From positions 95,645 to 159,644 of the forward strand of contig CACNYO010000001.1 of NCBI GenBank assembly GCA_902624765.1: a stretch of 64,000 bases of DNA, read 5' to 3'. Below the pieces are notes generated by a model, which saw only the letters and a program-made list of their open reading frames with translations, was not told the DNA's origin and ran no database searches. Position 1 is the stretch's first letter. The number at the start of each line of letters is the position of its first letter. This DNA comes from an uncultured SAR86 cluster bacterium. GTDB taxonomy: Bacteria > Pseudomonadota > Gammaproteobacteria > Magnimaribacterales > AG-339-G14. Below are positions 1 to 64,000 of the stretch, in pieces. The position numbers and the translations under genes were made by a program.

Positions 1-214
1 CAAGGTGCTTATCAAAAATATCACATGCTGAAACTTCTTTTGCTCCATTTTTTGCGAAATAAATTGCAAGAGGTCCGATTCCGCAACCAAGATCTAGTAT
101 AGATTTATCCCTAAAGTCAGTTAACTTTGCACAATTTTCTGAAATTAAAGTTGGTCTAAATACTTGATCAGAGTAATTTAACTTTATTCCTATAAAATCA
201 AGGATATTATTCAT
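1..214 (-). CDS. class I SAM-dependent methyltransferase, N-terminal part only (gene runs off the left edge of the window)
   Basis: Manual reverse-complement translation from the ATG (complement of 212-214) gives MNNILDFIGIKLNYSDQVFRPTLISENCAKLTDFRDKSILDLGCGIGPLAIYFAKNGAKEV... LDLGCGxGxL is SAM-binding motif I. It is absent from the ORF track because there is no stop inside the window. Confidence 0.65.
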   Translation of the reverse strand, partial: MNNILDFIGIKLNYSDQVFRPTLISENCAKLTDFRDKSILDLGCGIGPLAIYFAKNGAKEVSACDIFDKHL

Positions 215-363
215 AACTAGTTAATAATAAGAATACTTAATTTCACTCAAATATTGATAACTGTCCAATAAAAAATATACATTAGCTTATGAAACCATAC
301 GATCCAAATAATTCTTTTTTATTTTATTAACCTATAAACTGTTATTTTTAAAGTGAGGAAAAT

Positions 364-783
364 ATGCATCCTATAGAAAAATGGCATCTATTAATGAAGT
401 CAAATGATCCAAAAAAATTTGATGAATTATTGGATGAAAACTGTACTTTTTATTCACCTGTTGTTTTTACTCCAATCAAAGGCAGAGAAATGACAAAAAT
501 GTATTTAATGGCTGCTGGTGGTGTTTTTGGAGAAGGACCCACCAAAGGAGAAGAAAGCAAATCTAAGCCTTTTAAGTACATTAAAGAAGTTATTGATAAA
601 AATTCTGCAGTTTTAGAATTCGAGTCAACAATTGATGGAATTTACATAAATGGAATAGATTTAGTTTCTTGGAATGATGAGGGAAAAATTACTGAATTTA
701 AAGTAATCGTAAGACCTCTTCAAGCAGTTAATAAGCTTCATGAGCAAATGCAAAACATGCTTGAAAAGATGAAAACTGCATAA
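364..783 (+). CDS. NTF2/SnoaL-like fold protein (function unknown)
   Basis: 139-aa ORF with a GAGG Shine-Dalgarno at 353-356. Its size and N-terminal pattern (..FDELLDENCTFYSPVVFTPIKG..) resemble SnoaL-like/NTF2 family proteins. No catalytic motif could be assigned. Confidence 0.5.
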   Translation: MHPIEKWHLLMKSNDPKKFDELLDENCTFYSPVVFTPIKGREMTKMYLMAAGGVFGEGPTKGEESKSKPFKYIKEVIDKNSAVLEFESTIDGIYINGIDLVSWNDEGKITEFKVIVRPLQAVNKLHEQMQNMLEKMKTA

Positions 784-788
784 CTAAT

Positions 789-1937
789 TTGTCACAGAAA
801 GTCTCAATCATCGGAGCGGGTATTTCTGGCTTAACTGCGGGGATTTGTCTTTCAAAAAAAAATATTCCCTCAGTCATTTATGAAAGAAACTCTGCAATAT
901 CTGATGTCTCAGCTGGGATAAATTTGTCTCCAAACGCTACAAATCTATTACAAAAAATTGGAGTTCTTGAAGATTTAATCTCCCTAAGTCATCAACCATC
1001 TAAAGTGGTTTTCAGAGATCACGAAGGTAAAAAGATCAGCTCTTATCAAGTTAATAGGGATGATGAAAAGTATTTAACTCTCAATCGAAAAAGACTTATC
1101 GGTTTACTGTATGACAAATATAAAGAGCTCGGCGGTGAAGTTGTTTTCAACAATAAGGTAGAGGATGTTAAAAACAATGATATTACAGCTAAAGATAAAT
1201 CATTCGACGCAGAGTTGATTTTTGGTTGCGATGGAATTAATTCTTCATTACGAACAAAAAAATTTGAGTCTTCTCCTCCTTTATTTTCTGGATTTATAGC
1301 ATGGAGAAGCATTAAGGAATTCTCACTTCCATTTGAAAAAAATGGTGGAGAAGATATAAATTTCTATTTAGGTCCAAACTCACACATCGTTACATATCCA
1401 ATTGGAGAAAATACCTACAGCGCAACGTGCATCATTAAGTCTAGTGATTGGATAAAAGAATCTTGGGTATCAGAGGGAACTAAAAGTCAGTTTCAATCTG
1501 ACTTTAAAGATTGGAATAGTGAATTATTAACTTACCTTGCAGATTCTAAGCTTTACAAATGGGGAATTTTCCAAAGGTCACCTTTAGAGAGCTTTTCTAC
1601 TGATAATATCTTCCTTTTAGGAGACAGTGCTCATGCAATGGTTCCGTTTCTGGGTCAAGGTTCCTGCTTGGCAATTGAAGATAGTTATTGTCTTGTAGAA
1701 ATTTTAGATAAAAAAGAATTTATCTATGATGCAAAAAAAATATTTGATGATTTTAGACTATCAAGATGCAAAAACATCTATAAAAGATCCCTCAGACAAG
1801 CCAAGTTAAATCATATTTCTAATCCATTATTAACTTTTTTAAGAAATAAACTTTTGAATTATCTACCTTTAGCAAATTTTACGGTTCGAGATATTCATAG
1901 CTATGATCTTGATGCAGAGCTAAAAAAAATTATCTAG
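789..1937 (+). CDS. FAD-dependent (class A flavoprotein) monooxygenase, salicylate/3-hydroxybenzoate hydroxylase-like
   Basis: N-terminal dinucleotide fold IIGAGISGLTAG. C-terminal FAD motif LLGDSAHAMVPFLGQGSCLAIEDS. TTG start at 789. Confidence 0.85.
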   Translation: MSQKVSIIGAGISGLTAGICLSKKNIPSVIYERNSAISDVSAGINLSPNATNLLQKIGVLEDLISLSHQPSKVVFRDHEGKKISSYQVNRDDEKYLTLNRKRLIGLLYDKYKELGGEVVFNNKVEDVKNNDITAKDKSFDAELIFGCDGINSSLRTKKFESSPPLFSGFIAWRSIKEFSLPFEKNGGEDINFYLGPNSHIVTYPIGENTYSATCIIKSSDWIKESWVSEGTKSQFQSDFKDWNSELLTYLADSKLYKWGIFQRSPLESFSTDNIFLLGDSAHAMVPFLGQGSCLAIEDSYCLVEILDKKEFIYDAKKIFDDFRLSRCKNIYKRSLRQAKLNHISNPLLTFLRNKLLNYLPLANFTVRDIHSYDLDAELKKII

Positions 1938-2714
1938 TTACCTGGAACCTTGACCATCATCTATTTTGATACATGTACCTGTAACACATTCTGATGATGG
2001 AGATACCAAGAAAAGTAGGGTCGAATCCATTTGCTCTGGAAGTCCAATCCTTTTTCGAGGAAAAGCTTGACTGATATCTCCAACTCTCTCAATCATGCCA
2101 TCCATCATTTCCGAGGAAAAAGCTCCTGGCGCAATTGCATTGACATTAATATTTTTTGCAGACCATTCAACTGCCAAAGCTTCTGACATCCTAACAATAG
2201 CTCTTTTAGTTATGGAATATAAAGATGCTGCAGACTGTGGCGTGGTGTTGTAGGCAGCTATTGATGCAATATTCACCATCCTTCCAGGCATGTTTTTTTC
2301 AATTAATCTTTTTGCTACTTCTATAGAGAGCAGATAAGGCCCAGTTAAATTAGTACCTATAACATTATCGATTAGTTCATCCGATTGTTTTATGGCCCAT
2401 TGAGCGTCAGGAACTCCAGCATTGTTAATCAAGGTATCGATGGTTCCCAACTCAGCTTCAACCGATTGAACTGCAGCTCTGATGCTTTCTCTATCAACCA
2501 TATCAATGGGAACAACCGCACATTCTCCTCCATCACTTCTTATTTCCTCAGCTAAAGCTTCCAATTTTTCAATCCTTCTAGCAGAAATTGCTACTTTGGC
2601 TCCGCATTTTGCTAATACTTTTGCAAACCTATATCCCAAACCTGAGGAAGCTCCTGTCACGAGAGCGACCTGGCCTGATAGATCAATTGAAAAATTTGGT
2701 AACGTATTCTCCAT
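1938..2714 (-). CDS. short-chain dehydrogenase/reductase (SDR) family oxidoreductase
   Basis: Carries VTGASSGLG cofactor motif, NNAG, and the catalytic YSITK (YxxxK). It abuts the stop of the convergent monooxygenase gene with zero spacer. Confidence 0.9.
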   Translation of the reverse strand: MENTLPNFSIDLSGQVALVTGASSGLGYRFAKVLAKCGAKVAISARRIEKLEALAEEIRSDGGECAVVPIDMVDRESIRAAVQSVEAELGTIDTLINNAGVPDAQWAIKQSDELIDNVIGTNLTGPYLLSIEVAKRLIEKNMPGRMVNIASIAAYNTTPQSAASLYSITKRAIVRMSEALAVEWSAKNINVNAIAPGAFSSEMMDGMIERVGDISQAFPRKRIGLPEQMDSTLLFLVSPSSECVTGTCIKIDDGQGSR

Positions 2715-2767
2715 TATTTACTCCTTTTTTCTTTATACTACATTAAATAATAATTCAAAAAGATAGA

Positions 2768-2776
2768 GGGGGGGGG
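2768..2776. repeat. G9 homopolymer (C9 on the minus strand) in the divergent SDR/ICMT intergenic region
   Basis: Read directly: agatagaGGGGGGGGGatcatttATG. The tract ends 7 nt upstream of the ATG at 2784. Confidence 0.9.
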
Positions 2777-2783
2777 ATCATTT

Positions 2784-3467
2784 ATGCTTTGGTTGAAAAC
2801 ATTAATAGGAATCACCGTTCAAGCTTTTTTTCTCGGAACTTTTATATATTTGCCTGCATGGACTTGGTATTGGGAAGATGCGATAACTTGGTTTAGCATT
2901 TTTTACATCATGACATTTTTTTCATGCATCTATTTGCTGATTTATAAGCCTGAAAGCTTAGAAGCAAGATTAAATATGCAACCCAGCAGTCAGCCAAGAG
3001 AAGATAAAATTGCAACTTCCTTAATGGTTTCTGCTATGGCGATAGGACTAATTTTCTCTCCATTAGATGCGTTTCATTTTCAAGTTACACCATCCTTCGA
3101 GGGTATCTTAAAAATATCAGGTTTAGGAATTTATGTAATAGGTTATCTCTTCATATTAGCTTCGATGCTTGCTAACGAATTTGCAGAAATGACAGTAAAT
3201 ATCCAAGACGATAGGGGGCAAAAAGTAATTGATACTGGAGTTTATGCTTATGTACGACACCCAATGTATACAGGGTTTATTTTTTTTATTTTAGGCACAA
3301 ATCTTTGGTTAGGAACTTACCTTTCATTTGGTATCTCGGTAATAGCTCTGACTGTAGGTCTTCATTTCAGAATTCGCATAGAGGAAAAAACACTAATAAA
3401 TGAATTGGACGGCTATCAAGATTATTTAAAAAAGGTAAAATTCAAAGTAATCCCATACATCATATGA
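2784..3467 (+). CDS. isoprenylcysteine carboxyl methyltransferase (ICMT)/phospholipid methyltransferase-family membrane protein
   Basis: Multi-pass hydrophobic protein with the family motif GVYAYVRHPMYTGFIFFILG. Its stop overlaps the next gene's start (ATGA at 3464-3467). Confidence 0.75.
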   Translation: MLWLKTLIGITVQAFFLGTFIYLPAWTWYWEDAITWFSIFYIMTFFSCIYLLIYKPESLEARLNMQPSSQPREDKIATSLMVSAMAIGLIFSPLDAFHFQVTPSFEGILKISGLGIYVIGYLFILASMLANEFAEMTVNIQDDRGQKVIDTGVYAYVRHPMYTGFIFFILGTNLWLGTYLSFGISVIALTVGLHFRIRIEEKTLINELDGYQDYLKKVKFKVIPYII

Positions 3468-5362
3468 TTTCAAAACTAGAACATCCTTTAGAAATGCTAT
3501 CAACAGAGGAAATTTCTCTGGCATATGAAATATATAAATCATCAGAGGGTTATGATAATGCAACTCATTTTAGTCAGATCTCTTTAGTGGAGCCTACAAA
3601 AGAGTTTTTAAAAGATTTTAAAACAGGCGATCCTTTTGAAAGGGAAGTAAAACTTATTGGAAGAGATTCAGTTCTCGACGGGGGTTTTGTAGCAACCATC
3701 AACCTGACTAATAAAACTCTTAATGTCGAAAGAGTGTCAAATTCAGCACAAGTTCAATATACCGTGCAAGATATTTTTACAGCCATGACTCTTCTGAAAG
3801 AACATCCAGATTATCAGGTTGCTATGAAAAAAAGAGGCATTACCGATATGGAAAAGGTGCAAATCGATCCTTGGCCTGCTGGTGGCATTGTTCACGAAAA
3901 CATCAAACAAGGACATCGGGCCCTTAAAGGCATATCCTTTTTTAAGGAGGATGCTGGAGATAATCCATATGCAAAACCCATTAACGGAGTAATCGGTCAC
4001 GTTGATTTAACACTTGGAGAAGTTGTCTGCGTTGAGGATCACGGAGTAGATCCTATTCCAGAAGCCAAATCTAACTACGACGCAGCATCACAAACAATCT
4101 TGAGAGATGAACCAAAAGAAATAAAAATCACCCAACCCGATGGAGTTGGTTTCAGTGTTGATAGAAATAAAATATCCTGGGAAGGTTGGGATGTCAGAGT
4201 TTCCCTAACTCCCGATGAAGGAGTAGTGCTCCATGAACTCTCTTTGAATGATAGGCCGATCTTATTTCGGGCAGCTATGTCAGATATGGTTGTACCCTAT
4301 GGGTCTGCCGATCCCATGCACTCATGGAAAGCAGTCCATGACGGGACTGAATATGGTTTCGGAAGAATGTCAAATTCTCTTTCGTTAGGTTGTGATTGTC
4401 TTGGGGAGATCCATTATTTCAATTCTAGTGGAATATCTTTTGATGGTTCGGTGGAAGTCATAGAAAATGCAATTTGCTTGCATGAAGAGGATTATGGGAT
4501 TCAATGGAAGCATAATGATGGAATGGGGGCTCCTAACGAGGTGCGAAGATCCAGAAGGCTCGTAATCAGCTCGATTTCAACAATAGGTAACTATGATTAC
4601 GGGTTATTTTGGTATCTATATTTAGATGGCACCATTGAAGCAGAGGTTAAACTAACCGGTATTGTTGGTATCAGCTCCTACAACGAAGAGAAACATAACC
4701 CTAATCAAGACTTAAGAATTTCAAAGGAATTGGTTTCCCCAGTTCATCAACATCTTTTCTGCATGCGATTAGACTGGAATTTAGACGGAGGAAATAATCA
4801 ATTATTTGAAAGCGAAATTGAGTTAATGCCTGATGATGATAACAACCCACACGGAATGCAATTTCAATCTGTTTCTACTCACTTAAAAACTGAACATGAA
4901 GCTAAAAGAGATATTTCTCCAGCAACAAGCAGAGTATGGAAAGTAGTTAATCCGAAGAAAAAAAACGGCATGGGTCTACCAGTTGCTTATAAATTATTGC
5001 CAGGAAATACACCTAAAATGCTTGCAAGAGATGATTCTCCGCCAGCTAAAAGAGCCTCTTTTGGAAAACATAACCTTTGGGGGACGCCATTTAACGACGG
5101 TGAGTACGCTGCAGGAGGAGCAAACTCAGTAATGCATTCTGGAGAAGGTGGTCTGGAAGATATTACTTCTGGGGATAGAGATATTAGTAATTGTGATTTA
5201 GTTACTTGGTATACATTTGGAGTAACACACGTTCCAAGACCTGAGGACTGGCCCGTGATGCCTGTAGAATACTGCGGTTTTCATTTGATACCGGTAGGTT
5301 TTTTTGACGAGAACCCAACCATCAATCTACCGCCAAATTGCTCAAGTGATAAAAATAAATAG
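3464..5362 (+). CDS. copper-containing primary amine oxidase (topaquinone enzyme, Arthrobacter AGAO/phenylethylamine oxidase-like, cytoplasmic type)
   Basis: TPQ consensus TIGNYDYGLFWYLYLDG, with the precursor Tyr codon at 4592-4594. Copper His ligands are in HQHLF and WYTFGVTHVPRPEDWP. The protein is collinear with AGAO (about 630 aa) as I recall that sequence. No signal peptide. Confidence 0.93.
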   Translation: MISKLEHPLEMLSTEEISLAYEIYKSSEGYDNATHFSQISLVEPTKEFLKDFKTGDPFEREVKLIGRDSVLDGGFVATINLTNKTLNVERVSNSAQVQYTVQDIFTAMTLLKEHPDYQVAMKKRGITDMEKVQIDPWPAGGIVHENIKQGHRALKGISFFKEDAGDNPYAKPINGVIGHVDLTLGEVVCVEDHGVDPIPEAKSNYDAASQTILRDEPKEIKITQPDGVGFSVDRNKISWEGWDVRVSLTPDEGVVLHELSLNDRPILFRAAMSDMVVPYGSADPMHSWKAVHDGTEYGFGRMSNSLSLGCDCLGEIHYFNSSGISFDGSVEVIENAICLHEEDYGIQWKHNDGMGAPNEVRRSRRLVISSISTIGNYDYGLFWYLYLDGTIEAEVKLTGIVGISSYNEEKHNPNQDLRISKELVSPVHQHLFCMRLDWNLDGGNNQLFESEIELMPDDDNNPHGMQFQSVSTHLKTEHEAKRDISPATSRVWKVVNPKKKNGMGLPVAYKLLPGNTPKMLARDDSPPAKRASFGKHNLWGTPFNDGEYAAGGANSVMHSGEGGLEDITSGDRDISNCDLVTWYTFGVTHVPRPEDWPVMPVEYCGFHLIPVGFFDENPTINLPPNCSSDKNK

Positions 5363-8300
5363 GATAATAAGACCTCATTTTCTTTTTTTTACCTTTTTTT
5401 ATTCTTTTTTTTCATCAAATGCCTTAGCCGATACGGAATGTTTTAATCCCAGCAATATAAACACAGTAGGCCCTGCCGGCACAGTATGCGCTGAAATGTT
5501 GATTGTTAGTAAAGCTATGCTGTTGGAAGCTGAAGAGGTAGGTAATGGATCTGACTTTTCAATTTCTTTTGATGGCACGGACTATACTTTTGGTAATTCG
5601 GCCAACAATGTTTTCACGGGACAAATAACAGATTTCAATTATATTTTTAAAGATAAAACTAACTTTAATGCTGATATTGGTTATTGGGATTTAAGAAATG
5701 CTCTTAGTACCCGTTTTATGTTTCAAAGAGCATCGTCCTTCAATCAAAATATAAATAATTGGAATGTAAGCAATGTAATAAACATGCAAGGTATGTTTCA
5801 TTATGCAACTTCTTTTAATCAAGATTTAAATTCTTGGGACGTTTCAAAAGTTGATAATTTAAGAAGTATTTTTCAATCTGCAAAAGTATTCAATGGAAAT
5901 ATATCCTCATGGAACATATCAAATGTCTGGAATCTTGGATATGCATTTGCATCAGCAGAAGCGTTTAACTCTGATATATCAAACTGGGACACCTCAAAGG
6001 TTACTTACTTTGGAAGGACATTTTTAAGTGCCAAAGAATTTAATCAAGATATAGGTAATTGGGATGTTTCAAAAGTCAGAGATTTTAGAAGAGCTTTCCA
6101 AGGGGCAAGTAAATTTAATCAAGATATAGGTAATTGGGATGTTTCATCTTCTACTTTACTCGCCAGAATGTTTAAGCATGCCTCATCTTTCAATCAAGAT
6201 TTAACTTGTTGGAATGTTAAAAATATTTTATCCGAGCCTGCTGCTTTTGGGGGTGCTTCTAATCTTAGTTCTGAGAATAAACCATATTGGGGCGATGATC
6301 CTTGTTCAAAAAATACAACTTTGGATAACTTAACTGTATCGACAGGAATTCTTTCGCCAGAATTTGATAAAGATGAGCTTAGTTATTCCATTGACTACAA
6401 TAATAGTCAAGAGGAAGTGAATTTTTCTTTTTCTAAAAAACATCCAGGAGCAACTCTAACTGTCAACGATCAGCAGGTACTGAACAACCAATATTCTGAT
6501 AGCCTAAATGTTGGCCTGAATGAATTTAAAATCAAGATAACTTCAGAAGATACATCACTTTCAAAAGAATATACGATTTCTGTAACTCGTGAAGCTGGAC
6601 CCGATATTGTGTCTCCCGAAATAAAAAGTCTTGAGACATCAGAAGACGGTTCTCAAATTATTATTGAGGTAAGTGAGCTGCTTAATGAGCAGTCAATACC
6701 TCCAACTTCAAACTTTAACGTCGTTGTAGATAACCTTTCTTATGAAGTCACAAAAACAATCATTGAGGGTATTAAGATCATTTTATCTGTTTCAAAACCA
6801 ATAACTCGAGAAGCAATTGAAGCTGATAAAAATGTGGTTTTAACTTATTCAGCTCCTACAGATAATTCATCAATTAAGGATTTATCAGACAATGAACTGC
6901 CATCATTCAAAATCAAACAAGTTGATAACAAATCAACGATTGACAACACACCACCAGAATTAGTAGATACTAAGCCTTCTGATGACATGCTTAATGTCTC
7001 AACTCAATCAATATTAAATTTGACTTTCTCTGAGAATATTAACCTTTCATCAGGCTCCATAAGACTATACAAAGGTGATGATCGTAGTAATGAACTGATC
7101 AAAACTTTTGAAGCAAGCCCGTCATCAGGAATGCCTTCGGAAATTAAGGTTTTTGAAAATACTGCAGAAATTTACTTATCCGGATATTTAGAGCTTTCGA
7201 ATAAATATTACTTATTAATTGATTCGGATGTATTTATTGACGACGCTGGAAATAAATACTCTGGAATAAATAAGGAAAATCAATTCAACTTTTCAACTCC
7301 CTCGGTTTTATTACATCAATATGAAGTGGGAGAAGAAGGAACTTCTGGAACAGCAAGTATTTCTGGCATCGCTCAATTTTCTGATGGACAGACTGCAGCT
7401 GGAGTTATGGTTAATTTATATAATAGCCAAAACGTAATTATAAAAACCTCGATTACCGATGATACCGGAAGTTATTTCTTTGATGAACTTTCAGAAGATA
7501 CATATAAAGTTGAATTTGTTGGGAATTCTGACTCAAAACTCAAGGGGCAGGCTGATTCAGGAACCGTAGAAGGGAAATTTGTAACGTCTATAGAGGTTTC
7601 TGAGGGAGAGCAAATCTATGGGATTGACGCCGTCTTAATTGATCCTGCGGGCGTTATTTATGATTCAATCTCTAGACAACCTATTAAGGGAGCAACTGTA
7701 GAGCTTAAGTTCAATGGAAATTTAGTAGATAGCTCATGGCTAGATTTAAATCTCGGCGGTCCCAACTCTCAAATCACAGATTCAGATGGACAATATAACT
7801 TTATTCTAAATTCAAACGCAGAAAGCGGGAAGTATTCAATAAATGTTATTCCAATAGATGGATATAAATTCCCAAGTTTATCAATTCCTGCTGAATTAGA
7901 TGCCTATACTCCTAATTTAGGTGGTGGAATTGAGGAGATTCAGCCTCAAGATGAAGCACCAAGCGGCTCAGATCAGACTACTTACTACTTAGATATTAAT
8001 TTTTCCATCACTAATGAAAGCTCTTCAACTTCAAATGGAATTATCAATAATCATATTCCCTTGGATGAAAGCATACCTCCTCTGATTTCAGGTCCTGGTT
8101 TAGAGGATGGAACAATAAATATAAACGAAGGGGATACGCTAGTAGGAAAATTTTCTTCAAATGAATCTGTGTCATGGAGTTTACGCGGAGAGGATAAAAA
8201 CTTGCTTAATTTTGATGCTGAATCAGGAGACTTAGTTTTTCAGAATGTTACTGATTTTGAAAATCCAAATGATACTGATCTAAATAATGAATATCTTGTG

Positions 8301-9521
8301 ACAATCGCGGCTGTTGATAATTTTGGAAATGAAGCATCCATATCTTTGAAAATAATAGTCGAGGATATTATTGATGATCTGATTTCAAAAGTAGAGGAAG
8401 AATTGAGCTCTATTTTAAATAGTGATTTTTCAAGAACCATTGAAACTCAGATGGCGCAATTTTCAAGACAATCCAGAGACTCAATTTATAGACTGGGAAC
8501 TCAAAGAAAAGATTTTGATTGTGGTCCTCAAAAGCAAAGTGATCCTTCATCACTAAATATGGAAGATATTGTTGTAGGAGTGATAGATGCTGTAAATAGC
8601 GGTTCCTTTTCAGGAAATTACTCCAACGAAATATTTAATTGTAAAAATTCATCGATGGACATCATCGAAGGTAACTATTCTATTACCTATGACAAAGATC
8701 TTGGTACCCAATTATTTTTGGGAGGATCATCTCAAAGAGATTTATTTGTAGCCGAAGATTTTCTCTCGGGAGTTTCTTACGGTGGTTATTTGCAAAGAAC
8801 AAATACTGCATCGAGTGGTAAAGGCCATATTAATGGCCTTGGTGGAAATATTGGTTTCTACCAAGCAAGAAAATTTGATCAGTTATATTTGAACTATTAT
8901 GTTTCCGGATCTGTTGGTTATCATCAATATGAAATTTTCGTTGAGGACCCGTTAGAAACAATCAAAACAGAAGGTGCTTATCATTATTTTGCTTCTTTTT
9001 TTGGCTCCTCTTTATCTGGCAAAGTTGAGAGAGAGACTTTCAACTTGAGACCGAGTATTGGTCTAGATATGGCCATTGCAACAGCAAGTGATGCATCTAT
9101 TAAGGCAAAACAATTCTCAACTACTGAAAGAGGAAAATTAGATTTACCTTTTCATGATGGCTATAGATGGTATTCAGAGTTTGCTTTTGATTTTGGAAAC
9201 ATTGCTAACTTGTCAGGCTTTTCAAATAATAATCAAAGATTTGAAATTGCTCCAAGATTCTATTGCGATAATAAACTTAATGGTTCAGGCAATGATTGTG
9301 GCCTGGGTGCTTATTTCAAATATTCATTTGAAGATAATCTTGGGAGTAAAATTCATTTTCAGCTTGATTATGAGGAAACCGATAAGGTTAAAAGAAGTAA
9401 TTTAAAGTTTGGTAGAAAGAATTTGATTCTCAATGGTTTGGGCTCATCTACTACACAGCTAAATATGGATGAGATGGGAAGATTACAGTTAGAATATCTT
9501 TTGGATATATATTTGTTTTAG
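5304..9521 (+). CDS. large surface protein: signal peptide, 8 x 25-aa DUF285/BspA-type repeats, cadherin-like/Ig-like/Cna-B-like passenger domains, C-terminal autotransporter-type beta-barrel
   Basis: Signal-like segment KINRIIRPHFLFFTFFYSFFSSNALA/DT. A GTG at 5346 would give a canonical signal peptide, whereas the ATG at 5304 overlaps the amine oxidase by 59 nt. FNQDIxNWDVSxV repeats are present. LDNLTVSTGILSPEFDKDELSYSIDY is a cadherin-like beta-sandwich motif. DNTPPELVDTKPSD looks like an Ig-like/SbsA-type domain start. DDTGSYFFDELSEDTYKVEF is Cna-B/SdrD-like. NEYLVTIAAVDNFGNEASISLKIIVEDI is cadherin-like. The last ~270 aa show an alternating beta-strand pattern and end in ...LEYLLDIYLF (terminal Phe). 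Confidence 0.6.
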   Translation: MTRTQPSIYRQIAQVIKINRIIRPHFLFFTFFYSFFSSNALADTECFNPSNINTVGPAGTVCAEMLIVSKAMLLEAEEVGNGSDFSISFDGTDYTFGNSANNVFTGQITDFNYIFKDKTNFNADIGYWDLRNALSTRFMFQRASSFNQNINNWNVSNVINMQGMFHYATSFNQDLNSWDVSKVDNLRSIFQSAKVFNGNISSWNISNVWNLGYAFASAEAFNSDISNWDTSKVTYFGRTFLSAKEFNQDIGNWDVSKVRDFRRAFQGASKFNQDIGNWDVSSSTLLARMFKHASSFNQDLTCWNVKNILSEPAAFGGASNLSSENKPYWGDDPCSKNTTLDNLTVSTGILSPEFDKDELSYSIDYNNSQEEVNFSFSKKHPGATLTVNDQQVLNNQYSDSLNVGLNEFKIKITSEDTSLSKEYTISVTREAGPDIVSPEIKSLETSEDGSQIIIEVSELLNEQSIPPTSNFNVVVDNLSYEVTKTIIEGIKIILSVSKPITREAIEADKNVVLTYSAPTDNSSIKDLSDNELPSFKIKQVDNKSTIDNTPPELVDTKPSDDMLNVSTQSILNLTFSENINLSSGSIRLYKGDDRSNELIKTFEASPSSGMPSEIKVFENTAEIYLSGYLELSNKYYLLIDSDVFIDDAGNKYSGINKENQFNFSTPSVLLHQYEVGEEGTSGTASISGIAQFSDGQTAAGVMVNLYNSQNVIIKTSITDDTGSYFFDELSEDTYKVEFVGNSDSKLKGQADSGTVEGKFVTSIEVSEGEQIYGIDAVLIDPAGVIYDSISRQPIKGATVELKFNGNLVDSSWLDLNLGGPNSQITDSDGQYNFILNSNAESGKYSINVIPIDGYKFPSLSIPAELDAYTPNLGGGIEEIQPQDEAPSGSDQTTYYLDINFSITNESSSTSNGIINNHIPLDESIPPLISGPGLEDGTININEGDTLVGKFSSNESVSWSLRGEDKNLLNFDAESGDLVFQNVTDFENPNDTDLNNEYLVTIAAVDNFGNEASISLKIIVEDIIDDLISKVEEELSSILNSDFSRTIETQMAQFSRQSRDSIYRLGTQRKDFDCGPQKQSDPSSLNMEDIVVGVIDAVNSGSFSGNYSNEIFNCKNSSMDIIEGNYSITYDKDLGTQLFLGGSSQRDLFVAEDFLSGVSYGGYLQRTNTASSGKGHINGLGGNIGFYQARKFDQLYLNYYVSGSVGYHQYEIFVEDPLETIKTEGAYHYFASFFGSSLSGKVERETFNLRPSIGLDMAIATASDASIKAKQFSTTERGKLDLPFHDGYRWYSEFAFDFGNIANLSGFSNNNQRFEIAPRFYCDNKLNGSGNDCGLGAYFKYSFEDNLGSKIHFQLDYEETDKVKRSNLKFGRKNLILNGLGSSTTQLNMDEMGRLQLEYLLDIYLF
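5664..6263 (+). repeat. eight tandem 75-nt (25-codon) coding repeats (DUF285 units) inside the surface-protein gene
   Basis: The units begin with FNADIG, FNQNIN, FNQDLN, FNGNIS, FNSDIS, FNQDIG, FNQDIG and FNQDLT at an exact 75-nt period from 5664. Units 6 and 7 share a perfect 35-nt repeat (6037-6071 = 6112-6146). Confidence 0.9.
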
Positions 9522-9533
9522 AAGGGAGGAATT

Positions 9534-10322
9534 TTGTTAGATTTAAATTTAGAAGGAAAAAGAGCCGTCGTGACAGGTGCTAGTCTGGGTATTGGAGAAG
9601 CTGTTGTGAAAATGCTCAGTGAGCATGGAGCCTCTGTTACATTTTGCGCAAGGAATAAAGACGCCATTGATTCTTTATCAAAATATAAGCCTGAAAATAC
9701 AAGTTCCTCAATTAAAGGTCTTATTGCCGATATGTCGAATGGGGAATCTACCGAAAATTTTATAGAAGAAACTCTTAAGGAAGGGCCTATTGATATTCTT
9801 GTAAATAATGTAGGTGCATCTCCATCAAGAAATTTTTTATATATGTCAGATCAAGATTGGCAGGATTTACATGAACTTAACTTGCTTTCTGCAGTAAGGT
9901 GCACAAGGTCATTCCTCCCTCACATGAGAGAGCAGAAATGGGGAAGGGTAATCATGATATCTAGCTCCGCAGGAAAATATCCAAGTGCTGCATTGATAGA
10001 TTATGGAGCAACTAAATCAGCAATGATTTCTATTAGTAAATCTTTAGCAAAAAAATATGGAAGAGATGGAGTTTTAGTTAATTCAGTTTTACCTGGCCTT
10101 ATTCACACAGCAATGTGGGAAAGAGCAGCTGGTGAGATTGCTGAGTCAACTGGAAGTAGTGCTGAAGAAGTAATCAAGAAAAATGGTTTTTCTGTGCCTA
10201 TAGGTAGGTACGGAACATCTGAAGAAGTTGCTGCTTTGGTTGTTTTTTTGTGCTCAAATGCAGCTTCATATATAAACGGATCAGCAATCGAAGTTGATGG
10301 CGGACAAGCGGGGCATATATAA
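9534..10322 (+). CDS. SDR family oxidoreductase (3-oxoacyl-ACP reductase-like)
   Basis: Carries VTGASLGIG, NNVG, and the catalytic YGATKSA. TTG start at 9534 preceded by a GGGAGG SD at 9524-9529. Confidence 0.88.
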   Translation: MLDLNLEGKRAVVTGASLGIGEAVVKMLSEHGASVTFCARNKDAIDSLSKYKPENTSSSIKGLIADMSNGESTENFIEETLKEGPIDILVNNVGASPSRNFLYMSDQDWQDLHELNLLSAVRCTRSFLPHMREQKWGRVIMISSSAGKYPSAALIDYGATKSAMISISKSLAKKYGRDGVLVNSVLPGLIHTAMWERAAGEIAESTGSSAEEVIKKNGFSVPIGRYGTSEEVAALVVFLCSNAASYINGSAIEVDGGQAGHI

Positions 10323-10595
10323 ATGAGTGAACTAAACGACGACCAAAAAAGACTGGCGGATGCTCTTGAAGAGTTAAAAGAACATAATTTCATGAGAATC
10401 CATGAATCCGCTTGGAAATTTTTGTATTACAACTTACTAAGGGGTTTGGCGATCGGGCTAGGATCTGTTGTGGGGGCAACTTTATTAGTAACTATTCTGA
10501 TACAAATCCTTGCTCAAATAGAATTTATTCCTATTTTAGGCAACTATGCTCATCAGATTATTGAGATAATTGAAAGACTGGAAAAGAAAGGATAA
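10323..10595 (+). CDS. small membrane protein, unknown function (possibly DUF5665-like)
   Basis: 90 aa: a charged N-terminal helix followed by the hydrophobic segment LLRGLAIGLGSVVGATLLVTILIQIL. It starts immediately after the SDR stop. Confidence 0.45.
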   Translation: MSELNDDQKRLADALEELKEHNFMRIHESAWKFLYYNLLRGLAIGLGSVVGATLLVTILIQILAQIEFIPILGNYAHQIIEIIERLEKKG

Positions 10596-11417
10596 TCACT
10601 TACCTTTAAAAATAGGTTCTTTCTTTTCAACGAATGCTTTTACAGCATTTTTGTGATCATGAGTTTGACCACAATGAATATGATGAGTTGCCTCTAAATC
10701 TAGACAATCATCTATATCACCATGCATAGCTCTATTAAGGTTTTCTTTCATGTATCTGAATGCAACAGCAGGCCCAGAGGCAAGTTTTTCTGCAATTTCT
10801 TTTGTTTTGAGTTCAAGATCATCCGGCTCAACTACCCAATTAGTTAAGCCAAGCTCAAGAGCATGATCAGCAGAAATCCTATCTGATAGAAAATATAATT
10901 CCCTTGCTTTTGCAGATCCAATAAGTTGGGTCATGAAATAGCTTCCTCCGTAATCGCCTGAAAAACCAACTTTGGCGAAGGCAGTTGTCATGAACGCCTC
11001 AGAGGACATAATTCTTAGGTCACAAGACAAAGCATACGATAGTCCTGCTCCCGCTGCAGCTCCTGATAAAGAAGCGATAGTGGGCTTAGGCATCTTAAAA
11101 AGCTTTCCTGAGGTGCCTCTTTGGTGATCTCGTTGTTTATGGATTGCTGCATCTATGGTGTTATCACCGACAGTCCCATCACCTTTGGAAGCCATTCCTT
11201 TAACATCTCCTCCAGCACAAAAGCCTTTTCCTGCACCTGTCAAAACAATGCATCTGACTTCGTTATCGAGTTCAAAAGCGGCAATAGTTTCTTGCATGGC
11301 TTTATTCATTTCTTGAGACATTGCATTTCTTGCCTCAGGACGATTCATCACAAGATATCCAACCCCGTTTTCTTTTCTTGCTAATAAATCTTGCGTTCCA
11401 GTATCAATTGATGTCAT
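10596..11417 (-). CDS. enoyl-CoA hydratase/isomerase (crotonase) family protein
   Basis: Crotonase oxyanion-hole region LTGAGKGFCAGGDV and typical length (273 aa). Its stop abuts the convergent small ORF with zero spacer. Confidence 0.88.
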   Translation of the reverse strand: MTSIDTGTQDLLARKENGVGYLVMNRPEARNAMSQEMNKAMQETIAAFELDNEVRCIVLTGAGKGFCAGGDVKGMASKGDGTVGDNTIDAAIHKQRDHQRGTSGKLFKMPKPTIASLSGAAAGAGLSYALSCDLRIMSSEAFMTTAFAKVGFSGDYGGSYFMTQLIGSAKARELYFLSDRISADHALELGLTNWVVEPDDLELKTKEIAEKLASGPAVAFRYMKENLNRAMHGDIDDCLDLEATHHIHCGQTHDHKNAVKAFVEKKEPIFKGK

Positions 11418-11458
11418 TTATTCCTCACTGCATTTTTATTTGTTATTCTACAAATATT

Positions 11459-12208
11459 ATGAGGATAAGACAGTTAGTTTTTGTAGCAAAGGAAAGAGAT
11501 GAATTAGCTCAGCAAATTTGTAATCTATTTGAATTGAAAGAAACGTTCAACGATCCTGGAATTATTCATTTTGGATTAGAAAATGTTCTAATTCCTTTAA
11601 ATGATACTTTTATAGAAATCGTAACCCCAGTTCAAGAAAATACTACAGCGGAAAGATTTCTTGATAAAAGAGGAGGGGACGGAGGTTATATGGTTATTTT
11701 GGATGTAGATGACTTTGAGGCTGAAAAGAAAAGAGTTGAGGATGAAAATATATCTATTGTATGGAATGCCGATAGAAAAGAGGAAGATATACATGCTAGA
11801 GCAATTCATCTTCATCCCAAAGAGACTGGTGGCGCAATTTTATCCTTAGATAAAATGATCCCAGAAGATGCATGGTTATGGGCAGGAACAAATTGGAGGA
11901 AAGATATTAGTACATCTCTAGTCGACTGCCTCACCGGCGTTATCCTTCAGTCAAATGATCCTGATAATCTATGTTCTAAATGGGAAAAAGCACTGGGCAA
12001 AACAAAATCTTCAAATGAAGTAGCCATCGAACTTAATAGTTCTAAAATATCTTTTATAAAAAGTACTGATGGTAGAGGCGAAGGAGTAAACGCTTTTGTT
12101 ATCAAGACTTCTAATAAAGGTGAAGTATTAAAGAGAGCTGACGAAATGAATCTTCTTACTGAAGGTGAAATTATGTTGGGTGGAGTAAAAATGATTCTAG
12201 AGGATTAA
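11459..12208 (+). CDS. VOC/glyoxalase-like domain protein
   Basis: The ORF-track entry 11321..12208 overlaps the crotonase gene. The first internal ATG (11459, MRIRQLVFVAKERDE...) lies in the 41-bp intergenic gap. The N-terminal beta-alpha-beta pattern resembles glyoxalase-like domain proteins, so the family assignment is tentative. Confidence 0.5.
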   Translation: MRIRQLVFVAKERDELAQQICNLFELKETFNDPGIIHFGLENVLIPLNDTFIEIVTPVQENTTAERFLDKRGGDGGYMVILDVDDFEAEKKRVEDENISIVWNADRKEEDIHARAIHLHPKETGGAILSLDKMIPEDAWLWAGTNWRKDISTSLVDCLTGVILQSNDPDNLCSKWEKALGKTKSSNEVAIELNSSKISFIKSTDGRGEGVNAFVIKTSNKGEVLKRADEMNLLTEGEIMLGGVKMILED

Positions 12209-12214
12209 GGAAAA

Positions 12215-13612
12215 ATGGAATTAGATTACAGAGACCATTCATTAGTTGAACTTGCAAAAAAGGTAAATTCAAGAGAAATAAGCGCAGAAGAACTTGTAAC
12301 AGCTTCACTAAAAAATATTGAAGAGGTAGATAAGGAAATAAATGCTTTTTGCTCTATAAATCCCGAACTATCGATTAAAGAGGCAAAAAAAGTCGACGAA
12401 AAAATTTCTAAGGGAGAAAATTTGCCACTTGGCGGTTTAGCTCTAGGAGTAAAGGACTTAGAAGATGCAGAAGGGTACGTCACAGCCTACGGTTCTGATT
12501 TTCATACGAGTGATAAACCGGCTGAATCAGATTCTATTCTAGTAAAACGACTCCGTGCCGCGGGTGCAATTGTAGTTGGAAAGACTAATACTCCTGAATT
12601 TGGTTATAAGGGAGTTACCGATAATGTTCCTTTTGGAGCTTCTAGGAATCCTTGGAATAAAGAATACACTCCTGGAGGTTCCTCTGGTGGATCATCAGCT
12701 GCTTTAGCTGCTGGCATGGTGCCAATTACAACAGGATCTGATGGAGGAGGATCGATCAGAATTCCCGCAGCTCTATGTGGCTTAAGTGCAATAAAAACTT
12801 CTCAAGGAAGAGTTCCAAATGGCGGTCCAACTCCGCCGGGTTCTGGGATTCTTACAGTTAAGGGTCCTATGACAAATAAGATAGACGAGGCTGCTTATTC
12901 ATTAGATAGCTGTATAGGCCCTGATTCATCAGATATATTTTCTTTGCCTAAACCTGCGGAAAGTTGGTATGAAAATTTAGAGGCTGATCTACCTGAGAGA
13001 ATTATTTGGTCTTCTACTTTTGGTTTTGCCGATGTTGATAAAGAAATAAAAGAAAAATGCGAAGAAGCAATCTTAAAAATAGAATCAGCAGGCTGTGAAG
13101 TTATTCGAGACGAGGAGATATGGGAAGAAGATCCTGTAAATGCATGGATAGTTTTTTGGACTGGTGCTAGAGGAAGAGCACAAGGACATCTTAGGGGAAC
13201 TCCTGATTGGGAAAGGATTGATGCAGATTTAAGACCACAAATTGAAATGGGAATAGATAATTTCAGTGCTGCAGACTATGCTGCTGCCTTTGATCAATGT
13301 CATTATCTAAGCTTGAAGCTTGAAGAAAGATTTCAAAAGGCTCCTCTAATACTCTCTCCATCTACTTGTGGTTTAACACCGAAGGTATTTAAGCAAGGTA
13401 TTGTTAACGGAGAAGAAACTGTTAACTGGGTTGCTTTTACTTATGGATTAAATATGACTAGAAATCCAGCTGGAACCTTTCCAATTGGATTGAGTTCTCT
13501 TGGATTACCTATAGGCATCCAAGTTATTGGCTCTCAACAAAACGATTTGGGTGTCTTACAAGGAATAAAAAATTTCGAAAAAATAATCAATTTCGACTTG
13601 AAGGCTGAATAG
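12215..13612 (+). CDS. amidase-signature (AS) family amidase
   Basis: AS signature GGSSGGSSAALAAG...GSDGGGSIRIPAA and the LGVKD lysine region. 465 aa. Confidence 0.9.
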   Translation: MELDYRDHSLVELAKKVNSREISAEELVTASLKNIEEVDKEINAFCSINPELSIKEAKKVDEKISKGENLPLGGLALGVKDLEDAEGYVTAYGSDFHTSDKPAESDSILVKRLRAAGAIVVGKTNTPEFGYKGVTDNVPFGASRNPWNKEYTPGGSSGGSSAALAAGMVPITTGSDGGGSIRIPAALCGLSAIKTSQGRVPNGGPTPPGSGILTVKGPMTNKIDEAAYSLDSCIGPDSSDIFSLPKPAESWYENLEADLPERIIWSSTFGFADVDKEIKEKCEEAILKIESAGCEVIRDEEIWEEDPVNAWIVFWTGARGRAQGHLRGTPDWERIDADLRPQIEMGIDNFSAADYAAAFDQCHYLSLKLEERFQKAPLILSPSTCGLTPKVFKQGIVNGEETVNWVAFTYGLNMTRNPAGTFPIGLSSLGLPIGIQVIGSQQNDLGVLQGIKNFEKIINFDLKAE

Positions 13613-13613
13613 G

Positions 13614-15128
13614 ATGTCAAACCATTCTGCCTATAGAACTTTTGTAGATAGACTCTCTAAGACAAAAGACTCTGCAAGAGAAAAATCTACAAAGAAAAGA
13701 AAAGATTTAGGTCTTCGAACAGCTAGGGAAAATCTTGATGATCTGGTAGATCCAGGAAGTTTTCTTGAATTTGGTGCATTTGCTGTTGCCGCACAAAGAA
13801 ATAGAAGAGATTATGAAGAATTACAGCTAGAAACATCAGCTGATGGAATACTTACGGGATTTTGTAACATAAACGAAGATGAGGTGGGAGAAGATAATTC
13901 TCATGCAGCGGCGATAATTTACGATTATTCCGTATTAGCAGGCTCTCAAGGATTTTTTCACCATCAAAAATTAGACAGAATCTGTGAAAAAGCCGAAGAG
14001 TTCTCTTTACCAGTGGTTATCTTTACGGAAGGCGGAGGAGGTAGGCCTGGAGATACAGATGTCACAACACAGATAGCGGGGCTACATATCCCTTCATTCT
14101 CAACTTGGGCAAGACTCACTGGAAAGTGTTTGAAAATAGCAGTCAATAATGGGTACTGTTTTGCAGGAAATGCTGTTCTTTTTGGATGTTCAGACTTTAT
14201 GATTGCAACAAAAAAATCTTGGATTGGTATGGCTGGACCAGCAATGATTGAAGGAGGGGGACTGGGAATTTATGATCCTAAAGAAATAGGTCCCGCTGAA
14301 GAACAATACAAAAATGGAGTTCTTGATTATTTGGCAGAAGATGAGAAAGAAGCAACTTTTGTAGCAAAAAAGCTTCTTTCATATTTCCAAGGTAATTTAT
14401 CTGATTGGTCTATTGATGACCAAACAAAACTAAGAGACATAATTCCTGAGGATAGACGATGGGCATATCCAGTAAGGGATGTTATAGAAATTCTATCAGA
14501 TAGGGATTCTTTTTTAGAGCTTAGAAAGGTGCATGGAAGAAGTGTCATTACAGGTTTTATTAGGATAGAAGGTAAACCATTCGGTCTTGTAGCTAGCGAC
14601 TGCCAACAGTTGGGTGGAGCTGTAGATTCAGAGGCAGCAGAAAAAGCTGCTGCTTTTATTGAAATTTGCAACTCACATAATTTACCAATTCTATCCTTAG
14701 TTGATACTCCAGGGTTTATGGTGGGTCCTGACAGTGAACTAGAAGGCTCAGTTAGGAGAATGGCATCGTTACTAGTCTCTGGAGCAAAAATAACATCTCC
14801 GCATGTAGCAATTTTCCTTAGAAAAGGCTATGGGTTGGGTGCTCAGGCAATGGTTGGAGGTAGTTTTCATGATCCTATCTATACTGCTTCTTGGCCAACG
14901 GGAGAATTTGGCGGAATGGGACTTGAAGGAGCGGTAAAATTAGGATTCAGGAAAGAGCTCGAAGCAGAAACAGATCCCAAGAAAAAAGAGGACCTCTATA
15001 ACAAGTTAGTCGAGAGATCGTATGAAAAGGGAAAAGCTATTGAGGCAGCTGCACATTTAGAAATCGATGCTGTTATAGATCCCGCAGACACAAGAAAAGT
15101 GATACTAGCTGCTGTCAAAGGACTCTAA
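13614..15128 (+). CDS. acyl-CoA carboxylase carboxyltransferase (beta subunit) family protein
   Basis: Two crotonase-fold carboxyltransferase halves with VDTPGFMVGP and WPTGEFGGMGLEGAV, matching PccB/AccD5/MccB-type motifs. It starts 1 nt after the amidase stop. No biotin carboxylase or BCCP gene is present in the window. Confidence 0.85.
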   Translation: MSNHSAYRTFVDRLSKTKDSAREKSTKKRKDLGLRTARENLDDLVDPGSFLEFGAFAVAAQRNRRDYEELQLETSADGILTGFCNINEDEVGEDNSHAAAIIYDYSVLAGSQGFFHHQKLDRICEKAEEFSLPVVIFTEGGGGRPGDTDVTTQIAGLHIPSFSTWARLTGKCLKIAVNNGYCFAGNAVLFGCSDFMIATKKSWIGMAGPAMIEGGGLGIYDPKEIGPAEEQYKNGVLDYLAEDEKEATFVAKKLLSYFQGNLSDWSIDDQTKLRDIIPEDRRWAYPVRDVIEILSDRDSFLELRKVHGRSVITGFIRIEGKPFGLVASDCQQLGGAVDSEAAEKAAAFIEICNSHNLPILSLVDTPGFMVGPDSELEGSVRRMASLLVSGAKITSPHVAIFLRKGYGLGAQAMVGGSFHDPIYTASWPTGEFGGMGLEGAVKLGFRKELEAETDPKKKEDLYNKLVERSYEKGKAIEAAAHLEIDAVIDPADTRKVILAAVKGL

Positions 15129-16460
15129 CAATTCCATAGTTTTTTTCTTTCCTTTTTCTACCCCGAATTGATCAAATGGGTTTATTTTTAAAAATCTAGA
15201 AGAGATAAATACTTTGTGCTCAAAGATGGTTAATAGCATTCCCAGAGAAAAAGGATCTAATGTTTTAATTTCAAAAATCGTAGAAGGAATATTAGAGTTC
15301 ACGGATAAAATATCATCTTTTTGATTTTCATTATCAGTAAAAAGATTAAAACTTGAATTCACCTGAGCGAGATTTAAATTATCAGATTCTGAGATGTAAA
15401 TTAAATCAGCGCAGGTTTGCGAGGTTCCTTGATTTAAAAGTTGAAAGATAGAATGTTGAGCTTTTGGTCCATATCCCCCGTATAAGGTTTGTCCTGTTTT
15501 TTCAAAAATTGATTCACTATTTGGCGGTTTTCCTAAAGATTCCATTTCGAGCTGTTGGAGATAATTAGGGATATTTCTTAGTTTCCAAGAATAGCTCAAA
15601 ATAACTTTATTATCTTTTCCAAGAAAATTTGAATTCCATAAATCAATTATTGAAAGTTTAATAAGAAATTTTAAGAAACGCTTTTCTTTAAGCACTAATT
15701 CGTCTACTAATCCTCCTCCTTTAAAAAAATCAACAAATGAGGAATCCAATTCAATAAGTAGAGGCAAACAAACTTCTGACCAAATAGAGTACCTGCCTCC
15801 AATATCATCAGGAAAAGAAAATATTTGATCGCTTAAAAGGTCATTACTTATAGCATCTTCTTTTGAAGATGTAATTCCCCAAAAGCTTTTCATATGAGTT
15901 TCGGGAACCCATTTTTTTGCTAGATCTAGGTTAAATAAAACTTCAGCTGTTTTAAAAGACTTGGAAACAACAAAAAAGCATGTTTCTTCCTTGTTTAGAC
16001 TTTCAGTAGCCTCTTCAAATTCTTTTTTATCTGAGCCAGATATGAATCTGAAATTAAATTCTTTTTTTGAGTTTACATAGAAAGAATCATAGAGAACTCT
16101 ATTACCTTCAATTGATCCGCCTGTTCCAATAATTACAATATTTTTAAAATTTCTTTGTTTTAATTTTCTTTTAATTTTAGAAGCAAGGTCTATTATTTTT
16201 TTAAATGAGGTGCTTCTATATTTGTGATGGCCTACAGATTTTTCTTCAGACCCGTTAACTTTTTCTCCTGAGAAAAGGTTCTTGAAATCTTCCAAAATAT
16301 TTCTATCAGATCTAACATTATTAAAAATTTCCAATACTTCCTTATTTAAATTTACACATTTTGAAAAAATCTTAAATCTATCATCCTCATAAGATAAAAC
16401 GTCATAAAACTTTTCTTCTTTATCAGCTAATCGGATTAATTCTTCTTTATCTGATTTCAT
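15105..16460 (-). CDS. pgi: glucose-6-phosphate isomerase (short, ~450-aa type)
   Basis: PGI signatures DIGGRYSIWSEV and INPFDQFGVEKGKK. It overlaps the convergent carboxyltransferase gene by 24 nt. Confidence 0.85.
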   Translation of the reverse strand: MKSDKEELIRLADKEEKFYDVLSYEDDRFKIFSKCVNLNKEVLEIFNNVRSDRNILEDFKNLFSGEKVNGSEEKSVGHHKYRSTSFKKIIDLASKIKRKLKQRNFKNIVIIGTGGSIEGNRVLYDSFYVNSKKEFNFRFISGSDKKEFEEATESLNKEETCFFVVSKSFKTAEVLFNLDLAKKWVPETHMKSFWGITSSKEDAISNDLLSDQIFSFPDDIGGRYSIWSEVCLPLLIELDSSFVDFFKGGGLVDELVLKEKRFLKFLIKLSIIDLWNSNFLGKDNKVILSYSWKLRNIPNYLQQLEMESLGKPPNSESIFEKTGQTLYGGYGPKAQHSIFQLLNQGTSQTCADLIYISESDNLNLAQVNSSFNLFTDNENQKDDILSVNSNIPSTIFEIKTLDPFSLGMLLTIFEHKVFISSRFLKINPFDQFGVEKGKKKTMELLESFDSS

Positions 16461-16533
16461 TTCAATATTATGATTTTTGGACTTTTCATAGACAGTATGG
16501 TTTATTTAAATATGGATTCTATTTTATTTAAAT

Positions 16534-17763
16534 ATGTTTGACCAAAAATTATTACTGAGTGGTTTGAAAGTGATTGATGCAGGAAGTTTTATTGCAGGTC
16601 CGGTCTCAACAACAATACTTTCTGATTTTGGTGCTGAGGTGATCAAAATTGAGCCGCCCAAAATAGGAGATAGCCTCAGACACCTTATAGAGAGAACAAA
16701 AAGAGTTAACCCCAGCGCTGAGGAAGATTATTGTTGGGAGCTTACTTCTAGAAATAAAAAAAGTTTAGCTTTAGATTTAAGTTCATCAAAGGGCCAAGAA
16801 ATTCTTCACAAACTAGTTAAAGAATCAGATGTATTTGTAACCAATATGCCAAAAAGAATCAGAGAAAAATTAAAAATTAATTCATCCGATTTACTCCCTT
16901 TGAATGAGAGATTAATTTATGGATCTTTAACTGGATATGGCGAAAGAGGTCCAGACTCTCATAGAACTGCTTTTGACACAATGGCTTGGTGGGCAAGAAG
17001 TGGTTTAATGGATATCGTAAGACCTTCTGAGAATTCTCCTCCAGCAAATCCTCCTATTGGAATGGGCGATCAACCCACAGGAGTGGCTTTGTTTGCAAGC
17101 ATAATGACTGCTCTGTACAGAAGAGAAAAAACTGGAAAGGGGGGAGAAGTTCATACTTCATTAATGGCCAACGGTGCATGGTCTAATGGATCATTTATTC
17201 AGGCTGGATTATTTGGAGCCCAGTTTCCAGATAGAAGTGAACCATCTCCGCTTCATCCATTTGGTGGCAGATACAAAACAAAAGATAACAGATATCTGAT
17301 ACTTGCCATCATCGATGCTAACAAAGAATGGCCGAAATTATTAAAATCTCTTGATATTGAGTACTTAAATGATGATCCTAGATTTTCATCTTTTAAAAAA
17401 ATGAATGAAAACTATATCTCCTTATACGAGGAACTCGAAAAGATATTTATTCAATATTCATTAGAAGAAATTAACGAAAAATTAAGATTCTCAGAAGTCA
17501 CTTATGGCATTCTAAGTCACTCAAAGGATCATTCAAAGGATCAACAATTTATAGAAAGTGAAGTGCTGGTAAAATTCGATCAAGGTAGTTTTGATGAGGA
17601 TTTCATGACAATAAATAGCCCTATTTTTTTAGAAAAAGAATCTAAAAAAATCCCTACGAAAGCTCCAAAGCTGGGAGAGCACACTAAGGAAATATTATTG
17701 GCTTTAGGTCGAGATGAAGAAGAGATAGCTCAACTTAAACAAGATGGTATTATTGATTTTTAA
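16534..17763 (+). CDS. family III CoA-transferase (CaiB/BaiF family)
   Basis: Typical N-terminus LSGLKVIDAGSFIAGPVSTTILSDFGAEVIKIEPP and typical length (~400 aa). Confidence 0.88.
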   Translation: MFDQKLLLSGLKVIDAGSFIAGPVSTTILSDFGAEVIKIEPPKIGDSLRHLIERTKRVNPSAEEDYCWELTSRNKKSLALDLSSSKGQEILHKLVKESDVFVTNMPKRIREKLKINSSDLLPLNERLIYGSLTGYGERGPDSHRTAFDTMAWWARSGLMDIVRPSENSPPANPPIGMGDQPTGVALFASIMTALYRREKTGKGGEVHTSLMANGAWSNGSFIQAGLFGAQFPDRSEPSPLHPFGGRYKTKDNRYLILAIIDANKEWPKLLKSLDIEYLNDDPRFSSFKKMNENYISLYEELEKIFIQYSLEEINEKLRFSEVTYGILSHSKDHSKDQQFIESEVLVKFDQGSFDEDFMTINSPIFLEKESKKIPTKAPKLGEHTKEILLALGRDEEEIAQLKQDGIIDF

Positions 17764-17783
17764 TTCATTGAACTTTCAAAAAA

Positions 17784-18308
17784 ATGCGTATTATTCTTTT
17801 ACTTCTTCTCTTTTTTAGTATTTCTATTTACTCTTTGGATATTAAAATTTCAAAAAATAACTGGGAATTTACTCCTGATGGGGTCATGGGAGGAAAATCC
17901 AAAGGCTCGATACAATTTCTAAATGAGGAAGGTTTTGATTACATCTCTTTTAGAGGAAATGTAAACACTGATGGTGGCGGATTTCTTATGTTCAGGTCAA
18001 GAGTTGATAAAAAGGATTTAAAGGAATTTTCAAAGATAAGTTTCTTTGCTAGAGGAAATAATGAAAAATATTATTTTCATATCAAGTCTAGGGGTCAAGT
18101 TTTACCATGGGTCAGACATCTAAAAGAATTCAAAGTAGGGAAAGATTGGAAGGAGTACGTCCTAAATATTGATGATTTTGTTGGATATAGCAACAGTAGG
18201 ACATTCAATAAACCAATCAATCCGAAAAAAATTAAGCTTTTAGGGATCGAAGCTTATGGAAGAGATCACGAGGTAGAGCTAGATATAGCAAAAATAAAAA
18301 TTTTTTAA
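17784..18308 (+). CDS. secreted CIA30 (complex I intermediate-associated protein 30)-domain protein
   Basis: Signal peptide MRIILLLLLFFSISIYS. The motif W.F..DGVMGGKSKG is characteristic of CIA30-domain proteins. Confidence 0.65.
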   Translation: MRIILLLLLFFSISIYSLDIKISKNNWEFTPDGVMGGKSKGSIQFLNEEGFDYISFRGNVNTDGGGFLMFRSRVDKKDLKEFSKISFFARGNNEKYYFHIKSRGQVLPWVRHLKEFKVGKDWKEYVLNIDDFVGYSNSRTFNKPINPKKIKLLGIEAYGRDHEVELDIAKIKIF

Positions 18309-18310
18309 TT

Positions 18311-19408
18311 ATGATAACAAAAGCAGACGATTATCCAATCCATCAGATTTCAAAACCAGTGGCTGAAACAGGAACCGAAAGAAATTTTTATGATCGGTAT
18401 TTTTTTAATGGATATTCAAAAGACGAGGATATTTTCTTCGGTGCTGTTTTGTGTGTATATCCAAATCTCAATATTATGGATGGCTCATTTACTCTTGCTT
18501 ATGAAGGTAAACAATATAATTCAAGGGTATCTAGATATCTCAATCTAGAGCGTCTTGATACCAGGGTGGGTCCTCTTAGTGTCGAAGTTATAGAGCCCCT
18601 TGATAAGCTTAAGGTCACACTCTCTGACAAAGAAAATGACTTAGACGTCTCCATAGAATTCTCAAGTAGATTTGCTCCGATGAGAGAACCCCAAATGCAA
18701 CTTTTCAATGGGCCACGAATGATCATGGATACATGTAGGATGACGCAGCAAGGTTCATGGTCTGGAAAAATTGTTCATAGCAATAAGGAGATTATTCTTG
18801 ATAATGATTCTTTTATTGGAACAAGGGATAGATCTTGGGGTGTCAGGCCTGTTGGAGCTTACGACAGCCAGCCAATGGTCCCTTTTTCATTGCCTCAATT
18901 TTATTGGTTATGGGCTCCAATTCACTTTGATGATTCAGCAGCACATATTTATTTTGTCGAAGACGAGAAGGGCAATCCCAGTTCAACGATTGCTATCGCT
19001 CAAGGTCCTGAGTATGAAAAGGAATTCATAATCCAAGATATTAAAAAATCTGTTTCTTATAATTCTGGTACAAGGAGAGTAAAGAAGATGGAAATATCTG
19101 GAAAAGATGAACAGGCTAAACCAATATCACTAACTATTGACTGTGGTATGCAGGTTTTTATGTGCGGCCTAGGTTACATGCATCCTGAGTGGGGTCATGG
19201 ACATGACAAAGGAGAATTGGCTTCTCATTTTGATGAATATAATTTAAATGATGATCCCGGAGATCCCCCATTTTTGCATGTGCAATCTGTCTCAAATGTA
19301 ACTATGAAGGTAGGGGATAAAAGTAAGACAGGTCGTGGTGTTTTAGAGCAACTCATATTAGGTCCTCATGAACCGAGTGGCTTTAAAGATCTTTTTGATA
19401 AACCCTAA
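18311..19408 (+). CDS. conserved-looking protein of unknown function (365 aa)
   Basis: Long non-repetitive ORF, tightly packed (2-nt gap upstream, 1-nt overlap downstream). It contains GTRDRSWG and a His-rich MHPEWGHGHDKGE segment. I cannot assign a family. Confidence 0.6.
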   Translation: MITKADDYPIHQISKPVAETGTERNFYDRYFFNGYSKDEDIFFGAVLCVYPNLNIMDGSFTLAYEGKQYNSRVSRYLNLERLDTRVGPLSVEVIEPLDKLKVTLSDKENDLDVSIEFSSRFAPMREPQMQLFNGPRMIMDTCRMTQQGSWSGKIVHSNKEIILDNDSFIGTRDRSWGVRPVGAYDSQPMVPFSLPQFYWLWAPIHFDDSAAHIYFVEDEKGNPSSTIAIAQGPEYEKEFIIQDIKKSVSYNSGTRRVKKMEISGKDEQAKPISLTIDCGMQVFMCGLGYMHPEWGHGHDKGELASHFDEYNLNDDPGDPPFLHVQSVSNVTMKVGDKSKTGRGVLEQLILGPHEPSGFKDLFDKP

Positions 19409-20460
19409 TGCCAGTTTCAACTGAGAAAGATTTTCAATCTAAGATTGAAAAACTTGAAAATTGGCTTGCCTCTAAAGAAGGCCCTCTCAAATTAACTCCT
19501 CATCAATCCTCCATGGCTTCCGGCTTTTCCAATGAAACTTTTATTTTTGATATAGAGAAGGAGGATTTTAAGGAAACCTTAGTTTTAAGACTCGAACCTA
19601 CGGAGTATCAAGTTTTTCCAAAATACGACTTGCCCATGCAAGCATCAATAATGAAGGTTTTAAGAGGAAAGAAAATGCTAACTCCTGAGGTGGTTTACGA
19701 AAATTATGATGAAAATATTTTAGGATCTGGTTTTTATATTATGAAAAGCATTAAAGGCTCTGCTCCTACTGACAATCCTCCGTATCATATGGATTTGGAA
19801 GGAATGATGGGAAGGGCTACTCCTAATGAAAGGCATAAGGTGTGGGTGGAATGGCTTGATCATTTATCGTATTTTCATAATTTAGAATTTTCCAGCGATG
19901 AATTAAGGGATTGCAAAATTAATAAAGATAAAGATCCTTTAGGAATGCATTTAGATTTCTATCAAAGTTTTTTGAATTGGGGCATGGAAGGAGAACATCA
20001 TGAAATTTGTTTTAATGCTCTTGATTGGCTTGTTAAAAATAAACCGCCCCTTCAAAAACAAACTTTGTGTTGGGGTGATGCTAGACCTGGAAACGTACTT
20101 TATGAAAATTTTTCAGCAAAAGCCTTGCTAGACTGGGAAATGGCTAATTTTGGTGATCCCTTAATGGATTTAGCTTGGGGATTTGCAATAGATGATGCAA
20201 ATAGTCTGGCGTTGAATGTACCAAAATTAGAAGGAACTATGAATGAAGAAGAGGGCAGGAAAATTTGGGAAAATAAAACAGGATTATCATCCGAATTTTT
20301 TGCGTACTATCGGATATTAGCTTTATTTAAGTTTTCAGTAATTATGGTAAGAGTTGCAAAACGACTAATATTTAATGAGATAATGCCATTAGATTCTGAT
20401 TTTCATGTAAACAACCACGTTGTTGCTTTTTTAGATAAGGAACTAAATGAAAACAATTAA
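19408..20460 (+). CDS. APH/choline-kinase-like phosphotransferase family protein
   Basis: Brenner-type catalytic loop LCWGDARPGNVLY and metal-binding DWEMANFGDPLMDLAW. Confidence 0.8.
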   Translation: MPVSTEKDFQSKIEKLENWLASKEGPLKLTPHQSSMASGFSNETFIFDIEKEDFKETLVLRLEPTEYQVFPKYDLPMQASIMKVLRGKKMLTPEVVYENYDENILGSGFYIMKSIKGSAPTDNPPYHMDLEGMMGRATPNERHKVWVEWLDHLSYFHNLEFSSDELRDCKINKDKDPLGMHLDFYQSFLNWGMEGEHHEICFNALDWLVKNKPPLQKQTLCWGDARPGNVLYENFSAKALLDWEMANFGDPLMDLAWGFAIDDANSLALNVPKLEGTMNEEEGRKIWENKTGLSSEFFAYYRILALFKFSVIMVRVAKRLIFNEIMPLDSDFHVNNHVVAFLDKELNENN

Positions 20461-20833
20461 AGAAAAAGAGATTTTTCCAGTCAATGCACAAGCAATATGG
20501 GATATTATTTCTGATCCAACAAATTCTAGTTGGGTACCTACTGTTGAAGAGATTTCTTTAGAAGGAGACGTCAGATCCTTTTCCATGGAAGGCATGGGAG
20601 AGCTAAAAGAAAAAATTTTAAAAATTGATCACGATAATAAAATTTTTCAGTATTCTGCTATTCAAACTCCTGCTCCAATAAAGCATCATTTAGCAACCAT
20701 AAAGATATCTTCTTTAGAAAATGATAATTGTGAATTCTCTTGGACAACAGAAATTGAGCCCGAGATCTTCGCAGAAGGAATTCATCAAGGGATGCTTACT
20801 TCCCTTAAAGAGCTAAAAAAATTATTTCCTTGA
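20447..20833 (+). CDS. SRPBCC (polyketide cyclase/START-like) small ligand-binding protein
   Basis: 128 aa with an N-terminal pattern (..W..ISDP.N...W.P.V) typical of SRPBCC proteins. It overlaps both neighbours (14 nt and 4 nt). Confidence 0.5.
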   Translation: MKTIKEKEIFPVNAQAIWDIISDPTNSSWVPTVEEISLEGDVRSFSMEGMGELKEKILKIDHDNKIFQYSAIQTPAPIKHHLATIKISSLENDNCEFSWTTEIEPEIFAEGIHQGMLTSLKELKKLFP

Positions 20834-21297
20834 TGGCAGGCTTTTCGGATGCATTTTTTATGCAAAAAGCCCTTGATCAAGCTAATTTTGCTTATGAAAA
20901 AGATGAAGTGCCAGTTGGGGCCATATTAGTTAAGAATAATGAAGTTTTATCTGCAGCACATAATTTATCAATTACAAAAAACGATCCTTCTGCTCATGCA
21001 GAAATTTTATGTTTGAAAGAAGCAGGAAAGGTTCTAAATAATTACCGACTTATTGGAACAACACTGTATGTAACTCTTGAGCCTTGCATGATGTGTGCCG
21101 GTGCAATCATCCATGCAAGAATTAGTAGGTTGGTATACGCTACCTCAGATGAAAAAACAGGATTCATAAATTCAAGGAATAATTTAGCCTCAAATGAATG
21201 GTTGAACCATAAACTAGATATCAGTTCCGGGATACTTGATAGAGAGTGCTCAGAGCTAATTAAAAGCTTTTTTAAAGATAAAAGATCTAAATGTTAA
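20830..21297 (+). CDS. tadA: tRNA adenosine(34) deaminase
   Basis: CDA zinc motifs HAEILCL and PCMMCAGAI. 155 aa. Confidence 0.92.
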   Translation: MMAGFSDAFFMQKALDQANFAYEKDEVPVGAILVKNNEVLSAAHNLSITKNDPSAHAEILCLKEAGKVLNNYRLIGTTLYVTLEPCMMCAGAIIHARISRLVYATSDEKTGFINSRNNLASNEWLNHKLDISSGILDRECSELIKSFFKDKRSKC

Positions 21298-22099
21298 ACT
21301 TAGTCCAAACTGGTGCATGATCAGAAGGTTTTTCCATTCCCCTGATTTCATAATCAATACTAGAAGAATCAATTAAATCTTTTAAGCTTTTAGTTACCCA
21401 TAAGTGATCAATTCTTAGTCCTCTCTTTGGATTATCATCAAAACCTCTGCTTCTGTAATCAAACCAACTAAAAGTGTTATTTTCCTCAGGATACAGGCAT
21501 CTGTAGGAGTCATATAAGCCAAAATCTTTCAAATTTTCTAGCCATTCTCTTTCTTCAGGAAGGAAGCTGCACTTTCCAGTCTGCAGCCATCTTTTTCTAT
21601 TATTTTCCCCAATTCCAATATCAATATCTTCAGGTGAAATATTTAGATCTCCCATTACAATTAAATGACTTTCAGGATCAAAATCTTGTTTAAGATAATT
21701 TATGAGATCTTTATAAAATTTTTCTTTGTAGGGGAATTTAATTGGATGATCCCTGCTTTCTCCTTGAGGAAAATATCCATTAAATACAAACAGGGAACCT
21801 TTTTTTGTTTTATATTCCAGCCACACAAGCCTGCATTGAGCATCCTCAGGATCTGTTGGCATTCCGATGCCATGATTTACAGGTTTATTTTTGGACATCA
21901 AGCAAACTCCGTAATGTCCTTTTTGACCATTAATGATCACTTCGTAGCCTAAATTTTCAATAGCCTCGAGCGGAAAATTTTCATTATCAACTTTCGTTTC
22001 TTGGAGGCCAATAATATCTGGCGAGTGTTTGTCTATTAATTTTTCCAGTTGATGAATTCTGGCTCTAATTCCATTGACATTAAAAGATACTATTTTCAA
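21287..22099 (-). CDS. xthA: exodeoxyribonuclease III
   Basis: MKIVSFNVNGIRAR... through ...SDHAPVW. 270 aa, collinear with E. coli XthA. Confidence 0.93.
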   Translation of the reverse strand: MKIVSFNVNGIRARIHQLEKLIDKHSPDIIGLQETKVDNENFPLEAIENLGYEVIINGQKGHYGVCLMSKNKPVNHGIGMPTDPEDAQCRLVWLEYKTKKGSLFVFNGYFPQGESRDHPIKFPYKEKFYKDLINYLKQDFDPESHLIVMGDLNISPEDIDIGIGENNRKRWLQTGKCSFLPEEREWLENLKDFGLYDSYRCLYPEENNTFSWFDYRSRGFDDNPKRGLRIDHLWVTKSLKDLIDSSSIDYEIRGMEKPSDHAPVWTKFNI

Positions 22100-22100
22100 T

Positions 22101-24149
22101 TTAGTTAGAATTTACTGTTAACAAGTTAGTGCTTTGATCAGCATTAAACTCTATTTGATCTATTAAAATTTTTGCTGCTTCCTTAAGAACTAGATCATTA
22201 AACTTCTTATTTCTCTCTTCATCATCTGCATCTAGATATTCATCAAAATTTTTAAATGGCTGTAAGTCCAAATTTATTCTCAACTCATTTTCTAGAGATA
22301 ATAAACTCCTTTCGTATTCATTTTGCTCATTAATTCTCTTAGCAAGATCTAAATCTATATATTCCCTAGAATCTCTATCTTCAGAGATACTTTTTTTCTT
22401 AGCAATATAAGAGGTCAAAAAATTAGCATTGTTTCTATCTTTTGAGTTTGTATCAGTTCTTTTTATATTTTTAACTTGCCTAAAGTCTGTCACTCTTAAT
22501 GGTTTTATGAAATCCTCATCTAAAGAATTATCGTAGGAACTTTCCCCAACTTCTTGGCTATTAAAAACAAAAGGCAATTCAATATCAGGGGTAACACCTT
22601 TGTTTTGTGTGCTTTCCCCAGTTACTCTATAGAATTTCTGTTCAGTATATTTAAGCTGTCCATAAGGCAATTCTCTTAATCTTTGAACAGTACCTTTGCC
22701 AAACGTTTGACTTCCAACAACCAAACCTCTCCCGTAATCTTGAATTGCTCCCGCAAGAATCTCTGATGCTGAAGCAGACATTTTATCAACTAATATTAAC
22801 ACCGGCCCTGAGTAGTTTTGAATACCAATGGAGTGGCCTAGAGGGTAAATGGAGCCATTTGAAGTCATCACTTGAAGTACATTTCCTCTTCCTAGAAATA
22901 TTTTTGCGAGGCTATAGGCCTCATATAGAGATCCTCCTCCATTACCTCTTAGGTCTAGAATCACACCGTCAGAATTTTCATTATCAATTTCCTTAATGAG
23001 TTTTTTAACATCTCTTGTTGCGCTTCGATAATTAAACCTATTTTTCTGATATCCCTCAAAATCCATATAAAAAGCAGGCAAGTCGATAACTCCAAACTTA
23101 TAGGATTTTTCTATATTATTTATTTCGATGATTTGTTTTTTAGCGGCTTGATCTTCTAATTTCACGATATCTCTTTTGATTTCAATAACTTTCCCATCCG
23201 CTTCAGCAGGAGAAGAAGACGGAAGAATTTCTAATTTTACTATTGTTCCTTTAGGTCCCCTTATAAGCTTAACTACTTCATCTACTCTCCAATCTCTCAC
23301 ATCAACTATTTGGCTATCTTCTCTTGTGCCAACTCCCACTATTTGATCATTATTTTTAATCAATCCAGACTTGATTGCCGGACCTCCTTTGATAAGTTTT
23401 GTGATTTTAGTAATTCCATCATCTGAAGTAAGCATGGCACCAATGCCTTCTAGAGATAAACTCATGTTGATCTCAAAATCTTCTGTCACCCTAGGAGACA
23501 TATAATTTGAATGAGGATCATACAAGGAAGTTTTTGAATTCATTAACCAAGAAAATAAATCATCTTCAGTGAGTTGCTCTAGATTTTTTAATCTTCTATT
23601 TAGTCTTTTTTTAAGTTTATTAACTGATTTTTCAAATTCTTCTTCCTTAATCATTATTGTGATTAATTCACTTTTGGCTAAAGATTCATAATAATTTTTT
23701 ATCATCGATATAGCATGAAATCTTTCTTGATCCTCTCTATTTCTGTGAATTTTTTCCGAGCTAAATAAATCAATCTCATTGAGTTCATTTATATGTTGAC
23801 TTTGATGGACAAGAAGAGTTTTATAGCGTTTTTTGTAATCACTAAGAATATCAAAGCCAATCTCTAATAATTCTTCATCACCGAGATCAAAATTGGTTTT
23901 AGACAAAGAAATGTAGTTATCTACTTCCTCATCGGTAAAAATCAAATTTTGTTGATCTATATTTGAAATTAGTTCCTCTATGACGTCAGAGTTTTCAAAA
24001 GTGGTATTTTTAAAAAAATGGTGATCGCCAAGAATCTTGTCAATTTCATTCAAAGTATTTATATAAAGAGAAGATTTTTCCTGCGCAGATACCTGTAGTA
24101 TCGCAGTGAGAAAAAAAGCAGTAAAAACTAATAAACGATTAAAAATCAT
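22101..24149 (-). CDS. prc: tail-specific (C-terminal processing) protease, S41 family
   Basis: Signal peptide, a PDZ segment (GIGAMLTSDDGITKITKLIKGGPA), and S41 catalytic-region motifs (LDLRGNGGGSL, SASASEILAGA). 682 aa, the same length as E. coli Prc. Confidence 0.9.
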   Translation of the reverse strand: MIFNRLLVFTAFFLTAILQVSAQEKSSLYINTLNEIDKILGDHHFFKNTTFENSDVIEELISNIDQQNLIFTDEEVDNYISLSKTNFDLGDEELLEIGFDILSDYKKRYKTLLVHQSQHINELNEIDLFSSEKIHRNREDQERFHAISMIKNYYESLAKSELITIMIKEEEFEKSVNKLKKRLNRRLKNLEQLTEDDLFSWLMNSKTSLYDPHSNYMSPRVTEDFEINMSLSLEGIGAMLTSDDGITKITKLIKGGPAIKSGLIKNNDQIVGVGTREDSQIVDVRDWRVDEVVKLIRGPKGTIVKLEILPSSSPAEADGKVIEIKRDIVKLEDQAAKKQIIEINNIEKSYKFGVIDLPAFYMDFEGYQKNRFNYRSATRDVKKLIKEIDNENSDGVILDLRGNGGGSLYEAYSLAKIFLGRGNVLQVMTSNGSIYPLGHSIGIQNYSGPVLILVDKMSASASEILAGAIQDYGRGLVVGSQTFGKGTVQRLRELPYGQLKYTEQKFYRVTGESTQNKGVTPDIELPFVFNSQEVGESSYDNSLDEDFIKPLRVTDFRQVKNIKRTDTNSKDRNNANFLTSYIAKKKSISEDRDSREYIDLDLAKRINEQNEYERSLLSLENELRINLDLQPFKNFDEYLDADDEERNKKFNDLVLKEAAKILIDQIEFNADQSTNLLTVNSN

Positions 24150-24151
24150 AT

Positions 24152-25105
24152 CTAAAATTTATTTTCGTTTATTAGTTTATCTTTTTTATGCCATATTTCA
24201 TTGAGCCAATCTTTAAATTCTTTTCTTAGTCCATCATTTTCATGAAGCTGATCATTTTTGAATTTATCAGGAATATCCAATGACTGCACGAATACACGAG
24301 CATTGTTCATATTTCCCCTCAAGAAATCCCAGAAGCTCCTCTTTTTTGATTCGTAAATAATTGTGAAATCAATAATCTTATCGAGTCTTGGCATTGTTGA
24401 TATTGCTGCAGCTAATCCTCCTTCTTTGGGCTTAAGCAGATTATTGTAGGGGCTATCCTGATCTTTATGCTTTTGTTCTGTGAATCTTGTTCCTTCAGTA
24501 AAACTAAAAACAGAGATCGGATAAAGACTATACTTTTTAAAAGATCTCTTCATGGATGCAAAGTCTTTGCCTCTGAGAGAAGGATTTTTTTCTAGCTGAT
24601 CTTTCGTGTATCTTTTAAGAAATGGCATATCCAATGCCCACCAGCATATTCCAATCACAGGTACATAAATAAGGACAAATTTCATAAAAAATTTAAGCAT
24701 AGGAACTTTTCTATTTGTGATCATTTGGACAATAAATATGTCAGCCCAAGATTGATGATTAGATAACGATAGATACCAGGATCTTTTATCCATTTCCTCA
24801 AAGCCTTCAACGGTCCATCTAGGTTTTAGGATAATCTGAATCCAAAGGTTGTTAATATCTATCCATAATTCACCAACTTTAATTATGAAACGCGTTAGAA
24901 GAAGTTTTAAAGATTGAATTGGGAGAATAATCTTAATAATTCCTGCAAAGATTAAGAAAACTGAGAGAGTAGCTGTGTTGATACATAAAAGAAGAAAACA
25001 AAATACGGCTTTAATATGTGAAATTTTATTCTCCTTTTTCTGCTTTTTTAATTTTTTCCCACATAGCAGTCTGTTCCTCTTTGGTATGTTTTTTACTTTT
25101 ATCAA
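24152..25105 (-). CDS. yihG: YihG-like lysophospholipid acyltransferase (PlsC superfamily)
   Basis: HX4D motif NHQSWADI and the FTEGTR motif. Collinear with E. coli YihG as recalled (ALDMPF..RY, GKD.., F.EG.RFT..KH). The start is uncertain: the longest ORF begins at a TTG (25105) and overlaps mazG by 80 nt. Confidence 0.8.
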   Translation of the reverse strand: MIKVKNIPKRNRLLCGKKLKKQKKENKISHIKAVFCFLLLCINTATLSVFLIFAGIIKIILPIQSLKLLLTRFIIKVGELWIDINNLWIQIILKPRWTVEGFEEMDKRSWYLSLSNHQSWADIFIVQMITNRKVPMLKFFMKFVLIYVPVIGICWWALDMPFLKRYTKDQLEKNPSLRGKDFASMKRSFKKYSLYPISVFSFTEGTRFTEQKHKDQDSPYNNLLKPKEGGLAAAISTMPRLDKIIDFTIIYESKKRSFWDFLRGNMNNARVFVQSLDIPDKFKNDQLHENDGLRKEFKDWLNEIWHKKDKLINENKF

Positions 25106-25415
25106 AAACGTAAGGGTGTCTCCTGATTAACTTTTGTTTTAAATTTTCAACCACATCAAAGAAGTCAAATTCCTTATTCTCATGTGCTATCTGAGAGTGA
25201 AAAACCACCTGAAGAAGGACATCACCAAGCTCTTCCTTAATATTATCTGAGTTTTTGGAGTAAATAGCTTCTATTAATTCCTGTGATTCTTCTTCAAGGT
25301 ATGGAATAAGAGAGACATGATCTTGTTCAAGATCCCAAGCGCATCCCCTAAGAGGATCTCTAAGTTGTTTCATGACTTCCAAGAGATGACTTACATCTTC
25401 AATGTTTGCCATCAA
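25026..25415 (-). CDS. mazG: MazG-domain nucleoside triphosphate pyrophosphohydrolase (single-domain form)
   Basis: EXXE-type motifs (EEESQELIEAI, EELGDVLLQV) and RHPYVF. 4-nt overlap with the upstream ACAD gene. Confidence 0.85.
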   Translation of the reverse strand: MMANIEDVSHLLEVMKQLRDPLRGCAWDLEQDHVSLIPYLEEESQELIEAIYSKNSDNIKEELGDVLLQVVFHSQIAHENKEFDFFDVVENLKQKLIRRHPYVFDKSKKHTKEEQTAMWEKIKKAEKGE

Positions 25416-26533
25416 TAACCTGTTAATTCTGCGTATCTATCTTTATGGAATTGAACGTTGCCAAATATTTGCTCAGCTACCCTAGCTCTTTTGAGATAAA
25501 AACCAATATCGTATTCATCCGTCACACCTATCCCACCATGCATTTGAACGGCTTCATTTGATACTAAATGGAATATTTCTCCAATTTTTGCCTTAGCTAA
25601 ACTAGCTAATCTAGGTATGTCGTTTGAACCTTCATCAAATGACGTAAGGGATTCCAATACGCATGATTTACATAGCTCTATTTCACTGAACATTATCGCT
25701 GCTCTATGTTGTAAAGCCTGAAAGGATCCAATTTTTGCTCCAAATTGATCTCTTTCTTTTAAGTAATTCAATGTAACGTCAAAAGCTTCTTGTATTCCGC
25801 CAAACATCTCAGCAGAAATTACAGATCTTGAGATATCTAACACTTCTTCAATAATTTGATCTGAGTTATTTTCTTCGCCAATTAAGCTAGATGATGAGAG
25901 CTTCAAGTCTTTGAACGTTATATTTGCAGCATTCCTTGAATCCACCAATGGTGTTAATTTAATTTCAATTCCTGCAGCATCTTTTTTAGTGATAAACAGT
26001 GAAGTTCCCTTGCCATTATTAGCTGCAATAATCAAAAAGTCAGCAAATCCACCGTCAAGGACGAATGTCTTCTCACCATTTATGATGTAAGAATCTCCCT
26101 CTATTTTTGCAGATGTTTCAAGATTAGAAGGCGAGTGTCTACTTGATTCTTCTAAAGCGAAAGCAAGCGTGATATCTCCAGAAGCTATTTTGGTTAAGTA
26201 CTCTTTTTTTTGATCCTCATTACCAGCTTGCTTGATTAGGCTTGCACAAACAACAGCGGTAGAAAACATAGGTGAGGGAGTTAAAGTTCTGCCAAGTTCT
26301 TCAAAAATAACGCCAATACCCGCCACTCCAAAATCAGAACCGCCATATTCTTCAGGAATTAATATTCCGGACCACCCAAGGCTGGCCATCTCTTTCCAGA
26401 TTTCGCGATCAAAGCACTCTGGATTTTCTGAGTCTCTTACGCTTCTAAAATGACTGACTGGTGTTTTGTTTTTGGCAAAATCTCTGGCAGTATCTTTTAA
26501 ATAAGACTGCTCCTCATTTAATACAAGTGACAT
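25412..26533 (-). CDS. acyl-CoA dehydrogenase family protein (non-canonical C-terminal catalytic region)
   Basis: ACAD fold throughout. The C-terminal region reads HGGIGVTDEYDIGFYLKRARV instead of the canonical (Y/I)EG(T/G) catalytic Glu motif. Confidence 0.85.
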   Translation of the reverse strand: MSLVLNEEQSYLKDTARDFAKNKTPVSHFRSVRDSENPECFDREIWKEMASLGWSGILIPEEYGGSDFGVAGIGVIFEELGRTLTPSPMFSTAVVCASLIKQAGNEDQKKEYLTKIASGDITLAFALEESSRHSPSNLETSAKIEGDSYIINGEKTFVLDGGFADFLIIAANNGKGTSLFITKKDAAGIEIKLTPLVDSRNAANITFKDLKLSSSSLIGEENNSDQIIEEVLDISRSVISAEMFGGIQEAFDVTLNYLKERDQFGAKIGSFQALQHRAAIMFSEIELCKSCVLESLTSFDEGSNDIPRLASLAKAKIGEIFHLVSNEAVQMHGGIGVTDEYDIGFYLKRARVAEQIFGNVQFHKDRYAELTGY

Positions 26534-26553
26534 TTCTCCCTCCTTAAAATGTC

Positions 26554-27774
26554 TTATTGTGGAAGTTCTAGAACTCTCTTAGAAATTACGTTTAATTGTA
26601 CTTCTGAGGTACCGCCTTCAATAGAGTTTGCCTTTGTTCTCAACCACTCTCTTGTGATGGCTAGTTCTTCAGGACCAAATTCAGCTCCTTCCCATCCAAG
26701 AGCTTTTGTTCCCATAGCTTCAAGCATAATTTCATACCTAAGTTTATTATGCTCTGTTCCATAATACTTAAAGATCGATGAAGCGGCGCTAGGACCCTGG
26801 TTAGATTTTTTTGATTCTTCAGCTGCTCTTCTTAAAGTAAGTGCAAATGCTTGAGAATTCATATCGTGATCGATGATTTTATTTCTGAGACCAGAATCAT
26901 TGAGTTTATCTTCCTTCTCACCAACGTATCTCTTTGCCATTGTTGCCAAGCCAGAAGTTGGTTTAGCATCTGATTTCTTAGATGATCCAGAAGCTGCGGA
27001 ACCAAAACCCATGCCTGCAATCATATTTCTTTCAAATTGAAGCAATCTCTTAGCTACAGACCACCCCTTGTTTAAACCTCCAACAAGATTTTCTTTAGGA
27101 GCTGTAGCATTATCAAAGAAAGTTTCACAAAAGGGTGATTTACCAGATATTAACTTGATTGGCTTTGTGGTTACACCTTCCTGATCCATATCTATAAGAA
27201 GAAAACTTATTCCTTCATGTTTAGGCTCCAATGGACCTGTTCTTACAAGGGTAAAAATCATATCGCATTCATCAGCGTAGGAAGTCCAAACTTTTTGACC
27301 GTTAATTAAGTATTCCTCACCTTGATCTTCAGCCTTTGTTTTAAGACTAGCCAAATCAGATCCACTACCTGGTTCGCTGTAACCTTGACACCATCTTATT
27401 TCTCCCTTAACTATTTTTGGAATATGTTCCATTTTTTGTTCTTCGGTACCGTATTCAAGAAGAGCAGGACCTAACATCCAAATACCAAAACTATTTAGTG
27501 CCGGCCTTGCTTTGATTCTCATCAATTCTTCCTGAAGGACTTTATTTTCTTCAAAATTAAGTCCGCCGCCGCCATATTCTTTTGGCCAAGTAGGACAAGT
27601 CCAACCTTTTTCTCCCATTCTATCCATCCACAACTTTTGATCTGGATTTTTAAATTCAACTTTTCGTCCTCCCCAAACAACATCGCCTTGAGACATTGGA
27701 GTTCTCATGGATTCTGGACAGTTTGCTTCTAACCAATCCCTTGTTTCATCTCTAAAAGCATTTAAATCTGACAT
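26554..27774 (-). CDS. acyl-CoA dehydrogenase family protein (catalytic-type subunit)
   Basis: QGYSEPGSGSDLASL FAD/substrate motif and the C-terminal IEGGTSEVQ with the catalytic Glu position. Confidence 0.88.
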   Translation of the reverse strand: MSDLNAFRDETRDWLEANCPESMRTPMSQGDVVWGGRKVEFKNPDQKLWMDRMGEKGWTCPTWPKEYGGGGLNFEENKVLQEELMRIKARPALNSFGIWMLGPALLEYGTEEQKMEHIPKIVKGEIRWCQGYSEPGSGSDLASLKTKAEDQGEEYLINGQKVWTSYADECDMIFTLVRTGPLEPKHEGISFLLIDMDQEGVTTKPIKLISGKSPFCETFFDNATAPKENLVGGLNKGWSVAKRLLQFERNMIAGMGFGSAASGSSKKSDAKPTSGLATMAKRYVGEKEDKLNDSGLRNKIIDHDMNSQAFALTLRRAAEESKKSNQGPSAASSIFKYYGTEHNKLRYEIMLEAMGTKALGWEGAEFGPEELAITREWLRTKANSIEGGTSEVQLNVISKRVLELPQ

Positions 27775-27843
27775 AAGTACCTCTTTTTATATGTACAAAC
27801 ACTAAGAATAATCTATGCTACGCAAGCTAACAATAATAAGTTT

Positions 27844-28578
27844 ATGAATTTTTTTTCATTTTTAGGACAAAATCCTGAGTTTTTATGGGTTTTCACAGTT
27901 TTTTATGACCTTACGATAACCGTTATTTTATTTAAATTATTTGGCTTAAGAGGACTTTATATTGCTGTTACTTTAGGAATTATGCTTGCAAACCTGCAGG
28001 GAGGTAAAGTAAGTGATTTATCACTTTTTGGCCAAACTTTTACAGTAAGCATGGGAGCTATAATGTATTCAGGCATATATTTTGCTACTGATTTAATAAG
28101 TGAAAAATATGGAAGAACTGAGGCAAATACTGCGGTTATACTTGGAGCTGTCTCAAATATTGTAATAATGTTTACTTTGGTTCTAAGCACTTATTATCTT
28201 CCTTCAAACATAGCAACATCTTCACAATCAGTTCATGAGGCAATTGAAACCCTAGCTTTTTACTCTCCAATTTTTGTAATTGGATCAATTACTGCTTATC
28301 TTATAAGTCAAACTTTTGATGTCTGGTTATTTAATAAATTAAAACAGATCACAAATGGTAGGTACTTATGGTTGAGAAATAATTTATCAACAATTTCATC
28401 TCAAGCTCTGGATACTTTCATTTATACCTTCGTGTGGGTTTTAGCAGGTGAATTAACTTTTTTCGTTGCTTTATCAATAGCTTTAACCAAGTACATTTTT
28501 AAGGTATTTATTGCGATAATAGATACATTATTTATATATTTTGTAAGAAATTGGATGCCAATATATGAAAAAAATTAA
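27844..28578 (+). CDS. yhhQ: queuosine-precursor transporter (YhhQ/DUF165, VUT family)
   Basis: Polytopic membrane protein with the family motifs YLISQTFDVWLFNKLK and SQALDTFIYTF. Confidence 0.8.
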   Translation: MNFFSFLGQNPEFLWVFTVFYDLTITVILFKLFGLRGLYIAVTLGIMLANLQGGKVSDLSLFGQTFTVSMGAIMYSGIYFATDLISEKYGRTEANTAVILGAVSNIVIMFTLVLSTYYLPSNIATSSQSVHEAIETLAFYSPIFVIGSITAYLISQTFDVWLFNKLKQITNGRYLWLRNNLSTISSQALDTFIYTFVWVLAGELTFFVALSIALTKYIFKVFIAIIDTLFIYFVRNWMPIYEKN

Positions 28579-29416
28579 TAAAATTTCTATTGTCTATTCT
28601 GGCACCAGAAGCACTGACAAGATGTTGAGTGTCGTAAAAAAAATAATTAAAGACTCAGGCTCTGAGCTTGTCTCTTCAGCAAATATAAAAAAACTTGATA
28701 AAGTTTTTAAAAATAAAGCAGCCACTTCAGATTTAATTTTGGTTCTTGGGGGCGATGGAACAATGATTGGTTCCATTAGAAGTCTTTGTGATTTAAAAAC
28801 CCCTTTTTTGGGAATTAATCTTGGAACTGTCGGATTTCTAACAGATTTATCAACAAATAAAATTGAAGGACTTAAAGAAATTTTAAATGGCAACTATATA
28901 GAAGAGGATCGCCCTGTATTTGAAACTTTTTCAGAAAATTTAAAAAAAGAAATTTTTTTGAACGAAGTTGTAATTCATTCGGGTTCCGTAACTAAAATGT
29001 TGGAGCTTGAATTAAGCATCCAAGATCAAGTAATTTATAACATAAGAGCTGATGGTCTGATAATTTCAACTAGTACAGGTTCTACCGCTTACTCTTACTC
29101 TGGGGGAGGGCCTATAATATCCCCTAAATTAGACGCCCTTTCTTTGCTTCCTATGTTTTCTCACAGCTCTTCTTCGCACAGCTTGCTTTTATCTAGCAAA
29201 GAAGAGATACAAGTTAAAATATTAAGTAGAAACTTATCAAGTATTCAAGTATTTGTAGACGGAAAGAAAAATCTAAAATATAAAAAAGATGGCTTGAAAG
29301 TATTAAATACAAAAAAAACTTTTAAACTTTATCATCCAAAAGATTATAATTACTTTGAAGCATGTAGAACCAAGCTTGGCTGGGCTGTATCTATTGAAAA
29401 TCTAAAGAAGAACTAG
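28565..29416 (+). CDS. nadK: NAD+ kinase
   Basis: GGDGT motif (LVLGGDGTMIG) and STSTGSTAYSYSGGGPI. Confidence 0.92.
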   Translation: MKKINKISIVYSGTRSTDKMLSVVKKIIKDSGSELVSSANIKKLDKVFKNKAATSDLILVLGGDGTMIGSIRSLCDLKTPFLGINLGTVGFLTDLSTNKIEGLKEILNGNYIEEDRPVFETFSENLKKEIFLNEVVIHSGSVTKMLELELSIQDQVIYNIRADGLIISTSTGSTAYSYSGGGPIISPKLDALSLLPMFSHSSSSHSLLLSSKEEIQVKILSRNLSSIQVFVDGKKNLKYKKDGLKVLNTKKTFKLYHPKDYNYFEACRTKLGWAVSIENLKKN

Positions 29417-29417
29417 G

Positions 29418-32057
29418 GTGAGAACAATTTTAAAATTTAATTTGTTGCTAATTCTTTTAGCTTCAATCCCTTTAGTCAACTCTCAAACTAATTCAGATCT
29501 TGAATATTTAGAATTGTTCCCAGAAAATCAATCCAATGATATTGCATCAAGGATACCTTCGAACAATGTTATAAAGGAAGATGCCCCAGTCTTTAAAAGT
29601 TCTATCAAGAAAGAAATACGTGAATCTGATGAAATTGATATTTTTGGATTAGATCTTTTTTCAACTTCTCCAACAACCTTTGCTCCAATTGATTTTTCTC
29701 CTGCTCCTTTAGATTATGTTTTAGGTCCCGGCGATGAACTTTTAGTGAAATATTTTGGCAATAGTAATTCTGAAGAATTAATTAGAGTAACTAGAGAAGG
29801 TAACATTCTTCTTCCACAAATAGGTTCGAGGCAAATCTCAGGCTTAACATTCAACGAGGCTCAGGAAAGAATAAGATCGAGTGTTGAAGCCTCTCTTATT
29901 GGTGTAGAGGTTGAAGTATCTTTGTCAAAAATTAGATCAATTCAGGTATTTATTCTTGGCAATGCTTTAAATCCAGGAGCATATACAGTAAGTTCACTGT
30001 CAAACATATCAAATGTTTTATTTTTCGCTGGAGGTCCTTCAGATTACGGATCTTTAAGAAATATAGAAGTTAAAAGAAATGGAGACTCAATAGGATTTTT
30101 TGATTTTTATGATTTATTAATAAATGGGAATACAAAAAGTGACATCAGACTTCAATCAAATGATGCAGTATTAATTAAACCTACTGGAATTACTGTCTCT
30201 ATTGTCGGAGAAATCAAGAAACAAGCTAAGTTTGAGTTATTAGAATCAGAAACCTTCTCAGATCTCTTAGAATTTTCTTCGGGCTTTACTCAAAATGCAG
30301 ATAAATCCAAAATTACCCTGAGCAGAATTGCTGAAAATGGCGAAAGAATTTTTGATAACTTTTCATATGAAGAAGCAAAAAAAATAAAATTCATCGATGG
30401 AGATGAAATAAGGATACATTCCCTTTCAAATACTCCAAGAAATAAAATTCTTGTCAAAGGAAGTACTTCCATCAATGGATCTATAGCATTTGAGGATGGA
30501 CTGACTTTAGAAGATATCATAAACCCAAGTTTTATTCTCGAAACAACATATACTCCATTTGTAGCGATTGAAAGAGAAAATATATATGGATCAAAGAAAT
30601 TGCTTAAAACAAATCTTCTTGCAAAGGAAGATAAAACTTTTCTTCAAGCTAATGACATCGTCTATATTTTTTCTAGATCTGACATAGAATTTATTAACTC
30701 TATTTTGGTGGCAAATGCCTTAGGTGTCCTAGACGCTGAAGACTCTAAAAGGCTTAATGATTATTTGAATCCTGACTTAAAAATATCTGTCGACAATATT
30801 AACGGTAACTCTCAGATGAATGGCTCAGAATTAGATGCTAATAACTTCATTCCAGCAAGAAGCAATAAGCCAGAGAAAGAAGATTTAGATAAATATAAAT
30901 GTAAATCTCTACAACTTTTATCAAAACAGTCCGATTCATCAACAATAAAATTTGTAAAATCCAAGCAGTTTCCTAAATCAAACTTCAGCCCTATTGATGA
31001 ATTAAAGTTTATAGAAAAATGTCCAGAAATTTTTGAAGAAAATCCTAATTTGCTGGTTTTCTTGCTCGAAAATTCTTCTATTATTTCAGGTGAAGTAAGA
31101 AATCCAGGTATCTTTCCTTCATACATGGTTTCATCACCATTAGATCTCCTTTCATATGCTGGAGGTCAGACAGATAGTTCTTCTGGAATGATGGATATTT
31201 TCACACATGATGGAAAATCATTTAATTTAGATCTCAAAGAGATGCAAAACTTCAGAGAATTGGGAATTAAGAGTGGTTTTTACGCAAATATATCCTCTAA
31301 GATCAGAGACGAAGTTTTCTCAGTTAGTTTGCAGGGATCCTTTGTAAGTCCTGGTGTCTATGGGGTTAGGCAAGGAGAAAGGCTTTCAAGTGTAATTAAA
31401 AGAGCAGGAGGCTATAAGGAAAATGCATTTCCTTATGGAGGCATATTGGCAAGAAAATCTGTAGCAGAGAAAGAAAAGATAGGATTTATGAAATCAGCAG
31501 ATCAATTGAAAGAATCTGTGGCATCTGCTATATCGAGTGGAAGAATTTCATCTTCTGGGGGTAACCCAGCTTTGGTGCTCTCTTCAATTTCCAGTCTAAT
31601 AGGTGATTTAGAAAAGATTAATCCTATTGGAAGAGTCGTTTCAGAATTTGATATAGATAATTTAGAGAAGTATCCGGAAAGAGATATTCTCTTAGAATCA
31701 GGAGACAGAATCTTTGTACCTGAAAGATCATCCACGGTAACCGTTTCAGGCCAAGTTCTTTCGCCGACAAGCTTTAACTTCAATCCTAAGTTTAAGGTAA
31801 ATGATTATATTCAGTTAGCTGGTGGATATCAGGAGGGCGCAGATAGAAATAGAATTTTAGTTATTTATCCTAATGGTATGGCAACAAGAGTTCGAGCATG
31901 GCCTAATCAGCCGGATATCTCACCTGGTACTTCACTAATTATTCCAAGAGATCCAAATCCTTTTGACTGGCTTGTATTTACAAATATTCTTTTTCCAATT
32001 ATTTCAAATTTTGCTACAAGCGCAGCAGCTATAGCAGCTCTTGGTAATAACAATTAA
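29418..32057 (+). CDS. large Wza/OtnA(WbfF)-like polysaccharide export protein with multiple SLBB domains
   Basis: Signal peptide, a Poly_export-type motif (YVLGPGDELLVKYFG), several SLBB-like repeats (e.g. ...NRILVIYPNGMATRV...PGTSLIIPRD), and a C-terminal hydrophobic helix (ILFPIISNFATSAAAIAALG) like the Wza outer-membrane helix. GTG start. Confidence 0.75.
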   Translation: MRTILKFNLLLILLASIPLVNSQTNSDLEYLELFPENQSNDIASRIPSNNVIKEDAPVFKSSIKKEIRESDEIDIFGLDLFSTSPTTFAPIDFSPAPLDYVLGPGDELLVKYFGNSNSEELIRVTREGNILLPQIGSRQISGLTFNEAQERIRSSVEASLIGVEVEVSLSKIRSIQVFILGNALNPGAYTVSSLSNISNVLFFAGGPSDYGSLRNIEVKRNGDSIGFFDFYDLLINGNTKSDIRLQSNDAVLIKPTGITVSIVGEIKKQAKFELLESETFSDLLEFSSGFTQNADKSKITLSRIAENGERIFDNFSYEEAKKIKFIDGDEIRIHSLSNTPRNKILVKGSTSINGSIAFEDGLTLEDIINPSFILETTYTPFVAIERENIYGSKKLLKTNLLAKEDKTFLQANDIVYIFSRSDIEFINSILVANALGVLDAEDSKRLNDYLNPDLKISVDNINGNSQMNGSELDANNFIPARSNKPEKEDLDKYKCKSLQLLSKQSDSSTIKFVKSKQFPKSNFSPIDELKFIEKCPEIFEENPNLLVFLLENSSIISGEVRNPGIFPSYMVSSPLDLLSYAGGQTDSSSGMMDIFTHDGKSFNLDLKEMQNFRELGIKSGFYANISSKIRDEVFSVSLQGSFVSPGVYGVRQGERLSSVIKRAGGYKENAFPYGGILARKSVAEKEKIGFMKSADQLKESVASAISSGRISSSGGNPALVLSSISSLIGDLEKINPIGRVVSEFDIDNLEKYPERDILLESGDRIFVPERSSTVTVSGQVLSPTSFNFNPKFKVNDYIQLAGGYQEGADRNRILVIYPNGMATRVRAWPNQPDISPGTSLIIPRDPNPFDWLVFTNILFPIISNFATSAAAIAALGNNN

Positions 32058-34194
32058 ACTAAAACTTTCATTTTTACTGTTTCTTTTTTCTTCAATCAGT
32101 TTCTCATCTATTGAAGACTATATATTTTCTGATATAGGTTTTACCTCAAATATTCATGGTGAGCTTGGAATAATAGAAATACCCTCATCAAGGATTCTAG
32201 AAGAGGGAAACTTAAAATTGCACCTTGTTAATTCTGATCCCATTAATTCACTTTTCATGACTGCAACTCCTTTTAACTGGATGGAGGTTTCATTGAGATA
32301 CGCAGATGTAAACCTTTATAAGTATAGTAGGTATTTTTCTTTCTCTGGTAATCAAAGTTACAAGGATAAAAGCTTCAATATGAAACTGAGATTAATTCAA
32401 GAAACAGAAAGATTTCCTGAATTAAGTATTGGGTTTAGAGATTTTATAGGAACTGGAAGATTTTCAAGTGAATATATTGTTGCATCAAAGAAAATAGGAG
32501 ACTTTGATTTTTCTGTTGGGTTAGGTTTTGGAGCAATGTCATCTCTTGATGGGATTGAAAATCCATTTATTGATCTTGATGATTCATTTGCAACAAGAGG
32601 TTACATAGACAGCATCGGAGGAAATTTTGGTTTAGGCAATTGGTTTAGAGGAAAAAAAGCATCGTCTTTCTATGGATTTGAATATTTGAATAAAAGATCA
32701 GGCATTAGATTTAAGTTAGACTACGATGAATCAGAATTATTTAATGCTTTCTCAAGGATGAGAAAGAAGAGTTTTTACAATTTTGGTTTAGCTATCCCTA
32801 TTGGTGATCTTGTGGACATCAATTTGTTTAGAATAAGGGGTCAAGATATTGGTTTATCTTTTTCTTATAAAGCAAATTACTCAAGAAATATTGTAAAAAA
32901 AGAAGAAAGAGTGGCTGACTTAGTTTTCAATGAGAGCGATTTAAAACTTCTGGCTACTGATGATCAAGTTTTTGGAGGAACAATAAACTTCTATCTTCAA
33001 AAATATGAAATTTTTCTACAACAAATTAATTACAAAGATAACTCTATCCACTTAATTTTAAGTCAAACGAAGTATAGAAATGAAAATTTAGCTTCTAAAA
33101 GAACAATTCAGGTCATTAGAAATATTCTTGAAACTCGAAAAATAGAAAAAGTATCCTTGACTTATCAAGTTGCAGGAGTCAACAAATATTCATTAAATTT
33201 TAGATTGGATGATTTCTTAGCTTATCTAGATAATGCCACTTCTTATACATCTTTGAAAAGATCTCTAAATTATGAAAATTTCTCATCTAATTTGTCAGAT
33301 AATCAAATATTTAAAGGCAAAATCCTCTTTCCATCCTTCAACTGGGGGATAAGCCCAAATTTACAAAATCATATTGGAGGCCCAGAGGCTTTTTATTTAG
33401 GTTCCCTTGGATTACTTTTACATGGCGGTGTTTTATTTTCAAAACAGACCTTTCTTGATGGAAGCTTATCTTTTAATTTTTATGATAATTTTGATGATTT
33501 CAAGTTTCGTACTTATTCTAAGTATCTTCCTAAAGTACGATCCGACATACGAGAGTATTTGAAAGAAGGAAAAAGAGGCATTTCGCGTTTAACGCTGACT
33601 CATATTTTTGATCCTGTATATAAAAAAAATGGGTTGTTTGTTTATGGGCTAAAATTTGGAATCTTTGAAACAATGTACTCCGGATTTGGTAGTGAAATAT
33701 TATATAGAGATATGGGAAAACCTTGGTACATAAGCGCAAATGCTTATTGGGTAAAACAAAGAGAGTTCAGACAAAAATTTGCTCTCAGAGACTATGAGAC
33801 CTTTACAGGTCATTTGAACTTTACATGGGAAACTCCACTAGAAGGATTGAAAGTAGGAATTTCAGCAGGAAGATATCTTGCGAAGGATTCTGGCATTACT
33901 TTGAAATTATCTAAAACTTTTAAATCGGGCTTTGTAGTAGGAGCATTTGCAACTAAAACAGATATTTCTGCAGAGGAATTTGGTGAGGGAAGCTTTGATA
34001 AAGGAATATTTTTTTCTATACCGCTCGATATTGTTTCAAAGCAGTACAGGGAAGGCTACGGAAGATTTTTATGGAGAAATTTAACAAGGGATGGAGGGCA
34101 AATGTTAGGTGGAGGCTTACAGCTTGAAGGAATAGTAGAATCAGCTAACTATCACAATTTAATCAACGATATTTATGGTTTTGAAGCCGAATAG
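32041..34194 (+). CDS. yjbH: YjbH/GfcD-family outer-membrane exopolysaccharide protein
   Basis: Strong collinear similarity to E. coli YjbH as recalled: ..F.W.E..LRY.DV......S....FSG.Q.YKDK.F..KLRL..E......IG.RD..GTG.F..EY.VASK..G.FDF..GLG.G, and C-terminal ..EE.GEG.F.KG...S.PLD. TTG start overlapping the upstream gene by 17 nt. Confidence 0.9.
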   Translation: MVITIKLKLSFLLFLFSSISFSSIEDYIFSDIGFTSNIHGELGIIEIPSSRILEEGNLKLHLVNSDPINSLFMTATPFNWMEVSLRYADVNLYKYSRYFSFSGNQSYKDKSFNMKLRLIQETERFPELSIGFRDFIGTGRFSSEYIVASKKIGDFDFSVGLGFGAMSSLDGIENPFIDLDDSFATRGYIDSIGGNFGLGNWFRGKKASSFYGFEYLNKRSGIRFKLDYDESELFNAFSRMRKKSFYNFGLAIPIGDLVDINLFRIRGQDIGLSFSYKANYSRNIVKKEERVADLVFNESDLKLLATDDQVFGGTINFYLQKYEIFLQQINYKDNSIHLILSQTKYRNENLASKRTIQVIRNILETRKIEKVSLTYQVAGVNKYSLNFRLDDFLAYLDNATSYTSLKRSLNYENFSSNLSDNQIFKGKILFPSFNWGISPNLQNHIGGPEAFYLGSLGLLLHGGVLFSKQTFLDGSLSFNFYDNFDDFKFRTYSKYLPKVRSDIREYLKEGKRGISRLTLTHIFDPVYKKNGLFVYGLKFGIFETMYSGFGSEILYRDMGKPWYISANAYWVKQREFRQKFALRDYETFTGHLNFTWETPLEGLKVGISAGRYLAKDSGITLKLSKTFKSGFVVGAFATKTDISAEEFGEGSFDKGIFFSIPLDIVSKQYREGYGRFLWRNLTRDGGQMLGGGLQLEGIVESANYHNLINDIYGFEAE

Positions 34195-34855
34195 TTTGAA
34201 AACTATTTTCACTATAATTTTAGGTATATTTTTATCGTCCTGTGGAGGTCATACTGGAATATACGAGGAACTTGCATTAGCGGTAAAAGATATTTTTTCT
34301 GCCCCACAAGATTTAAGTGTAGAACAGATAAATAAGGTTCCTTATGCTTCAATGCAAGTCAGGCTGGGAAGAGCACCTAATGTCTTAGTTGTGTTAGAGG
34401 AAGATAGGCAGGGGTTACTCAAGTGGACTTCTTCAAATCAAATTAAAATTTATACTAAAAATGGCAAAATAATTAGACTGACTGGTACAGATAATGAATT
34501 AGACTTACTGGACATAGGCTTAAATCATCCTTTGCTCAATCCTGATTCACTTAATCCAAAATTGGATATGTCTCTCACAACTTTTTATAATTTTAGAAAT
34601 CCAAATCTCTATAATCTTCCGGTTAAAATTAGATTCAGGTATTTAAGAGAAGAGGAATTAATAATAATGGGTCAAAAAATTGAAACTTTATTATTTGAAG
34701 AGAGCTCCAGAAAAAATGATATTTTCTGGGAATTTACTAATCTTTTTTGGGTTGATAAAAAAGAAAAGACTGTATTGAAATCTATACAAAGTTTTACTCC
34801 TAAAAACCCTAAAATATTTTTTACCATCACTAGGAAGTACAAAAAGCCTGAATAA
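34175..34855 (+). CDS. yjbF: YjbF/GfcB-family lipoprotein
   Basis: Lipobox ILGIFLSSC-GG. The motif ..PYASMQVRLGRAPNVLVVLEEDRQGLLKWTS matches E. coli YjbF (MPYASQYMQLNGGPQLFVVLAFAEDGQQKWVT) as recalled. Confidence 0.88.
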   Translation: MVLKPNSLKTIFTIILGIFLSSCGGHTGIYEELALAVKDIFSAPQDLSVEQINKVPYASMQVRLGRAPNVLVVLEEDRQGLLKWTSSNQIKIYTKNGKIIRLTGTDNELDLLDIGLNHPLLNPDSLNPKLDMSLTTFYNFRNPNLYNLPVKIRFRYLREEELIIMGQKIETLLFEESSRKNDIFWEFTNLFWVDKKEKTVLKSIQSFTPKNPKIFFTITRKYKKPE

Positions 34856-34866
34856 ACAGGCTTTTT
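34841..34866. terminator. bidirectional intrinsic terminator hairpin between convergent yjbF and the YjbE-like gene
   Basis: AAAAAGCCTG-aataaa-CAGGCTTTTT forms a perfect 10-bp stem with a GC core and T-runs on both strands. It includes the yjbF stop codon. This is the only convergent junction in the window with a recognisable hairpin. Confidence 0.7.
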
Positions 34867-34884
34867 GTAAAAAATTGAGATTGC

Positions 34885-35253
34885 TTAGTTTGTAGAGGTT
34901 GCAGTTGCAGTTGATGTTGTGGTTGATGTAGCAGGCGCTGTTGCTGTGACAGTTGTAGTTGCTGTTTCAGTTTCAACTTCAGCCTCTTCCTCTTCTTCAA
35001 CTTCCTCTTCTTCTTCCTCCTCCTCTTCTTGGACTGGAGGAAGTGGTTCAGGTTTAGCTACTTTATCCCCATCTTGAGCATCAACAATTGCAGCTACTGC
35101 TAAAACAGCTGCAGCAATTGCAGCTATAACTCCACTGGATAAGGACCCAGCAGCACCTGATGCACTTGAACCTCCTGCTCCACCAGATTGAGTGAAAGAT
35201 AAAGGCGCAAAGATCATGCAGAAAGCTATTGTCAGTACTTTTAGTAATTTCAT
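34885..35253 (-). CDS. YjbE/GfcA-like low-complexity secreted/membrane protein (signal peptide, G/S/A-rich segment, Ala/Val/Ile hydrophobic segment, poly-Glu block, Thr/Ala tail)
   Basis: MKLLKVLTIAFCMIFAPLSFT signal peptide. SGGAGGSSASGAAGSLSS. GVIAAIAAAVLAVAAIV. QEEEEEEEEEVEEEEEAEVETE. TATTTVTATAPATSTTTSTATATSTN. The architecture and its position next to yjbF/yjbH match E. coli YjbE/GfcA (Thr-rich small proteins), apart from the acidic block. Confidence 0.6.
   Translation of the reverse strand: MKLLKVLTIAFCMIFAPLSFTQSGGAGGSSASGAAGSLSSGVIAAIAAAVLAVAAIVDAQDGDKVAKPEPLPPVQEEEEEEEEEVEEEEEAEVETETATTTVTATAPATSTTTSTATATSTN
34983..35030. repeat. polypyrimidine/polypurine tract (48 nt with only 2 purines on the + strand, including a 30-nt uninterrupted C/T run at 35001-35030) encoding the poly-Glu block
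   Basis: Read directly: cctcttcctcttcttcAActtcctcttcttcttcctcctcctcttctt. Confidence 0.9.
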
Positions 35254-35405
35254 AATTTACCTCAATTAAATTTCTCGTCCCAGAGATGTTGCCATAATAT
35301 ATATATTTTAGGCATTTGTGAATATATTTTTTATTTTTTTGAGTGAATGTATCATGAGCCCAAAATTTGTAAGATATGAATAATTAGAACAGTTTTTTTG
35401 CCTTT

Positions 35406-36416
35406 ATGAATCTAATAATAAATTATAGTTTGAAAATCCTAAGACTTCTCCCTCCAGAAGCCTCAAGTGATTTATCTTTAATAACTAATAAACTTTTTTT
35501 TCTGATCTTTAATTATTTTATAAAAAATAATTATCTACAAAAGACAAAAAACAAAAATATCAGTTTACTAAATCTAAACTTCCCTAACAGGATAGGTTTA
35601 GGAGCCGGATTAGATAAAAAAGGGAAATATGTTGAGTCTCTAGGAAATTTGGGATTTGGTTTTATTGAAGTTGGAACTTTCACGCCTTTGCCACAAAAAG
35701 GAAATGAGCATCCAAGAATTAAAAGACTTAAGTCAAAAAATTCCTTAATAAACAGGTTGGGTTTCAATAATCCAGGAATTGATATTGGATTAAAAAATTT
35801 AGAAAAAAATAGAAAAAAATTCAATGGAATTGTTGGAATAAGCATTGGAAAAAACAAAAATACTTCTCTTGAATCTGCTCATCTTGATTATGTTTATTGT
35901 CTTCAGAAAGCTTATCTAGCTGCAGATTATATTGCATTAAATATTTCATCACCCAATACTGACGGGCTTAGGGAGCTTTTTAGAGAAAATTATTTTGATA
36001 GTCTTATTGGAAATATAAATTATGAGGCTTCCAAGCTCCAAAAAGATCTAAATAAGTTTACCCCTCTTTTTTTAAAAATATCTCCCGACGAAAATGAAGA
36101 AAGAATAGAAGAAATAATCGAGTGTTCCTTGAGAAATAATATTTCTGGATTCATAGTTTCAAATACTTCTCTAGGTCAATTCAAAAACATTGAAGGAGGT
36201 ATTAGTGGAGAATTATTAAAGGCAAAATCAATACGAATGCTTCAAATTGTTAATAAAATAAATGCTAGAAGAGGCTTAGTTATATCTTCTGGAGGTATTT
36301 CAACAAAAGAAGACCTTGAACAAAGACGAGCTTTAGGAGCAGATCTTTTTCAAATATATACAAGCTTTGTCTACGAAGGCCCTAAAATAATTGATGACTT
36401 ATTGCATTGGTCTTGA
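35406..36416 (+). CDS. pyrD: dihydroorotate dehydrogenase (quinone), class 2
   Basis: GLGAGLDKKG, GFGFIEVGTFTP, NRLGFNN.G, ALNISSPNT. Collinear with E. coli PyrD. Confidence 0.93.
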   Translation: MNLIINYSLKILRLLPPEASSDLSLITNKLFFLIFNYFIKNNYLQKTKNKNISLLNLNFPNRIGLGAGLDKKGKYVESLGNLGFGFIEVGTFTPLPQKGNEHPRIKRLKSKNSLINRLGFNNPGIDIGLKNLEKNRKKFNGIVGISIGKNKNTSLESAHLDYVYCLQKAYLAADYIALNISSPNTDGLRELFRENYFDSLIGNINYEASKLQKDLNKFTPLFLKISPDENEERIEEIIECSLRNNISGFIVSNTSLGQFKNIEGGISGELLKAKSIRMLQIVNKINARRGLVISSGGISTKEDLEQRRALGADLFQIYTSFVYEGPKIIDDLLHWS

Positions 36417-36450
36417 CAAAAAAAATAAATTAAGACAAAACTAAAAAAAG

Positions 36451-38943
36451 ATGAATAACTTGGTGATAGTAGAGTCTCAGGCTAAAGCAAAAAAAATTCA
36501 AGGTTTCTTGGAAAAGAGTTTCCCATCAGATCAATGGAATGTTCATGCATGTCTTGGCCATGTTCGAGACTTAAAAGATGATGAATCAGCAGTAGATCCT
36601 AAGGATTGGTCAAATCTTAAATGGGAGTCAACATCAAAAGGGAGGAAGACACTCAAAGAAATAAGAGAATTTGCTAAAAATTCATCAGGAATATACTTAG
36701 CCTCCGATCCAGACAGAGAAGGCGAAGCAATAGCTTGGCACATATTGGATCACTTGAAAGGCAAAAAACTCATAGATGGAAAAGAAATTTATAGAATATC
36801 TTTTAACGAAATTACCCAATCTGCAATAAAGTTAGCAGTCGAAAATCCAAGAGAAATTGATCAATTCCTTGTCGATGCTTACTTAGCAAGAAGAGTTTTA
36901 GATCACTTGATTGGTTTTAAAGTTAGTCCACTTCTATGGAGACATGTACCAAGAGCAAAATCAGCAGGAAGAGTCCAATCTCCAACTTTGAGGATTATTT
37001 GTGATCGAGAAGATGAAATTGATGCTTTTTGTCCAGAAGAGTTTTGGCCTATAAAAGTTGATTTCAAAACTGAAGATCACATTTTTAATTCTGACTTAGT
37101 AAGATTTAATGGAAATGATTTAAAAAAGATACCAATTAAATCCGAGCAAGAGGCTTTTAATTTGAGGCAGGAAATAGAGAAAACAAAATTCTCCATTTCT
37201 GAGATTCAAGAAAAGGAAGTCTCATATTCCCCAAAAGCTCCTTTCAGAACATCCACTCTTCAGCAGACAGCATCTAGTAAGTTATTTTTTAATCCTGAAA
37301 GAACAATGCAAGTAGCGCAATCTTTATATGAGGCTGGATTGATAACCTATATGAGAACTGATGGAATAGGTATAAGCACAGAGATTGTAAATGAAATAAG
37401 GAATTTGATTTCGTCAGAATTTGGAAAAAACTATCTCCCTGAAAGCCCAAAAATATACAAATCAAAAGCAGCCAATGCACAAGAAGCTCACGAACCAATA
37501 AGACCAACAGACATCACTAATAAACCAGAAAATACCAATGGATTAAATCAAGATCAGCAGAATCTATATAATCTGATTTGGCAAAGAACCGTTGCTAGCC
37601 AATTACAAAACTCAAGATATCTAAGAAAAACAATCTTAATTGAAGATCAAGATAAAAGGTTTCAACTTAGAACAAGTGGAAGAGAAATTATATTTGATGG
37701 TTTTGAGAAAGTACTAAATGATGATGCGGGCTCTGAAGAATCTCAAAAATTGCCAAGACTCCATCAAGATTCATCACTTGAAATTAACGATGTAATCACT
37801 GAACAAAAATTTACTTCTCCTCCTAGAAGATTTTCAGAAGCATCACTTATAAAGAATATGGAAGATGAAGGTATTGGAAGACCTTCAACTTATGCAAGCA
37901 CTGTAAAAAATCTTAGAGATAGGAAATATACTTTCGGTGCAAAAAGTATTAATCCTTCTGATTTAGGCAGAATTTTGGTTTCATATTTATCAAAAGCATA
38001 TGAATCTTTCTTTATAGAAATAGACTTTACTGCGGAATTAGAGAAAAGCTTGGATCGGGTATCTTCAGGCTCAATCCTCTGGACGGATGTCTTAGATGAT
38101 TTTTTTGCCAAACTTCTAGAGCATATTTCAAAAATAGAAGAATTCAGGACTAGAGAAATTTTAGATATGCTCAATGAACAAATCGGACATAGAGCTTTTC
38201 CAAAAAATGATAAAGATGTCGTGATTAGTAATTGTCCGAAATGTTCTAGCGAGATTAGTATTAAACATGGAAGGTGGGGTTTTTTTGTAGGTTGTGGAGA
38301 ATGTCAATGGACCAAGCCAGTATTTGAGAAATCAATAAAGTTTGAAACATATGCATTGCTTCCAAAAGATCTTGGCATTCATCCTGATACGGGTCAGTCT
38401 GTTTTTGCTGATATAAGCATAAATGGTCCATGCATATGGACATTAAATGAGGAAAAAAAGATATTTGGCACGCCTGATGAAGATGAGGATATTCTCGAAA
38501 TCGGACTCAATAGAGCACTTGAACTGATTGACAGATCTAATAAAGAGAACATTTTATTCATAGAACCAAACAGCGGTATTCCTGTGACTTTAAAAAATGG
38601 AAGATTTGGAGAATATACAGAATTCAATGGATTTAATAAGGCTACAAAACTTAAGGGTAAAGTCACCTATGATCCTGATACATTTAATTATCAGGATGAA
38701 GGGGACCAAATTAAAGTTTTGAAAGCTCTAAGGATCCTAGGTTTTGAAGAGGAATCTAAGATCCCTATAGGAATTAAGATAAAAAAATTGGGAAAAGCAT
38801 TTAAATTCAAAAAGGTAATTAAACATGGAGAAGATGAATTTGAATGTCCAGATAACTTTTATAAGCTTGATGAAGACGAACAAAGGGAACTAATAAAGGA
38901 AGCGATTAAACCAAAAAAAATATTTTTTTTAGAGCAAAGCTAA
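36451..38943 (+). CDS. topA: DNA topoisomerase I
   Basis: TOPRIM N-terminus LVIVESQAKAKKIQGFL, DPDREGEAIAWH, active-site region GLITYMRTDG, and a C-terminal zinc-ribbon CPKCSS...GCGEC. Confidence 0.95.
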   Translation: MNNLVIVESQAKAKKIQGFLEKSFPSDQWNVHACLGHVRDLKDDESAVDPKDWSNLKWESTSKGRKTLKEIREFAKNSSGIYLASDPDREGEAIAWHILDHLKGKKLIDGKEIYRISFNEITQSAIKLAVENPREIDQFLVDAYLARRVLDHLIGFKVSPLLWRHVPRAKSAGRVQSPTLRIICDREDEIDAFCPEEFWPIKVDFKTEDHIFNSDLVRFNGNDLKKIPIKSEQEAFNLRQEIEKTKFSISEIQEKEVSYSPKAPFRTSTLQQTASSKLFFNPERTMQVAQSLYEAGLITYMRTDGIGISTEIVNEIRNLISSEFGKNYLPESPKIYKSKAANAQEAHEPIRPTDITNKPENTNGLNQDQQNLYNLIWQRTVASQLQNSRYLRKTILIEDQDKRFQLRTSGREIIFDGFEKVLNDDAGSEESQKLPRLHQDSSLEINDVITEQKFTSPPRRFSEASLIKNMEDEGIGRPSTYASTVKNLRDRKYTFGAKSINPSDLGRILVSYLSKAYESFFIEIDFTAELEKSLDRVSSGSILWTDVLDDFFAKLLEHISKIEEFRTREILDMLNEQIGHRAFPKNDKDVVISNCPKCSSEISIKHGRWGFFVGCGECQWTKPVFEKSIKFETYALLPKDLGIHPDTGQSVFADISINGPCIWTLNEEKKIFGTPDEDEDILEIGLNRALELIDRSNKENILFIEPNSGIPVTLKNGRFGEYTEFNGFNKATKLKGKVTYDPDTFNYQDEGDQIKVLKALRILGFEEESKIPIGIKIKKLGKAFKFKKVIKHGEDEFECPDNFYKLDEDEQRELIKEAIKPKKIFFLEQS

Positions 38944-39542
38944 TTATAATTTCTGAGAACTCCGAGACATTTTCCTTCAATATCAAAGCTTTCAATTGAA
39001 GTGTTGATCTCGATATCTTTGTAGTTTTTGTTTTCAGGCCTCAATATGACCTTTTTTTTATCAAAGTGAAAAAGAGTTTTGACAGTAACATCATCATTTA
39101 TTCTAGCTACAACAATATCTCCAAGTTTGACATCCTTTCTTTTATTTATAGCAATAAGATCACCCTCAATGATACCTACTTCATTCATGCTATCGCCTTT
39201 TACTCTCAGGAAATAATCAACAGAATCAGAAAAGATATTTCCGTTAAATTCTATTCTTTCTTCTACGTTCTCAACTGCTAACAAAGGCGAACCAGCTGCA
39301 ACTGAACCAACTATGGGAATCCCTAAAAAAGATCTATTTATGGATATTCCTCGTGAAGTCCCACCGTGTAGATCAATATACCCTTTTTTATCAAGAGCTT
39401 TAAGATGCTCTTCAGCTGAATTAGCTGATTTAAAGCCAAATTTTTGAGCTATTTCCTTCCTGGTTGGAGGCATACCTTCTGTAGAAATGACCTTAGAGAT
39501 AAAAGTTAAAATTTCAGATTGTCTAGTTGTTAATGTTCTCAT
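38940..39542 (-). CDS. lexA: LexA repressor
   Basis: N-terminal wHTH (LTTRQSEILTFI), cleavage site VAAGSP, and catalytic GDSM ... K (VKTL). 200 aa. Confidence 0.95.
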   Translation of the reverse strand: MRTLTTRQSEILTFISKVISTEGMPPTRKEIAQKFGFKSANSAEEHLKALDKKGYIDLHGGTSRGISINRSFLGIPIVGSVAAGSPLLAVENVEERIEFNGNIFSDSVDYFLRVKGDSMNEVGIIEGDLIAINKRKDVKLGDIVVARINDDVTVKTLFHFDKKKVILRPENKNYKDIEINTSIESFDIEGKCLGVLRNYN

Positions 39543-39561
39543 ACTGTGTATTTATACAGTA
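39542..39561. promoter_or_regulatory. SOS box (LexA operator) at the lexA start
   Basis: TACTGTGTATTTATACAGTA matches the gammaproteobacterial consensus TACTG(TA)5CAGTA, with the core CTGT-N8-ACAG at 39544-39559. Its last base on the lexA strand is the A of the lexA ATG. Confidence 0.85.
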
Positions 39562-39644
39562 TAAATTGGAAAAATCAAAAAACTATATATAATTTTCTGA
39601 CAAAATTTACTTTTTTTTATAATTTTAGGTTATATAATAAATTC

Positions 39645-40619
39645 ATGAAATTTCAACAATTACTATACGTTCGTGAAGTAGCTAGAAGCAATTTGAATGT
39701 TTCTCAAGCTTCGAAGAATCTTTACACCTCGCAACCTGGAATAAGTAAGCAAATTAAATTGCTCGAGGAAGAATTAGGAATTGAGTTGTTTGAGAGATCC
39801 GGGAAACATTTGGTGGCTATTACTCCCATTGGCAAAAGAATACTTGAGCAGATTGAGGAAATTCTTGCACTTGTTGATGGTATTAAACATGCTGCAACAG
39901 AGTTTTCTAATGAGGATTATGGTTCATTGGCTATTGCAACTACGCACACTCAAGCCAAATTTACCCTACCTCCTGTGGTGGATAAATTTGTTAAGAAATA
40001 TCCCAATGTCTCCTTTCAAATGAATCAATGCACGCCAGACGAGTCAGTGGAAATGGCTGCAAAAGGCGAAGTTGATTTGGCAATTTGGACAGAAACATCC
40101 GAAAAAGGTGAAACACTGATTAAACTTCCTGCCTACAAATGGTCAAGAAGTTTAATAGTTCCCAAAGGGCATCCTCTTGCCGATGTAACCAAGCCAAAAC
40201 TAAAACATTTGGCTGAATTTCCGATAGTTACTTATGTTTTTGGGTTTACTGGCAGTAATGACCTTGATAGAGCTTTTTTTGAAAGAGGTTTGAAAGCTAA
40301 TGTTGTTTTTACTGCGACCGATGCTGACGTAATAAAGACATATGTTAAACAAGGAATAGGAGTAGGAATCATTGCATCCATGGCTTTCAATGAACAAGAG
40401 GACAAAGACCTAGTAGCCATTAACGCTAACCACCTATTTGATTCAGGTACGACATACATTGGATTTAGGAGGGGAACGTATCTAAGAAGCCACTTGTACC
40501 AGTTCATTCAAATGTTCGCTCCCCATCTAAAAACAGAATTAATTGCAAAAGCTTGTGCAACTAAATCAAAAAAAGAATTAGATAAAATATTTGAATCCAT
40601 TAAACTCATCAGGAGATAA
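39645..40619 (+). CDS. cysB: LysR-type transcriptional regulator CysB (or Cbl paralogue)
   Basis: From the internal ATG at 39645: MKFQQLLYVREVARSNLNVSQASKNLYTSQPGISKQIKLLEEELG. This is collinear with E. coli CysB over the whole length (TTHTQA.., VTYVFGFTG, FTATDADVIKTYV, IGFRRGTYLR) and has the same 324-aa length. The ORF-track start at 39546 is a GTG extension through the SOS box. Confidence 0.85.
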   Translation: MKFQQLLYVREVARSNLNVSQASKNLYTSQPGISKQIKLLEEELGIELFERSGKHLVAITPIGKRILEQIEEILALVDGIKHAATEFSNEDYGSLAIATTHTQAKFTLPPVVDKFVKKYPNVSFQMNQCTPDESVEMAAKGEVDLAIWTETSEKGETLIKLPAYKWSRSLIVPKGHPLADVTKPKLKHLAEFPIVTYVFGFTGSNDLDRAFFERGLKANVVFTATDADVIKTYVKQGIGVGIIASMAFNEQEDKDLVAINANHLFDSGTTYIGFRRGTYLRSHLYQFIQMFAPHLKTELIAKACATKSKKELDKIFESIKLIRR

Positions 40620-40620
40620 T

Positions 40621-41220
40621 TTGGATTATTTGTGCCTGGATTTTGAGGGAGTTTTGATTCCTGAAATATGGCAAGAAGTCTCCAAGGCAACTGGCATAGA
40701 AGATCTGATGCTAACAACTCAAGATCTTGAGAGTTATGAAGAACTAATGGACATTCGCCTTAAATTAGTTTCCGATAACAACATTACAATCCATGACATT
40801 ATGGAGATTGTTAAAAAAATGGAACCTATGGATGGCGCAGCTGATTTTTTATCTTGGGCAAGAGATAATTTTCAAGTTTCCATTGTTTCAGATACTTTCT
40901 ATGAGTTATGTTGGCCCTTAGTTAGAAAGTTAAACTATCCACATTTGATTTGTCATCATTTAGAGCTTAATGGTTCTGAAATAATCGGCTACAAGTTAAA
41001 GCAAGATAATAATAAACAAAAGGTCATTGAGGCTATTAAGGAAACCATGAAATTTAAAGTTTTTGCTGCTGGAGATTCTTACAACGACATCAATATGTTG
41101 AATTCTGCAGATCAAGGTTTCTTTTTTCAAGCTCCTTCACACATCAAAGAAAAATATCCACATTTAGAAACTATAAAAGATCATAATGAACTTAAGATTA
41201 AGTTAGAGAACTACTTATGA
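40621..41220 (+). CDS. thrH: ThrH-like HAD phosphatase (phosphoserine phosphatase/homoserine phosphotransferase)
   Basis: Collinear with P. aeruginosa ThrH as recalled (CLDLEGVL.PEIW..., ..SDTFYE......L..P.L.CH.LE......GY.L...., AAGDSYND..ML). An AGGAG SD at 40611-40615 precedes the TTG at 40621. The ORF-track ATG at 40591 would overlap cysB by 29 nt. Confidence 0.8.
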   Translation: MDYLCLDFEGVLIPEIWQEVSKATGIEDLMLTTQDLESYEELMDIRLKLVSDNNITIHDIMEIVKKMEPMDGAADFLSWARDNFQVSIVSDTFYELCWPLVRKLNYPHLICHHLELNGSEIIGYKLKQDNNKQKVIEAIKETMKFKVFAAGDSYNDINMLNSADQGFFFQAPSHIKEKYPHLETIKDHNELKIKLENYL

Positions 41221-42074
41221 GCTGGGACAAATTAATAAAAGAGAACAAACCTCTTGTCATAGTAGGAACAATAAATGCTTATTCCGCTCTTTTAGCTGAA
41301 AGGGCGGGCATTCAAGCTATATATCTTTCAGGAGGTGGGGTAGCTAATGCCAGTTACGGACTTCCTGACTTAGCCATGACTTCAAGAGAAGATGTTTTAG
41401 AAGATGTTAGAAGAATAAGGTCTGCTACAAAACTCCCCCTACTAGTGGACATTGATACCGGTTGGGGCTCCGCATTAAGCATTTCTAGGACTATTAAAGA
41501 AATGATATCTGCGGGTGCATCGGGTGTTCACATTGAAGATCAAGTGAGCGAAAAAAGGTGTGGTCATAGACCTAATAAAGAAATAGTTAGTTGTGAAGAA
41601 ATGGTCGATAGAGTCAAAGCAGCAAAAGATGCACAGACTGACGACAATTTCTTGCTCATGGCAAGAACAGATGCATTTGCAAAGGGCGGACTTCAGGAAG
41701 TTATAGATAGATCAAATGCCTTTATAGAGGCAGGAGCAGGAGCTATATTTCCAGAGGCTATTTCAAAGTTAAAAGACTATGAGGAAATTTCAAAGAATGT
41801 ATCCAAGCCCATACTGGCCAATATAACTGAGTTTGGTATGACTCCTCTTTTTTCTCATAATGATCTTGCTGATGCGGGTGTAAAGATTGTTCTGCATCCC
41901 TTATCTGCTTTCAGAGCTATGTCCAAAGCTGCAGAAAAAGTATATGCTACCCTAGCTTCAGGTGGGGACCATGAAGGTTTACTTGATAAAATGCAAACAA
42001 GAGATGAATTGTATGATGTCCTGGATTATCATATGTACGAAGAGAAAATTGATAAACTTTTCGAAAAAAACTAA
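41217..42074 (+). CDS. prpB: methylisocitrate lyase
   Basis: Isocitrate-lyase/PEP-mutase motif IEDQVSEKRCGHRPNKE. 285 aa. Genomic context with prpC and prpD. Confidence 0.92.
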   Translation: MSWDKLIKENKPLVIVGTINAYSALLAERAGIQAIYLSGGGVANASYGLPDLAMTSREDVLEDVRRIRSATKLPLLVDIDTGWGSALSISRTIKEMISAGASGVHIEDQVSEKRCGHRPNKEIVSCEEMVDRVKAAKDAQTDDNFLLMARTDAFAKGGLQEVIDRSNAFIEAGAGAIFPEAISKLKDYEEISKNVSKPILANITEFGMTPLFSHNDLADAGVKIVLHPLSAFRAMSKAAEKVYATLASGGDHEGLLDKMQTRDELYDVLDYHMYEEKIDKLFEKN

Positions 42075-42080
42075 ATAATA

Positions 42081-43205
42081 ATGGCTGAAAAGAAACTAGA
42101 GGGTGCTGGCCTTCGTGGACAGGTAGCTGGACAAACAGCTCTCTCAACCGTTGGAAAAGAAGGAAAAGGACTCACTTACAGAGGATATGCAATTGAGGAA
42201 CTTTCTGAGAAAGCCTCATTTGAAGAGGTTGCTTACATGCTTCTTTATGGGAATTTACCTAACCAATCTCAGTTGAGTGAATACAAGGAAAAATTAAAAA
42301 AATATAGAGAGCTTCCGTCAGAATTAAAAAAAGTACTTGAACTGATTCCTGCATCTGCCCATCCAATGGATGTCCTAAGAACAGGCTGTTCCTTTCTGGG
42401 AAACATAGAACCAGAAGGAGATTTCTCTAATCAAACTGATATTGCTGATAGATTGATATCTATCTTCCCATCAATTGTTTGTTATTGGTATCGTTATTCG
42501 CATGACGGAGTATCAATAGAAACTGCTTCGGACCATGACTCTATTGGAGGTCACTTTCTTTCAATGCTTACAGGGAAAGAACCGAGTGAAGATCACTCAA
42601 GATGTTTAGATGTTTCTTTAATTCTCTATGCTGAACACGGATTCAATGCTTCAACTTTTACTGCTAGAACATGTGCCTCAACTTTGTCAGATCTTCATTC
42701 TTGTATCACTGGGGCTATTGGCACTCTAAGGGGGCCTCTTCATGGAGGTGCTAACGAAGCTGCGATGGAAATGATAGAAAAATTTTCTTCCAGAGAAGAC
42801 GCTAATGCTGGTGTGAAAAAAATGTTAGAAGCTAAAGAGAAAATAATGGGTTTCGGACATGCGGTTTACACTTCAGAGGATCCAAGAAGCGATATTATCA
42901 AGTCATGGGCTAAAAGATTAAGCGAACAGAATGGAGACGATACTCTTTATCAAGTCTCCGAAGAGATTGATAAAGTTATGGATGAAGAAAAAAATCTATT
43001 TCCAAATACTGACTTTTATATGGCATCAGCATATTCATACTTAGGCATTCCCACAAAAATTTTTACTCCCTTGTTTGTCATAGGCAGGACTTCAGGTTGG
43101 TCCGCAAATATCATTGAGCAAAGAGCTGATAATAGAATCATCCGACCCAGCGAGGAATATATTGGACCTGAAAAATCTGATTGGGTCGATATAGAAAATA
43201 GATAA
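42081..43205 (+). CDS. prpC: 2-methylcitrate synthase
   Basis: Citrate-synthase family (GPLHGGANE, GFGHAVY), 374 aa, flanked by prpB and prpD. Confidence 0.9.
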   Translation: MAEKKLEGAGLRGQVAGQTALSTVGKEGKGLTYRGYAIEELSEKASFEEVAYMLLYGNLPNQSQLSEYKEKLKKYRELPSELKKVLELIPASAHPMDVLRTGCSFLGNIEPEGDFSNQTDIADRLISIFPSIVCYWYRYSHDGVSIETASDHDSIGGHFLSMLTGKEPSEDHSRCLDVSLILYAEHGFNASTFTARTCASTLSDLHSCITGAIGTLRGPLHGGANEAAMEMIEKFSSREDANAGVKKMLEAKEKIMGFGHAVYTSEDPRSDIIKSWAKRLSEQNGDDTLYQVSEEIDKVMDEEKNLFPNTDFYMASAYSYLGIPTKIFTPLFVIGRTSGWSANIIEQRADNRIIRPSEEYIGPEKSDWVDIENR

Positions 43206-43212
43206 ACTTCAT

Positions 43213-44658
43213 ATGTCTTCAAACGTAGATCAAAATGTACGTCCTGATTTTGATGAATTAATTCAAAAGATTTCAGACTACTCCCAAAGCGATAATCAAT
43301 TTAATGACCTTGCCATGGAAACGGCAAGGTATTGCTTAATGGATACTTTGGGATGTGGTCTATTAGCTCTTACTTTTGATGACTGCAAAAAGATGCTTGG
43401 TCCTTTTGCAGATGATGTAAAAGTTAAAAATGGCGTAAGAGTTCCCGGAACAAACTTCGTCCTTGATCCCGTTAAAGGTGCTTGGGATATAGGAGCAATT
43501 ATAAGATGGTTGGATTTTAATGACACATGGTTGGCTGCTGAATGGGGACATCCATCAGATAATTTAGGCGGCATTTTGGCTGCTGCTGATTACATCTCTC
43601 AGCAAAATAGAGAAAATAATAAAGAACCTTTAAAGATGAAGGCAGTATTGGAAAGCATGATCAAGGCCCATGAAATTCAAGGAGTTTTAGCAATAAAAAA
43701 TAGCTTTAACCGAGTAGGCTTAGATCATGTTCTTCTCGTTAAACTTGCATCGACATCTGTCATAGCAAAATTATTTGGACTCTCGAAAGAGCAATCTTTA
43801 GATGCTATTTCACAAGTTTTCGTTGATGGTCAAAGTTTAAGAACTTATCGACATGCACCTAACGCTGGTCCAAGGAAATCTTGGGCTGCTGGAGATGCTA
43901 CCAGTAGAGCAATGCAGCTAGTTTTATTTACTTTAAGAGGTCAAATTGGTTATCCGAGCGCAATAACTGCAAAAACATGGGGCTTTCAGGATGTCTTATT
44001 TAAAGGTAAAGATTTGATTGTCGAACAAGACTTTAATTCTTATGTGATGGAAAATATTTTATTTAAAATATCTTTCCCAGCTGAATTTCATGCCCAAACT
44101 GCAGTTGAAGCAGCCGTGAGACTTCATCCGGAAATTAAAGACAGATTGGATGAAATTCAGCAAATTAAAATCACAACTCATGAGTCAGCAATCAGGATTA
44201 TCAGTAAAGAGGGTGAATTGAATAATCCAGCCGATAGAGATCATTGCCTCCAATATATGACTGCCATTGGATTGTTGAAGGGAGATCTAGTTGCTGAGGA
44301 TTATGAAGATGATGTTGCAAGCGATCCTAGAATTGATGAGTTGAGACAGAAAATGCTGATTGAAGAGGATAAAAGATACTCAGCTGAGTATCATGAACCC
44401 GATAAAAGATCTATTTCTAATGCATTGCAAATCATTTTTAAAGACGGAAGTTCAACAGAAAAGATTGAGGTTGAATATCCAATTGGTCATAAATTCAGGC
44501 GAGAAGAGGGTATTCCAATTCTCTTAGAAAAATTCAAAAGAAACCTACTTACTCAGTTTGATGAAGAAAAAACAAATCAGATTTTTGAGTTATGTCAGGA
44601 TAAAGACAAGCTTCTGGATACTCCTGTAGACGAATTCATGGGGATGTTGGCTAAATAA
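43213..44658 (+). CDS. prpD: 2-methylcitrate dehydratase
   Basis: MmgE/PrpD family, 481 aa, in the prpB-prpC-prpD context. Confidence 0.9.
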   Translation: MSSNVDQNVRPDFDELIQKISDYSQSDNQFNDLAMETARYCLMDTLGCGLLALTFDDCKKMLGPFADDVKVKNGVRVPGTNFVLDPVKGAWDIGAIIRWLDFNDTWLAAEWGHPSDNLGGILAAADYISQQNRENNKEPLKMKAVLESMIKAHEIQGVLAIKNSFNRVGLDHVLLVKLASTSVIAKLFGLSKEQSLDAISQVFVDGQSLRTYRHAPNAGPRKSWAAGDATSRAMQLVLFTLRGQIGYPSAITAKTWGFQDVLFKGKDLIVEQDFNSYVMENILFKISFPAEFHAQTAVEAAVRLHPEIKDRLDEIQQIKITTHESAIRIISKEGELNNPADRDHCLQYMTAIGLLKGDLVAEDYEDDVASDPRIDELRQKMLIEEDKRYSAEYHEPDKRSISNALQIIFKDGSSTEKIEVEYPIGHKFRREEGIPILLEKFKRNLLTQFDEEKTNQIFELCQDKDKLLDTPVDEFMGMLAK

Positions 44659-45310
44659 TTCTTTCGCAATCAATCTCTAAATATTTGCAAAGTTCTTTAA
44701 TTGATTCAATATGATCAACAACCTTTATGGTAGTCATCCCTAAAGCTTTTGCTGGTTTGAGATTAATTCCCAGATCGTCAAGAAAAATTACCTCTGCAGG
44801 GTCACAACCCGTCATGGTAAGAGCAATTTCATAAAATTTATCTTCTGGTTTTCTGACTCCAACTTCTCTTGATTCAATGATGTAATCAAAAAGTCCAAGG
44901 ATCTTCTGCCTCTCTTGATTGTTATTATCTAGGGCTGACTTATCTTCGTTTGCATTAAAATTATTAGTCAAACAAGCCAACAAAAACGACTCTTCCTTAA
45001 GTACTTCAAGCATGTTTACCATTTCAGGAACAACACTTCCTTGCAACAGCTCAAGAATTTTGGATCCCTCAATCTTAAAGCCTAGATTCTCACTTTCTAA
45101 GGCGAATAATTTATCAAAATCTTCCAAAGATATTTTTGAGGACTCTAGTTTTGCCCATGCATTTTCGTAAGGATTTGTTGAATTGACCTTCCTGATAAAA
45201 TCTTTTGGCAAATTATTTTCTTTCTCAAAGCTAGAAAAAGCTTGGAAAGGACTTGAAGTTATTACTCCACCAAAATCCCAAAATACAGCCTTAAATTTTT
45301 TGTCTATCAT
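44651..45310 (-). CDS. HAD-superfamily hydrolase (epoxide-hydrolase N-terminal-domain-like phosphatase)
   Basis: HAD motif I at FWDFGGVIT and motif IV-like FLDDLGINL. The ATG at 45310 (MIDKKFKAVF...) is preferred over the TTG-extended ORF reaching 45361. Confidence 0.75.
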   Translation of the reverse strand: MIDKKFKAVFWDFGGVITSSPFQAFSSFEKENNLPKDFIRKVNSTNPYENAWAKLESSKISLEDFDKLFALESENLGFKIEGSKILELLQGSVVPEMVNMLEVLKEESFLLACLTNNFNANEDKSALDNNNQERQKILGLFDYIIESREVGVRKPEDKFYEIALTMTGCDPAEVIFLDDLGINLKPAKALGMTTIKVVDHIESIKELCKYLEIDCERII

Positions 45311-45334
45311 TTCTGTTTTTAAAGGGTATAAGCG

Positions 45335-45340
45335 TATAAT
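45335..45340 (+). promoter_or_regulatory. candidate -10 hexamer for aroC and the downstream gene string
   Basis: Perfect TATAAT 20 nt upstream of the aroC ATG in a 50-bp divergent spacer. No convincing -35 element. Confidence 0.3.
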
Positions 45341-45360
45341 CGTGCAGTTTATTTTAAGCA

Positions 45361-46458
45361 ATGAGTGGAAATAGTATAGGTAAATCTTTCACCATAACTA
45401 CTTTTGGTGAAAGTCATGGAAAAGCACTGGGGTGCATCATAGATGGATGCCCTCCAGGGATTACTATTTCTGAACAAGATATTCAAGTTGAACTAGATAA
45501 AAGAAGGCCAGGCTCGAATGCATTTACAACGCAAAGAAGTGAAAAAGACAAGGTTCAAATACTCTCAGGTATTTTTGAAGGGAAAACTACAGGCACCCCT
45601 ATTGGAATGATTATTTTCAATGAGGATCAGAAAAGTGAAGACTACGATAATTTGAAAGATGTTTTTCGTCCATCTCATGCTGACTACACTTATTTAAAGA
45701 AATATGGATTGAGGGATCACCGAGGAAGCGGTAGAGCTTCTGCAAGAGAAACCGTGATGAGAGTTGCTGCTGGAGCCATTGCAAAAAAATATTTGAAAGA
45801 TCATCTAGCAGTTGAAATAACTGGTTATGTTGAACAAGTAGGAGAAATAATTGCAGATCAAATTGATCTTAAAGAGATCAATAACAATGCTTTCTTTTTT
45901 CCTGACGTAACAAAATTGAAATCTTTAGAAGATCTTATTAGCTCTTTGAGAGAAGCAGGAGATTCTGTCGGTGCAAAAATAAAAATTAATGTGAATAACG
46001 TTCCAGCAGGTTTGGGAGAACCTGTATTTGATAAGTTGGATGCTGATTTAGCTCATGGTTTGATGAGTATTAATGCAGTTAAAGGAGTTGAATTAGGGCT
46101 AGGATTTGATGTTGTTTCAAAAAAAGGAAGCGAACATAGAGATGAGATAGATCGAGATGGATTTGCTTCTAACAATGCAGGCGGAATTTTGGGTGGTATT
46201 TCTTCAGGCCAGCCGATAGATATTGCAATTGCTTTAAAACCTACATCGAGTATCAGGACAGAAGGTAAAACTGTCGATAAATCTGGAAAAGAAACAACTG
46301 TTCAATCAATTGGTCGTCACGACCCATGTGTTGGCCTGAGAGCTGTCCCAATAGCTGAGTCCATGGTTGCAATAATTTTATTGGATCATTATCTGAGAAA
46401 TCGCGCTCAAAATAATGATGTAGAAAACTCATCTTATACGATTCCTACAAGTGAATAA
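45361..46458 (+). CDS. aroC: chorismate synthase
   Basis: [20 protein letters not shown], 365 aa. Confidence 0.95.
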
Positions 46459-47869
46459 TCCTAATCCTAAAACCTTATACGATAAGTTGTGGGATACTCA
46501 TTTTGTCGGTAGTAGATCTGATAACGGTGATTTGCTCTACATTGATCTTCACATGGTTCATGAAGTTACTTCGCCGCAAGCGTTTGAAGGGTTGAAGATT
46601 AAAGGCATTGGTCCAAGAAGAGTAGATTCTATTGTTGCGACAGTTGATCACAATGTGCCCACAACAGATAGATCTCAAGGATTAGGAGGAATAAAAGATA
46701 CCATTAGCAGAGATCAAATTCAGGCACTGCAGATCAATTGTCATGATTTTGGTATAGATTTAATCGACCTAAATGATTTGAATCAAGGGATTGTTCATGT
46801 GGTCGGCCCAGAGCAAGGTTTTACGCAACCAGGCATGACAATAGTTTGTGGTGATTCACATACTTCAACTCATGGTGCATTTGGATGTCTTGCAATGGGA
46901 ATCGGAACAAGCGAAGTTGAACATGTTCTTGCAACACAATGCTTAGTCATGAACAAACAAAAAAACATGAGAATCTCTATCAATGGGCCTTTGAAAAAAA
47001 ATGTTTTTGCTAAAGATTTAACAATGTTTTTAATTGGAAAGATTGGTACAGCAGGAGGAACAGGTCACGTTATTGAATATGATGGATCTGCAATAGAGAG
47101 TCTCTCTATGGAAGGACGCATGACAGTTTGTAATATGGCTATAGAAGCAGGTGCAAGAGCTGGGATGATCGCTCCAGATCAAAAAACATTTGATTATCTC
47201 AAAAGTAAGCCTCATTCCCCGAAAGGCGATGAATATGAAACAGCTCTTAAATACTGGAAAACATTTCATTCTGATGAAAACTCCAATTTTGATACTGTTC
47301 ATAATTTTTTTGCTGAAGAAATTGAACCGCAAGTTACTTGGGGAACTTCACCTGAGATGGTGATAGGTGTAAATGATCGAATACCATTAAAGGAGGATTA
47401 CATCTCACAAACTGAAAGAAATAACTTTGAGGCAGCTTTAGACTACATGGGCTTAAGTGCCGGAGACTCTCTAGAGAATTACTCTCTCGATCAAATTTTC
47501 ATAGGCTCATGTACTAATTCAAGAATTGAAGATTTAAGGAAAGCAGCAGAAATTTTAGATGGCAATGTGATTTCTAAGAAGATAAAAAGAGCTATGATTG
47601 TTCCAGGCTCAGGATTAGTTAAAAAACAGGCCGAAGAAGAAGGTCTGCATGAAATTTTTATTTCTAGTGGATTTGAGTGGAGGGAGCCTGGATGTTCTAT
47701 GTGTCTAGGAATGAATCCAGATCAATTAGGAGAAAAAGAAAGATGTGCTTCTACTTCTAATAGAAATTTTGAGGGCAGGCAGGGTCACTTAGGTAGAACT
47801 CATCTTGTAAGCCCAGCTATGGCAGCAGCTGCAGCTTTAGCTGGAAATTTTATTGATATCTCGTCATGA
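46451..47869 (+). CDS. leuC: 3-isopropylmalate dehydratase large subunit
   Basis: [12 protein letters not shown]-terminus, aconitase-family Cys ligands ([21 protein letters not shown]). GTG start overlapping aroC by 8 nt. Confidence 0.95.
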
Positions 47870-48507
47870 ATAAATCTATTTCAAATATTTTTTCTGGAGA
47901 GGCAGTGTTCTTAGATAAAGCCAATGTGGATACAGATCAAATAATCCCTAAGCAATTTTTAAAATCTATAAAGCGAACTGGGTTTGGTCCAAATTTATTC
48001 GATGCATGGAGATATCTTGATAAAGGTGATTTGAATTCAGATAACTCAAAAAGAAAATTAAATCCTGATTTCATTCTTAATCATGATCTTTACAAATCCT
48101 GCAATATTTTAATAACCAGAGAAAATTTTGGTTGCGGATCAAGTAGGGAACATGCTGTTTGGGCTTTAACTGATTACGGCTTTACAACTATCATTGCTCC
48201 ATCTTTTGCTGATATTTTTAAAAATAATTCCTATAAGAATGGTCTCTTACTCATTGAAATAGATAAAGAAAAAATTGATGAAATATTTACACAAATAACT
48301 GAAAAAAAAATAATTAACATTGAGGTAGATGTTCATAATCAATTTATTTACCTAGAGGAAAAGCAAATCCCGTTTGAATTGGATGATTTTAAGAAAAAGT
48401 TTCTTTTAGATGGAATTGATGAAGTAGGTTTTACACTCCAACATCAGAATAAAATAGAGGATTTTGAGAAAAACTATAAAAAAACTGTACCTTGGTTGTT
48501 TAAATGA
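47866..48507 (+). CDS. leuD: 3-isopropylmalate dehydratase small subunit
   Basis: [14 protein letters not shown] and [11 protein letters not shown] motifs. Confidence 0.95.
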
Positions 48508-49565
48508 AAGAAATTGATTTACTTCTTTTAAGCGGTGATGGCGTAGGTCCAGAAGTAATGGAAAGTGCGATTTCTTTGCTTGAAAAAATCCAATCAAGTT
48601 TCAAGATTAACTTCAATTTGATCGAAGGTCTTATCGGTGGAGCTTCAATTGATGCTCATGGACTACCAGTATCAGATGAAACTTTGAATCAAGCATCTCA
48701 AGCAGACTCAATCTTATTTGGTGCAGTAGGAGGTCCTAAATGGGATTCACTTCCTCCTAATGAAAAACCTGAAAAAGGGTTGTTAGAACTAAGATCTTCA
48801 TTAGGCCTGTTTGCAAATCTAAGGCCTGCAATTTTATTTGATAGTTCCTTGGAAGCATCATCCTTAAAGCCCGGTATCATAAAAGATCTTGATATGCTTA
48901 TCGTAAGAGAGCTCACAGGTGGTATATATTTTGGTGAGCCTAGAGAAAAAAAATCATCTTCTGCTTTTAATACAATGATTTATGAAAGGCATGAAGTTGA
49001 AAGAATTGCCAGAGTTGCTTTTGATTCTGCATCCTTAAGAAATAAAAAAGTTTGTTCAGTTGATAAATCAAACGTTCTTGAAGTGTCTGAATTTTGGAGG
49101 GAAGTTGTAATAGATGTGTCAAAAGATTATCCAGATATAGAACTAAGTCATATGCTTGTCGACAACGCTGCCATGCAGCTTGTGAAAAACCCTAAACAAT
49201 TTGATGTCATTCTTTCAAGCAACTTATTTGGGGATATCCTCTCTGATATTTCTGCAATGCTTACTGGATCTATCGGAATGCTTCCTTCTGCTTCCTTGGA
49301 TAACAGAAATAAAGGGCTGTATGAACCAGTTCATGGCAGTGCTCCTGATATCGCAGGACAAGGAACAGTAAACCCAATCGCAATGATTCTGTCAGTTGGG
49401 ATGATGTTTAGGTATTCACTTAATCAATTAGAGATATCAGAAAAGATTAAAAGCGCAGTCTCAAAAACTCTTGATGATGGATACGCTACTAAAGATATTG
49501 CTGATAAGAATAGTAAAATTTGTTCAACTAAAGAATTAACAAAAATAATTATCGATCATGTCTAA
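48504..49565 (+). CDS. leuB: 3-isopropylmalate dehydrogenase
   Basis: LSGDGVGPEV, NLFGDILSD, GLYEPVHGSAPDIAG. Confidence 0.95.
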   Translation: MKEIDLLLLSGDGVGPEVMESAISLLEKIQSSFKINFNLIEGLIGGASIDAHGLPVSDETLNQASQADSILFGAVGGPKWDSLPPNEKPEKGLLELRSSLGLFANLRPAILFDSSLEASSLKPGIIKDLDMLIVRELTGGIYFGEPREKKSSSAFNTMIYERHEVERIARVAFDSASLRNKKVCSVDKSNVLEVSEFWREVVIDVSKDYPDIELSHMLVDNAAMQLVKNPKQFDVILSSNLFGDILSDISAMLTGSIGMLPSASLDNRNKGLYEPVHGSAPDIAGQGTVNPIAMILSVGMMFRYSLNQLEISEKIKSAVSKTLDDGYATKDIADKNSKICSTKELTKIIIDHV

Positions 49566-50769
49566 TATTAAGTTAGCAATAGTAGGCGCCACAGGTGCGG
49601 TTGGGCGAGAATTTTTGAGAATTCTTGCAGAACAGCAGTTTCCCGCTGAAAATCTTTTTTTGGTTGCTTCATCTAAATCTGCAGGTAAGGCAATTAAATA
49701 TTTTGAAAAAATTATAGAAATTGAAGATCTTCAACTTTTCGATTTTAGTAAAGCTAGCGTTGCATTTTTTTCAGCTGGATCATCAGTTGCTGAATCTCAC
49801 GCATCTCAAGCTATCGAGAAAGGTTGCACTGTCATAGATAATTCATCTTTTTTTAGAAACAGAGACGATCTTGAACTCATTGTTCCTGAAGTAAATGGAT
49901 CTAGATTGGAGGATCTTAATTTGCCTGCAATAATTGCTAATCCAAATTGTTCCACTGCTCAAATGGTAGTTGCTCTAAAGCCTTTTCATGATCTGTTTAA
50001 TATAAAAAGAGTAGACGTTGCTACTTATCAATCAGTATCAGGAACAGGACAATCAGCCTCAGAAGAACTAAAAGAACAATCTCGAAAAATTCTCGATGGT
50101 GAAGAACATTCTAATAATGTTTACCCAGTGCAAATAGCTTTCAATGCATTGCCTCTTGCTGGCGACATCTTAGAAAATAATTATTCAGAAGAAGAAATGA
50201 AACTTACGACTGAGACAAAGAAGATATTTTCTGATGACATTGAGGTATCAGCAACATGCGTAAGAGTTCCAGTTCAAAGAGGTCATGGAGAGGTCATACA
50301 CTTGGAAACAGAAAAAGAAATTAATTTAGAAGAAGTTAAAGATTCAATTAATAATCAGAATGGACTCATACTATGTGATTCTGATGAAGATTTTTTCCCA
50401 ACCCCAGTTACTCATGCTGAAAAATCTAATGAAGTATTTATAGGTAGATTAAGAAAGGATTTATGGAAGGACAATAGGGCTAATTTTTGGATTGTCTCTG
50501 ATAATTTAAGAAAAGGAGCAGCTTGGAATAGTTACCAAATTCTTTCTTTACTCATTAAAAATAAGTCGCATGAATTGCTCAATGATGAATATGCAGAAGT
50601 TGGTGATCCTATTGATGCAAGATTAAATTTAGCTGTTAGTTATATCGAAATGGGAAAAGCATACGATGCAAAAGCTATCATTTATGAGGTTTTTGATTTA
50701 AGTCCTAATTTTGAACAAAAAAATAAAGCCGATACTCTTCTTCAAAAGATAAATGATCAAGGAAGTTAA
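49558..50769 (+). CDS. asd: aspartate-semialdehyde dehydrogenase with a ~65-aa C-terminal extension carrying a FimV C-terminal-type motif
   Basis: VGATGAVG, the active-site Cys in IANPNCSTAQ (which distinguishes it from USG-1), RVPVQRGHG, and DNLRKGAAWNSYQI near the normal C-terminus (~aa 335). The ORF then continues in frame: ...DPIDARLNLAVSYIEMGKAYDAKAIIYEVFDLSPNFEQKNKADTLLQKIN. Confidence 0.9.
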   Translation: MSNIKLAIVGATGAVGREFLRILAEQQFPAENLFLVASSKSAGKAIKYFEKIIEIEDLQLFDFSKASVAFFSAGSSVAESHASQAIEKGCTVIDNSSFFRNRDDLELIVPEVNGSRLEDLNLPAIIANPNCSTAQMVVALKPFHDLFNIKRVDVATYQSVSGTGQSASEELKEQSRKILDGEEHSNNVYPVQIAFNALPLAGDILENNYSEEEMKLTTETKKIFSDDIEVSATCVRVPVQRGHGEVIHLETEKEINLEEVKDSINNQNGLILCDSDEDFFPTPVTHAEKSNEVFIGRLRKDLWKDNRANFWIVSDNLRKGAAWNSYQILSLLIKNKSHELLNDEYAEVGDPIDARLNLAVSYIEMGKAYDAKAIIYEVFDLSPNFEQKNKADTLLQKINDQGS

Positions 50770-51556
50770 GAAGTACGCGCTTGGGTTAGAGTACATAGGT
50801 ACAAATTTAAAAGGCTGGCAAAGACAAAAAAAGGGTCAAATAACCGTTCAAGATATCGTTGAAAAATCACTATCAAAATTTCTTGATCAGAAAATATTAA
50901 CAATTTGCTCAGGGAGAACTGATTCCGGTGTCCATGCATTGAATCAAACTGTGCATTTTGAGACAAGCAAAAGTAGAACTAATGAATCTTTCCTCAAGGG
51001 GCTTAATTCTTTAATGGGGACTCAAGTTAAAGCAATTTGGATAAAAAAAGTTGATAAAGATTTTAGTGCAAGATTTTCAGCTATTAAAAGAAGATATAGG
51101 TACGTCATTGAAGAAAGATCATCTGGTTCCGTTTTTTCGAGTAATTATTCTTTATCTGTTCAAAAGAGAATTAATGTTAGTAAGTTAAAAAAAGCTTCTA
51201 AATTTTTAATCGGAGAAAATAATTTTAGTTCATTTCGTTCATCTTCATGTCAATCTCAAAGTCCTTTTAGAAATATTGAATCAATTAAAATTTTAAGGAA
51301 GGGAGAATTTATTTTTTTTGATATTACTGGGAATGCATTTTTACATAATATGATAAGAATTATTATGGGTACCCTTATTATGATATCCGATGATAATTTA
51401 AATCCAGATATTATGAAAGAAATCCTAGCTGCTAAAGACAGAAACTTAGCAGGTAAAACAATTTCGTCTAAAGGATTATTTTATTTTGGACCCGAATATC
51501 CTAAAGAAATGAAAATACCTTGTATCAATTTTGAACATAGTTCATTTATATTTTGA
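50753..51556 (+). CDS. truA: tRNA pseudouridine(38-40) synthase
   Basis: LEYIGTNLKGWQRQ and the catalytic GRTDSGVHA. Confidence 0.93.
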   Translation: MIKEVKKYALGLEYIGTNLKGWQRQKKGQITVQDIVEKSLSKFLDQKILTICSGRTDSGVHALNQTVHFETSKSRTNESFLKGLNSLMGTQVKAIWIKKVDKDFSARFSAIKRRYRYVIEERSSGSVFSSNYSLSVQKRINVSKLKKASKFLIGENNFSSFRSSSCQSQSPFRNIESIKILRKGEFIFFDITGNAFLHNMIRIIMGTLIMISDDNLNPDIMKEILAAKDRNLAGKTISSKGLFYFGPEYPKEMKIPCINFEHSSFIF

Positions 51557-51560
51557 AAAC

Positions 51561-52184
51561 ATGAGCATCTATACAAAAATTTGCGGAATAAATGACACAG
51601 AATCCGGGTTGCTTTGTTCAAATTTAGGAGCCGATGCGCTAGGGTTTATTAGATATGAAAAGTCACCCAGGTTTGTTGAATTGGATGTCCCACTTAAAAT
51701 TCAGGAAAGATTAGATAAGGAAATAGATATAGTTTTTGTATTTGTTAATCCTAGCGAGAAAGATGTTAAAACGGTTATTGAAAGATTTCCTGATTCAATA
51801 ATTCAATTTCATGGAGAGGAACCGGCTGAGTTTTGTGATTCATTTGATAGAAAATACATTAAAGCATTTCATTCTTATAATTTAAGGTATTGGAAAAAGT
51901 ATATGGATTTGTATCCTAATGCTCATGCCTTTTTAATTGATTCGGGTAACTCAGTTCAAAAGGGTGGAACAGGGATTGCATTTGATTGGAAGCTTATTCC
52001 AAAAACTGAAAAAGAAAAAATAATCGTTGCAGGAGGCATTAATTCTAGTAACGTTTCTGATTTACTAAGCAAAAAACATAATATTTTTGGAATTGATGTA
52101 AATTCTGGACTAGAGTCCAAGGAAGCAATAAAAGATATAAAAAAAATTAAGACTTTTTTTAAGGTTTTGAAAAAAAATGGTTAA
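51561..52184 (+). CDS. trpF: phosphoribosylanthranilate isomerase
   Basis: The ATG at 51561 ([10 protein letters not shown]...) lies 4 nt after the truA stop. The ORF-track start at 51531 overlaps truA. The product is a TIM-barrel PRAI of ~207 aa. Confidence 0.88.
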
Positions 52185-53388
52185 TAAAACTAACAATTAT
52201 AATTATCCTGACAAAAACGGTCGATTTGGATCATTTGGAGGTAGGTACGTTTCTGAAACCTTAATTTCTGCATTAGAAGAACTAGAATCTTTATATAAAA
52301 AGATTAAAAACGATAAAAAATTTCAAGAAGAGTTAACTAATGACTTACAAACCTTTGTGGGAAGGCCTTCGCCTTTATATTTTGCAAAGAGATGGACCGA
52401 TAAACTTAATGGAGCCAAAGTCTTCCTTAAGAGGGAAGATTTAAATCATACCGGGGCTCACAAAATTAATAATACTGTTGGCCAGGTTCTTTTAGCAAAG
52501 AAAATGGGCAAGAAAAGGATTATTGCAGAGACTGGAGCAGGACAACATGGCGTTGCAACTGCAGCTGTGTGCGCGCGTCATGGACTAGAATGCATAATCT
52601 TTATGGGATCTGAAGATATCGAAAGACAGGCCCAGAATGTCTATAGAATGAAATTAATGGGAGCTGAAGTTTGTCCGGTTTCTTCAGGAACATCGACATT
52701 AAAAGATGCAATGAATGAAGCCATGAGAGATTGGGTTTCCTACATAGACGACACTCATTACATTATTGGAAGTGTAGCTGGCCCTCATCCATATCCTATG
52801 ATTGTTAGGGATTTTAATTCGATTGTTGGAACAGAACTAAAAAAACAATCAAAAATCCTTTTTGGAAAGTATCCAGATAAAATAGTCGCTTGCGTTGGAG
52901 GGGGTTCTAATGCCATGGGAATTTTTTACCCTTTTATTAAGGACAAAGAAGTAGACTTAATTGGAGTCGAGGCTGCAGGATCTGGTTTAAGTTCAGGCAA
53001 GCATGCTGCACCCTTAAGCGATGGATCCCCTGGGGTGCTGCATGGAATGAAAACTTATTTAATGCAAAACTCAGATGGTCAAATTTTGGGAACTCATTCA
53101 GTTTCAGCTGGGCTAGATTATCCTGGGGTAGGTCCTGAACATTCTTTCTTGAAAGATATGGGCAGAGTGCATTATGAAGCAGCTACAGATAAAGAGGCTC
53201 TTAAAGCTTTTCACGATTTAAGTCGAATTGAAGGAATAATGCCGGCGTTAGAGACCTCACATGCCTTAGCCTGGGTATCCAAGAATGCTAAAAAATTAAA
53301 AAAATCAGACATTGTGGTTGTCAATTTATCTGGCAGAGGAGATAAAGATATGCAATCAGTGGCGAAAGCTGATGGAATTAATTTCTGA
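52177..53388 (+). CDS. trpB: tryptophan synthase beta chain
   Basis: PLP site [11 protein letters not shown], plus GGGSNAMG. Confidence 0.96.
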
Positions 53389-53394
53389 TCTAAA

Positions 53395-54195
53395 ATGGGA
53401 AGAATCAAAGACTCTTTTGAAAGGGTAAAAAATCAAGAGTCAAAGACATTAATAACCTACTATGTAGCTGGCGATAATACTTTAAATTTCTCAAAAAAAG
53501 TTTTTCTCAAACTATTATCTTACGCAGATATTATCGAAATAGGAGTTCCTTTTTCGGATCCTATGGCTGAAGGATCTGTAATTCAGCGCTCTCATGAGAG
53601 AGCATTAAGCTCCGATATTTCCTTTAAAAAAATATTATCTTTAGTTAAGGATTTGAGAATCCATAATCAAGATAAGCCCATTGTACTCATGGGTTACATG
53701 AATAATTTTCTTTCTCAAGGAGAGAGTCTTTTCAAAAAAATAAAAAAGGCTGGAGTTGATGGTTTGATAATTGTGGACCTACCCTACGAAGAAAGCGAAT
53801 TTTTTTATAATAAACTTAAAGATATTGATTTGGATTTAATCAGGCTAATTTCTCCCACAACTCCCAAAAAAACAATTGAAAAAATAGTGAAATTTTCTAG
53901 TGGTTTTCTCTATTATGTCTCTTTTAGGGGAGTAACGGGCGCTAAACTTTCAAATTTTAAAGAAGTGCAAGATAAGGTTAAATACATCAAATCAAAAACA
54001 AAAATTCCGGTTGTGGTAGGATTCGGAATAAAAGAAGGTGAGATAGCACAAAAAATGTCAAAAATATCTGATGGTGTAGTTATTGGAAGTAGATTAATAG
54101 ATATTATTCAACAAAATAATTTTAGATTGAATACCTCGCTGAACCTTCTAGAAAAATCTTTAAAGAAATTTAGAAGAGATGTTAGAAAAAGATGA
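53395..54195 (+). CDS. trpA: tryptophan synthase alpha chain
   Basis: IEIGVPFSDPMAEG motif, 266 aa, directly after trpB. Confidence 0.93.
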   Translation: MGRIKDSFERVKNQESKTLITYYVAGDNTLNFSKKVFLKLLSYADIIEIGVPFSDPMAEGSVIQRSHERALSSDISFKKILSLVKDLRIHNQDKPIVLMGYMNNFLSQGESLFKKIKKAGVDGLIIVDLPYEESEFFYNKLKDIDLDLIRLISPTTPKKTIEKIVKFSSGFLYYVSFRGVTGAKLSNFKEVQDKVKYIKSKTKIPVVVGFGIKEGEIAQKMSKISDGVVIGSRLIDIIQQNNFRLNTSLNLLEKSLKKFRRDVRKR

Positions 54196-55061
54196 AAAAA
54201 TGGTTTGATAAAATTCTTCCTTCTTTTATTAGACAAAATCCTGAAGAGAGACCTAGTCCGATTCCTCAAGGACTATGGCAGAGTTGTCCAAATTGTAATG
54301 AAATAATTTATGGACCAGATTTAGAAGAAAATTTTTATGTTTGTTCAAACTGTGATCATCATATAAGAATAGGTGCAAGACACAGATTGAGCTATTTTTT
54401 TGATAATAACGAATATCAAGAAATTTCAGAAAGTATTGAAACTAAGGATTGGTTAGATTTTAAAGATACTAAAAAGTACAAAGATAGAATTTCAGAATCC
54501 AAAAATAAAATAAACGAGAAAGAAGCCATTATTTCTGCATACGGTAAAGTGAAAGATAGAGAAATGGTAGCGGCAGCGTTTGAGTTTAGATTTATGGGAG
54601 GATCAATGGGTTCAGTGGTAGGTCAAAAATTTACTGACTCAGTTTATTGTGCAGTTGAGAAGAAGTTACCTTTTGTTTGTTTTTCTACCAGTGGAGGAGC
54701 AAGAATGCAGGAATCACTCGTTTCTCTGTTTCAGATGGCAAAAACAGCAGCGGCCCTCAATGACCTCAAGCAAGCAAGATTGCCTTTCATATCAGTCTTA
54801 ACCGACCCAATTTACGGTGGTGTTGCAGCAAGTCTAGCCATGTTGGGAGACGTCAATATAGCTGAACCGAAAGCTCAGGTTGGATTTACGGGACCAAGAG
54901 TTATTGAGCAAACTGTTAGAGTAAAACTACCTGAAGGTTTTCAGAAAAGTGAATTTCTTTTAAAGCATGGAATGATCGATATGATTGTTTCTAGATCTGA
55001 AATGAAAGAAAAAATATTTAACTTAGTATCAAAATTATCCCCAAAGATTGACGAAGCTTGA
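54192..55061 (+). CDS. accD: acetyl-CoA carboxylase carboxyltransferase beta subunit
   Basis: N-terminal Zn ribbon CPNCNE...CSNCDHH, plus GGSMGSVVG and SGGARMQE. Confidence 0.95.
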   Translation: MKKWFDKILPSFIRQNPEERPSPIPQGLWQSCPNCNEIIYGPDLEENFYVCSNCDHHIRIGARHRLSYFFDNNEYQEISESIETKDWLDFKDTKKYKDRISESKNKINEKEAIISAYGKVKDREMVAAAFEFRFMGGSMGSVVGQKFTDSVYCAVEKKLPFVCFSTSGGARMQESLVSLFQMAKTAAALNDLKQARLPFISVLTDPIYGGVAASLAMLGDVNIAEPKAQVGFTGPRVIEQTVRVKLPEGFQKSEFLLKHGMIDMIVSRSEMKEKIFNLVSKLSPKIDEA

Positions 55062-56265
55062 AGCTTGGATAAGCAAATTCCTATTTTCTGAAGATAACTC
55101 TGAAAAGGGTCTTAGAAATCCTCAGAAGGTTTACGATCTTCTCAGAATTCAACCCAAGGGAAAGATTATTCTTATATCTGGCACCAATGGAAAAGGAACC
55201 ATAGGCGAAATATTAACTCAATTTGGTTTACAAAAAGGTTTAAAAGTTGGTACTTTTTCTTCACCTCACTTAATACGAATCAATGAAAGAATAAAAATAA
55301 ATGGGGAGCCGATAAAAGATGATTTATTTTTGAACTCCTTAGAAAGCGTGAAAAGAGTAAAAGGAGATATCCCTTTAAATTTTTTTCAATATCTAGCTTT
55401 GGCCATGATGAAAATTTTTAATGATGAGGACGTTGATCTTTGGATTATAGAAATAGGCATTGGAGGAAGGTTAGATCCAACCAACGTTTTAAAAGCAGAT
55501 TTGTCCATCATCTCAAATATTCAACTTGATCACGAAGAAATTTTAGGAAAAGGAATAGAAAATATTGCTAAAGAAAAAGCAGGAATCATTAAAAAAAACA
55601 GACCCTTTATTTTGGGGCAATCTCATATGCCAAATTCACTAAAAAAAGAAATTAAGATTAAAAATTCTCAGGTATTTAGCTATGAGAAAGATTTCAAAAT
55701 AATGAAATCAAAAAAAAGTATTCAATACATTGATCATACTTATCAATTAAAAATATCTAACACTGAGATTTTAGATCCATCATCTGTCGCAGTTTCAATA
55801 AAATCTTTTGATTGCTTAGAAATTGATATTACAGAGAAACAAATTCAAAAAGGACTAGATTCATTTTCTTTAAAGGGAAGGTGTGAAGTTATTTCAAAAG
55901 ATCCGTTTATATTGATTGATGTATGCCATAACCTGTCTGCTCTTGAAAAATTAAAAAAAAGAATCCTAGATGGTATGGAAGGAAAAAAAACTGCCGCAAT
56001 TTATGCATCATCAAAGGATAGCCATGATCTCATATCTCCGCTTAAAGAAATGGTTGATTGTTGGTATTTTCCTAGGTGTAAAGAAAATAGATTAGTTAAT
56101 CCAGAGAAGTTTATATCTTTTGTTGATGATAAAAAAATTGGTTCCTATGGAAAAAGCCTAGAAATCACTTACGAGAATATAAAAAGTAAAAGTGAATTCG
56201 ACGCGATAATTGTTTATGGATCTTTCTATTTAGTCGGGGAGTTTCTAGAATCAAATTTTGTATAG
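55048..56265 (+). CDS. folC: bifunctional folylpolyglutamate synthase/dihydrofolate synthase
   Basis: P-loop ISGTNGKGT. Mur-ligase architecture. Conserved accD-folC context. TTG start. Confidence 0.88.
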   Translation: MTKLEAWISKFLFSEDNSEKGLRNPQKVYDLLRIQPKGKIILISGTNGKGTIGEILTQFGLQKGLKVGTFSSPHLIRINERIKINGEPIKDDLFLNSLESVKRVKGDIPLNFFQYLALAMMKIFNDEDVDLWIIEIGIGGRLDPTNVLKADLSIISNIQLDHEEILGKGIENIAKEKAGIIKKNRPFILGQSHMPNSLKKEIKIKNSQVFSYEKDFKIMKSKKSIQYIDHTYQLKISNTEILDPSSVAVSIKSFDCLEIDITEKQIQKGLDSFSLKGRCEVISKDPFILIDVCHNLSALEKLKKRILDGMEGKKTAAIYASSKDSHDLISPLKEMVDCWYFPRCKENRLVNPEKFISFVDDKKIGSYGKSLEITYENIKSKSEFDAIIVYGSFYLVGEFLESNFV

Positions 56266-56278
56266 TGTAAAATCAATT

Positions 56279-56833
56279 ATGGATATTCTTGATGGAAATA
56301 TTTCTTTGAATTGGATTGATTTCTTGTTAGTTGGAATATTTATTTTTTCTCTTGCTGTTGGGACTTTCAAGGGTTTTATAAAAGAAATATTTTCCATCAT
56401 TGAATGGGTTGGTTCAGCTTTTCTAGCATATTCTTTTAGATTAAATTTATCTTTATTATTGCCTTTAAATAGCCTTAATGATTTCTCTAAAGAAATTTTA
56501 AGTTCAATTATTATTTTTATATGTGCTTTCATCATTTTCAGACTTATTGGAAATATTATCTCAAAAGGTATGAAGCTTATTGGTTTTTCTTTTTTTGATA
56601 AGTTTTTGGGATCTGCCTTTGGGGCTTTGAGAGCCTTAGCTGTTATAGTATTTATTTTTTTAATCGCGAAAGAAGAGTTAGCAAATAAACCATGGTGGGA
56701 AAGCAGTTATTTTTCTCATCATATTATTGAATTATCAAAATTAATTGAAGAATACGATGTACCTGAAAAAATTAAAGAAGTGAAATTTCCATTAAAAGAA
56801 AACCTTGATTCATTAAATAAAAAGATTCAATAG
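56279..56833 (+). CDS. cvpA: CvpA-family membrane protein (colicin V production protein)
   Basis: Four-TM protein. The N-terminus ..NWIDFLLVGIFIFS aligns with E. coli CvpA MVWIDYAIIAVIAFS, and GALRALAVI matches GALRGVLIV. The ATG at 56279 is preferred over the TTG at 56258, which overlaps folC. Confidence 0.85.
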   Translation: MDILDGNISLNWIDFLLVGIFIFSLAVGTFKGFIKEIFSIIEWVGSAFLAYSFRLNLSLLLPLNSLNDFSKEILSSIIIFICAFIIFRLIGNIISKGMKLIGFSFFDKFLGSAFGALRALAVIVFIFLIAKEELANKPWWESSYFSHHIIELSKLIEEYDVPEKIKEVKFPLKENLDSLNKKIQ

Positions 56834-56837
56834 AAAT

Positions 56838-58304
56838 ATGTGCGGCGTAGTTGGAATTGTCTCAAAAAATGAAGTTGCTTCAGATCTTTATGAGGCTCTA
56901 ACGGTTATTCAACATCGAGGACAAGATGCGGCCGGCATAGCTACTTCAGAAGAAAAAAGAGTAAATTCAAGAAAACAACTAGGCCTTGTAAGGGAGGTCT
57001 TTAGAGAGCATCACATACAATCTCTTTTAGGGAAAATTGGCATTGCTCATGTTAGATATCCTACTTCCGGCGGCGCCTCAAGAGAATTAGCGCAACCTAT
57101 GTATGTAAATTCGCCATATGGGATAAGCATTGTCCATAATGGGAATCTAGTTAATACAGATTCATTGTGCGCAGAGCTTGCAGAGACAGACAGAAGGCAC
57201 TTAAATACAAATTCAGACTCCGAAGTTATCCTTAATATTTTTGCCCATGAACTTCAGCAAATCGGAAGTATACAGCCCACAAAGGAAGAAATTTTTGAAG
57301 CTGTTGGAAGAATGCAATCAAGATTATCCGGAGCATACTCAATAATAATGATGATCAATGATGTGGGGTTAGTTGCTGTAAGAGATCCTCATGGAATAAG
57401 ACCTTTAATAATTGGAAAAAGAGATGAGGATCTTATGGGGGCAGAATATATGATTGCATCTGAAAGCGCAGCTATTGATGCTCTTGATTTCAAGGTTATC
57501 GATGATGTTGGAGCGGGAGAAGCAATATTCATTTCAAAAGAAGGAAAAATGAGTAGATCAAAATCCCATAAAACAGCAAATCATAGCCCTTGTATTTTTG
57601 AATATGTTTACTTAGCTAGACCAGATTCTGTTATTGATAAAGTTTCAGTTCACAAGGCAAGACAGAGAATGGGAATATATCTTGGCGAAAAAATACTTAG
57701 TTTGCATCCAAAGCATGACATAGATGTAGTTATACCTATCCCCGAAAGTAGCACGACTTCAGCAAACGAAGTAGCAAAAAAGCTCGGATTACCTTATAGA
57801 GAAGGCTTTGTTAAAAATAGATACATTGGGAGAACCTTTATCATGCCAAAGCAGGAAATGCGAAAAAAATCCGTAAAGAGGAAATTAAATCCAATAACCA
57901 TGGAATTTGAAGGTAAAAATGTTCTTCTAGTAGATGATTCAATTGTTAGAGGTACAACTAGCAAACAAATAGTAGAAATGGCTAGAGATGCGGGAGCAAA
58001 AAAAGTCTTTTTTGCATCTGCCGCTCCACCAATTAGATTTCAAAACGTTTATGGAATTGATATGGCAGCAACTGCTGAGTTAATAGCTCATCAAAAAGAT
58101 GAAAGTCAAATAGCAGAATATATAGGAGCAGACTGGTTAGTTTATCAAGATCTAAAAGATTTAATTAGAAGTGCAAAAGAGGGAAATAAAGATATAGAGA
58201 ACTTTGAAACCTCTATTTTTGATGGTGAATATTTAGATAATCAAGTATCTGATGGCTATCTAGAAAACTTAGAGGTTATGAGATCTGATTCAAATAAAAT
58301 TTAG
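56838..58304 (+). CDS. purF: amidophosphoribosyltransferase
   Basis: MCGVVGI Ntn-amidotransferase N-terminus and PRPP loop [11 protein letters not shown]. Confidence 0.96.
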
Positions 58305-60880
58305 TTTGTTTCAATGGTAACTGCAGGGAGTTTTGCATTATCGGCTGCATCCTTATAGCTTTTTATCTCATTGAAATTCATGTATCTAAAAATATCAGCA
58401 GACATCGTATTGATCTCAGACATAAAGCTCTGATATTCATCATTGGATGGAAGTTTTCCTAAGATTGATGCAATAGCAGCCAGTTCTGCTGAAGCAAGAT
58501 AAACATCGGCGCCGTCTCCAAGCCTATTTGGAAAGTTTCTTGTTGAGGTTGAAACGACAGTTGAATTTGGTTCAACTCTGGCTTGATTACCCATACAAAG
58601 AGAGCATCCAGGAATCTCTGTTCTTACACCAGCTTTTTCAAAAATATCATAAAAGCCTTCTTGTTCTAATTGAAACTTATCCATTCTTGTTGGTGGAGAT
58701 ATCCATAATCTAGTTGGTAAGGAAGTAGCATCTTTCAAGAGTTTTCCAGCAGCCCTAAAATGACCAATGTTCGTCATACAAGAACCAATGAAGACCTCAT
58801 CAATTTTATCCTCTCCAATATCAGAAAGCGTTTTTATGTCGTCTGGATCATTTGGACAGGCTAAAAGAGGTTCCCTTATTTCGTTTAGATCAATTTCAAT
58901 AGTAGCTGCATATTTGGCATTTTGATCTGGTTTAAGTAGAAAAGGATTTTCGATCCACTGTTCCATTTTTTGAGCTCTTCTTTCCAAAGTTCTTGCATCT
59001 CCGTATCCCTCTGAGATAAGCCATCTAAGTAAAACTATATTCGATTTAAGATATTCTAAAATTGGTTCTTCTTCTAAAAGAACAGTACATCCAGATGCAG
59101 ACCTTTCAGCAGAAGCATCAGATAATTCAAAAGCTTGTTCAATTTTTAAATTTGGTAATCCTTCTATTTCGAGACACCTTCCAGAGAAAATATTTTTCTT
59201 ACCCTCTTTCTCGACTGTAAGTAAGCCTCTTTGGATTGCTGCATAAGGAATAGCATTTACAAGATCTCTAAGAGTTATTCCAGGTTGCATTTCTCCGGAA
59301 AATCTTACCAAAACCGATTCGGGCATATCTAAAGGAATTACTCCAAGTGCTGCACCAAAAGCGACAAGACCAGATCCAGCTGGAAAACTTATCCCAATTG
59401 GAAATCTTGTATGAGAATCTCCCCCAGTTCCAACCGTATCGGGTAGCAACATTCTATTCAACCAAGAGTGAATAATGCCATCACCTGGCTTCAAAGCTAC
59501 TCCTCCACGCGTTTTGATGAACTCAGGTAAGGTATGTTGCGTTTCTACGTCTACAGGCTTTGGATAAGCTGCAGTATGACAGAACGATTGCATCACTAAA
59601 TCTGAAGTGAATCCCAGGCAAGCTAATTCCTTAAGTTCATCTCTTGTCATTGGTCCAGTTGTATCTTGAGATCCTACTGTAGTCATAATCGGCTCACAAT
59701 AAGTGCCAGGTCTAATTCCTTCAACACCGCAAGCTTTACCAACAATTTTTTGCGCTAGAGTGTAACCATCAGTTGATTCGTCAGTTTTTCCAGGTCTCAC
59801 AAAGACATCTGAAGCAGGTAGATTTAAAAAATCTCTTGCTTTATCGGTTAGGCTTCTACCAATTATTAAAGGTATTCTGCCTCCAGCTCTTACTTCATCA
59901 AGAAAAGTTTCTGACTTAAGTTCAAATGAGGAAATATTTTCTGAGCTCTCATTTTCTACTTTGCCTTCATGAGGGTATATTGTTATGACATCTCCTGTTT
60001 CCATTTTTTCTACATCTGCTTCAAATACAAGAGTCCCAGCATCCTCCATTGTGTTAAAGAATATTGGAGCAATTTTACCGCCTATACATATACCACCTGT
60101 TCTTTTATTTGGGATGAAAGGAATATCCTCTCCCATATGCCATAAAACAGAGTTTGTTGCAGACTTTCTTGATGAGCCAGTACCAACAACATCACCTACA
60201 AGACAAACTGGATGACCTTTATCCTTTAATTTTTGTATTTCTCCTAGAGGATCGTTTGATAATCCTTGTCTCTGCATTTTATACATCGCTAAAGCATGTA
60301 ATGGAATATCAGGTCTTGACCAAGCATCTGGAGCAGGAGAAAGATCATCGGTGTTAGTCTCTCCGGGCACTTTAAAAACTGTTGTGGTAATAGATTGAGG
60401 CACTTCTGGTTTAGATGTAAACCACTCCGCTTCTGCCCATGAATCTAAAACTTTTTTTGCATTTTGAGAGCTTTTTGATTTTTCTGCTATGTCATTAAAT
60501 GCATCGAAAACTAATAAAGTTTGTGACAATGCTTTCACAGCCTCATCTCCACATTCATCATCATCAAGAAGACTAATTAATGGTTCGACATTATAGCCAC
60601 CCAGCATTGTTCCAAGGTAAAAAGTAGCTTTTATAGGATCAATCAAGTCACACTTTATCTTTTTAGACGCAATATCGTTAAGAAAAGCAGCTTTTATGTA
60701 GGCAGCATCATCAACTCCAGCTGGAACTCTATTTATTAAAAGGTTCAAGAGGATTTCTCCTTGGTCTGAATTTTCTTTTATTAATTCAACAAGGTCAGCA
60801 GTTTGTTCAGCATCAAGTGGTTCTGGCGGGATGCCAAGCTCAGCTCTCTCTTTTTCAATTTTTTTGTATGCTTCTAACAT
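58301..60880 (-). CDS. acnB: bifunctional aconitate hydratase 2/2-methylisocitrate dehydratase
   Basis: 859 aa with an AcnB-specific N-terminal HEAT-like domain ([22 protein letters not shown]) and Fe-S ligand regions ([18 protein letters not shown]). Confidence 0.95.
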
Positions 60881-60912
60881 AAACCCCTAAAAAAATTGCT
60901 AGTATACTCCTT

Positions 60913-61368
60913 ATGCAGAAGAAGACTAGAACCCCATGCGTAGGAATATGCTCAACAACTTATGGGGATGAAGTCTGCAGAGGTTGTAAAAGATTTTATT
61001 TTGAGGTGATTGATTGGAATAAATTTAACGATGATGAAAAGGATTCTGTGTGGATGAGATTAGAATCGTTAAAGACTCAAATAATTTATTCTAAAATAAG
61101 AAAAATCAATTCAGAAAAGCTACACAGCAAAATCTCTGAACTAGATTTAAAAATCAAGACAGATCTAAATGAATACTGCCAAATTTTTGACTTAATCAAA
61201 CTTGTTAGTGAGAGTTTTGATGATCTAACTGAATTTGGAGTAACTTTTTTTGACGAGAATATTAATTTAGAGATTTTAAAAAAAGATCTTGAGGAGGAAC
61301 TTTTAGCTCTTTCGAAGGCTCATTATTCAAAATATTTTAAAGATCCACTTCATCAGAAAAAAGCTTAG
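60913..61368 (+). CDS. DUF1289-type Cys-rich protein with a long helical C-terminal extension
   Basis: The N-terminus TPCVGICSTTYGDEVCRGCKRF matches the DUF1289 (YdhL-like) CxxxC...CxxC pattern. The remaining ~100 aa are charged and helical. Confidence 0.6.
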   Translation: MQKKTRTPCVGICSTTYGDEVCRGCKRFYFEVIDWNKFNDDEKDSVWMRLESLKTQIIYSKIRKINSEKLHSKISELDLKIKTDLNEYCQIFDLIKLVSESFDDLTEFGVTFFDENINLEILKKDLEEELLALSKAHYSKYFKDPLHQKKA

Positions 61369-62069
61369 AAAGTTTTTAATGAAATCTCTCCATTGACAAC
61401 TGTTGCAAAGCTTACTTCATTTTCCCAATCGCTTAAGACAACTCTTTGAAGATTATTTTCATTATGAAAGAAAGGTCGGTGAGTATGACCATGGATCATT
61501 TTTTTTATTTTAAATTTTTTACTTACCTCTATAACTGCCTCTTGATTTACATCCATTATTTCACTCACTTTATTACCAGTTTCATCATTACTCATATCTC
61601 TTAGACCAGATGCTATATTTATTCTCTCTTGGAGAGATTTTGACAAAAAATCTCTTGTCCAGTTTTCGTTTCTTACAAGCCTTCTGAATTCCTGATATTT
61701 GACATCATCTGTACATAGGGTGTCGCCGTGCAAAAGTAGTATTTTTGAATCTCCATCTTGATAAATGTGATGGTCAGACAGAAGTATTCCATTTATATAA
61801 GAACAGAAATCTTTGCCAATAAGAAAGTCTCTATTTCCATGCATGAGAGAAATTTTTATTCCTCTCTCGGATACCTTTTTGAGAATTTCAATTACTTCTA
61901 GATTAAATTTAGATTTGTCATCATCGCCAATCCAAGTTTCAAACAAATCACCCAAAATAAATAAATCATCGAAGCCATCAACTTTAGATGCAATAAAGGT
62001 TTCAAATTTATTGAATAAATTAGTATCTGATTCATTTAAATGTAAATCAGAAATTAAAACTGCACTCAT
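61365..62069 (-). CDS. lpxH: UDP-2,3-diacylglucosamine diphosphatase
   Basis: Metallophosphoesterase motifs ISDLHL, GDLFETWIGDD, GNRD, HGDTLCTDD, GHTHRP. Collinear with E. coli LpxH. Confidence 0.93.
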   Translation of the reverse strand: MSAVLISDLHLNESDTNLFNKFETFIASKVDGFDDLFILGDLFETWIGDDDKSKFNLEVIEILKKVSERGIKISLMHGNRDFLIGKDFCSYINGILLSDHHIYQDGDSKILLLHGDTLCTDDVKYQEFRRLVRNENWTRDFLSKSLQERINIASGLRDMSNDETGNKVSEIMDVNQEAVIEVSKKFKIKKMIHGHTHRPFFHNENNLQRVVLSDWENEVSFATVVNGEISLKTF

Positions 62070-62076
62070 AAATGAG

Positions 62077-62583
62077 TTATTTTTTTATTGAAGCACTTAA
62101 AATTTTAATATCTTCCCTTGGTACATCTTGATAAGGTCCAAAGCTTCCTGTTTGAACATCTGCCATCTCATCTACAACCTCTTGACCTTTTATAACTTTT
62201 CCAAAGACTGCATACCCCCAGCCCATAGGAGTTTCAGAAGAAAAGTCGAGACTGACATTATCTTGAAGATTTATAAAAAATTGTGAAGTAGCGGAGTGAG
62301 GATCATTAGTTCTTGCCATTGACAATGTATACTTATCATTTTTTAAACCATTATTGGCTTCATTCTGAATAGGCTCTTGAGTTTCCTTCTGATCCATTCC
62401 AGAAATATGCCCTCCACCTTGTACAACAAAGCCTGGAATTATTCTATGAAAGATAGTCTCTTCAAAAAAACCACTCTCAACATATGAAACAAAGTTTTTA
62501 GCTGTTATGGGAGCTTCATTCTCATAAAGTTCAATTTCTAAAGTACCCATAGTTGTTACCAGAACTACAATAATATTATTCAT
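62077..62583 (-). CDS. ppiB: cyclophilin-type peptidyl-prolyl cis-trans isomerase
   Basis: FHRIIPGFVVQGGG, ...LSMARTNDPHSATSQFFIN. A GAGG SD precedes the second ATG (62583, MNNIIVVL...). The ORF-track start at 62604 adds 7 aa. Confidence 0.9.
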   Translation of the reverse strand: MNNIIVVLVTTMGTLEIELYENEAPITAKNFVSYVESGFFEETIFHRIIPGFVVQGGGHISGMDQKETQEPIQNEANNGLKNDKYTLSMARTNDPHSATSQFFINLQDNVSLDFSSETPMGWGYAVFGKVIKGQEVVDEMADVQTGSFGPYQDVPREDIKILSASIKK

Positions 62584-62631
62584 AATTTCCTCTTTAGATA
62601 TCATTCTAATCTATAATTGATCTTCTCTGAA

Positions 62632-64000
62632 ATGAAGATATTTGATTCAAAAAGCTCTAAAAAGATAAATTTTGATCCTTTAAAAGAAGGAAAAGTGTCT
62701 CTATATGTTTGTGGGATGACTGTTTATGACTCTTGTCATATTGGGCACCTTAGAACTTTTTTATCCTTTGATTTCATAGTCAAATCATTTAAAGCTCTGA
62801 ACTATGACATCCATTATGTTAGAAACATAACTGACGTAGATGACAAAATAATTGCTAAAGCAAAATTAGAAAAGACCTCTCCATCTGTTATTTCTGAAAG
62901 ATATATTGAAGAAATGCATGATGACTTTTTATCTATGGCCATGCAATCACCGGATAAAGAGCCGAAAGTTACTGAACATATGGAATCGATAATTTCTTTT
63001 ATAGAAGATCTTATCTCTAAGAAATTTGCTTATTCGACTAAAAATGGTGATGTTTTCTTCAACGTAGAGTCTTTTGATAAATATGGAGAACTATCAAATA
63101 GAAAACTCAAAGAGATGATTTCTGGTTCAAGAATTGAAGTAGATGATAGCAAAAAGAATCCTGCTGACTTCGCGCTTTGGAAAAATTCTTCTGATGAATA
63201 CTCTTGGGAATCACCATGGGGAGAAGGAAGACCTGGTTGGCATATTGAGTGCTCAGCCATGAGTAGAGATTACCTAGGAAAAAACTTTGATATTCATGGA
63301 GGAGGTTTAGATCTGAAATTTCCTCATCATGAGAATGAAAATGCTCAATCTAAATGTAATCATGATGGTTTGTTTGCAAATTATTGGTTGCATACTGGGC
63401 CTTTAACAATTGATGAGGAAAAAATGTCTAAATCTCTTGGAAATTTCATCACCATTAAAGATATCTTGAAAAAATATCATCCAGAGGTTATCAGATTTTA
63501 TCTTTTTTCTACTCATTACAGGAATCCCTTAAATTTTTCTTTTGGTGGGCTTGATGAGAGTAAAAAAATACTAGACAAATTTTATGATGCCTTAAGAAAG
63601 GTAGATACATCAAATGTCAAGAATGTTTCTCTTGCCGAAGGAGTTATCCAAAGTCTAAAAGATGATTTCAACTCTCCTAAATTGATTTCTTTTTTGCACA
63701 AAACACTGGATAAGCTGAATAAATCTCTAATAAAAAACAAAAAAGAATCTCAATCAATGGCTAATATTCTAATTTCATCAGGCGAAGTTATGGGACTATT
63801 TCAGTCTAAACCAGAAGAATATTTTAAATTTATTTCATCTGAAGAGCTCATTTCAGAAAAAGAAATAGAAGATCTTATAGCTCAAAGAAACTTAGCAAGA
63901 ACTGAAAAAGACTTTTCAAAATCAGACAAAATTAGGGATGATCTAAAAGCCAAGGGAATTTCTCTAGAGGATTTAGGCGATAAGACTTCTTGGAAAAGAG
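62632..64000 (+). CDS. cysS: cysteine--tRNA ligase (3' end beyond the window)
   Basis: Manual translation from the ATG at 62632 gives MKIFDSKSSKKINFDPLKEGKVSLYVCGMTVYDSCHIGHLRTF... HIGH at 62737-62748, KMSKS at 63421-63435. It is absent from the ORF track because there is no stop in the window. Confidence 0.93.
   Translation, partial: MKIFDSKSSKKINFDPLKEGKVSLYVCGMTVYDSCHIGHLRTFLSFDFIVKSFKALNYDIHYVRNITDVDDKIIAKAKLEKTSPSVISERYIEEMHDDFLSMAMQSPDKEPKVTEHMESIISFIEDLISKKFAYSTKNGDVFFNVESFDKYGELSNRKLKEMISGSRIEVDDSKKNPADFALWKNSSDEYSWESPWGEGRPGWHIECSAMSRDYLGKNFDIHGGGLDLKFPHHENENAQSKCNHDGLFANYWLHTGPLTIDEEKMSKSLGNFITIKDILKKYHPEVIRFYLFSTHYRNPLNFSFGGLDESKKILDKFYDALRKVDTSNVKNVSLAEGVIQSLKDDFNSPKLISFLHKTLDKLNKSLIKNKKESQSMANILISSGEVMGLFQSKPEEYFKFISSEELISEKEIEDLIAQRNLARTEKDFSKSDKIRDDLKAKGISLEDLGDKTSWKR

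Follow-up and report, generated by a model that had tools for sequence, protein, structure and literature searches.

Results and Discussion

Four genes that lie between nadK and pyrD in a SAR86 genome probably encode a core, vertically inherited outer-membrane apparatus for the export and anchoring of a SAR86 surface glycan, located apart from the genes that make this glycan. The glycan would be of the capsule, O-antigen-capsule or EPS type. Since a conserved SAR86 export set would merely have become separated from sugar synthesis, we regard the block as a streamlined form of a known system and not as a new secretion device. SAR86 are among the most abundant bacteria of the ocean.

Layout of the locus

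All four ORFs of a first-pass annotation were found at their coordinates in the 64-kb window, by which we mean the whole stretch of DNA analyzed, and proved to be real and correctly read. Three are on the forward strand: the gene of a class 2 (KpsD/OtnA-type) OPX protein (29418..32057, 879 aa, GTG start), that of an outer-membrane protein of the YjbH/GfcD double β-barrel family (32041..34194, 717 aa from a TTG at 32041), and that of a YjbF/GfcB-family lipoprotein (34175..34855, 226 aa). The fourth, on the reverse strand and convergent to these (34885..35253), is a conserved coding ORF for a small secreted or membrane protein of 122 aa, which is YjbE/GfcA-like in the sense discussed below. A Pfam scan that covered practically all of the window's 57 ORFs identified the flanking genes as nadK and pyrD, in agreement with the housekeeping flanks noted earlier.

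The GTG start of the OPX gene follows the nadK stop codon after 1 nt. The overlaps previously described between the first three genes, 17 nt for OPX/yjbH and 20 nt for yjbH/yjbF, exist only if yjbH starts at TTG 32041 and yjbF at ATG 34175. For yjbF, an in-frame TTG at 34196, 1 nt past the yjbH stop, is an alternative start that also permits a lipoprotein signal peptide, and in relatives the module genes are adjacent without overlap. Both the co-occurrence of the four genes and the order nadK-OPX-yjbH-yjbF-small ORF-pyrD are preserved among SAR86 genomes at only ∼60% identity, which indicates that the block with its flanks is core and under selection.

A perfect 13-bp palindromic hairpin flanked by A- and U-tracts overlaps the yjbF stop codon (34838..34869). 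With folding energies of −18.2 and −18.6 kcal/mol on the two strands (z-scores −6.3 and −7.4; 0 of 200 shuffles as stable), it is likely to be a bidirectional terminator separating the operon from the convergent small gene; it was not among the sites reported by a consensus terminator scan. A promoter scan gave TTCACA-17-TATTAT (35294..35322, reverse strand), which lies upstream of the small gene, a joint top score of 10/12 matches. As promoter sites are no more numerous in this region than expected by chance, the sigma-70-like sequence is only a candidate.

The OPX protein

Pfam detected a Poly_export (PES) domain (PF02563, aa 95–169, 29700..29924, E 6.6e-15) and four SLBB stretches (E 8.9e-33), each exceeding the curated cutoff of its family, as well as three stretches of SLBB_2; together with the secondary structure of the AF2 model, these delimit four SLBB β-grasp domains at ∼aa 174–627 (29937..31298). 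The best Foldseek match of the protein is Wza (E 3e-18), and residues 1–431 match a Wza/GfcE profile in hhalign with 97.1% probability. C-terminal to this Wza-like part, and not overlapping it, is a GfcC/YjbG-like module (aa 635–847, 31320..31958), for which a SAR86 profile matches a 14-sequence YjbG/GfcC profile with 98.4% probability (E 8.7e-15), covering its positions 25–230 of 258. BLASTP finds GfcC (E 8e-7) and YjbG (E 7e-6) as well, and Foldseek matches the module with probability 1.0 to 3P42, stand-alone GfcC. The Pfam family Caps_syn_GfcC_C gives a weak match only (aa 785–843, E 0.002, 18.4 bits, under the 20-bit cutoff). The module is built from two β-grasp folds with a helical hairpin (aa 680–732) between them. 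The earlier idea that this giant joins a Wza part and a YjbG part thus agrees with both profile comparisons.

The protein ends in a hydrophobic helix of 27 residues (aa 850–876, DWLVFTNILFPIISNFATSAAAIAALG, 31965..32045), which is nearly invariant across SAR86 and is modeled by AF2 as residues 851–874 at low pLDDT. Its mean Kyte-Doolittle hydropathy is +1.35 with one charged residue, compared to −0.59 and six charges in the terminal helix of GfcC, making it a candidate outer-membrane-spanning segment. At the other end, the N-terminus (MRTILKFNLLLILLASIPLVNSQ) has no lipobox cysteine and reads as a Sec-type signal sequence. The AF2 model as a whole is only of moderate quality (mean pLDDT 59.5), with values of 72–82 in the Poly_export domain. 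Residues ∼420–550 form a poorly modeled helical or disordered insert, which carries two cysteines, C495 and C535, invariant in the SAR86 alignment. Other SAR86 lineages have short OPX proteins (∼600 aa) that lack residues ∼326–625 of the 879-aa protein. We found more than 2400 homologs; those of SAR86 are similar over the full length at ∼60% identity. The ordinary large OPX proteins found in Aeromonadaceae and in Burkholderiales are likewise colinear with the 879-aa protein.

Class 2 OPX proteins have been defined by the architecture Poly_export-SLBBn-GfcC, with or without Wza_C (Saidi et al. 2022, PMC9603273). The SAR86 protein, with its Poly_export domain, SLBB repeats, GfcC module and predicted extended terminal helix, is a KpsD/OtnA-type class 2 OPX, and the integration of GfcC into an OPX is therefore already published and not new. 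The signal peptide of about 83% of class 2B members is of the Sec/SPI and not of the lipoprotein type, and their median length is 824 aa (PMC9603273). The SAR86 protein comes near this length, and its N-terminus without a lipobox Cys may be a signal of the same type. As regards classes 2A and 2B, its terminal helix is hydrophobic and invariant, but has no Pfam match to Wza_C and an hhalign probability of 2.7% to the Wza C-terminus. In the same study, GfcD/YjbH barrels were encoded next to the OPX in 18–19 cases of the representative set, as they are in SAR86, and the integrated GfcC modules were suggested to bind these barrels (PMC9603273).

The identities of the two accompanying proteins, inferred earlier from sequence, are clear. 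YjbH matches PF06082 with an E-value of 1.1e-161 (profile positions 2–652 of 658) and is 31–32% identical to E. coli YjbH/GfcD over its full length. YjbF matches PF11102 with an E-value of 7.2e-28 (positions 7–187 of 189), and its lipobox L-S-S-C can be read directly within ...GIFLSSCGG.

Stand-alone yjbG and large OPX genes

A survey of 80 loci showed that yjbG as a gene of its own and a large OPX gene abutting yjbH exclude each other, a finding that is new here. Stand-alone yjbG was present in 57 loci, none of which had an abutting OPX gene; the loci devoid of yjbG (19 from SAR86 and 3 others) all had a large OPX gene directly upstream of yjbH, and the one further locus encoded a YjbG-YjbH fusion (Hylemonella, L068). 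Put differently, 57 of the 58 non-SAR86 loci without an abutting OPX gene had a stand-alone yjbG. Searches with phmmer (E<1e-4) detected no stand-alone YjbG/GfcC, either in the window or up to 10 kb from the module at ∼20 SAR86 loci. Aeromonadaceae keep a stand-alone YjbG alongside a large class 2 OPX, so that a GfcC module within the OPX does not necessarily take the place of YjbG.

Glycan genes in the window and in other SAR86 lineages

The first-pass annotation had listed YjbG, Wzc/Etk, Wzb/Etp, Wzx/Wzy and glycosyltransferases as missing from the window, and all of these are indeed absent from the 64 kb: Pfam showed no glycosyltransferase, sugar-nucleotide enzyme, Wzx/Wzy, Wzc/Wzb or ABC exporter, and local phmmer and hmmsearch runs gave no matches to YjbG, GfcC, Etk or Etp of E. 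coli or to short PCP probes. Etk, Etp and a 7-sequence short-PCP HMM found nothing in the window and the SAR86 loci even at E≤1, and none of ∼20 SAR86 loci had a flippase, a polymerase, an ABC exporter or a PCP (Wzz/Wzc/KpsE type) at a distance of up to 10 kb from the module. In the non-SAR86 loci lacking yjbG, a PCP was nearby in 3 of 3. OPX proteins are generally assumed to depend on a PCP.

From the retention of the module alone in a compact genome, it had been proposed to be a self-contained envelope or secretion device, with the YjbE-like protein as its possible cargo or partner instead of a classical capsule polymer. In distant SAR86 lineages for which upstream sequence was available, the same module of OPX, yjbH, yjbF and small ORF adjoins glycan genes within ∼8 kb in all nine cases. 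They encode glycosyltransferases, including families GT1, GT2 and GT4, RmlABCD, Ugd, epimerases, a formyltransferase and a deacetylase, and their complement varies between genomes; a hypervariable glycosyltransferase region has been described in a SAR86 genome (PMC3569297). A PMT_2-like GT-C glycosyltransferase adjoins the module in two lineages, as judged from a weak match (25.0 bits, below the 26.1-bit cutoff). Nor does an orphan placement hint at a non-glycan role, as yjbEFGH of E. coli is likewise an orphan, located between the housekeeping genes pgi and psiE with no glycan genes nearby. Given the islands in sister lineages and this precedent, the proposal of a self-contained, glycan-free device is not supported.

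The small convergent gene

The small ORF is a real, conserved protein-coding gene, present in nearly all SAR86 lineages (122–285 aa) and constantly linked to the module. The protein consists of a signal peptide, a Gly/Ser/Ala stretch, an Ala-rich hydrophobic core, a poly-Glu linker and a Thr/Ser-rich tail. A core of 25 residues (aa 38–62, nt 35068–35142) is invariant in spite of 10–19 synonymous differences per pair, with variable sites distributed 2/0/22 over the three codon positions. The tail is variable and mucin-like, with (APTP)n linkers and Thr-rich tracts that extend the protein to up to 285 aa.

Its designation as YjbE/GfcA-like holds for build and position, both having a signal peptide, an AG-x-LS-x-G motif, a hydrophobic segment, a D/G turn, a Thr-rich tail and a location next to yjbF, but is not borne out by profile comparison. 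The ORF matched no curated Pfam family, and the YjbE family PF11106 had no match at E≤1 in any of 14 SAR86 versions; this model is narrow, as it also misses E. coli GfcA. An hhalign comparison of the core with enterobacterial YjbE/GfcA yielded a probability of 24% over 12 columns. The resemblance, as far as sequence can tell, thus falls short of establishing homology.

In three marine metatranscriptomes, surveyed for 60 kb of the window, transcripts of every part of the module were detected, as the first-pass annotation had suggested checking. RNA contigs with 0–2 mismatches covered the small gene at depths of 118, 44 and 282, compared to at most ∼18, 9 and 22 for all other surveyed genes; such contig depths reflect expression poorly and say nothing about the strand. 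By this measure, the small-gene transcript is ∼5–13 times as abundant as that of any other surveyed gene of the window and roughly 10–60 times as abundant as those of OPX and yjbH, for which the RNA signal is low. The small gene is its own, very highly transcribed unit, and its transcript excess in three marine metatranscriptomes is new. The excess is compatible with a role as cargo or matrix rather than as a channel subunit; cargo-type speculation has already been published for GfcA (PMC8592465).

Proposed mechanism and alternatives

In the explanation that we favor, the glycan would be assembled at the inner membrane by enzymes from a hypervariable island elsewhere in the genome, and the class 2 OPX would act as its periplasmic conduit via Poly_export and SLBB rings. 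The built-in GfcC module would stand in for a separate YjbG and, together with the YjbF lipoprotein, could dock the OPX onto the YjbH double β-barrel, for which the E. coli GfcB-GfcC heterodimer that binds GfcD sets a precedent (PMC8592465). The polymer may leave through a pore formed by the OPX terminal helices or through the C-terminal barrel of YjbH, whose lateral gate could let out a lipid-anchored form. The abundant Thr-rich protein would be an envelope component carrying, anchoring or organizing the glycan layer, and not a stoichiometric channel subunit. The lack of a PCP near the SAR86 loci, the lack of detectable Wza_C homology in the terminal helix and the YjbG of Aeromonadaceae count against this explanation. 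In a variant of the route, which we consider possible but doubtful, YjbH and not an OPX helix bundle would be the exit: its C-terminal barrel would let a lipid-linked glycan, such as an O-antigen capsule attached to LPS or LOS, pass laterally into the outer membrane, with the assembly of OPX, GfcC module and YjbF as a periplasmic feeder only. Molecular dynamics of E. coli GfcD favors a lateral exit of lipid A from this barrel (PMC11494523), SAR86 YjbH is conserved from end to end, and the lack of a PCP near the module would be less problematic if the substrate arrives lipid-linked. Yet the idea is purely computational even in E. coli, and the invariant hydrophobic terminal helix points to insertion of the OPX itself into this membrane; sequence alone fits either exit.

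Unlikely, in our judgment, is a self-contained device for the secretion of glycoproteins or fibers, in which the Thr-rich protein, perhaps O-glycosylated or amyloid-like, would be the cargo, threaded through YjbH with its FapF-like N-terminal barrel, the OPX, or both, to form an outer layer without a classical capsule polymer. The constant linkage of the small gene, the invariant core and mucin-like tail of its product, its transcript excess, the missing PCP and the possible GT-C neighbor would all suit such a device, and similar speculation exists for GfcA (PMC8592465) and for the FapF-like barrel of GfcD (PMC9603273). Against it stand the rml, Ugd, GT1, GT2 and GT4 genes adjoining the module in all nine sister lineages, the unestablished homology to YjbE/GfcA, and the Ala-rich core, which looks like a stop-transfer helix and may thus leave the Thr-rich tail in the cytoplasm. 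To our knowledge, moreover, Poly_export/SLBB OPX proteins have no role other than as polysaccharide conduits. Still somewhat less probable is a minimal SAR86 envelope machine made up of the YjbH double barrel, YjbF and an OPX that contains its own GfcC module, lacking PCP and stand-alone YjbG, whose main product would be a layer of very abundant, O-glycosylated, mucin-like YjbE-type protein displayed or anchored via YjbH, instead of a free capsule polymer; if true, this would be the first defined substrate relationship for a YjbE/GfcA-YjbH pair, in a hugely abundant marine bacterium. We give hardly any credence to a non-functional remnant of a capsule locus, left in a streamlined genome after loss of the synthesis genes. 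The 64 kb without glycan genes and the low RNA signal on OPX and yjbH would fit a remnant, but the conservation pattern contradicts it: the ORFs are intact and syntenic across SAR86, neither the OPX C-terminus nor the small-ORF core varies, and changes in the codons of this core are only synonymous. Transcripts are also detected, and streamlined genomes are not expected to retain 5.8 kb of dead genes.

Comparison with known systems

The closest counterpart is the block for K-antigen and O139 in Vibrio, which comprises yjbH-yjbG-yjbF (wbfB-C-D), VP0218, wbfE, the kpsD-type OPX gene wbfF (otnA) and wzz (otnB) (PMC7829505). It shares with SAR86 a large OPX of the KpsD/OtnA type as well as the YjbH barrel and the YjbF lipoprotein, and it borders a variable glycan region (PMC7829505), as does the module in distant SAR86 lineages. 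Aeromonadaceae loci have the same gene set as Vibrio, with an OPX colinear to that of SAR86. In contrast, the SAR86 loci have neither a stand-alone yjbG nor an adjacent wzz-type PCP, their genes are ordered OPX-yjbH-yjbF on one strand with the small gene convergent, and in the lineage of the window the block stands apart from any glycan genes over 64 kb. KpsD of E. coli has KpsE and KpsMT as partners and, unlike the SAR86 OPX, no β-barrel.

The yjbEFGH operon of E. coli, which has been implicated in EPS production (PMC8592465), encodes homologs of the SAR86 YjbH and YjbF and a small protein with signal peptide, hydrophobic segment and Thr-rich tail. It differs in having a separate YjbG, no OPX gene inside the operon, and a yjbE of 80 aa as first gene on the same strand, whereas the SAR86 small gene is convergent and longer. 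The group 4 capsule locus gfcABCDE-etp-etk combines GfcB/C/D-type proteins with an OPX as SAR86 does, but GfcE, its OPX, is a class 1 lipoprotein of the Wza type with only 379 aa, and it has a separate GfcC, the Etk kinase and the Etp phosphatase, none of which occur at the SAR86 loci. In the GfcC-GfcD fusions of Burkholderia (OtnG; PMC8592465) and Hylemonella, the GfcC module likewise comes without a stand-alone gene, but is fused to the barrel, whereas the only GfcC module at the SAR86 loci is the one in the C-terminal part of the OPX; these fusions support GfcC and YjbH acting together.

The four genes and their surroundings

The block between nadK and pyrD (29418-35253) holds four ORFs, which lie where the first-pass annotation had described them: a gene for an 879-residue outer-membrane polysaccharide export (OPX) protein (29418..32057, forward strand), yjbH (32041..34194, forward), yjbF (34175..34855, forward) and a small convergent gene (34885..35253, reverse). 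In Pfam searches, the 717-residue product of the second gene was a full-length match to YjbH (E 1.1e-161), while the 226-residue product of the third matched YjbF (E 7.2e-28). The OPX protein matched Poly_export and multiple SLBB/SLBB_2 domains, with a sub-threshold match to Caps_syn_GfcC_C, and the 122-residue product of the convergent ORF matched no Pfam family above cutoff. NCBIfam yielded nothing for YjbH, YjbF or the small ORF, and only sub-threshold EpsE/PEP-CTERM-exporter matches for the OPX protein. The junctions are tight, as had been noted, and OPX starts 1 nt after the end of nadK; the overlaps of 17 and 20 nt are conditional on the starts TTG 32041 (yjbH) and ATG 34175 (yjbF). An in-frame TTG at 34196 is an alternative yjbF start with which the lipoprotein signal is equally compatible, and in relatives the genes abut without overlap.

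Pfam searches with nearly all ORFs in the 64-kb window returned housekeeping and catabolic genes (acyl-CoA dehydrogenases, nadK, pyrD, topA, lexA, a prpBCD-like cluster, leu/trp, acnB, cysS). The reported absence of glycan genes holds at this scale, as no glycosyltransferase, sugar-nucleotide enzyme, flippase, polymerase, ABC exporter or PCP (the usual Wzz/Wzc/KpsE-type partner of OPX proteins) was found in the window. Local phmmer and hmmsearch runs with E. coli YjbG, GfcC, Etk and Etp and with short PCPs likewise found none there.

The 879-residue protein has more than 2400 homologues, the best 120 of which are all full length, mostly about 60% identical and, where named, from SAR86 cluster bacteria. 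The closest genome is the SAR86 single-cell genome AG-911-D02 (96% YjbH identity). The order Vut_1-nadK-OPX-yjbH-yjbF-smallORF(-)-pyrD-topA-lexA is unchanged in two GORG contigs from SAR86, 758 kb and 963 kb long (AG-915-K19; GCA_902581455.1), where the block proteins are only about 60% identical to those of the window, and recurs in further loci. Since gene order is kept at this level of identity, the block is core and vertically inherited in this SAR86 lineage, and not an island.

Architecture of the OPX protein

The profile searches by which the first-pass annotation had proposed to define the domains of the 879-residue protein resolve Poly_export, SLBB/SLBB_2 and a GfcC module. Using a SAR86 profile in hhalign, residues 1-431 align to Wza/GfcE (97.1%, E 4.8e-11), and Wza structures are the best Foldseek matches of the protein (E 3e-18). 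Residues 635-847 align to a profile of 14 YjbG/GfcC sequences (98.4% probability, E 8.7e-15), and the match spans positions 25-230 of 258, nearly the whole of mature GfcC. BLASTP (GfcC E 8e-7, YjbG E 7e-6) and Foldseek (3P42, probability 1.0) agree with this assignment. An AlphaFold2 monomer model, of moderate quality (pLDDT 59.5) and used for domain order alone, predicts two β-grasp domains flanking a long helical hairpin (680-732), which is the hallmark of GfcC, followed by a terminal helix (851-874).

The last ~40 residues are essentially invariant across SAR86. The terminal 27 carry one charge and have a mean hydropathy of +1.35, as against six charges and −0.59 for the amphipathic helix of GfcC itself, and homology of the terminal helix to Wza_C was not detectable. 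From end to end, the protein aligns colinearly with the large OPX proteins found in Aeromonadaceae and in one Burkholderiales MAG.

Judged by its sequence, the 879-residue protein is an ordinary Class 2 (KpsD/OtnA-type) OPX. Class 2 proteins (2A/2B) have the architecture Poly_export-SLBBn-GfcC with or without Wza_C, and those of Class 2B have a median length of 824 residues (PMC9603273). The proposal that Wza and YjbG are fused here in one polypeptide was therefore correct, yet this fusion had already been published as Class 2 OPX. According to the same study, 18-19 Class 2B genes have a GfcD/YjbH barrel encoded nearby, and its authors suggested that such barrels are bound by the integrated GfcC modules (PMC9603273).

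GfcC modules at YjbH loci

One profile scan with a YjbH alignment retrieved 80 loci, whose neighbours we typed by local phmmer over 10 kb on each side. A stand-alone yjbG is present in 57 non-SAR86 loci, in the order F-G-H as in E. coli, and in none of these 57 does an OPX gene abut yjbH. Where yjbG is lacking (19 loci from SAR86 and one each from a Burkholderiales MAG, a Pseudomonadota MAG and Motiliproteus), yjbH is in every case directly preceded by the gene for an OPX of at least 500 residues. Two SAR86 loci, L008 and L013, were scored as exceptions (yjbH products of 630 and 653 residues), probably due to a late start codon in the yjbH call. In a Hylemonella MAG (locus L068, 9128-12748, forward), a 1206-residue YjbH also matches YjbG/GfcC (E 2.7e-10 and 1.1e-9); this naturally occurring GfcC-YjbH fusion precedes a 790-residue OPX and is comparable to the G-H fusion OtnG of Burkholderia (PMC8592465). 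Every YjbH locus of the sample thus has a GfcC module, be it stand-alone, OPX-borne or fused.

The mutual exclusion of stand-alone yjbG and a large yjbH-abutting OPX over 80 loci is compact comparative evidence that OPX proteins are connected to YjbH barrels by the GfcC module. The suggestion that the OPX replaces YjbG agrees with the lack of a stand-alone yjbG in SAR86 loci. Such replacement is not obligatory, since Aeromonadaceae encode a stand-alone YjbG alongside a large Class 2 OPX. A short PCP was found nearby in all three non-SAR86 loci lacking yjbG, and near the module in no SAR86 locus within 10 kb on either side, even at E≤1.

SAR86 has two OPX length classes. The shorter, of about 600 residues (L015, L017, L019, L021, L024, L031, L032, L036), misses only the region equivalent to residues ~326-625 of the window's protein, comprising two SLBB domains and a Cys-containing insert, and retains the GfcC module and the terminal helix.

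The small convergent gene

The small gene (34885..35253, reverse) occurs in nearly all SAR86 lineages, with products of 122-285 residues. Their build is constant: a signal peptide, a short Gly/Ser/Ala/acidic stretch, an Ala-rich hydrophobic segment ending in a D/G turn, a linker that is acidic or (APTP)n, and a Thr/Ser-rich tail. A 25-residue core is invariant in the window's lineage, although any two versions of its DNA differ at 10-19 of the 75 positions, and 22 of the 24 variable sites are third codon positions. As the changes are synonymous only, the ORF encodes a real protein under strong purifying selection, which rules out an antisense or RNA-only feature.

This build, including an AG-x-LS-x-G motif, is common to enterobacterial YjbE, GfcA and the small ORFs of Pseudaeromonas and of a Pseudomonadota MAG. 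On architecture and position only, we describe the protein, as the first-pass annotation did, as YjbE/GfcA-like. However, the Pfam YjbE family, which finds no match here, matches E. coli YjbE only and is too narrow to decide membership, and the hhalign comparison with the YjbE/GfcA core is weak (24%); we therefore do not call the small ORF a YjbE homologue.

Between the small gene and yjbF lies a perfect 13-bp palindrome bordered by A- and U-tracts, which is predicted to fold on both strands (about −18 kcal/mol, z about −6 to −7). A consensus promoter/terminator scan, whose total of sites in the region was at chance level, missed this hairpin and had a promoter-like candidate upstream of the small gene as its joint top match.

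The region is present in three marine metatranscriptomes. Contigs with 0-2 mismatches cover nt 35001-35216 of the small gene at depths of 118, 44 and 282, whereas the highest depth of any other gene in window 1-60,000 is about 18, 9 and 22, and contigs on nadK, OPX and yjbH have depths of 2-5. Other SAR86 lineages differ at 13-25% of nucleotides in the conserved core of the gene, so zero-mismatch contigs are lineage-specific and not pooled across SAR86. By contig depth, a crude and strandless measure, all three runs place the small gene 5-13-fold above the next gene and roughly 10-60-fold above the channel genes, and no other gene in the surveyed 60 kb comes near its transcript level. This excess argues that the product is abundant in the envelope rather than a channel subunit made in stoichiometric amounts, which makes it of ecological interest for the SAR86 envelope. 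In one run (X1), positions 26359 and 35324 are linked by an RNA contig of depth 219 whose shorter arm measures only 20 nt; we take it as an assembly chimera with the highly expressed small-gene region.

Probable link to glycan synthesis

In the window's lineage the block is physically detached from glycan synthesis; functionally, it probably is not. In SAR86 lineages farther from that of the window (YjbH about 35% identical), the OPX-yjbH-yjbF-smallORF module adjoins glycan genes and not nadK/pyrD. Its neighbours are GT2 and Ugd in the complete genome CP097973.1; GT4, GT1, a C-methyltransferase and rmlABCD in AG-313-D11; and an AsnB-like amidotransferase, GT2, a deacetylase, a formyltransferase, an epimerase, Ugd and GT1 in AG-447-K20. 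Using these genes as probes, we found glycan genes within about 8 kb of the module in all 9 distant-lineage loci that include upstream DNA, their content differing per genome, and in 0 of 10 loci with nadK/pyrD context. The layout resembles that of Vibrio K-antigen loci, where conserved export genes border a variable glycan region (PMC7829505). Searching the literature for SAR86 capsule, O-antigen or glycosyltransferases, we found only the mention, in a genome report, of a hypervariable region with glycosyltransferases, GDP-mannose dehydratases and acetyltransferases (PMC3569297).

The first-pass annotation had suggested that the isolated block is a self-contained, glycan-free device. The linkage in all nine distant loci speaks against that reading. 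In E. coli K-12, yjbEFGH is likewise flanked by pgi and psiE, without glycan genes in the vicinity, and orphan placement is thus usual for the family.

In two SAR86 lineages (L032, 4967-6844, reverse; L036, 4915, reverse), a 625-residue protein just upstream of the module has a weak match to PMT_2 (GT-C, ArnT/protein-mannosyltransferase-like; 25.0 bits, below the cutoff of 26.1), which could matter if the Thr-rich small protein were O-glycosylated. In CP097973.1 (L017, 5352-7100, forward), a 582-residue protein without Pfam match lies between a 497-residue GT2 and Ugd, directly upstream of OPX; the three could constitute a synthase-type pathway.

Proposed mechanism and significance

Our best estimate is that the block serves to export and anchor a glycan. 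The OPX protein would form the periplasmic conduit and, by analogy to GfcB-GfcC-GfcD, whose interactions have been measured (PMC8592465), its GfcC module would dock on YjbH together with the lipoprotein YjbF. Either the OPX helix bundle or the C-terminal barrel of YjbH, a type for which a lateral gate has been proposed (PMC11494523), might be the exit for the polymer, and the abundant Thr-rich protein may carry or anchor the glycan layer. What the data show are the gene identities, the architecture, the conservation, the transcript levels and the linkage seen in sister lineages; from these, the contacts, the exit route and the function of the small protein are inferred. The main weakness of this glycan-export reading is the missing PCP and assembly pathway.

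Its nearest described counterparts are the capsule export block of Vibrio, yjbEFGH and gfcABCDE-etp-etk of E. coli, and Class 2 OPX proteins. The SAR86 block has neither a stand-alone YjbG nor an adjacent PCP, its YjbE-like gene is convergent, expanded and separately and highly transcribed, and in the window's lineage the block stands apart from the presumed glycan island. We regard it as a streamlined form of a known system and not a new class of secretion device.

For work on the roles of YjbEFGH/GfcABCD, SAR86 offers a natural minimal system in its core genome, with the GfcC module only within OPX, no PCP nearby and one barrel, so that the proposed contacts between OPX-GfcC, YjbF and YjbH lend themselves well to structure prediction and reconstitution. 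SAR86 bacteria are among the most abundant marine heterotrophs, and their surface layer governs phage adsorption and grazing; the block is useful for the YjbH/GfcD question and for SAR86 surface biology alike.

Other features of the window

No Rfam family reached threshold anywhere in the window. The genes abut or overlap except at 10596-11320, where about 725 nt lack any ORF of at least 70 residues. The remaining observations are from Pfam. A methylcitrate-cycle cluster, divergent from lexA, occupies 39546-44658 (LysR regulator, HAD hydrolase, prpB-like PEP_mutase/ICL, prpC-like citrate synthase, PrpD). A full-length copper amine oxidase (3464-5362, forward; E 1.9e-139) adjoins a PEMT/ICMT-family methyltransferase. 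At 5304-9521 (forward), a predicted surface protein of 1405 residues, with three DUF285 repeats and cadherin-like, Big_5 and SdrD_B-like domains, represents a giant adhesin-like protein amid an otherwise streamlined genome.

Follow-up and report, generated by a model that had tools for sequence, protein, structure and literature searches.

The window, by which we mean the whole stretch of DNA analysed (64,000 nucleotides from an uncultured SAR86 cluster bacterium, GCA_902624765.1 CACNYO010000001.1:95645-159644, with positions counted from its first letter), carries the gene order prpB-prpC-prpD-HAD(-)-aroC-leuC-leuD-leuB-asd-truA-trpF-trpB-trpA-accD-folC-cvpA-purF-acnB(-). The place of asd is taken by a fusion ORF (49558..50769, plus strand) of 403 aa with one stop codon, at its end, in whose single product a short linker connects a complete aspartate-semialdehyde dehydrogenase (Asd, aa 1-336) with a module of 50 aa (aa ~351-400). 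Along the plus strand the ORF divides into the Asd catalytic core (49558..50565, aa 1-336; one domain for NAD(P) binding and one for dimerisation, with Cys131 lying in NPNCST and His243 in RGHG), the junction with an acidic linker (50566..50607, aa 337-350, SHELLNDEYAEVGD; a homologue of the acidic stretch behind the transmembrane helix in the mini-FimV proteins described below, DEVLDEEFGEIGN), the FimV/HubP C-terminal domain (50608..50757, aa 351-400; helices 351-364 and 368-381 form one TPR, which helix 385-400 caps), and the last three codons (QGS) with the TAA stop (50758..50769), which lie inside the 5' end of truA. The region initially flagged (50560-50769) corresponds to codons 335-403 plus the stop. 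The truA gene (50753..51556, plus strand) starts within the fusion ORF and overlaps its end by 17 nt; no separate fimV gene is present in the asd-truA interval of the window, just as the original prediction had it (gene order preserved, fimV gone from between asd and truA).

The Asd portion is unremarkable in itself. Residues 3-336 match NF011456 end to end (406.6 bits, cutoff 223) and the asd_B equivalog model TIGR01296 (394.1 bits, cutoff 324.2), while two further Asd-named equivalog models (NF004224 and NF005957) score under their own cutoffs; PF01118 and PF02774 both match, and the motifs NPNCST, RVPVQRGHG and DNLRKGAAWN are all found. Judged by these HMM matches, Pfam domains and catalytic residues, the window protein is assigned to the Asd family, and the expectation that its core is complete and would normally end near residues 335-340 was borne out. 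Among the best 120 of 8000 Asd matches, complete proteins without the tail measure 331-355 aa (mostly 331-344) and none carries such an extension, so that with 403 aa the window protein falls outside the canonical length (~330-345 aa) by virtue of a 67-residue C-terminal extension (some 65 extra codons had been anticipated). The nearest tail-less Asd proteins are 54-59% identical to it and sit in an unchanged gene order.

Searched by itself, the tail matches the TIGR03504 FimV_Cterm model over its entire length (model 1-44/44, 33.7 bits, E 2.8e-8, cutoff 30.65), as had been proposed from its motif; when the whole 403-aa protein is searched, the score (28.0 bits, E 1.7e-6) falls under the cutoff. 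The AF2 prediction for the tail (24 aligned sequences, pLDDT 86.4) has a short N-terminal helix followed by three helices, and in a Foldseek comparison of this model with 350,542 PDB chains the top six matches are all to FimV TPR3 of Pseudomonas aeruginosa (4MAL/4MBQ; rmsd 1.0-1.1 A over 46-50 columns, 34-35% identity, TM(target) 0.71-0.90), with E-values that are weak (0.035-0.13) because the domain is tiny (~50 residues). A phmmer search of the tail against PDB sequences likewise ranks 4MAL first (E 0.11). In the AF2 model of the full-length protein (pLDDT 90.9; P0128 and P0132 were left out of the underlying alignment since they were misaligned onto the Asd core) the Asd core is above 90, aa 338-348 drop below 50, and helices 351-364, 368-381 and 385-400 reach 83-91 (83-96 across the tail and full-length models), so the structure prediction that had been suggested for the tail returned a confident three-helix module behind a low-confidence linker; in these models the tail looks like a tethered, independently folding domain, although, as they carry no inter-domain error estimates, it may still dock onto the core.

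By HMM match, predicted fold and orthology to the end of fimV in the asd-truA slot, we conclude that the tail is a FimV/HubP C-terminal domain. It is extremely improbable that it is a generic TPR-like or low-complexity extension without FimV kinship: Pfam does give merely weak, sub-threshold generic matches (TPR_6/TPR_8) and the Foldseek E-values are weak for so small a domain, but TIGR03504 is matched in full above its cutoff, FimV TPR3 fills the top six places among all PDB chains searched, and the tail is 39-46% identical to mini-FimV C-termini at the orthologous position. The remainder of FimV is missing. No match to TIGR03505/PF25800 (the periplasmic peptidoglycan-binding LysM/FimV_core) was found in the window protein, tblastn detected no FimV_core-like sequence across the 64-kb window, and no transmembrane segment is present (the maximal 19-residue Kyte-Doolittle value reaches 0.56 for the tail and 1.28 for the protein as a whole, versus 2.1-3.1 for the FimV transmembrane helices of relatives). 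With both its peptidoglycan-binding domain and its transmembrane helix absent on testing, a FimV/HubP landmark protein is not what the window encodes here.

The fusion is not peculiar to one assembly. A scan of GTDB (one genome per species) recovered 12 SAR86-cluster genomes, mostly single-cell, 11 with the complete gene and 1 in which it is cut by a contig end; identity to the window protein is 97-100% at the amino-acid level, and all 11 complete copies form an uninterrupted 1212-nt ORF (95-98% nucleotide identity), so that the 403-aa fusion ORF is intact in 12 genomes (the window and 11 SAR86 single-cell or metagenome-assembled genomes). The corresponding 90%-identity cluster holds 572 distinct sequences, of which the uncut members among those listed are all 403 aa long; their source name is 'aspartate-semialdehyde dehydrogenase' only, and the tail goes unmentioned. 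Public tail-only gene calls of 64 and 85 aa (P0121-P0125) could be taken for a sign that a missed stop, a frameshift or a chimeric assembly had attached to asd what would in truth be a small ORF of its own or DNA that is not translated; against this hardly credible possibility, the frame was open across the junction in all ten tail-only contigs inspected, and twelve independent genome assemblies together with many metagenome contigs carry the same 403-aa ORF. As candidates for a separate mini-ORF, P0121-P0125 (64-85 aa) were rejected, their shortness stemming from adapter, N gaps or isolated single-base differences: the Nextera adapter AGATGTGTATAAGAGACAG stands at some contig ends and translates to MCIRDS, the start of P0121, some calls come from scaffolds with runs of 10-100 N inside asd, and in two short single contigs isolated single-base differences introduce stop codons inside the Asd core. 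Artefacts of assembly or frameshift are excluded, and the module shares one continuous frame for translation with Asd.

In relatives the asd-truA slot holds a graded series of FimV proteins. A gammaproteobacterium represented by a 3.4-Mb contig (L035) has a FimV of 567 aa and a further Asd relative (L036) one of 414 aa, both with a Pfam FimV_N match. Three SAR86 representatives (L016, L018, P0329) have a mini-FimV of 310-314 aa with an N-terminal hydrophobic segment (clear in L016), FimV_core (TIGR03505, 42-57 bits), a transmembrane helix at ~213-233, the acidic linker and FimV_Cterm (33-38 bits). Three others (L029, L031, L032) encode a micro-FimV of 100-111 aa, in which a few N-terminal residues precede one transmembrane helix, the linker and the motif at the C-terminus; hundreds of marine metagenome clusters contain the 100-aa form. 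In the window clade the slot contains no gene, and the motif is fused to Asd. The micro-FimVs of these other lineages score at most 21 bits with TIGR03504, under its cutoff, and their homology therefore rests on synteny and the common motif. Some short database entries do not belong to the series: P0128, P0132 and P0133 (65-69 aa), considered as free C-terminal domains, are contig-end truncations of the 310-aa mini-FimV, and P0130 and P0131 (100 aa, near the L018 type), considered as an independent loss of the periplasmic domain, were set aside, as L034 is a full mini-fimV with a 100-N gap. The reduced mini- and micro-FimV forms appear to be undescribed, their source names being hypothetical protein or misnomers.

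The tail shares 44% and 39% identity with the ends of the 310-aa FimVs and 22-37% with the micro forms, the residues G..NLA..EM..A..K being invariant in the alignment. When the L016 FimV is used as a tblastn query, the window is matched (50572-50754, E 2e-12) by its residues 250-310 and by no other part, and no remnant of FimV_core or of the transmembrane helix is detected there, which agrees with the earlier claim that only the last FimV motif remains (L016 residues ~250-310 are the sole part with a counterpart in the window). The breakpoint can be placed at about IKNK/SHELL (...QILSLLIKNK/SHELLNDEYAEVGDP...): the left side resembles the Asd ends of relatives (...RLIEKQN or ...RLLSK, each followed by the stop), the right side matches the post-transmembrane linker DEVLDEEFGEIGNP, and the tryptic peptide of the fusion protein that spans the junction is SHELLNDEYAEVGDPIDAR. 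In relatives asd and fimV overlap by 14-20 nt. The old 3' boundary of fimV has been kept, with its tight overlap or abutment with truA, as in L016 (8-nt overlap), L018, L029, L031 and L032.

These comparisons, drawn from sequence, identify the tail as what is left of fimV after a deletion, in line with the proposed in-frame remnant, since relatives keep fimV in the asd-truA slot. As the simplest history we propose that in the ancestor of the clade one in-frame deletion of ~0.7 kb would have begun at the asd stop and extended to around codon 247-250 of a mini-fimV, taking with it the asd stop as well as the signal/anchor, the periplasmic peptidoglycan-binding FimV_core and the transmembrane helix of an already miniaturised fimV, and would thus have joined the Asd frame to the cytoplasmic end of FimV. 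As exactly the exported and membrane parts were deleted, a cytoplasmic module came to be joined to a cytoplasmic enzyme, and with both partners cytoplasmic the fusion product should be topologically sound. The predicted outcome is an ordinary Asd core to which ~12 flexible, acidic linker residues attach a freely folding module of a single TPR plus cap. In a tree of concatenated LeuB, Asd, TruA and TrpF the window clade forms a long branch (its amino-acid divergence from every relative sampled is 45-50%) and the deep split has 54% bootstrap, which does not separate a 310-aa from a 100-aa ancestor; the similarity of tail and linker favours an ancestor of the 310-aa type.

The architecture was anticipated to be new for Asd, and nothing we found speaks against this. 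When 1.84 billion representative proteins were searched exhaustively by phmmer with a query of 128 residues that spans the junction, only the clade's own P0243 matched across it, and no further Asd-FimV fusion was found among them. Three other hits considered as further Asd fusions (P0244, P0245 and P0250) are tandemly duplicated Asd C-termini without the FimV motif. A true match to both halves would rank near the top, and other Asd-FimV_Cterm fusions are therefore rare or absent in public data. In the literature we found no description of an Asd-FimV fusion or of FimV in SAR86. Thus, while its component parts are already known, the combination of Asd with FimV_Cterm appears to be undescribed.

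The tail is under purifying selection. Pooled over the 12 genomes (Nei-Gojobori; tail taken as codons 337-397, with the truA overlap excluded), the core has pS 0.12 and pN/pS 0.048 and the tail pS 0.16 and pN/pS 0.029, with zero non-synonymous changes in the linker (aa 337-350, pS 0.27). Counted as distinct mutations in 22 tail sequences (14 nucleotide haplotypes and 3 protein variants; 36 synonymous and 147 non-synonymous sites), there are 22 synonymous versus 2 non-synonymous changes (binomial P=5e-14 against neutrality), giving omega-like ratios of 0.022 (tail) and 0.065 (core), a difference that is not significant (Fisher P 0.25). Among 13 full-length protein variants 4 of the 67 tail columns vary, and ~34 of 336 in the core. 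None of the 22 sequences shows a truncated tail, nor do the members listed for the 572-member cluster. Since the synonymous sites are free to vary, the constraint acts on the protein and not on an overlapping nucleotide signal. The dN/dS comparison that had been called for hence finds a non-neutral tail with an omega no higher than that of the core, and of the two alternatives left standing by the original prediction (a scar that happened to stay in frame, or retention under selection) it favours the second. The three outcomes that would have told against that prediction all came out the other way: the HMM match is significant, the comparison of the asd-truA interval shows full, mini, micro or fused FimV with no stop at the junction in any relative, and the tail does not evolve neutrally. 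The fusion clade is shallow (pS ~0.12-0.16), and the fused state has therefore been exposed to selection only briefly; the deeper argument for retention is that, at a protein divergence of 45-50%, the C-terminal motif alone of all FimV pieces persists in every SAR86 lineage sampled, however much of FimV has been lost.

We reason that the module is probably still a protein-binding adaptor, doing the work for which all SAR86 lineages would retain it and acting on a cytoplasmic partner unrelated to pili, for which the membrane anchor is no longer needed in this clade and Asd serves as the carrier. The enzyme would then be mainly a stable, constitutively expressed vehicle for the module. Asd enzymes are homodimers, and the module should therefore be presented in two copies per enzyme (bivalent display). 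In P. aeruginosa the FimV module is a protein-binding site for FimL, and the FimV cytoplasmic domain alone phenocopies the fimV deletion (bioRxiv 10.1101/116954). According to Dupont et al. (PMC3358033), genes for pili, flagellin, chemotaxis and motility are missing from SAR86 genomes, and the first SAR86 isolate is a non-motile coccobacillus (PMC11582366); both agree with the earlier suspicion that the cell may lack type IV pili. Given the lack of pili and flagella genes in the published genomes, the role of the module is probably pilus-independent. Several considerations weigh against an adaptor: in P. aeruginosa the soluble cytoplasmic domain by itself does not stand in for FimV, loss of the anchor would abolish any function that requires the partner to be recruited to the membrane or pole, and the purifying selection could reflect a mere need for the tail to stay folded and do no harm on an essential enzyme.

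The latter thought leads to the rather unlikely alternative that the tail is a passenger, an accident of streamlining without a function of its own, which would be kept since a misfolded or degron-like C-terminus harms the enzyme and for which a clean deletion has yet to occur. A deletion joining two adjacent, overlapping genes is indeed the simplest route to such a protein, the clade is of recent origin (pS 0.12-0.16), all other forms keep the membrane anchor that is gone from this module, and no second fusion of this kind was found among the 1.84 billion representatives. However, the omega of the tail (~0.02-0.03) is as low as that of the catalytic core, truncations are missing from both the 22 tail sequences and the listed cluster members, and the motif is the sole piece common to all sampled SAR86 lineages at 45-50% protein divergence. 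Furthermore, a genome this compact (gene overlaps of 8-26 nt) would be expected to shed 200 useless bases, and the FimV_Cterm model fits the fused tail better than it fits the free micro-FimVs.

The equal constraint on tail and core could also mean that the module now serves Asd itself (in stability, oligomerisation, regulation or localisation) and that the old FimV function is gone, which we regard as quite unlikely. A hint in its favour comes from clade-specific replacements where Asd is otherwise conserved, among them S244G beside the catalytic His243 and, directly ahead of the tail in the C-terminal helix, L323W, but these could stem simply from the long branch of the clade. The tail is moreover still near the ancestral FimV_Cterm consensus, and the AF2 model, which comes without inter-domain error estimates, places it behind a low-confidence linker as a separate module.

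More speculative, and decidedly doubtful in our view, is the idea that the single-TPR module is the minimal FimV/HubP core, with a conserved housekeeping role outside pili and flagella, and that its fusion to Asd is a Rosetta-stone hint linking its partner or function to the aspartate-semialdehyde/diaminopimelate branch that feeds peptidoglycan synthesis. If true, such a minimal-core role would explain why the motif is retained in every lineage of the pilus-less SAR86, and the link to the diaminopimelate branch would rationalise the adjacency of asd and fimV, which is widespread in Gamma- and Betaproteobacteria.

Research on FimV/HubP proteins treats them as large hubs at the cell pole that serve pili, flagella, chemotaxis arrays and chromosome segregation, and SAR86 is among the most abundant bacterial groups of the surface ocean. 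Under the adaptor reading that we prefer, the sampled SAR86 lineages, which keep the last ~50 residues of FimV within a protein of 310 aa, in a stub of 100 aa tethered to the membrane or fused to Asd, make up a natural deletion series that would mark which part of FimV cannot be dispensed with in an abundant organism that reportedly has no pili. The series predicts a pilus-independent partner of the module, for which an SAR86 isolate is now at hand to be searched. It also offers a clean, datable case in which genome streamlining has given rise to a new domain architecture on an essential enzyme, and as standard annotation overlooks both the tail and the micro-FimVs, it matters when SAR86 genomes are annotated.

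Set beside known systems, the window protein resembles asd_B-type Asd (TIGR01296/NF011456) in its full-length match, catalytic Cys and His, strong purifying selection and usual place after leuB, and differs from it in bearing a 67-residue C-terminal extension with a foreign domain. With the FimV-family polar landmarks Vibrio HubP, TspA and TapV it shares the C-terminal FimV domain; those proteins are large, membrane-anchored, peptidoglycan-bound hubs, whereas the window protein has neither the anchor nor the peptidoglycan-binding domain and therefore cannot be a landmark protein in the HubP sense. Two reports (PMC11620751, PMC7214476) indicate pilus-independent roles for some members of the family. 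The likeness to FimV TPR3 of P. aeruginosa (4MAL/4MBQ; TIGR03504) extends to the HMM family, the predicted one-TPR-plus-cap fold, the position at the extreme, cytoplasmic C-terminus and the gene's place between asd and truA, yet the window module rides on a soluble enzyme, in a group reported to be without pili and chemosensory systems. Closest are the mini-FimVs (310-314 aa) and micro-FimVs (100-111 aa) of SAR86, positional orthologues that have the linker and the motif E.GDPI.ARLNLA.SYIEM...A in common with the tail: they are separate genes with a transmembrane helix, while the window clade has dispensed with both the anchor and the separate gene, but they follow the same trend as the window, that of a FimV stripped to its C-terminal module.

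The Asd of the fusion clade (the SAR86 lineage of the window, in which Asd carries a FimV C-terminal domain) departs from the consensus at five columns where 90% or more of 41 other Asd sequences have the same residue. The replacements are T210S (window 50185-50187, Asd aa 210), M216L (50203-50205, aa 216), D225S (50230-50232, aa 225), S244G (50287-50289, aa 244), which adjoins the catalytic His243, and L323W (50524-50526, aa 323), which lies in the C-terminal helix directly ahead of the tail. The five replacements could reflect co-adaptation to the tail, or just the long branch of the clade.

Within the operon, the fusion gene overlaps both of its neighbours, leuB by 8 nt (49558-49565) and truA by 17 nt (50753-50769). 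The truA/trpF overlap would reach up to 26 nt (51531-51556), provided that trpF really begins with the TTG codon at 51531; since the trpF of close relatives is called as 208 aa, with a start beyond the truA end, the 217-aa ORF of the window may be over-extended. A methylcitrate-cycle cluster (41217-45361) is found directly upstream of aroC, in the order prpB-like (PEP mutase/ICL family), prpC-like citrate synthase, prpD and a minus-strand HAD hydrolase. acnB (aconitase B, 58301-60880) is located downstream of purF. The largest ORF of the window, with 1405 aa, lies at 5304-9521 on the plus strand.

In three Asd proteins of the representative library, P0244, P0245 and P0250, the C-terminal ~60-170 residues appear in two copies, which probably stem from faulty assembly and not from genuine duplication. 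The Nextera transposase adapter (AGATGTGTATAAGAGACAG) was left at the ends of public metagenome contigs L021, L022, L024, L027 and L028, where it causes in-frame stops and spurious small ORFs beginning MCIRDS or MCIRDR (proteins P0121 and P0239 are cases tied to such adapter-bearing ends).

In other SAR86, a very common micro-FimV of 100-111 aa (proteins P0134-P0242) is encoded between asd and truA (L029:6019-6354, L031:6018-6335 and L032:3566-3868, loci of relatives), and consists of a short N-terminus, one TM helix, a linker and a FimV C-terminal-like motif. As it scores at most 21 bits against TIGR03504 (the FimV C-terminal domain model), under the cutoff, it is missed by standard annotation, and its source names are hypothetical protein, 'ATP-dependent Zn protease' and 'thioredoxin-like negative regulator of GroEL'.
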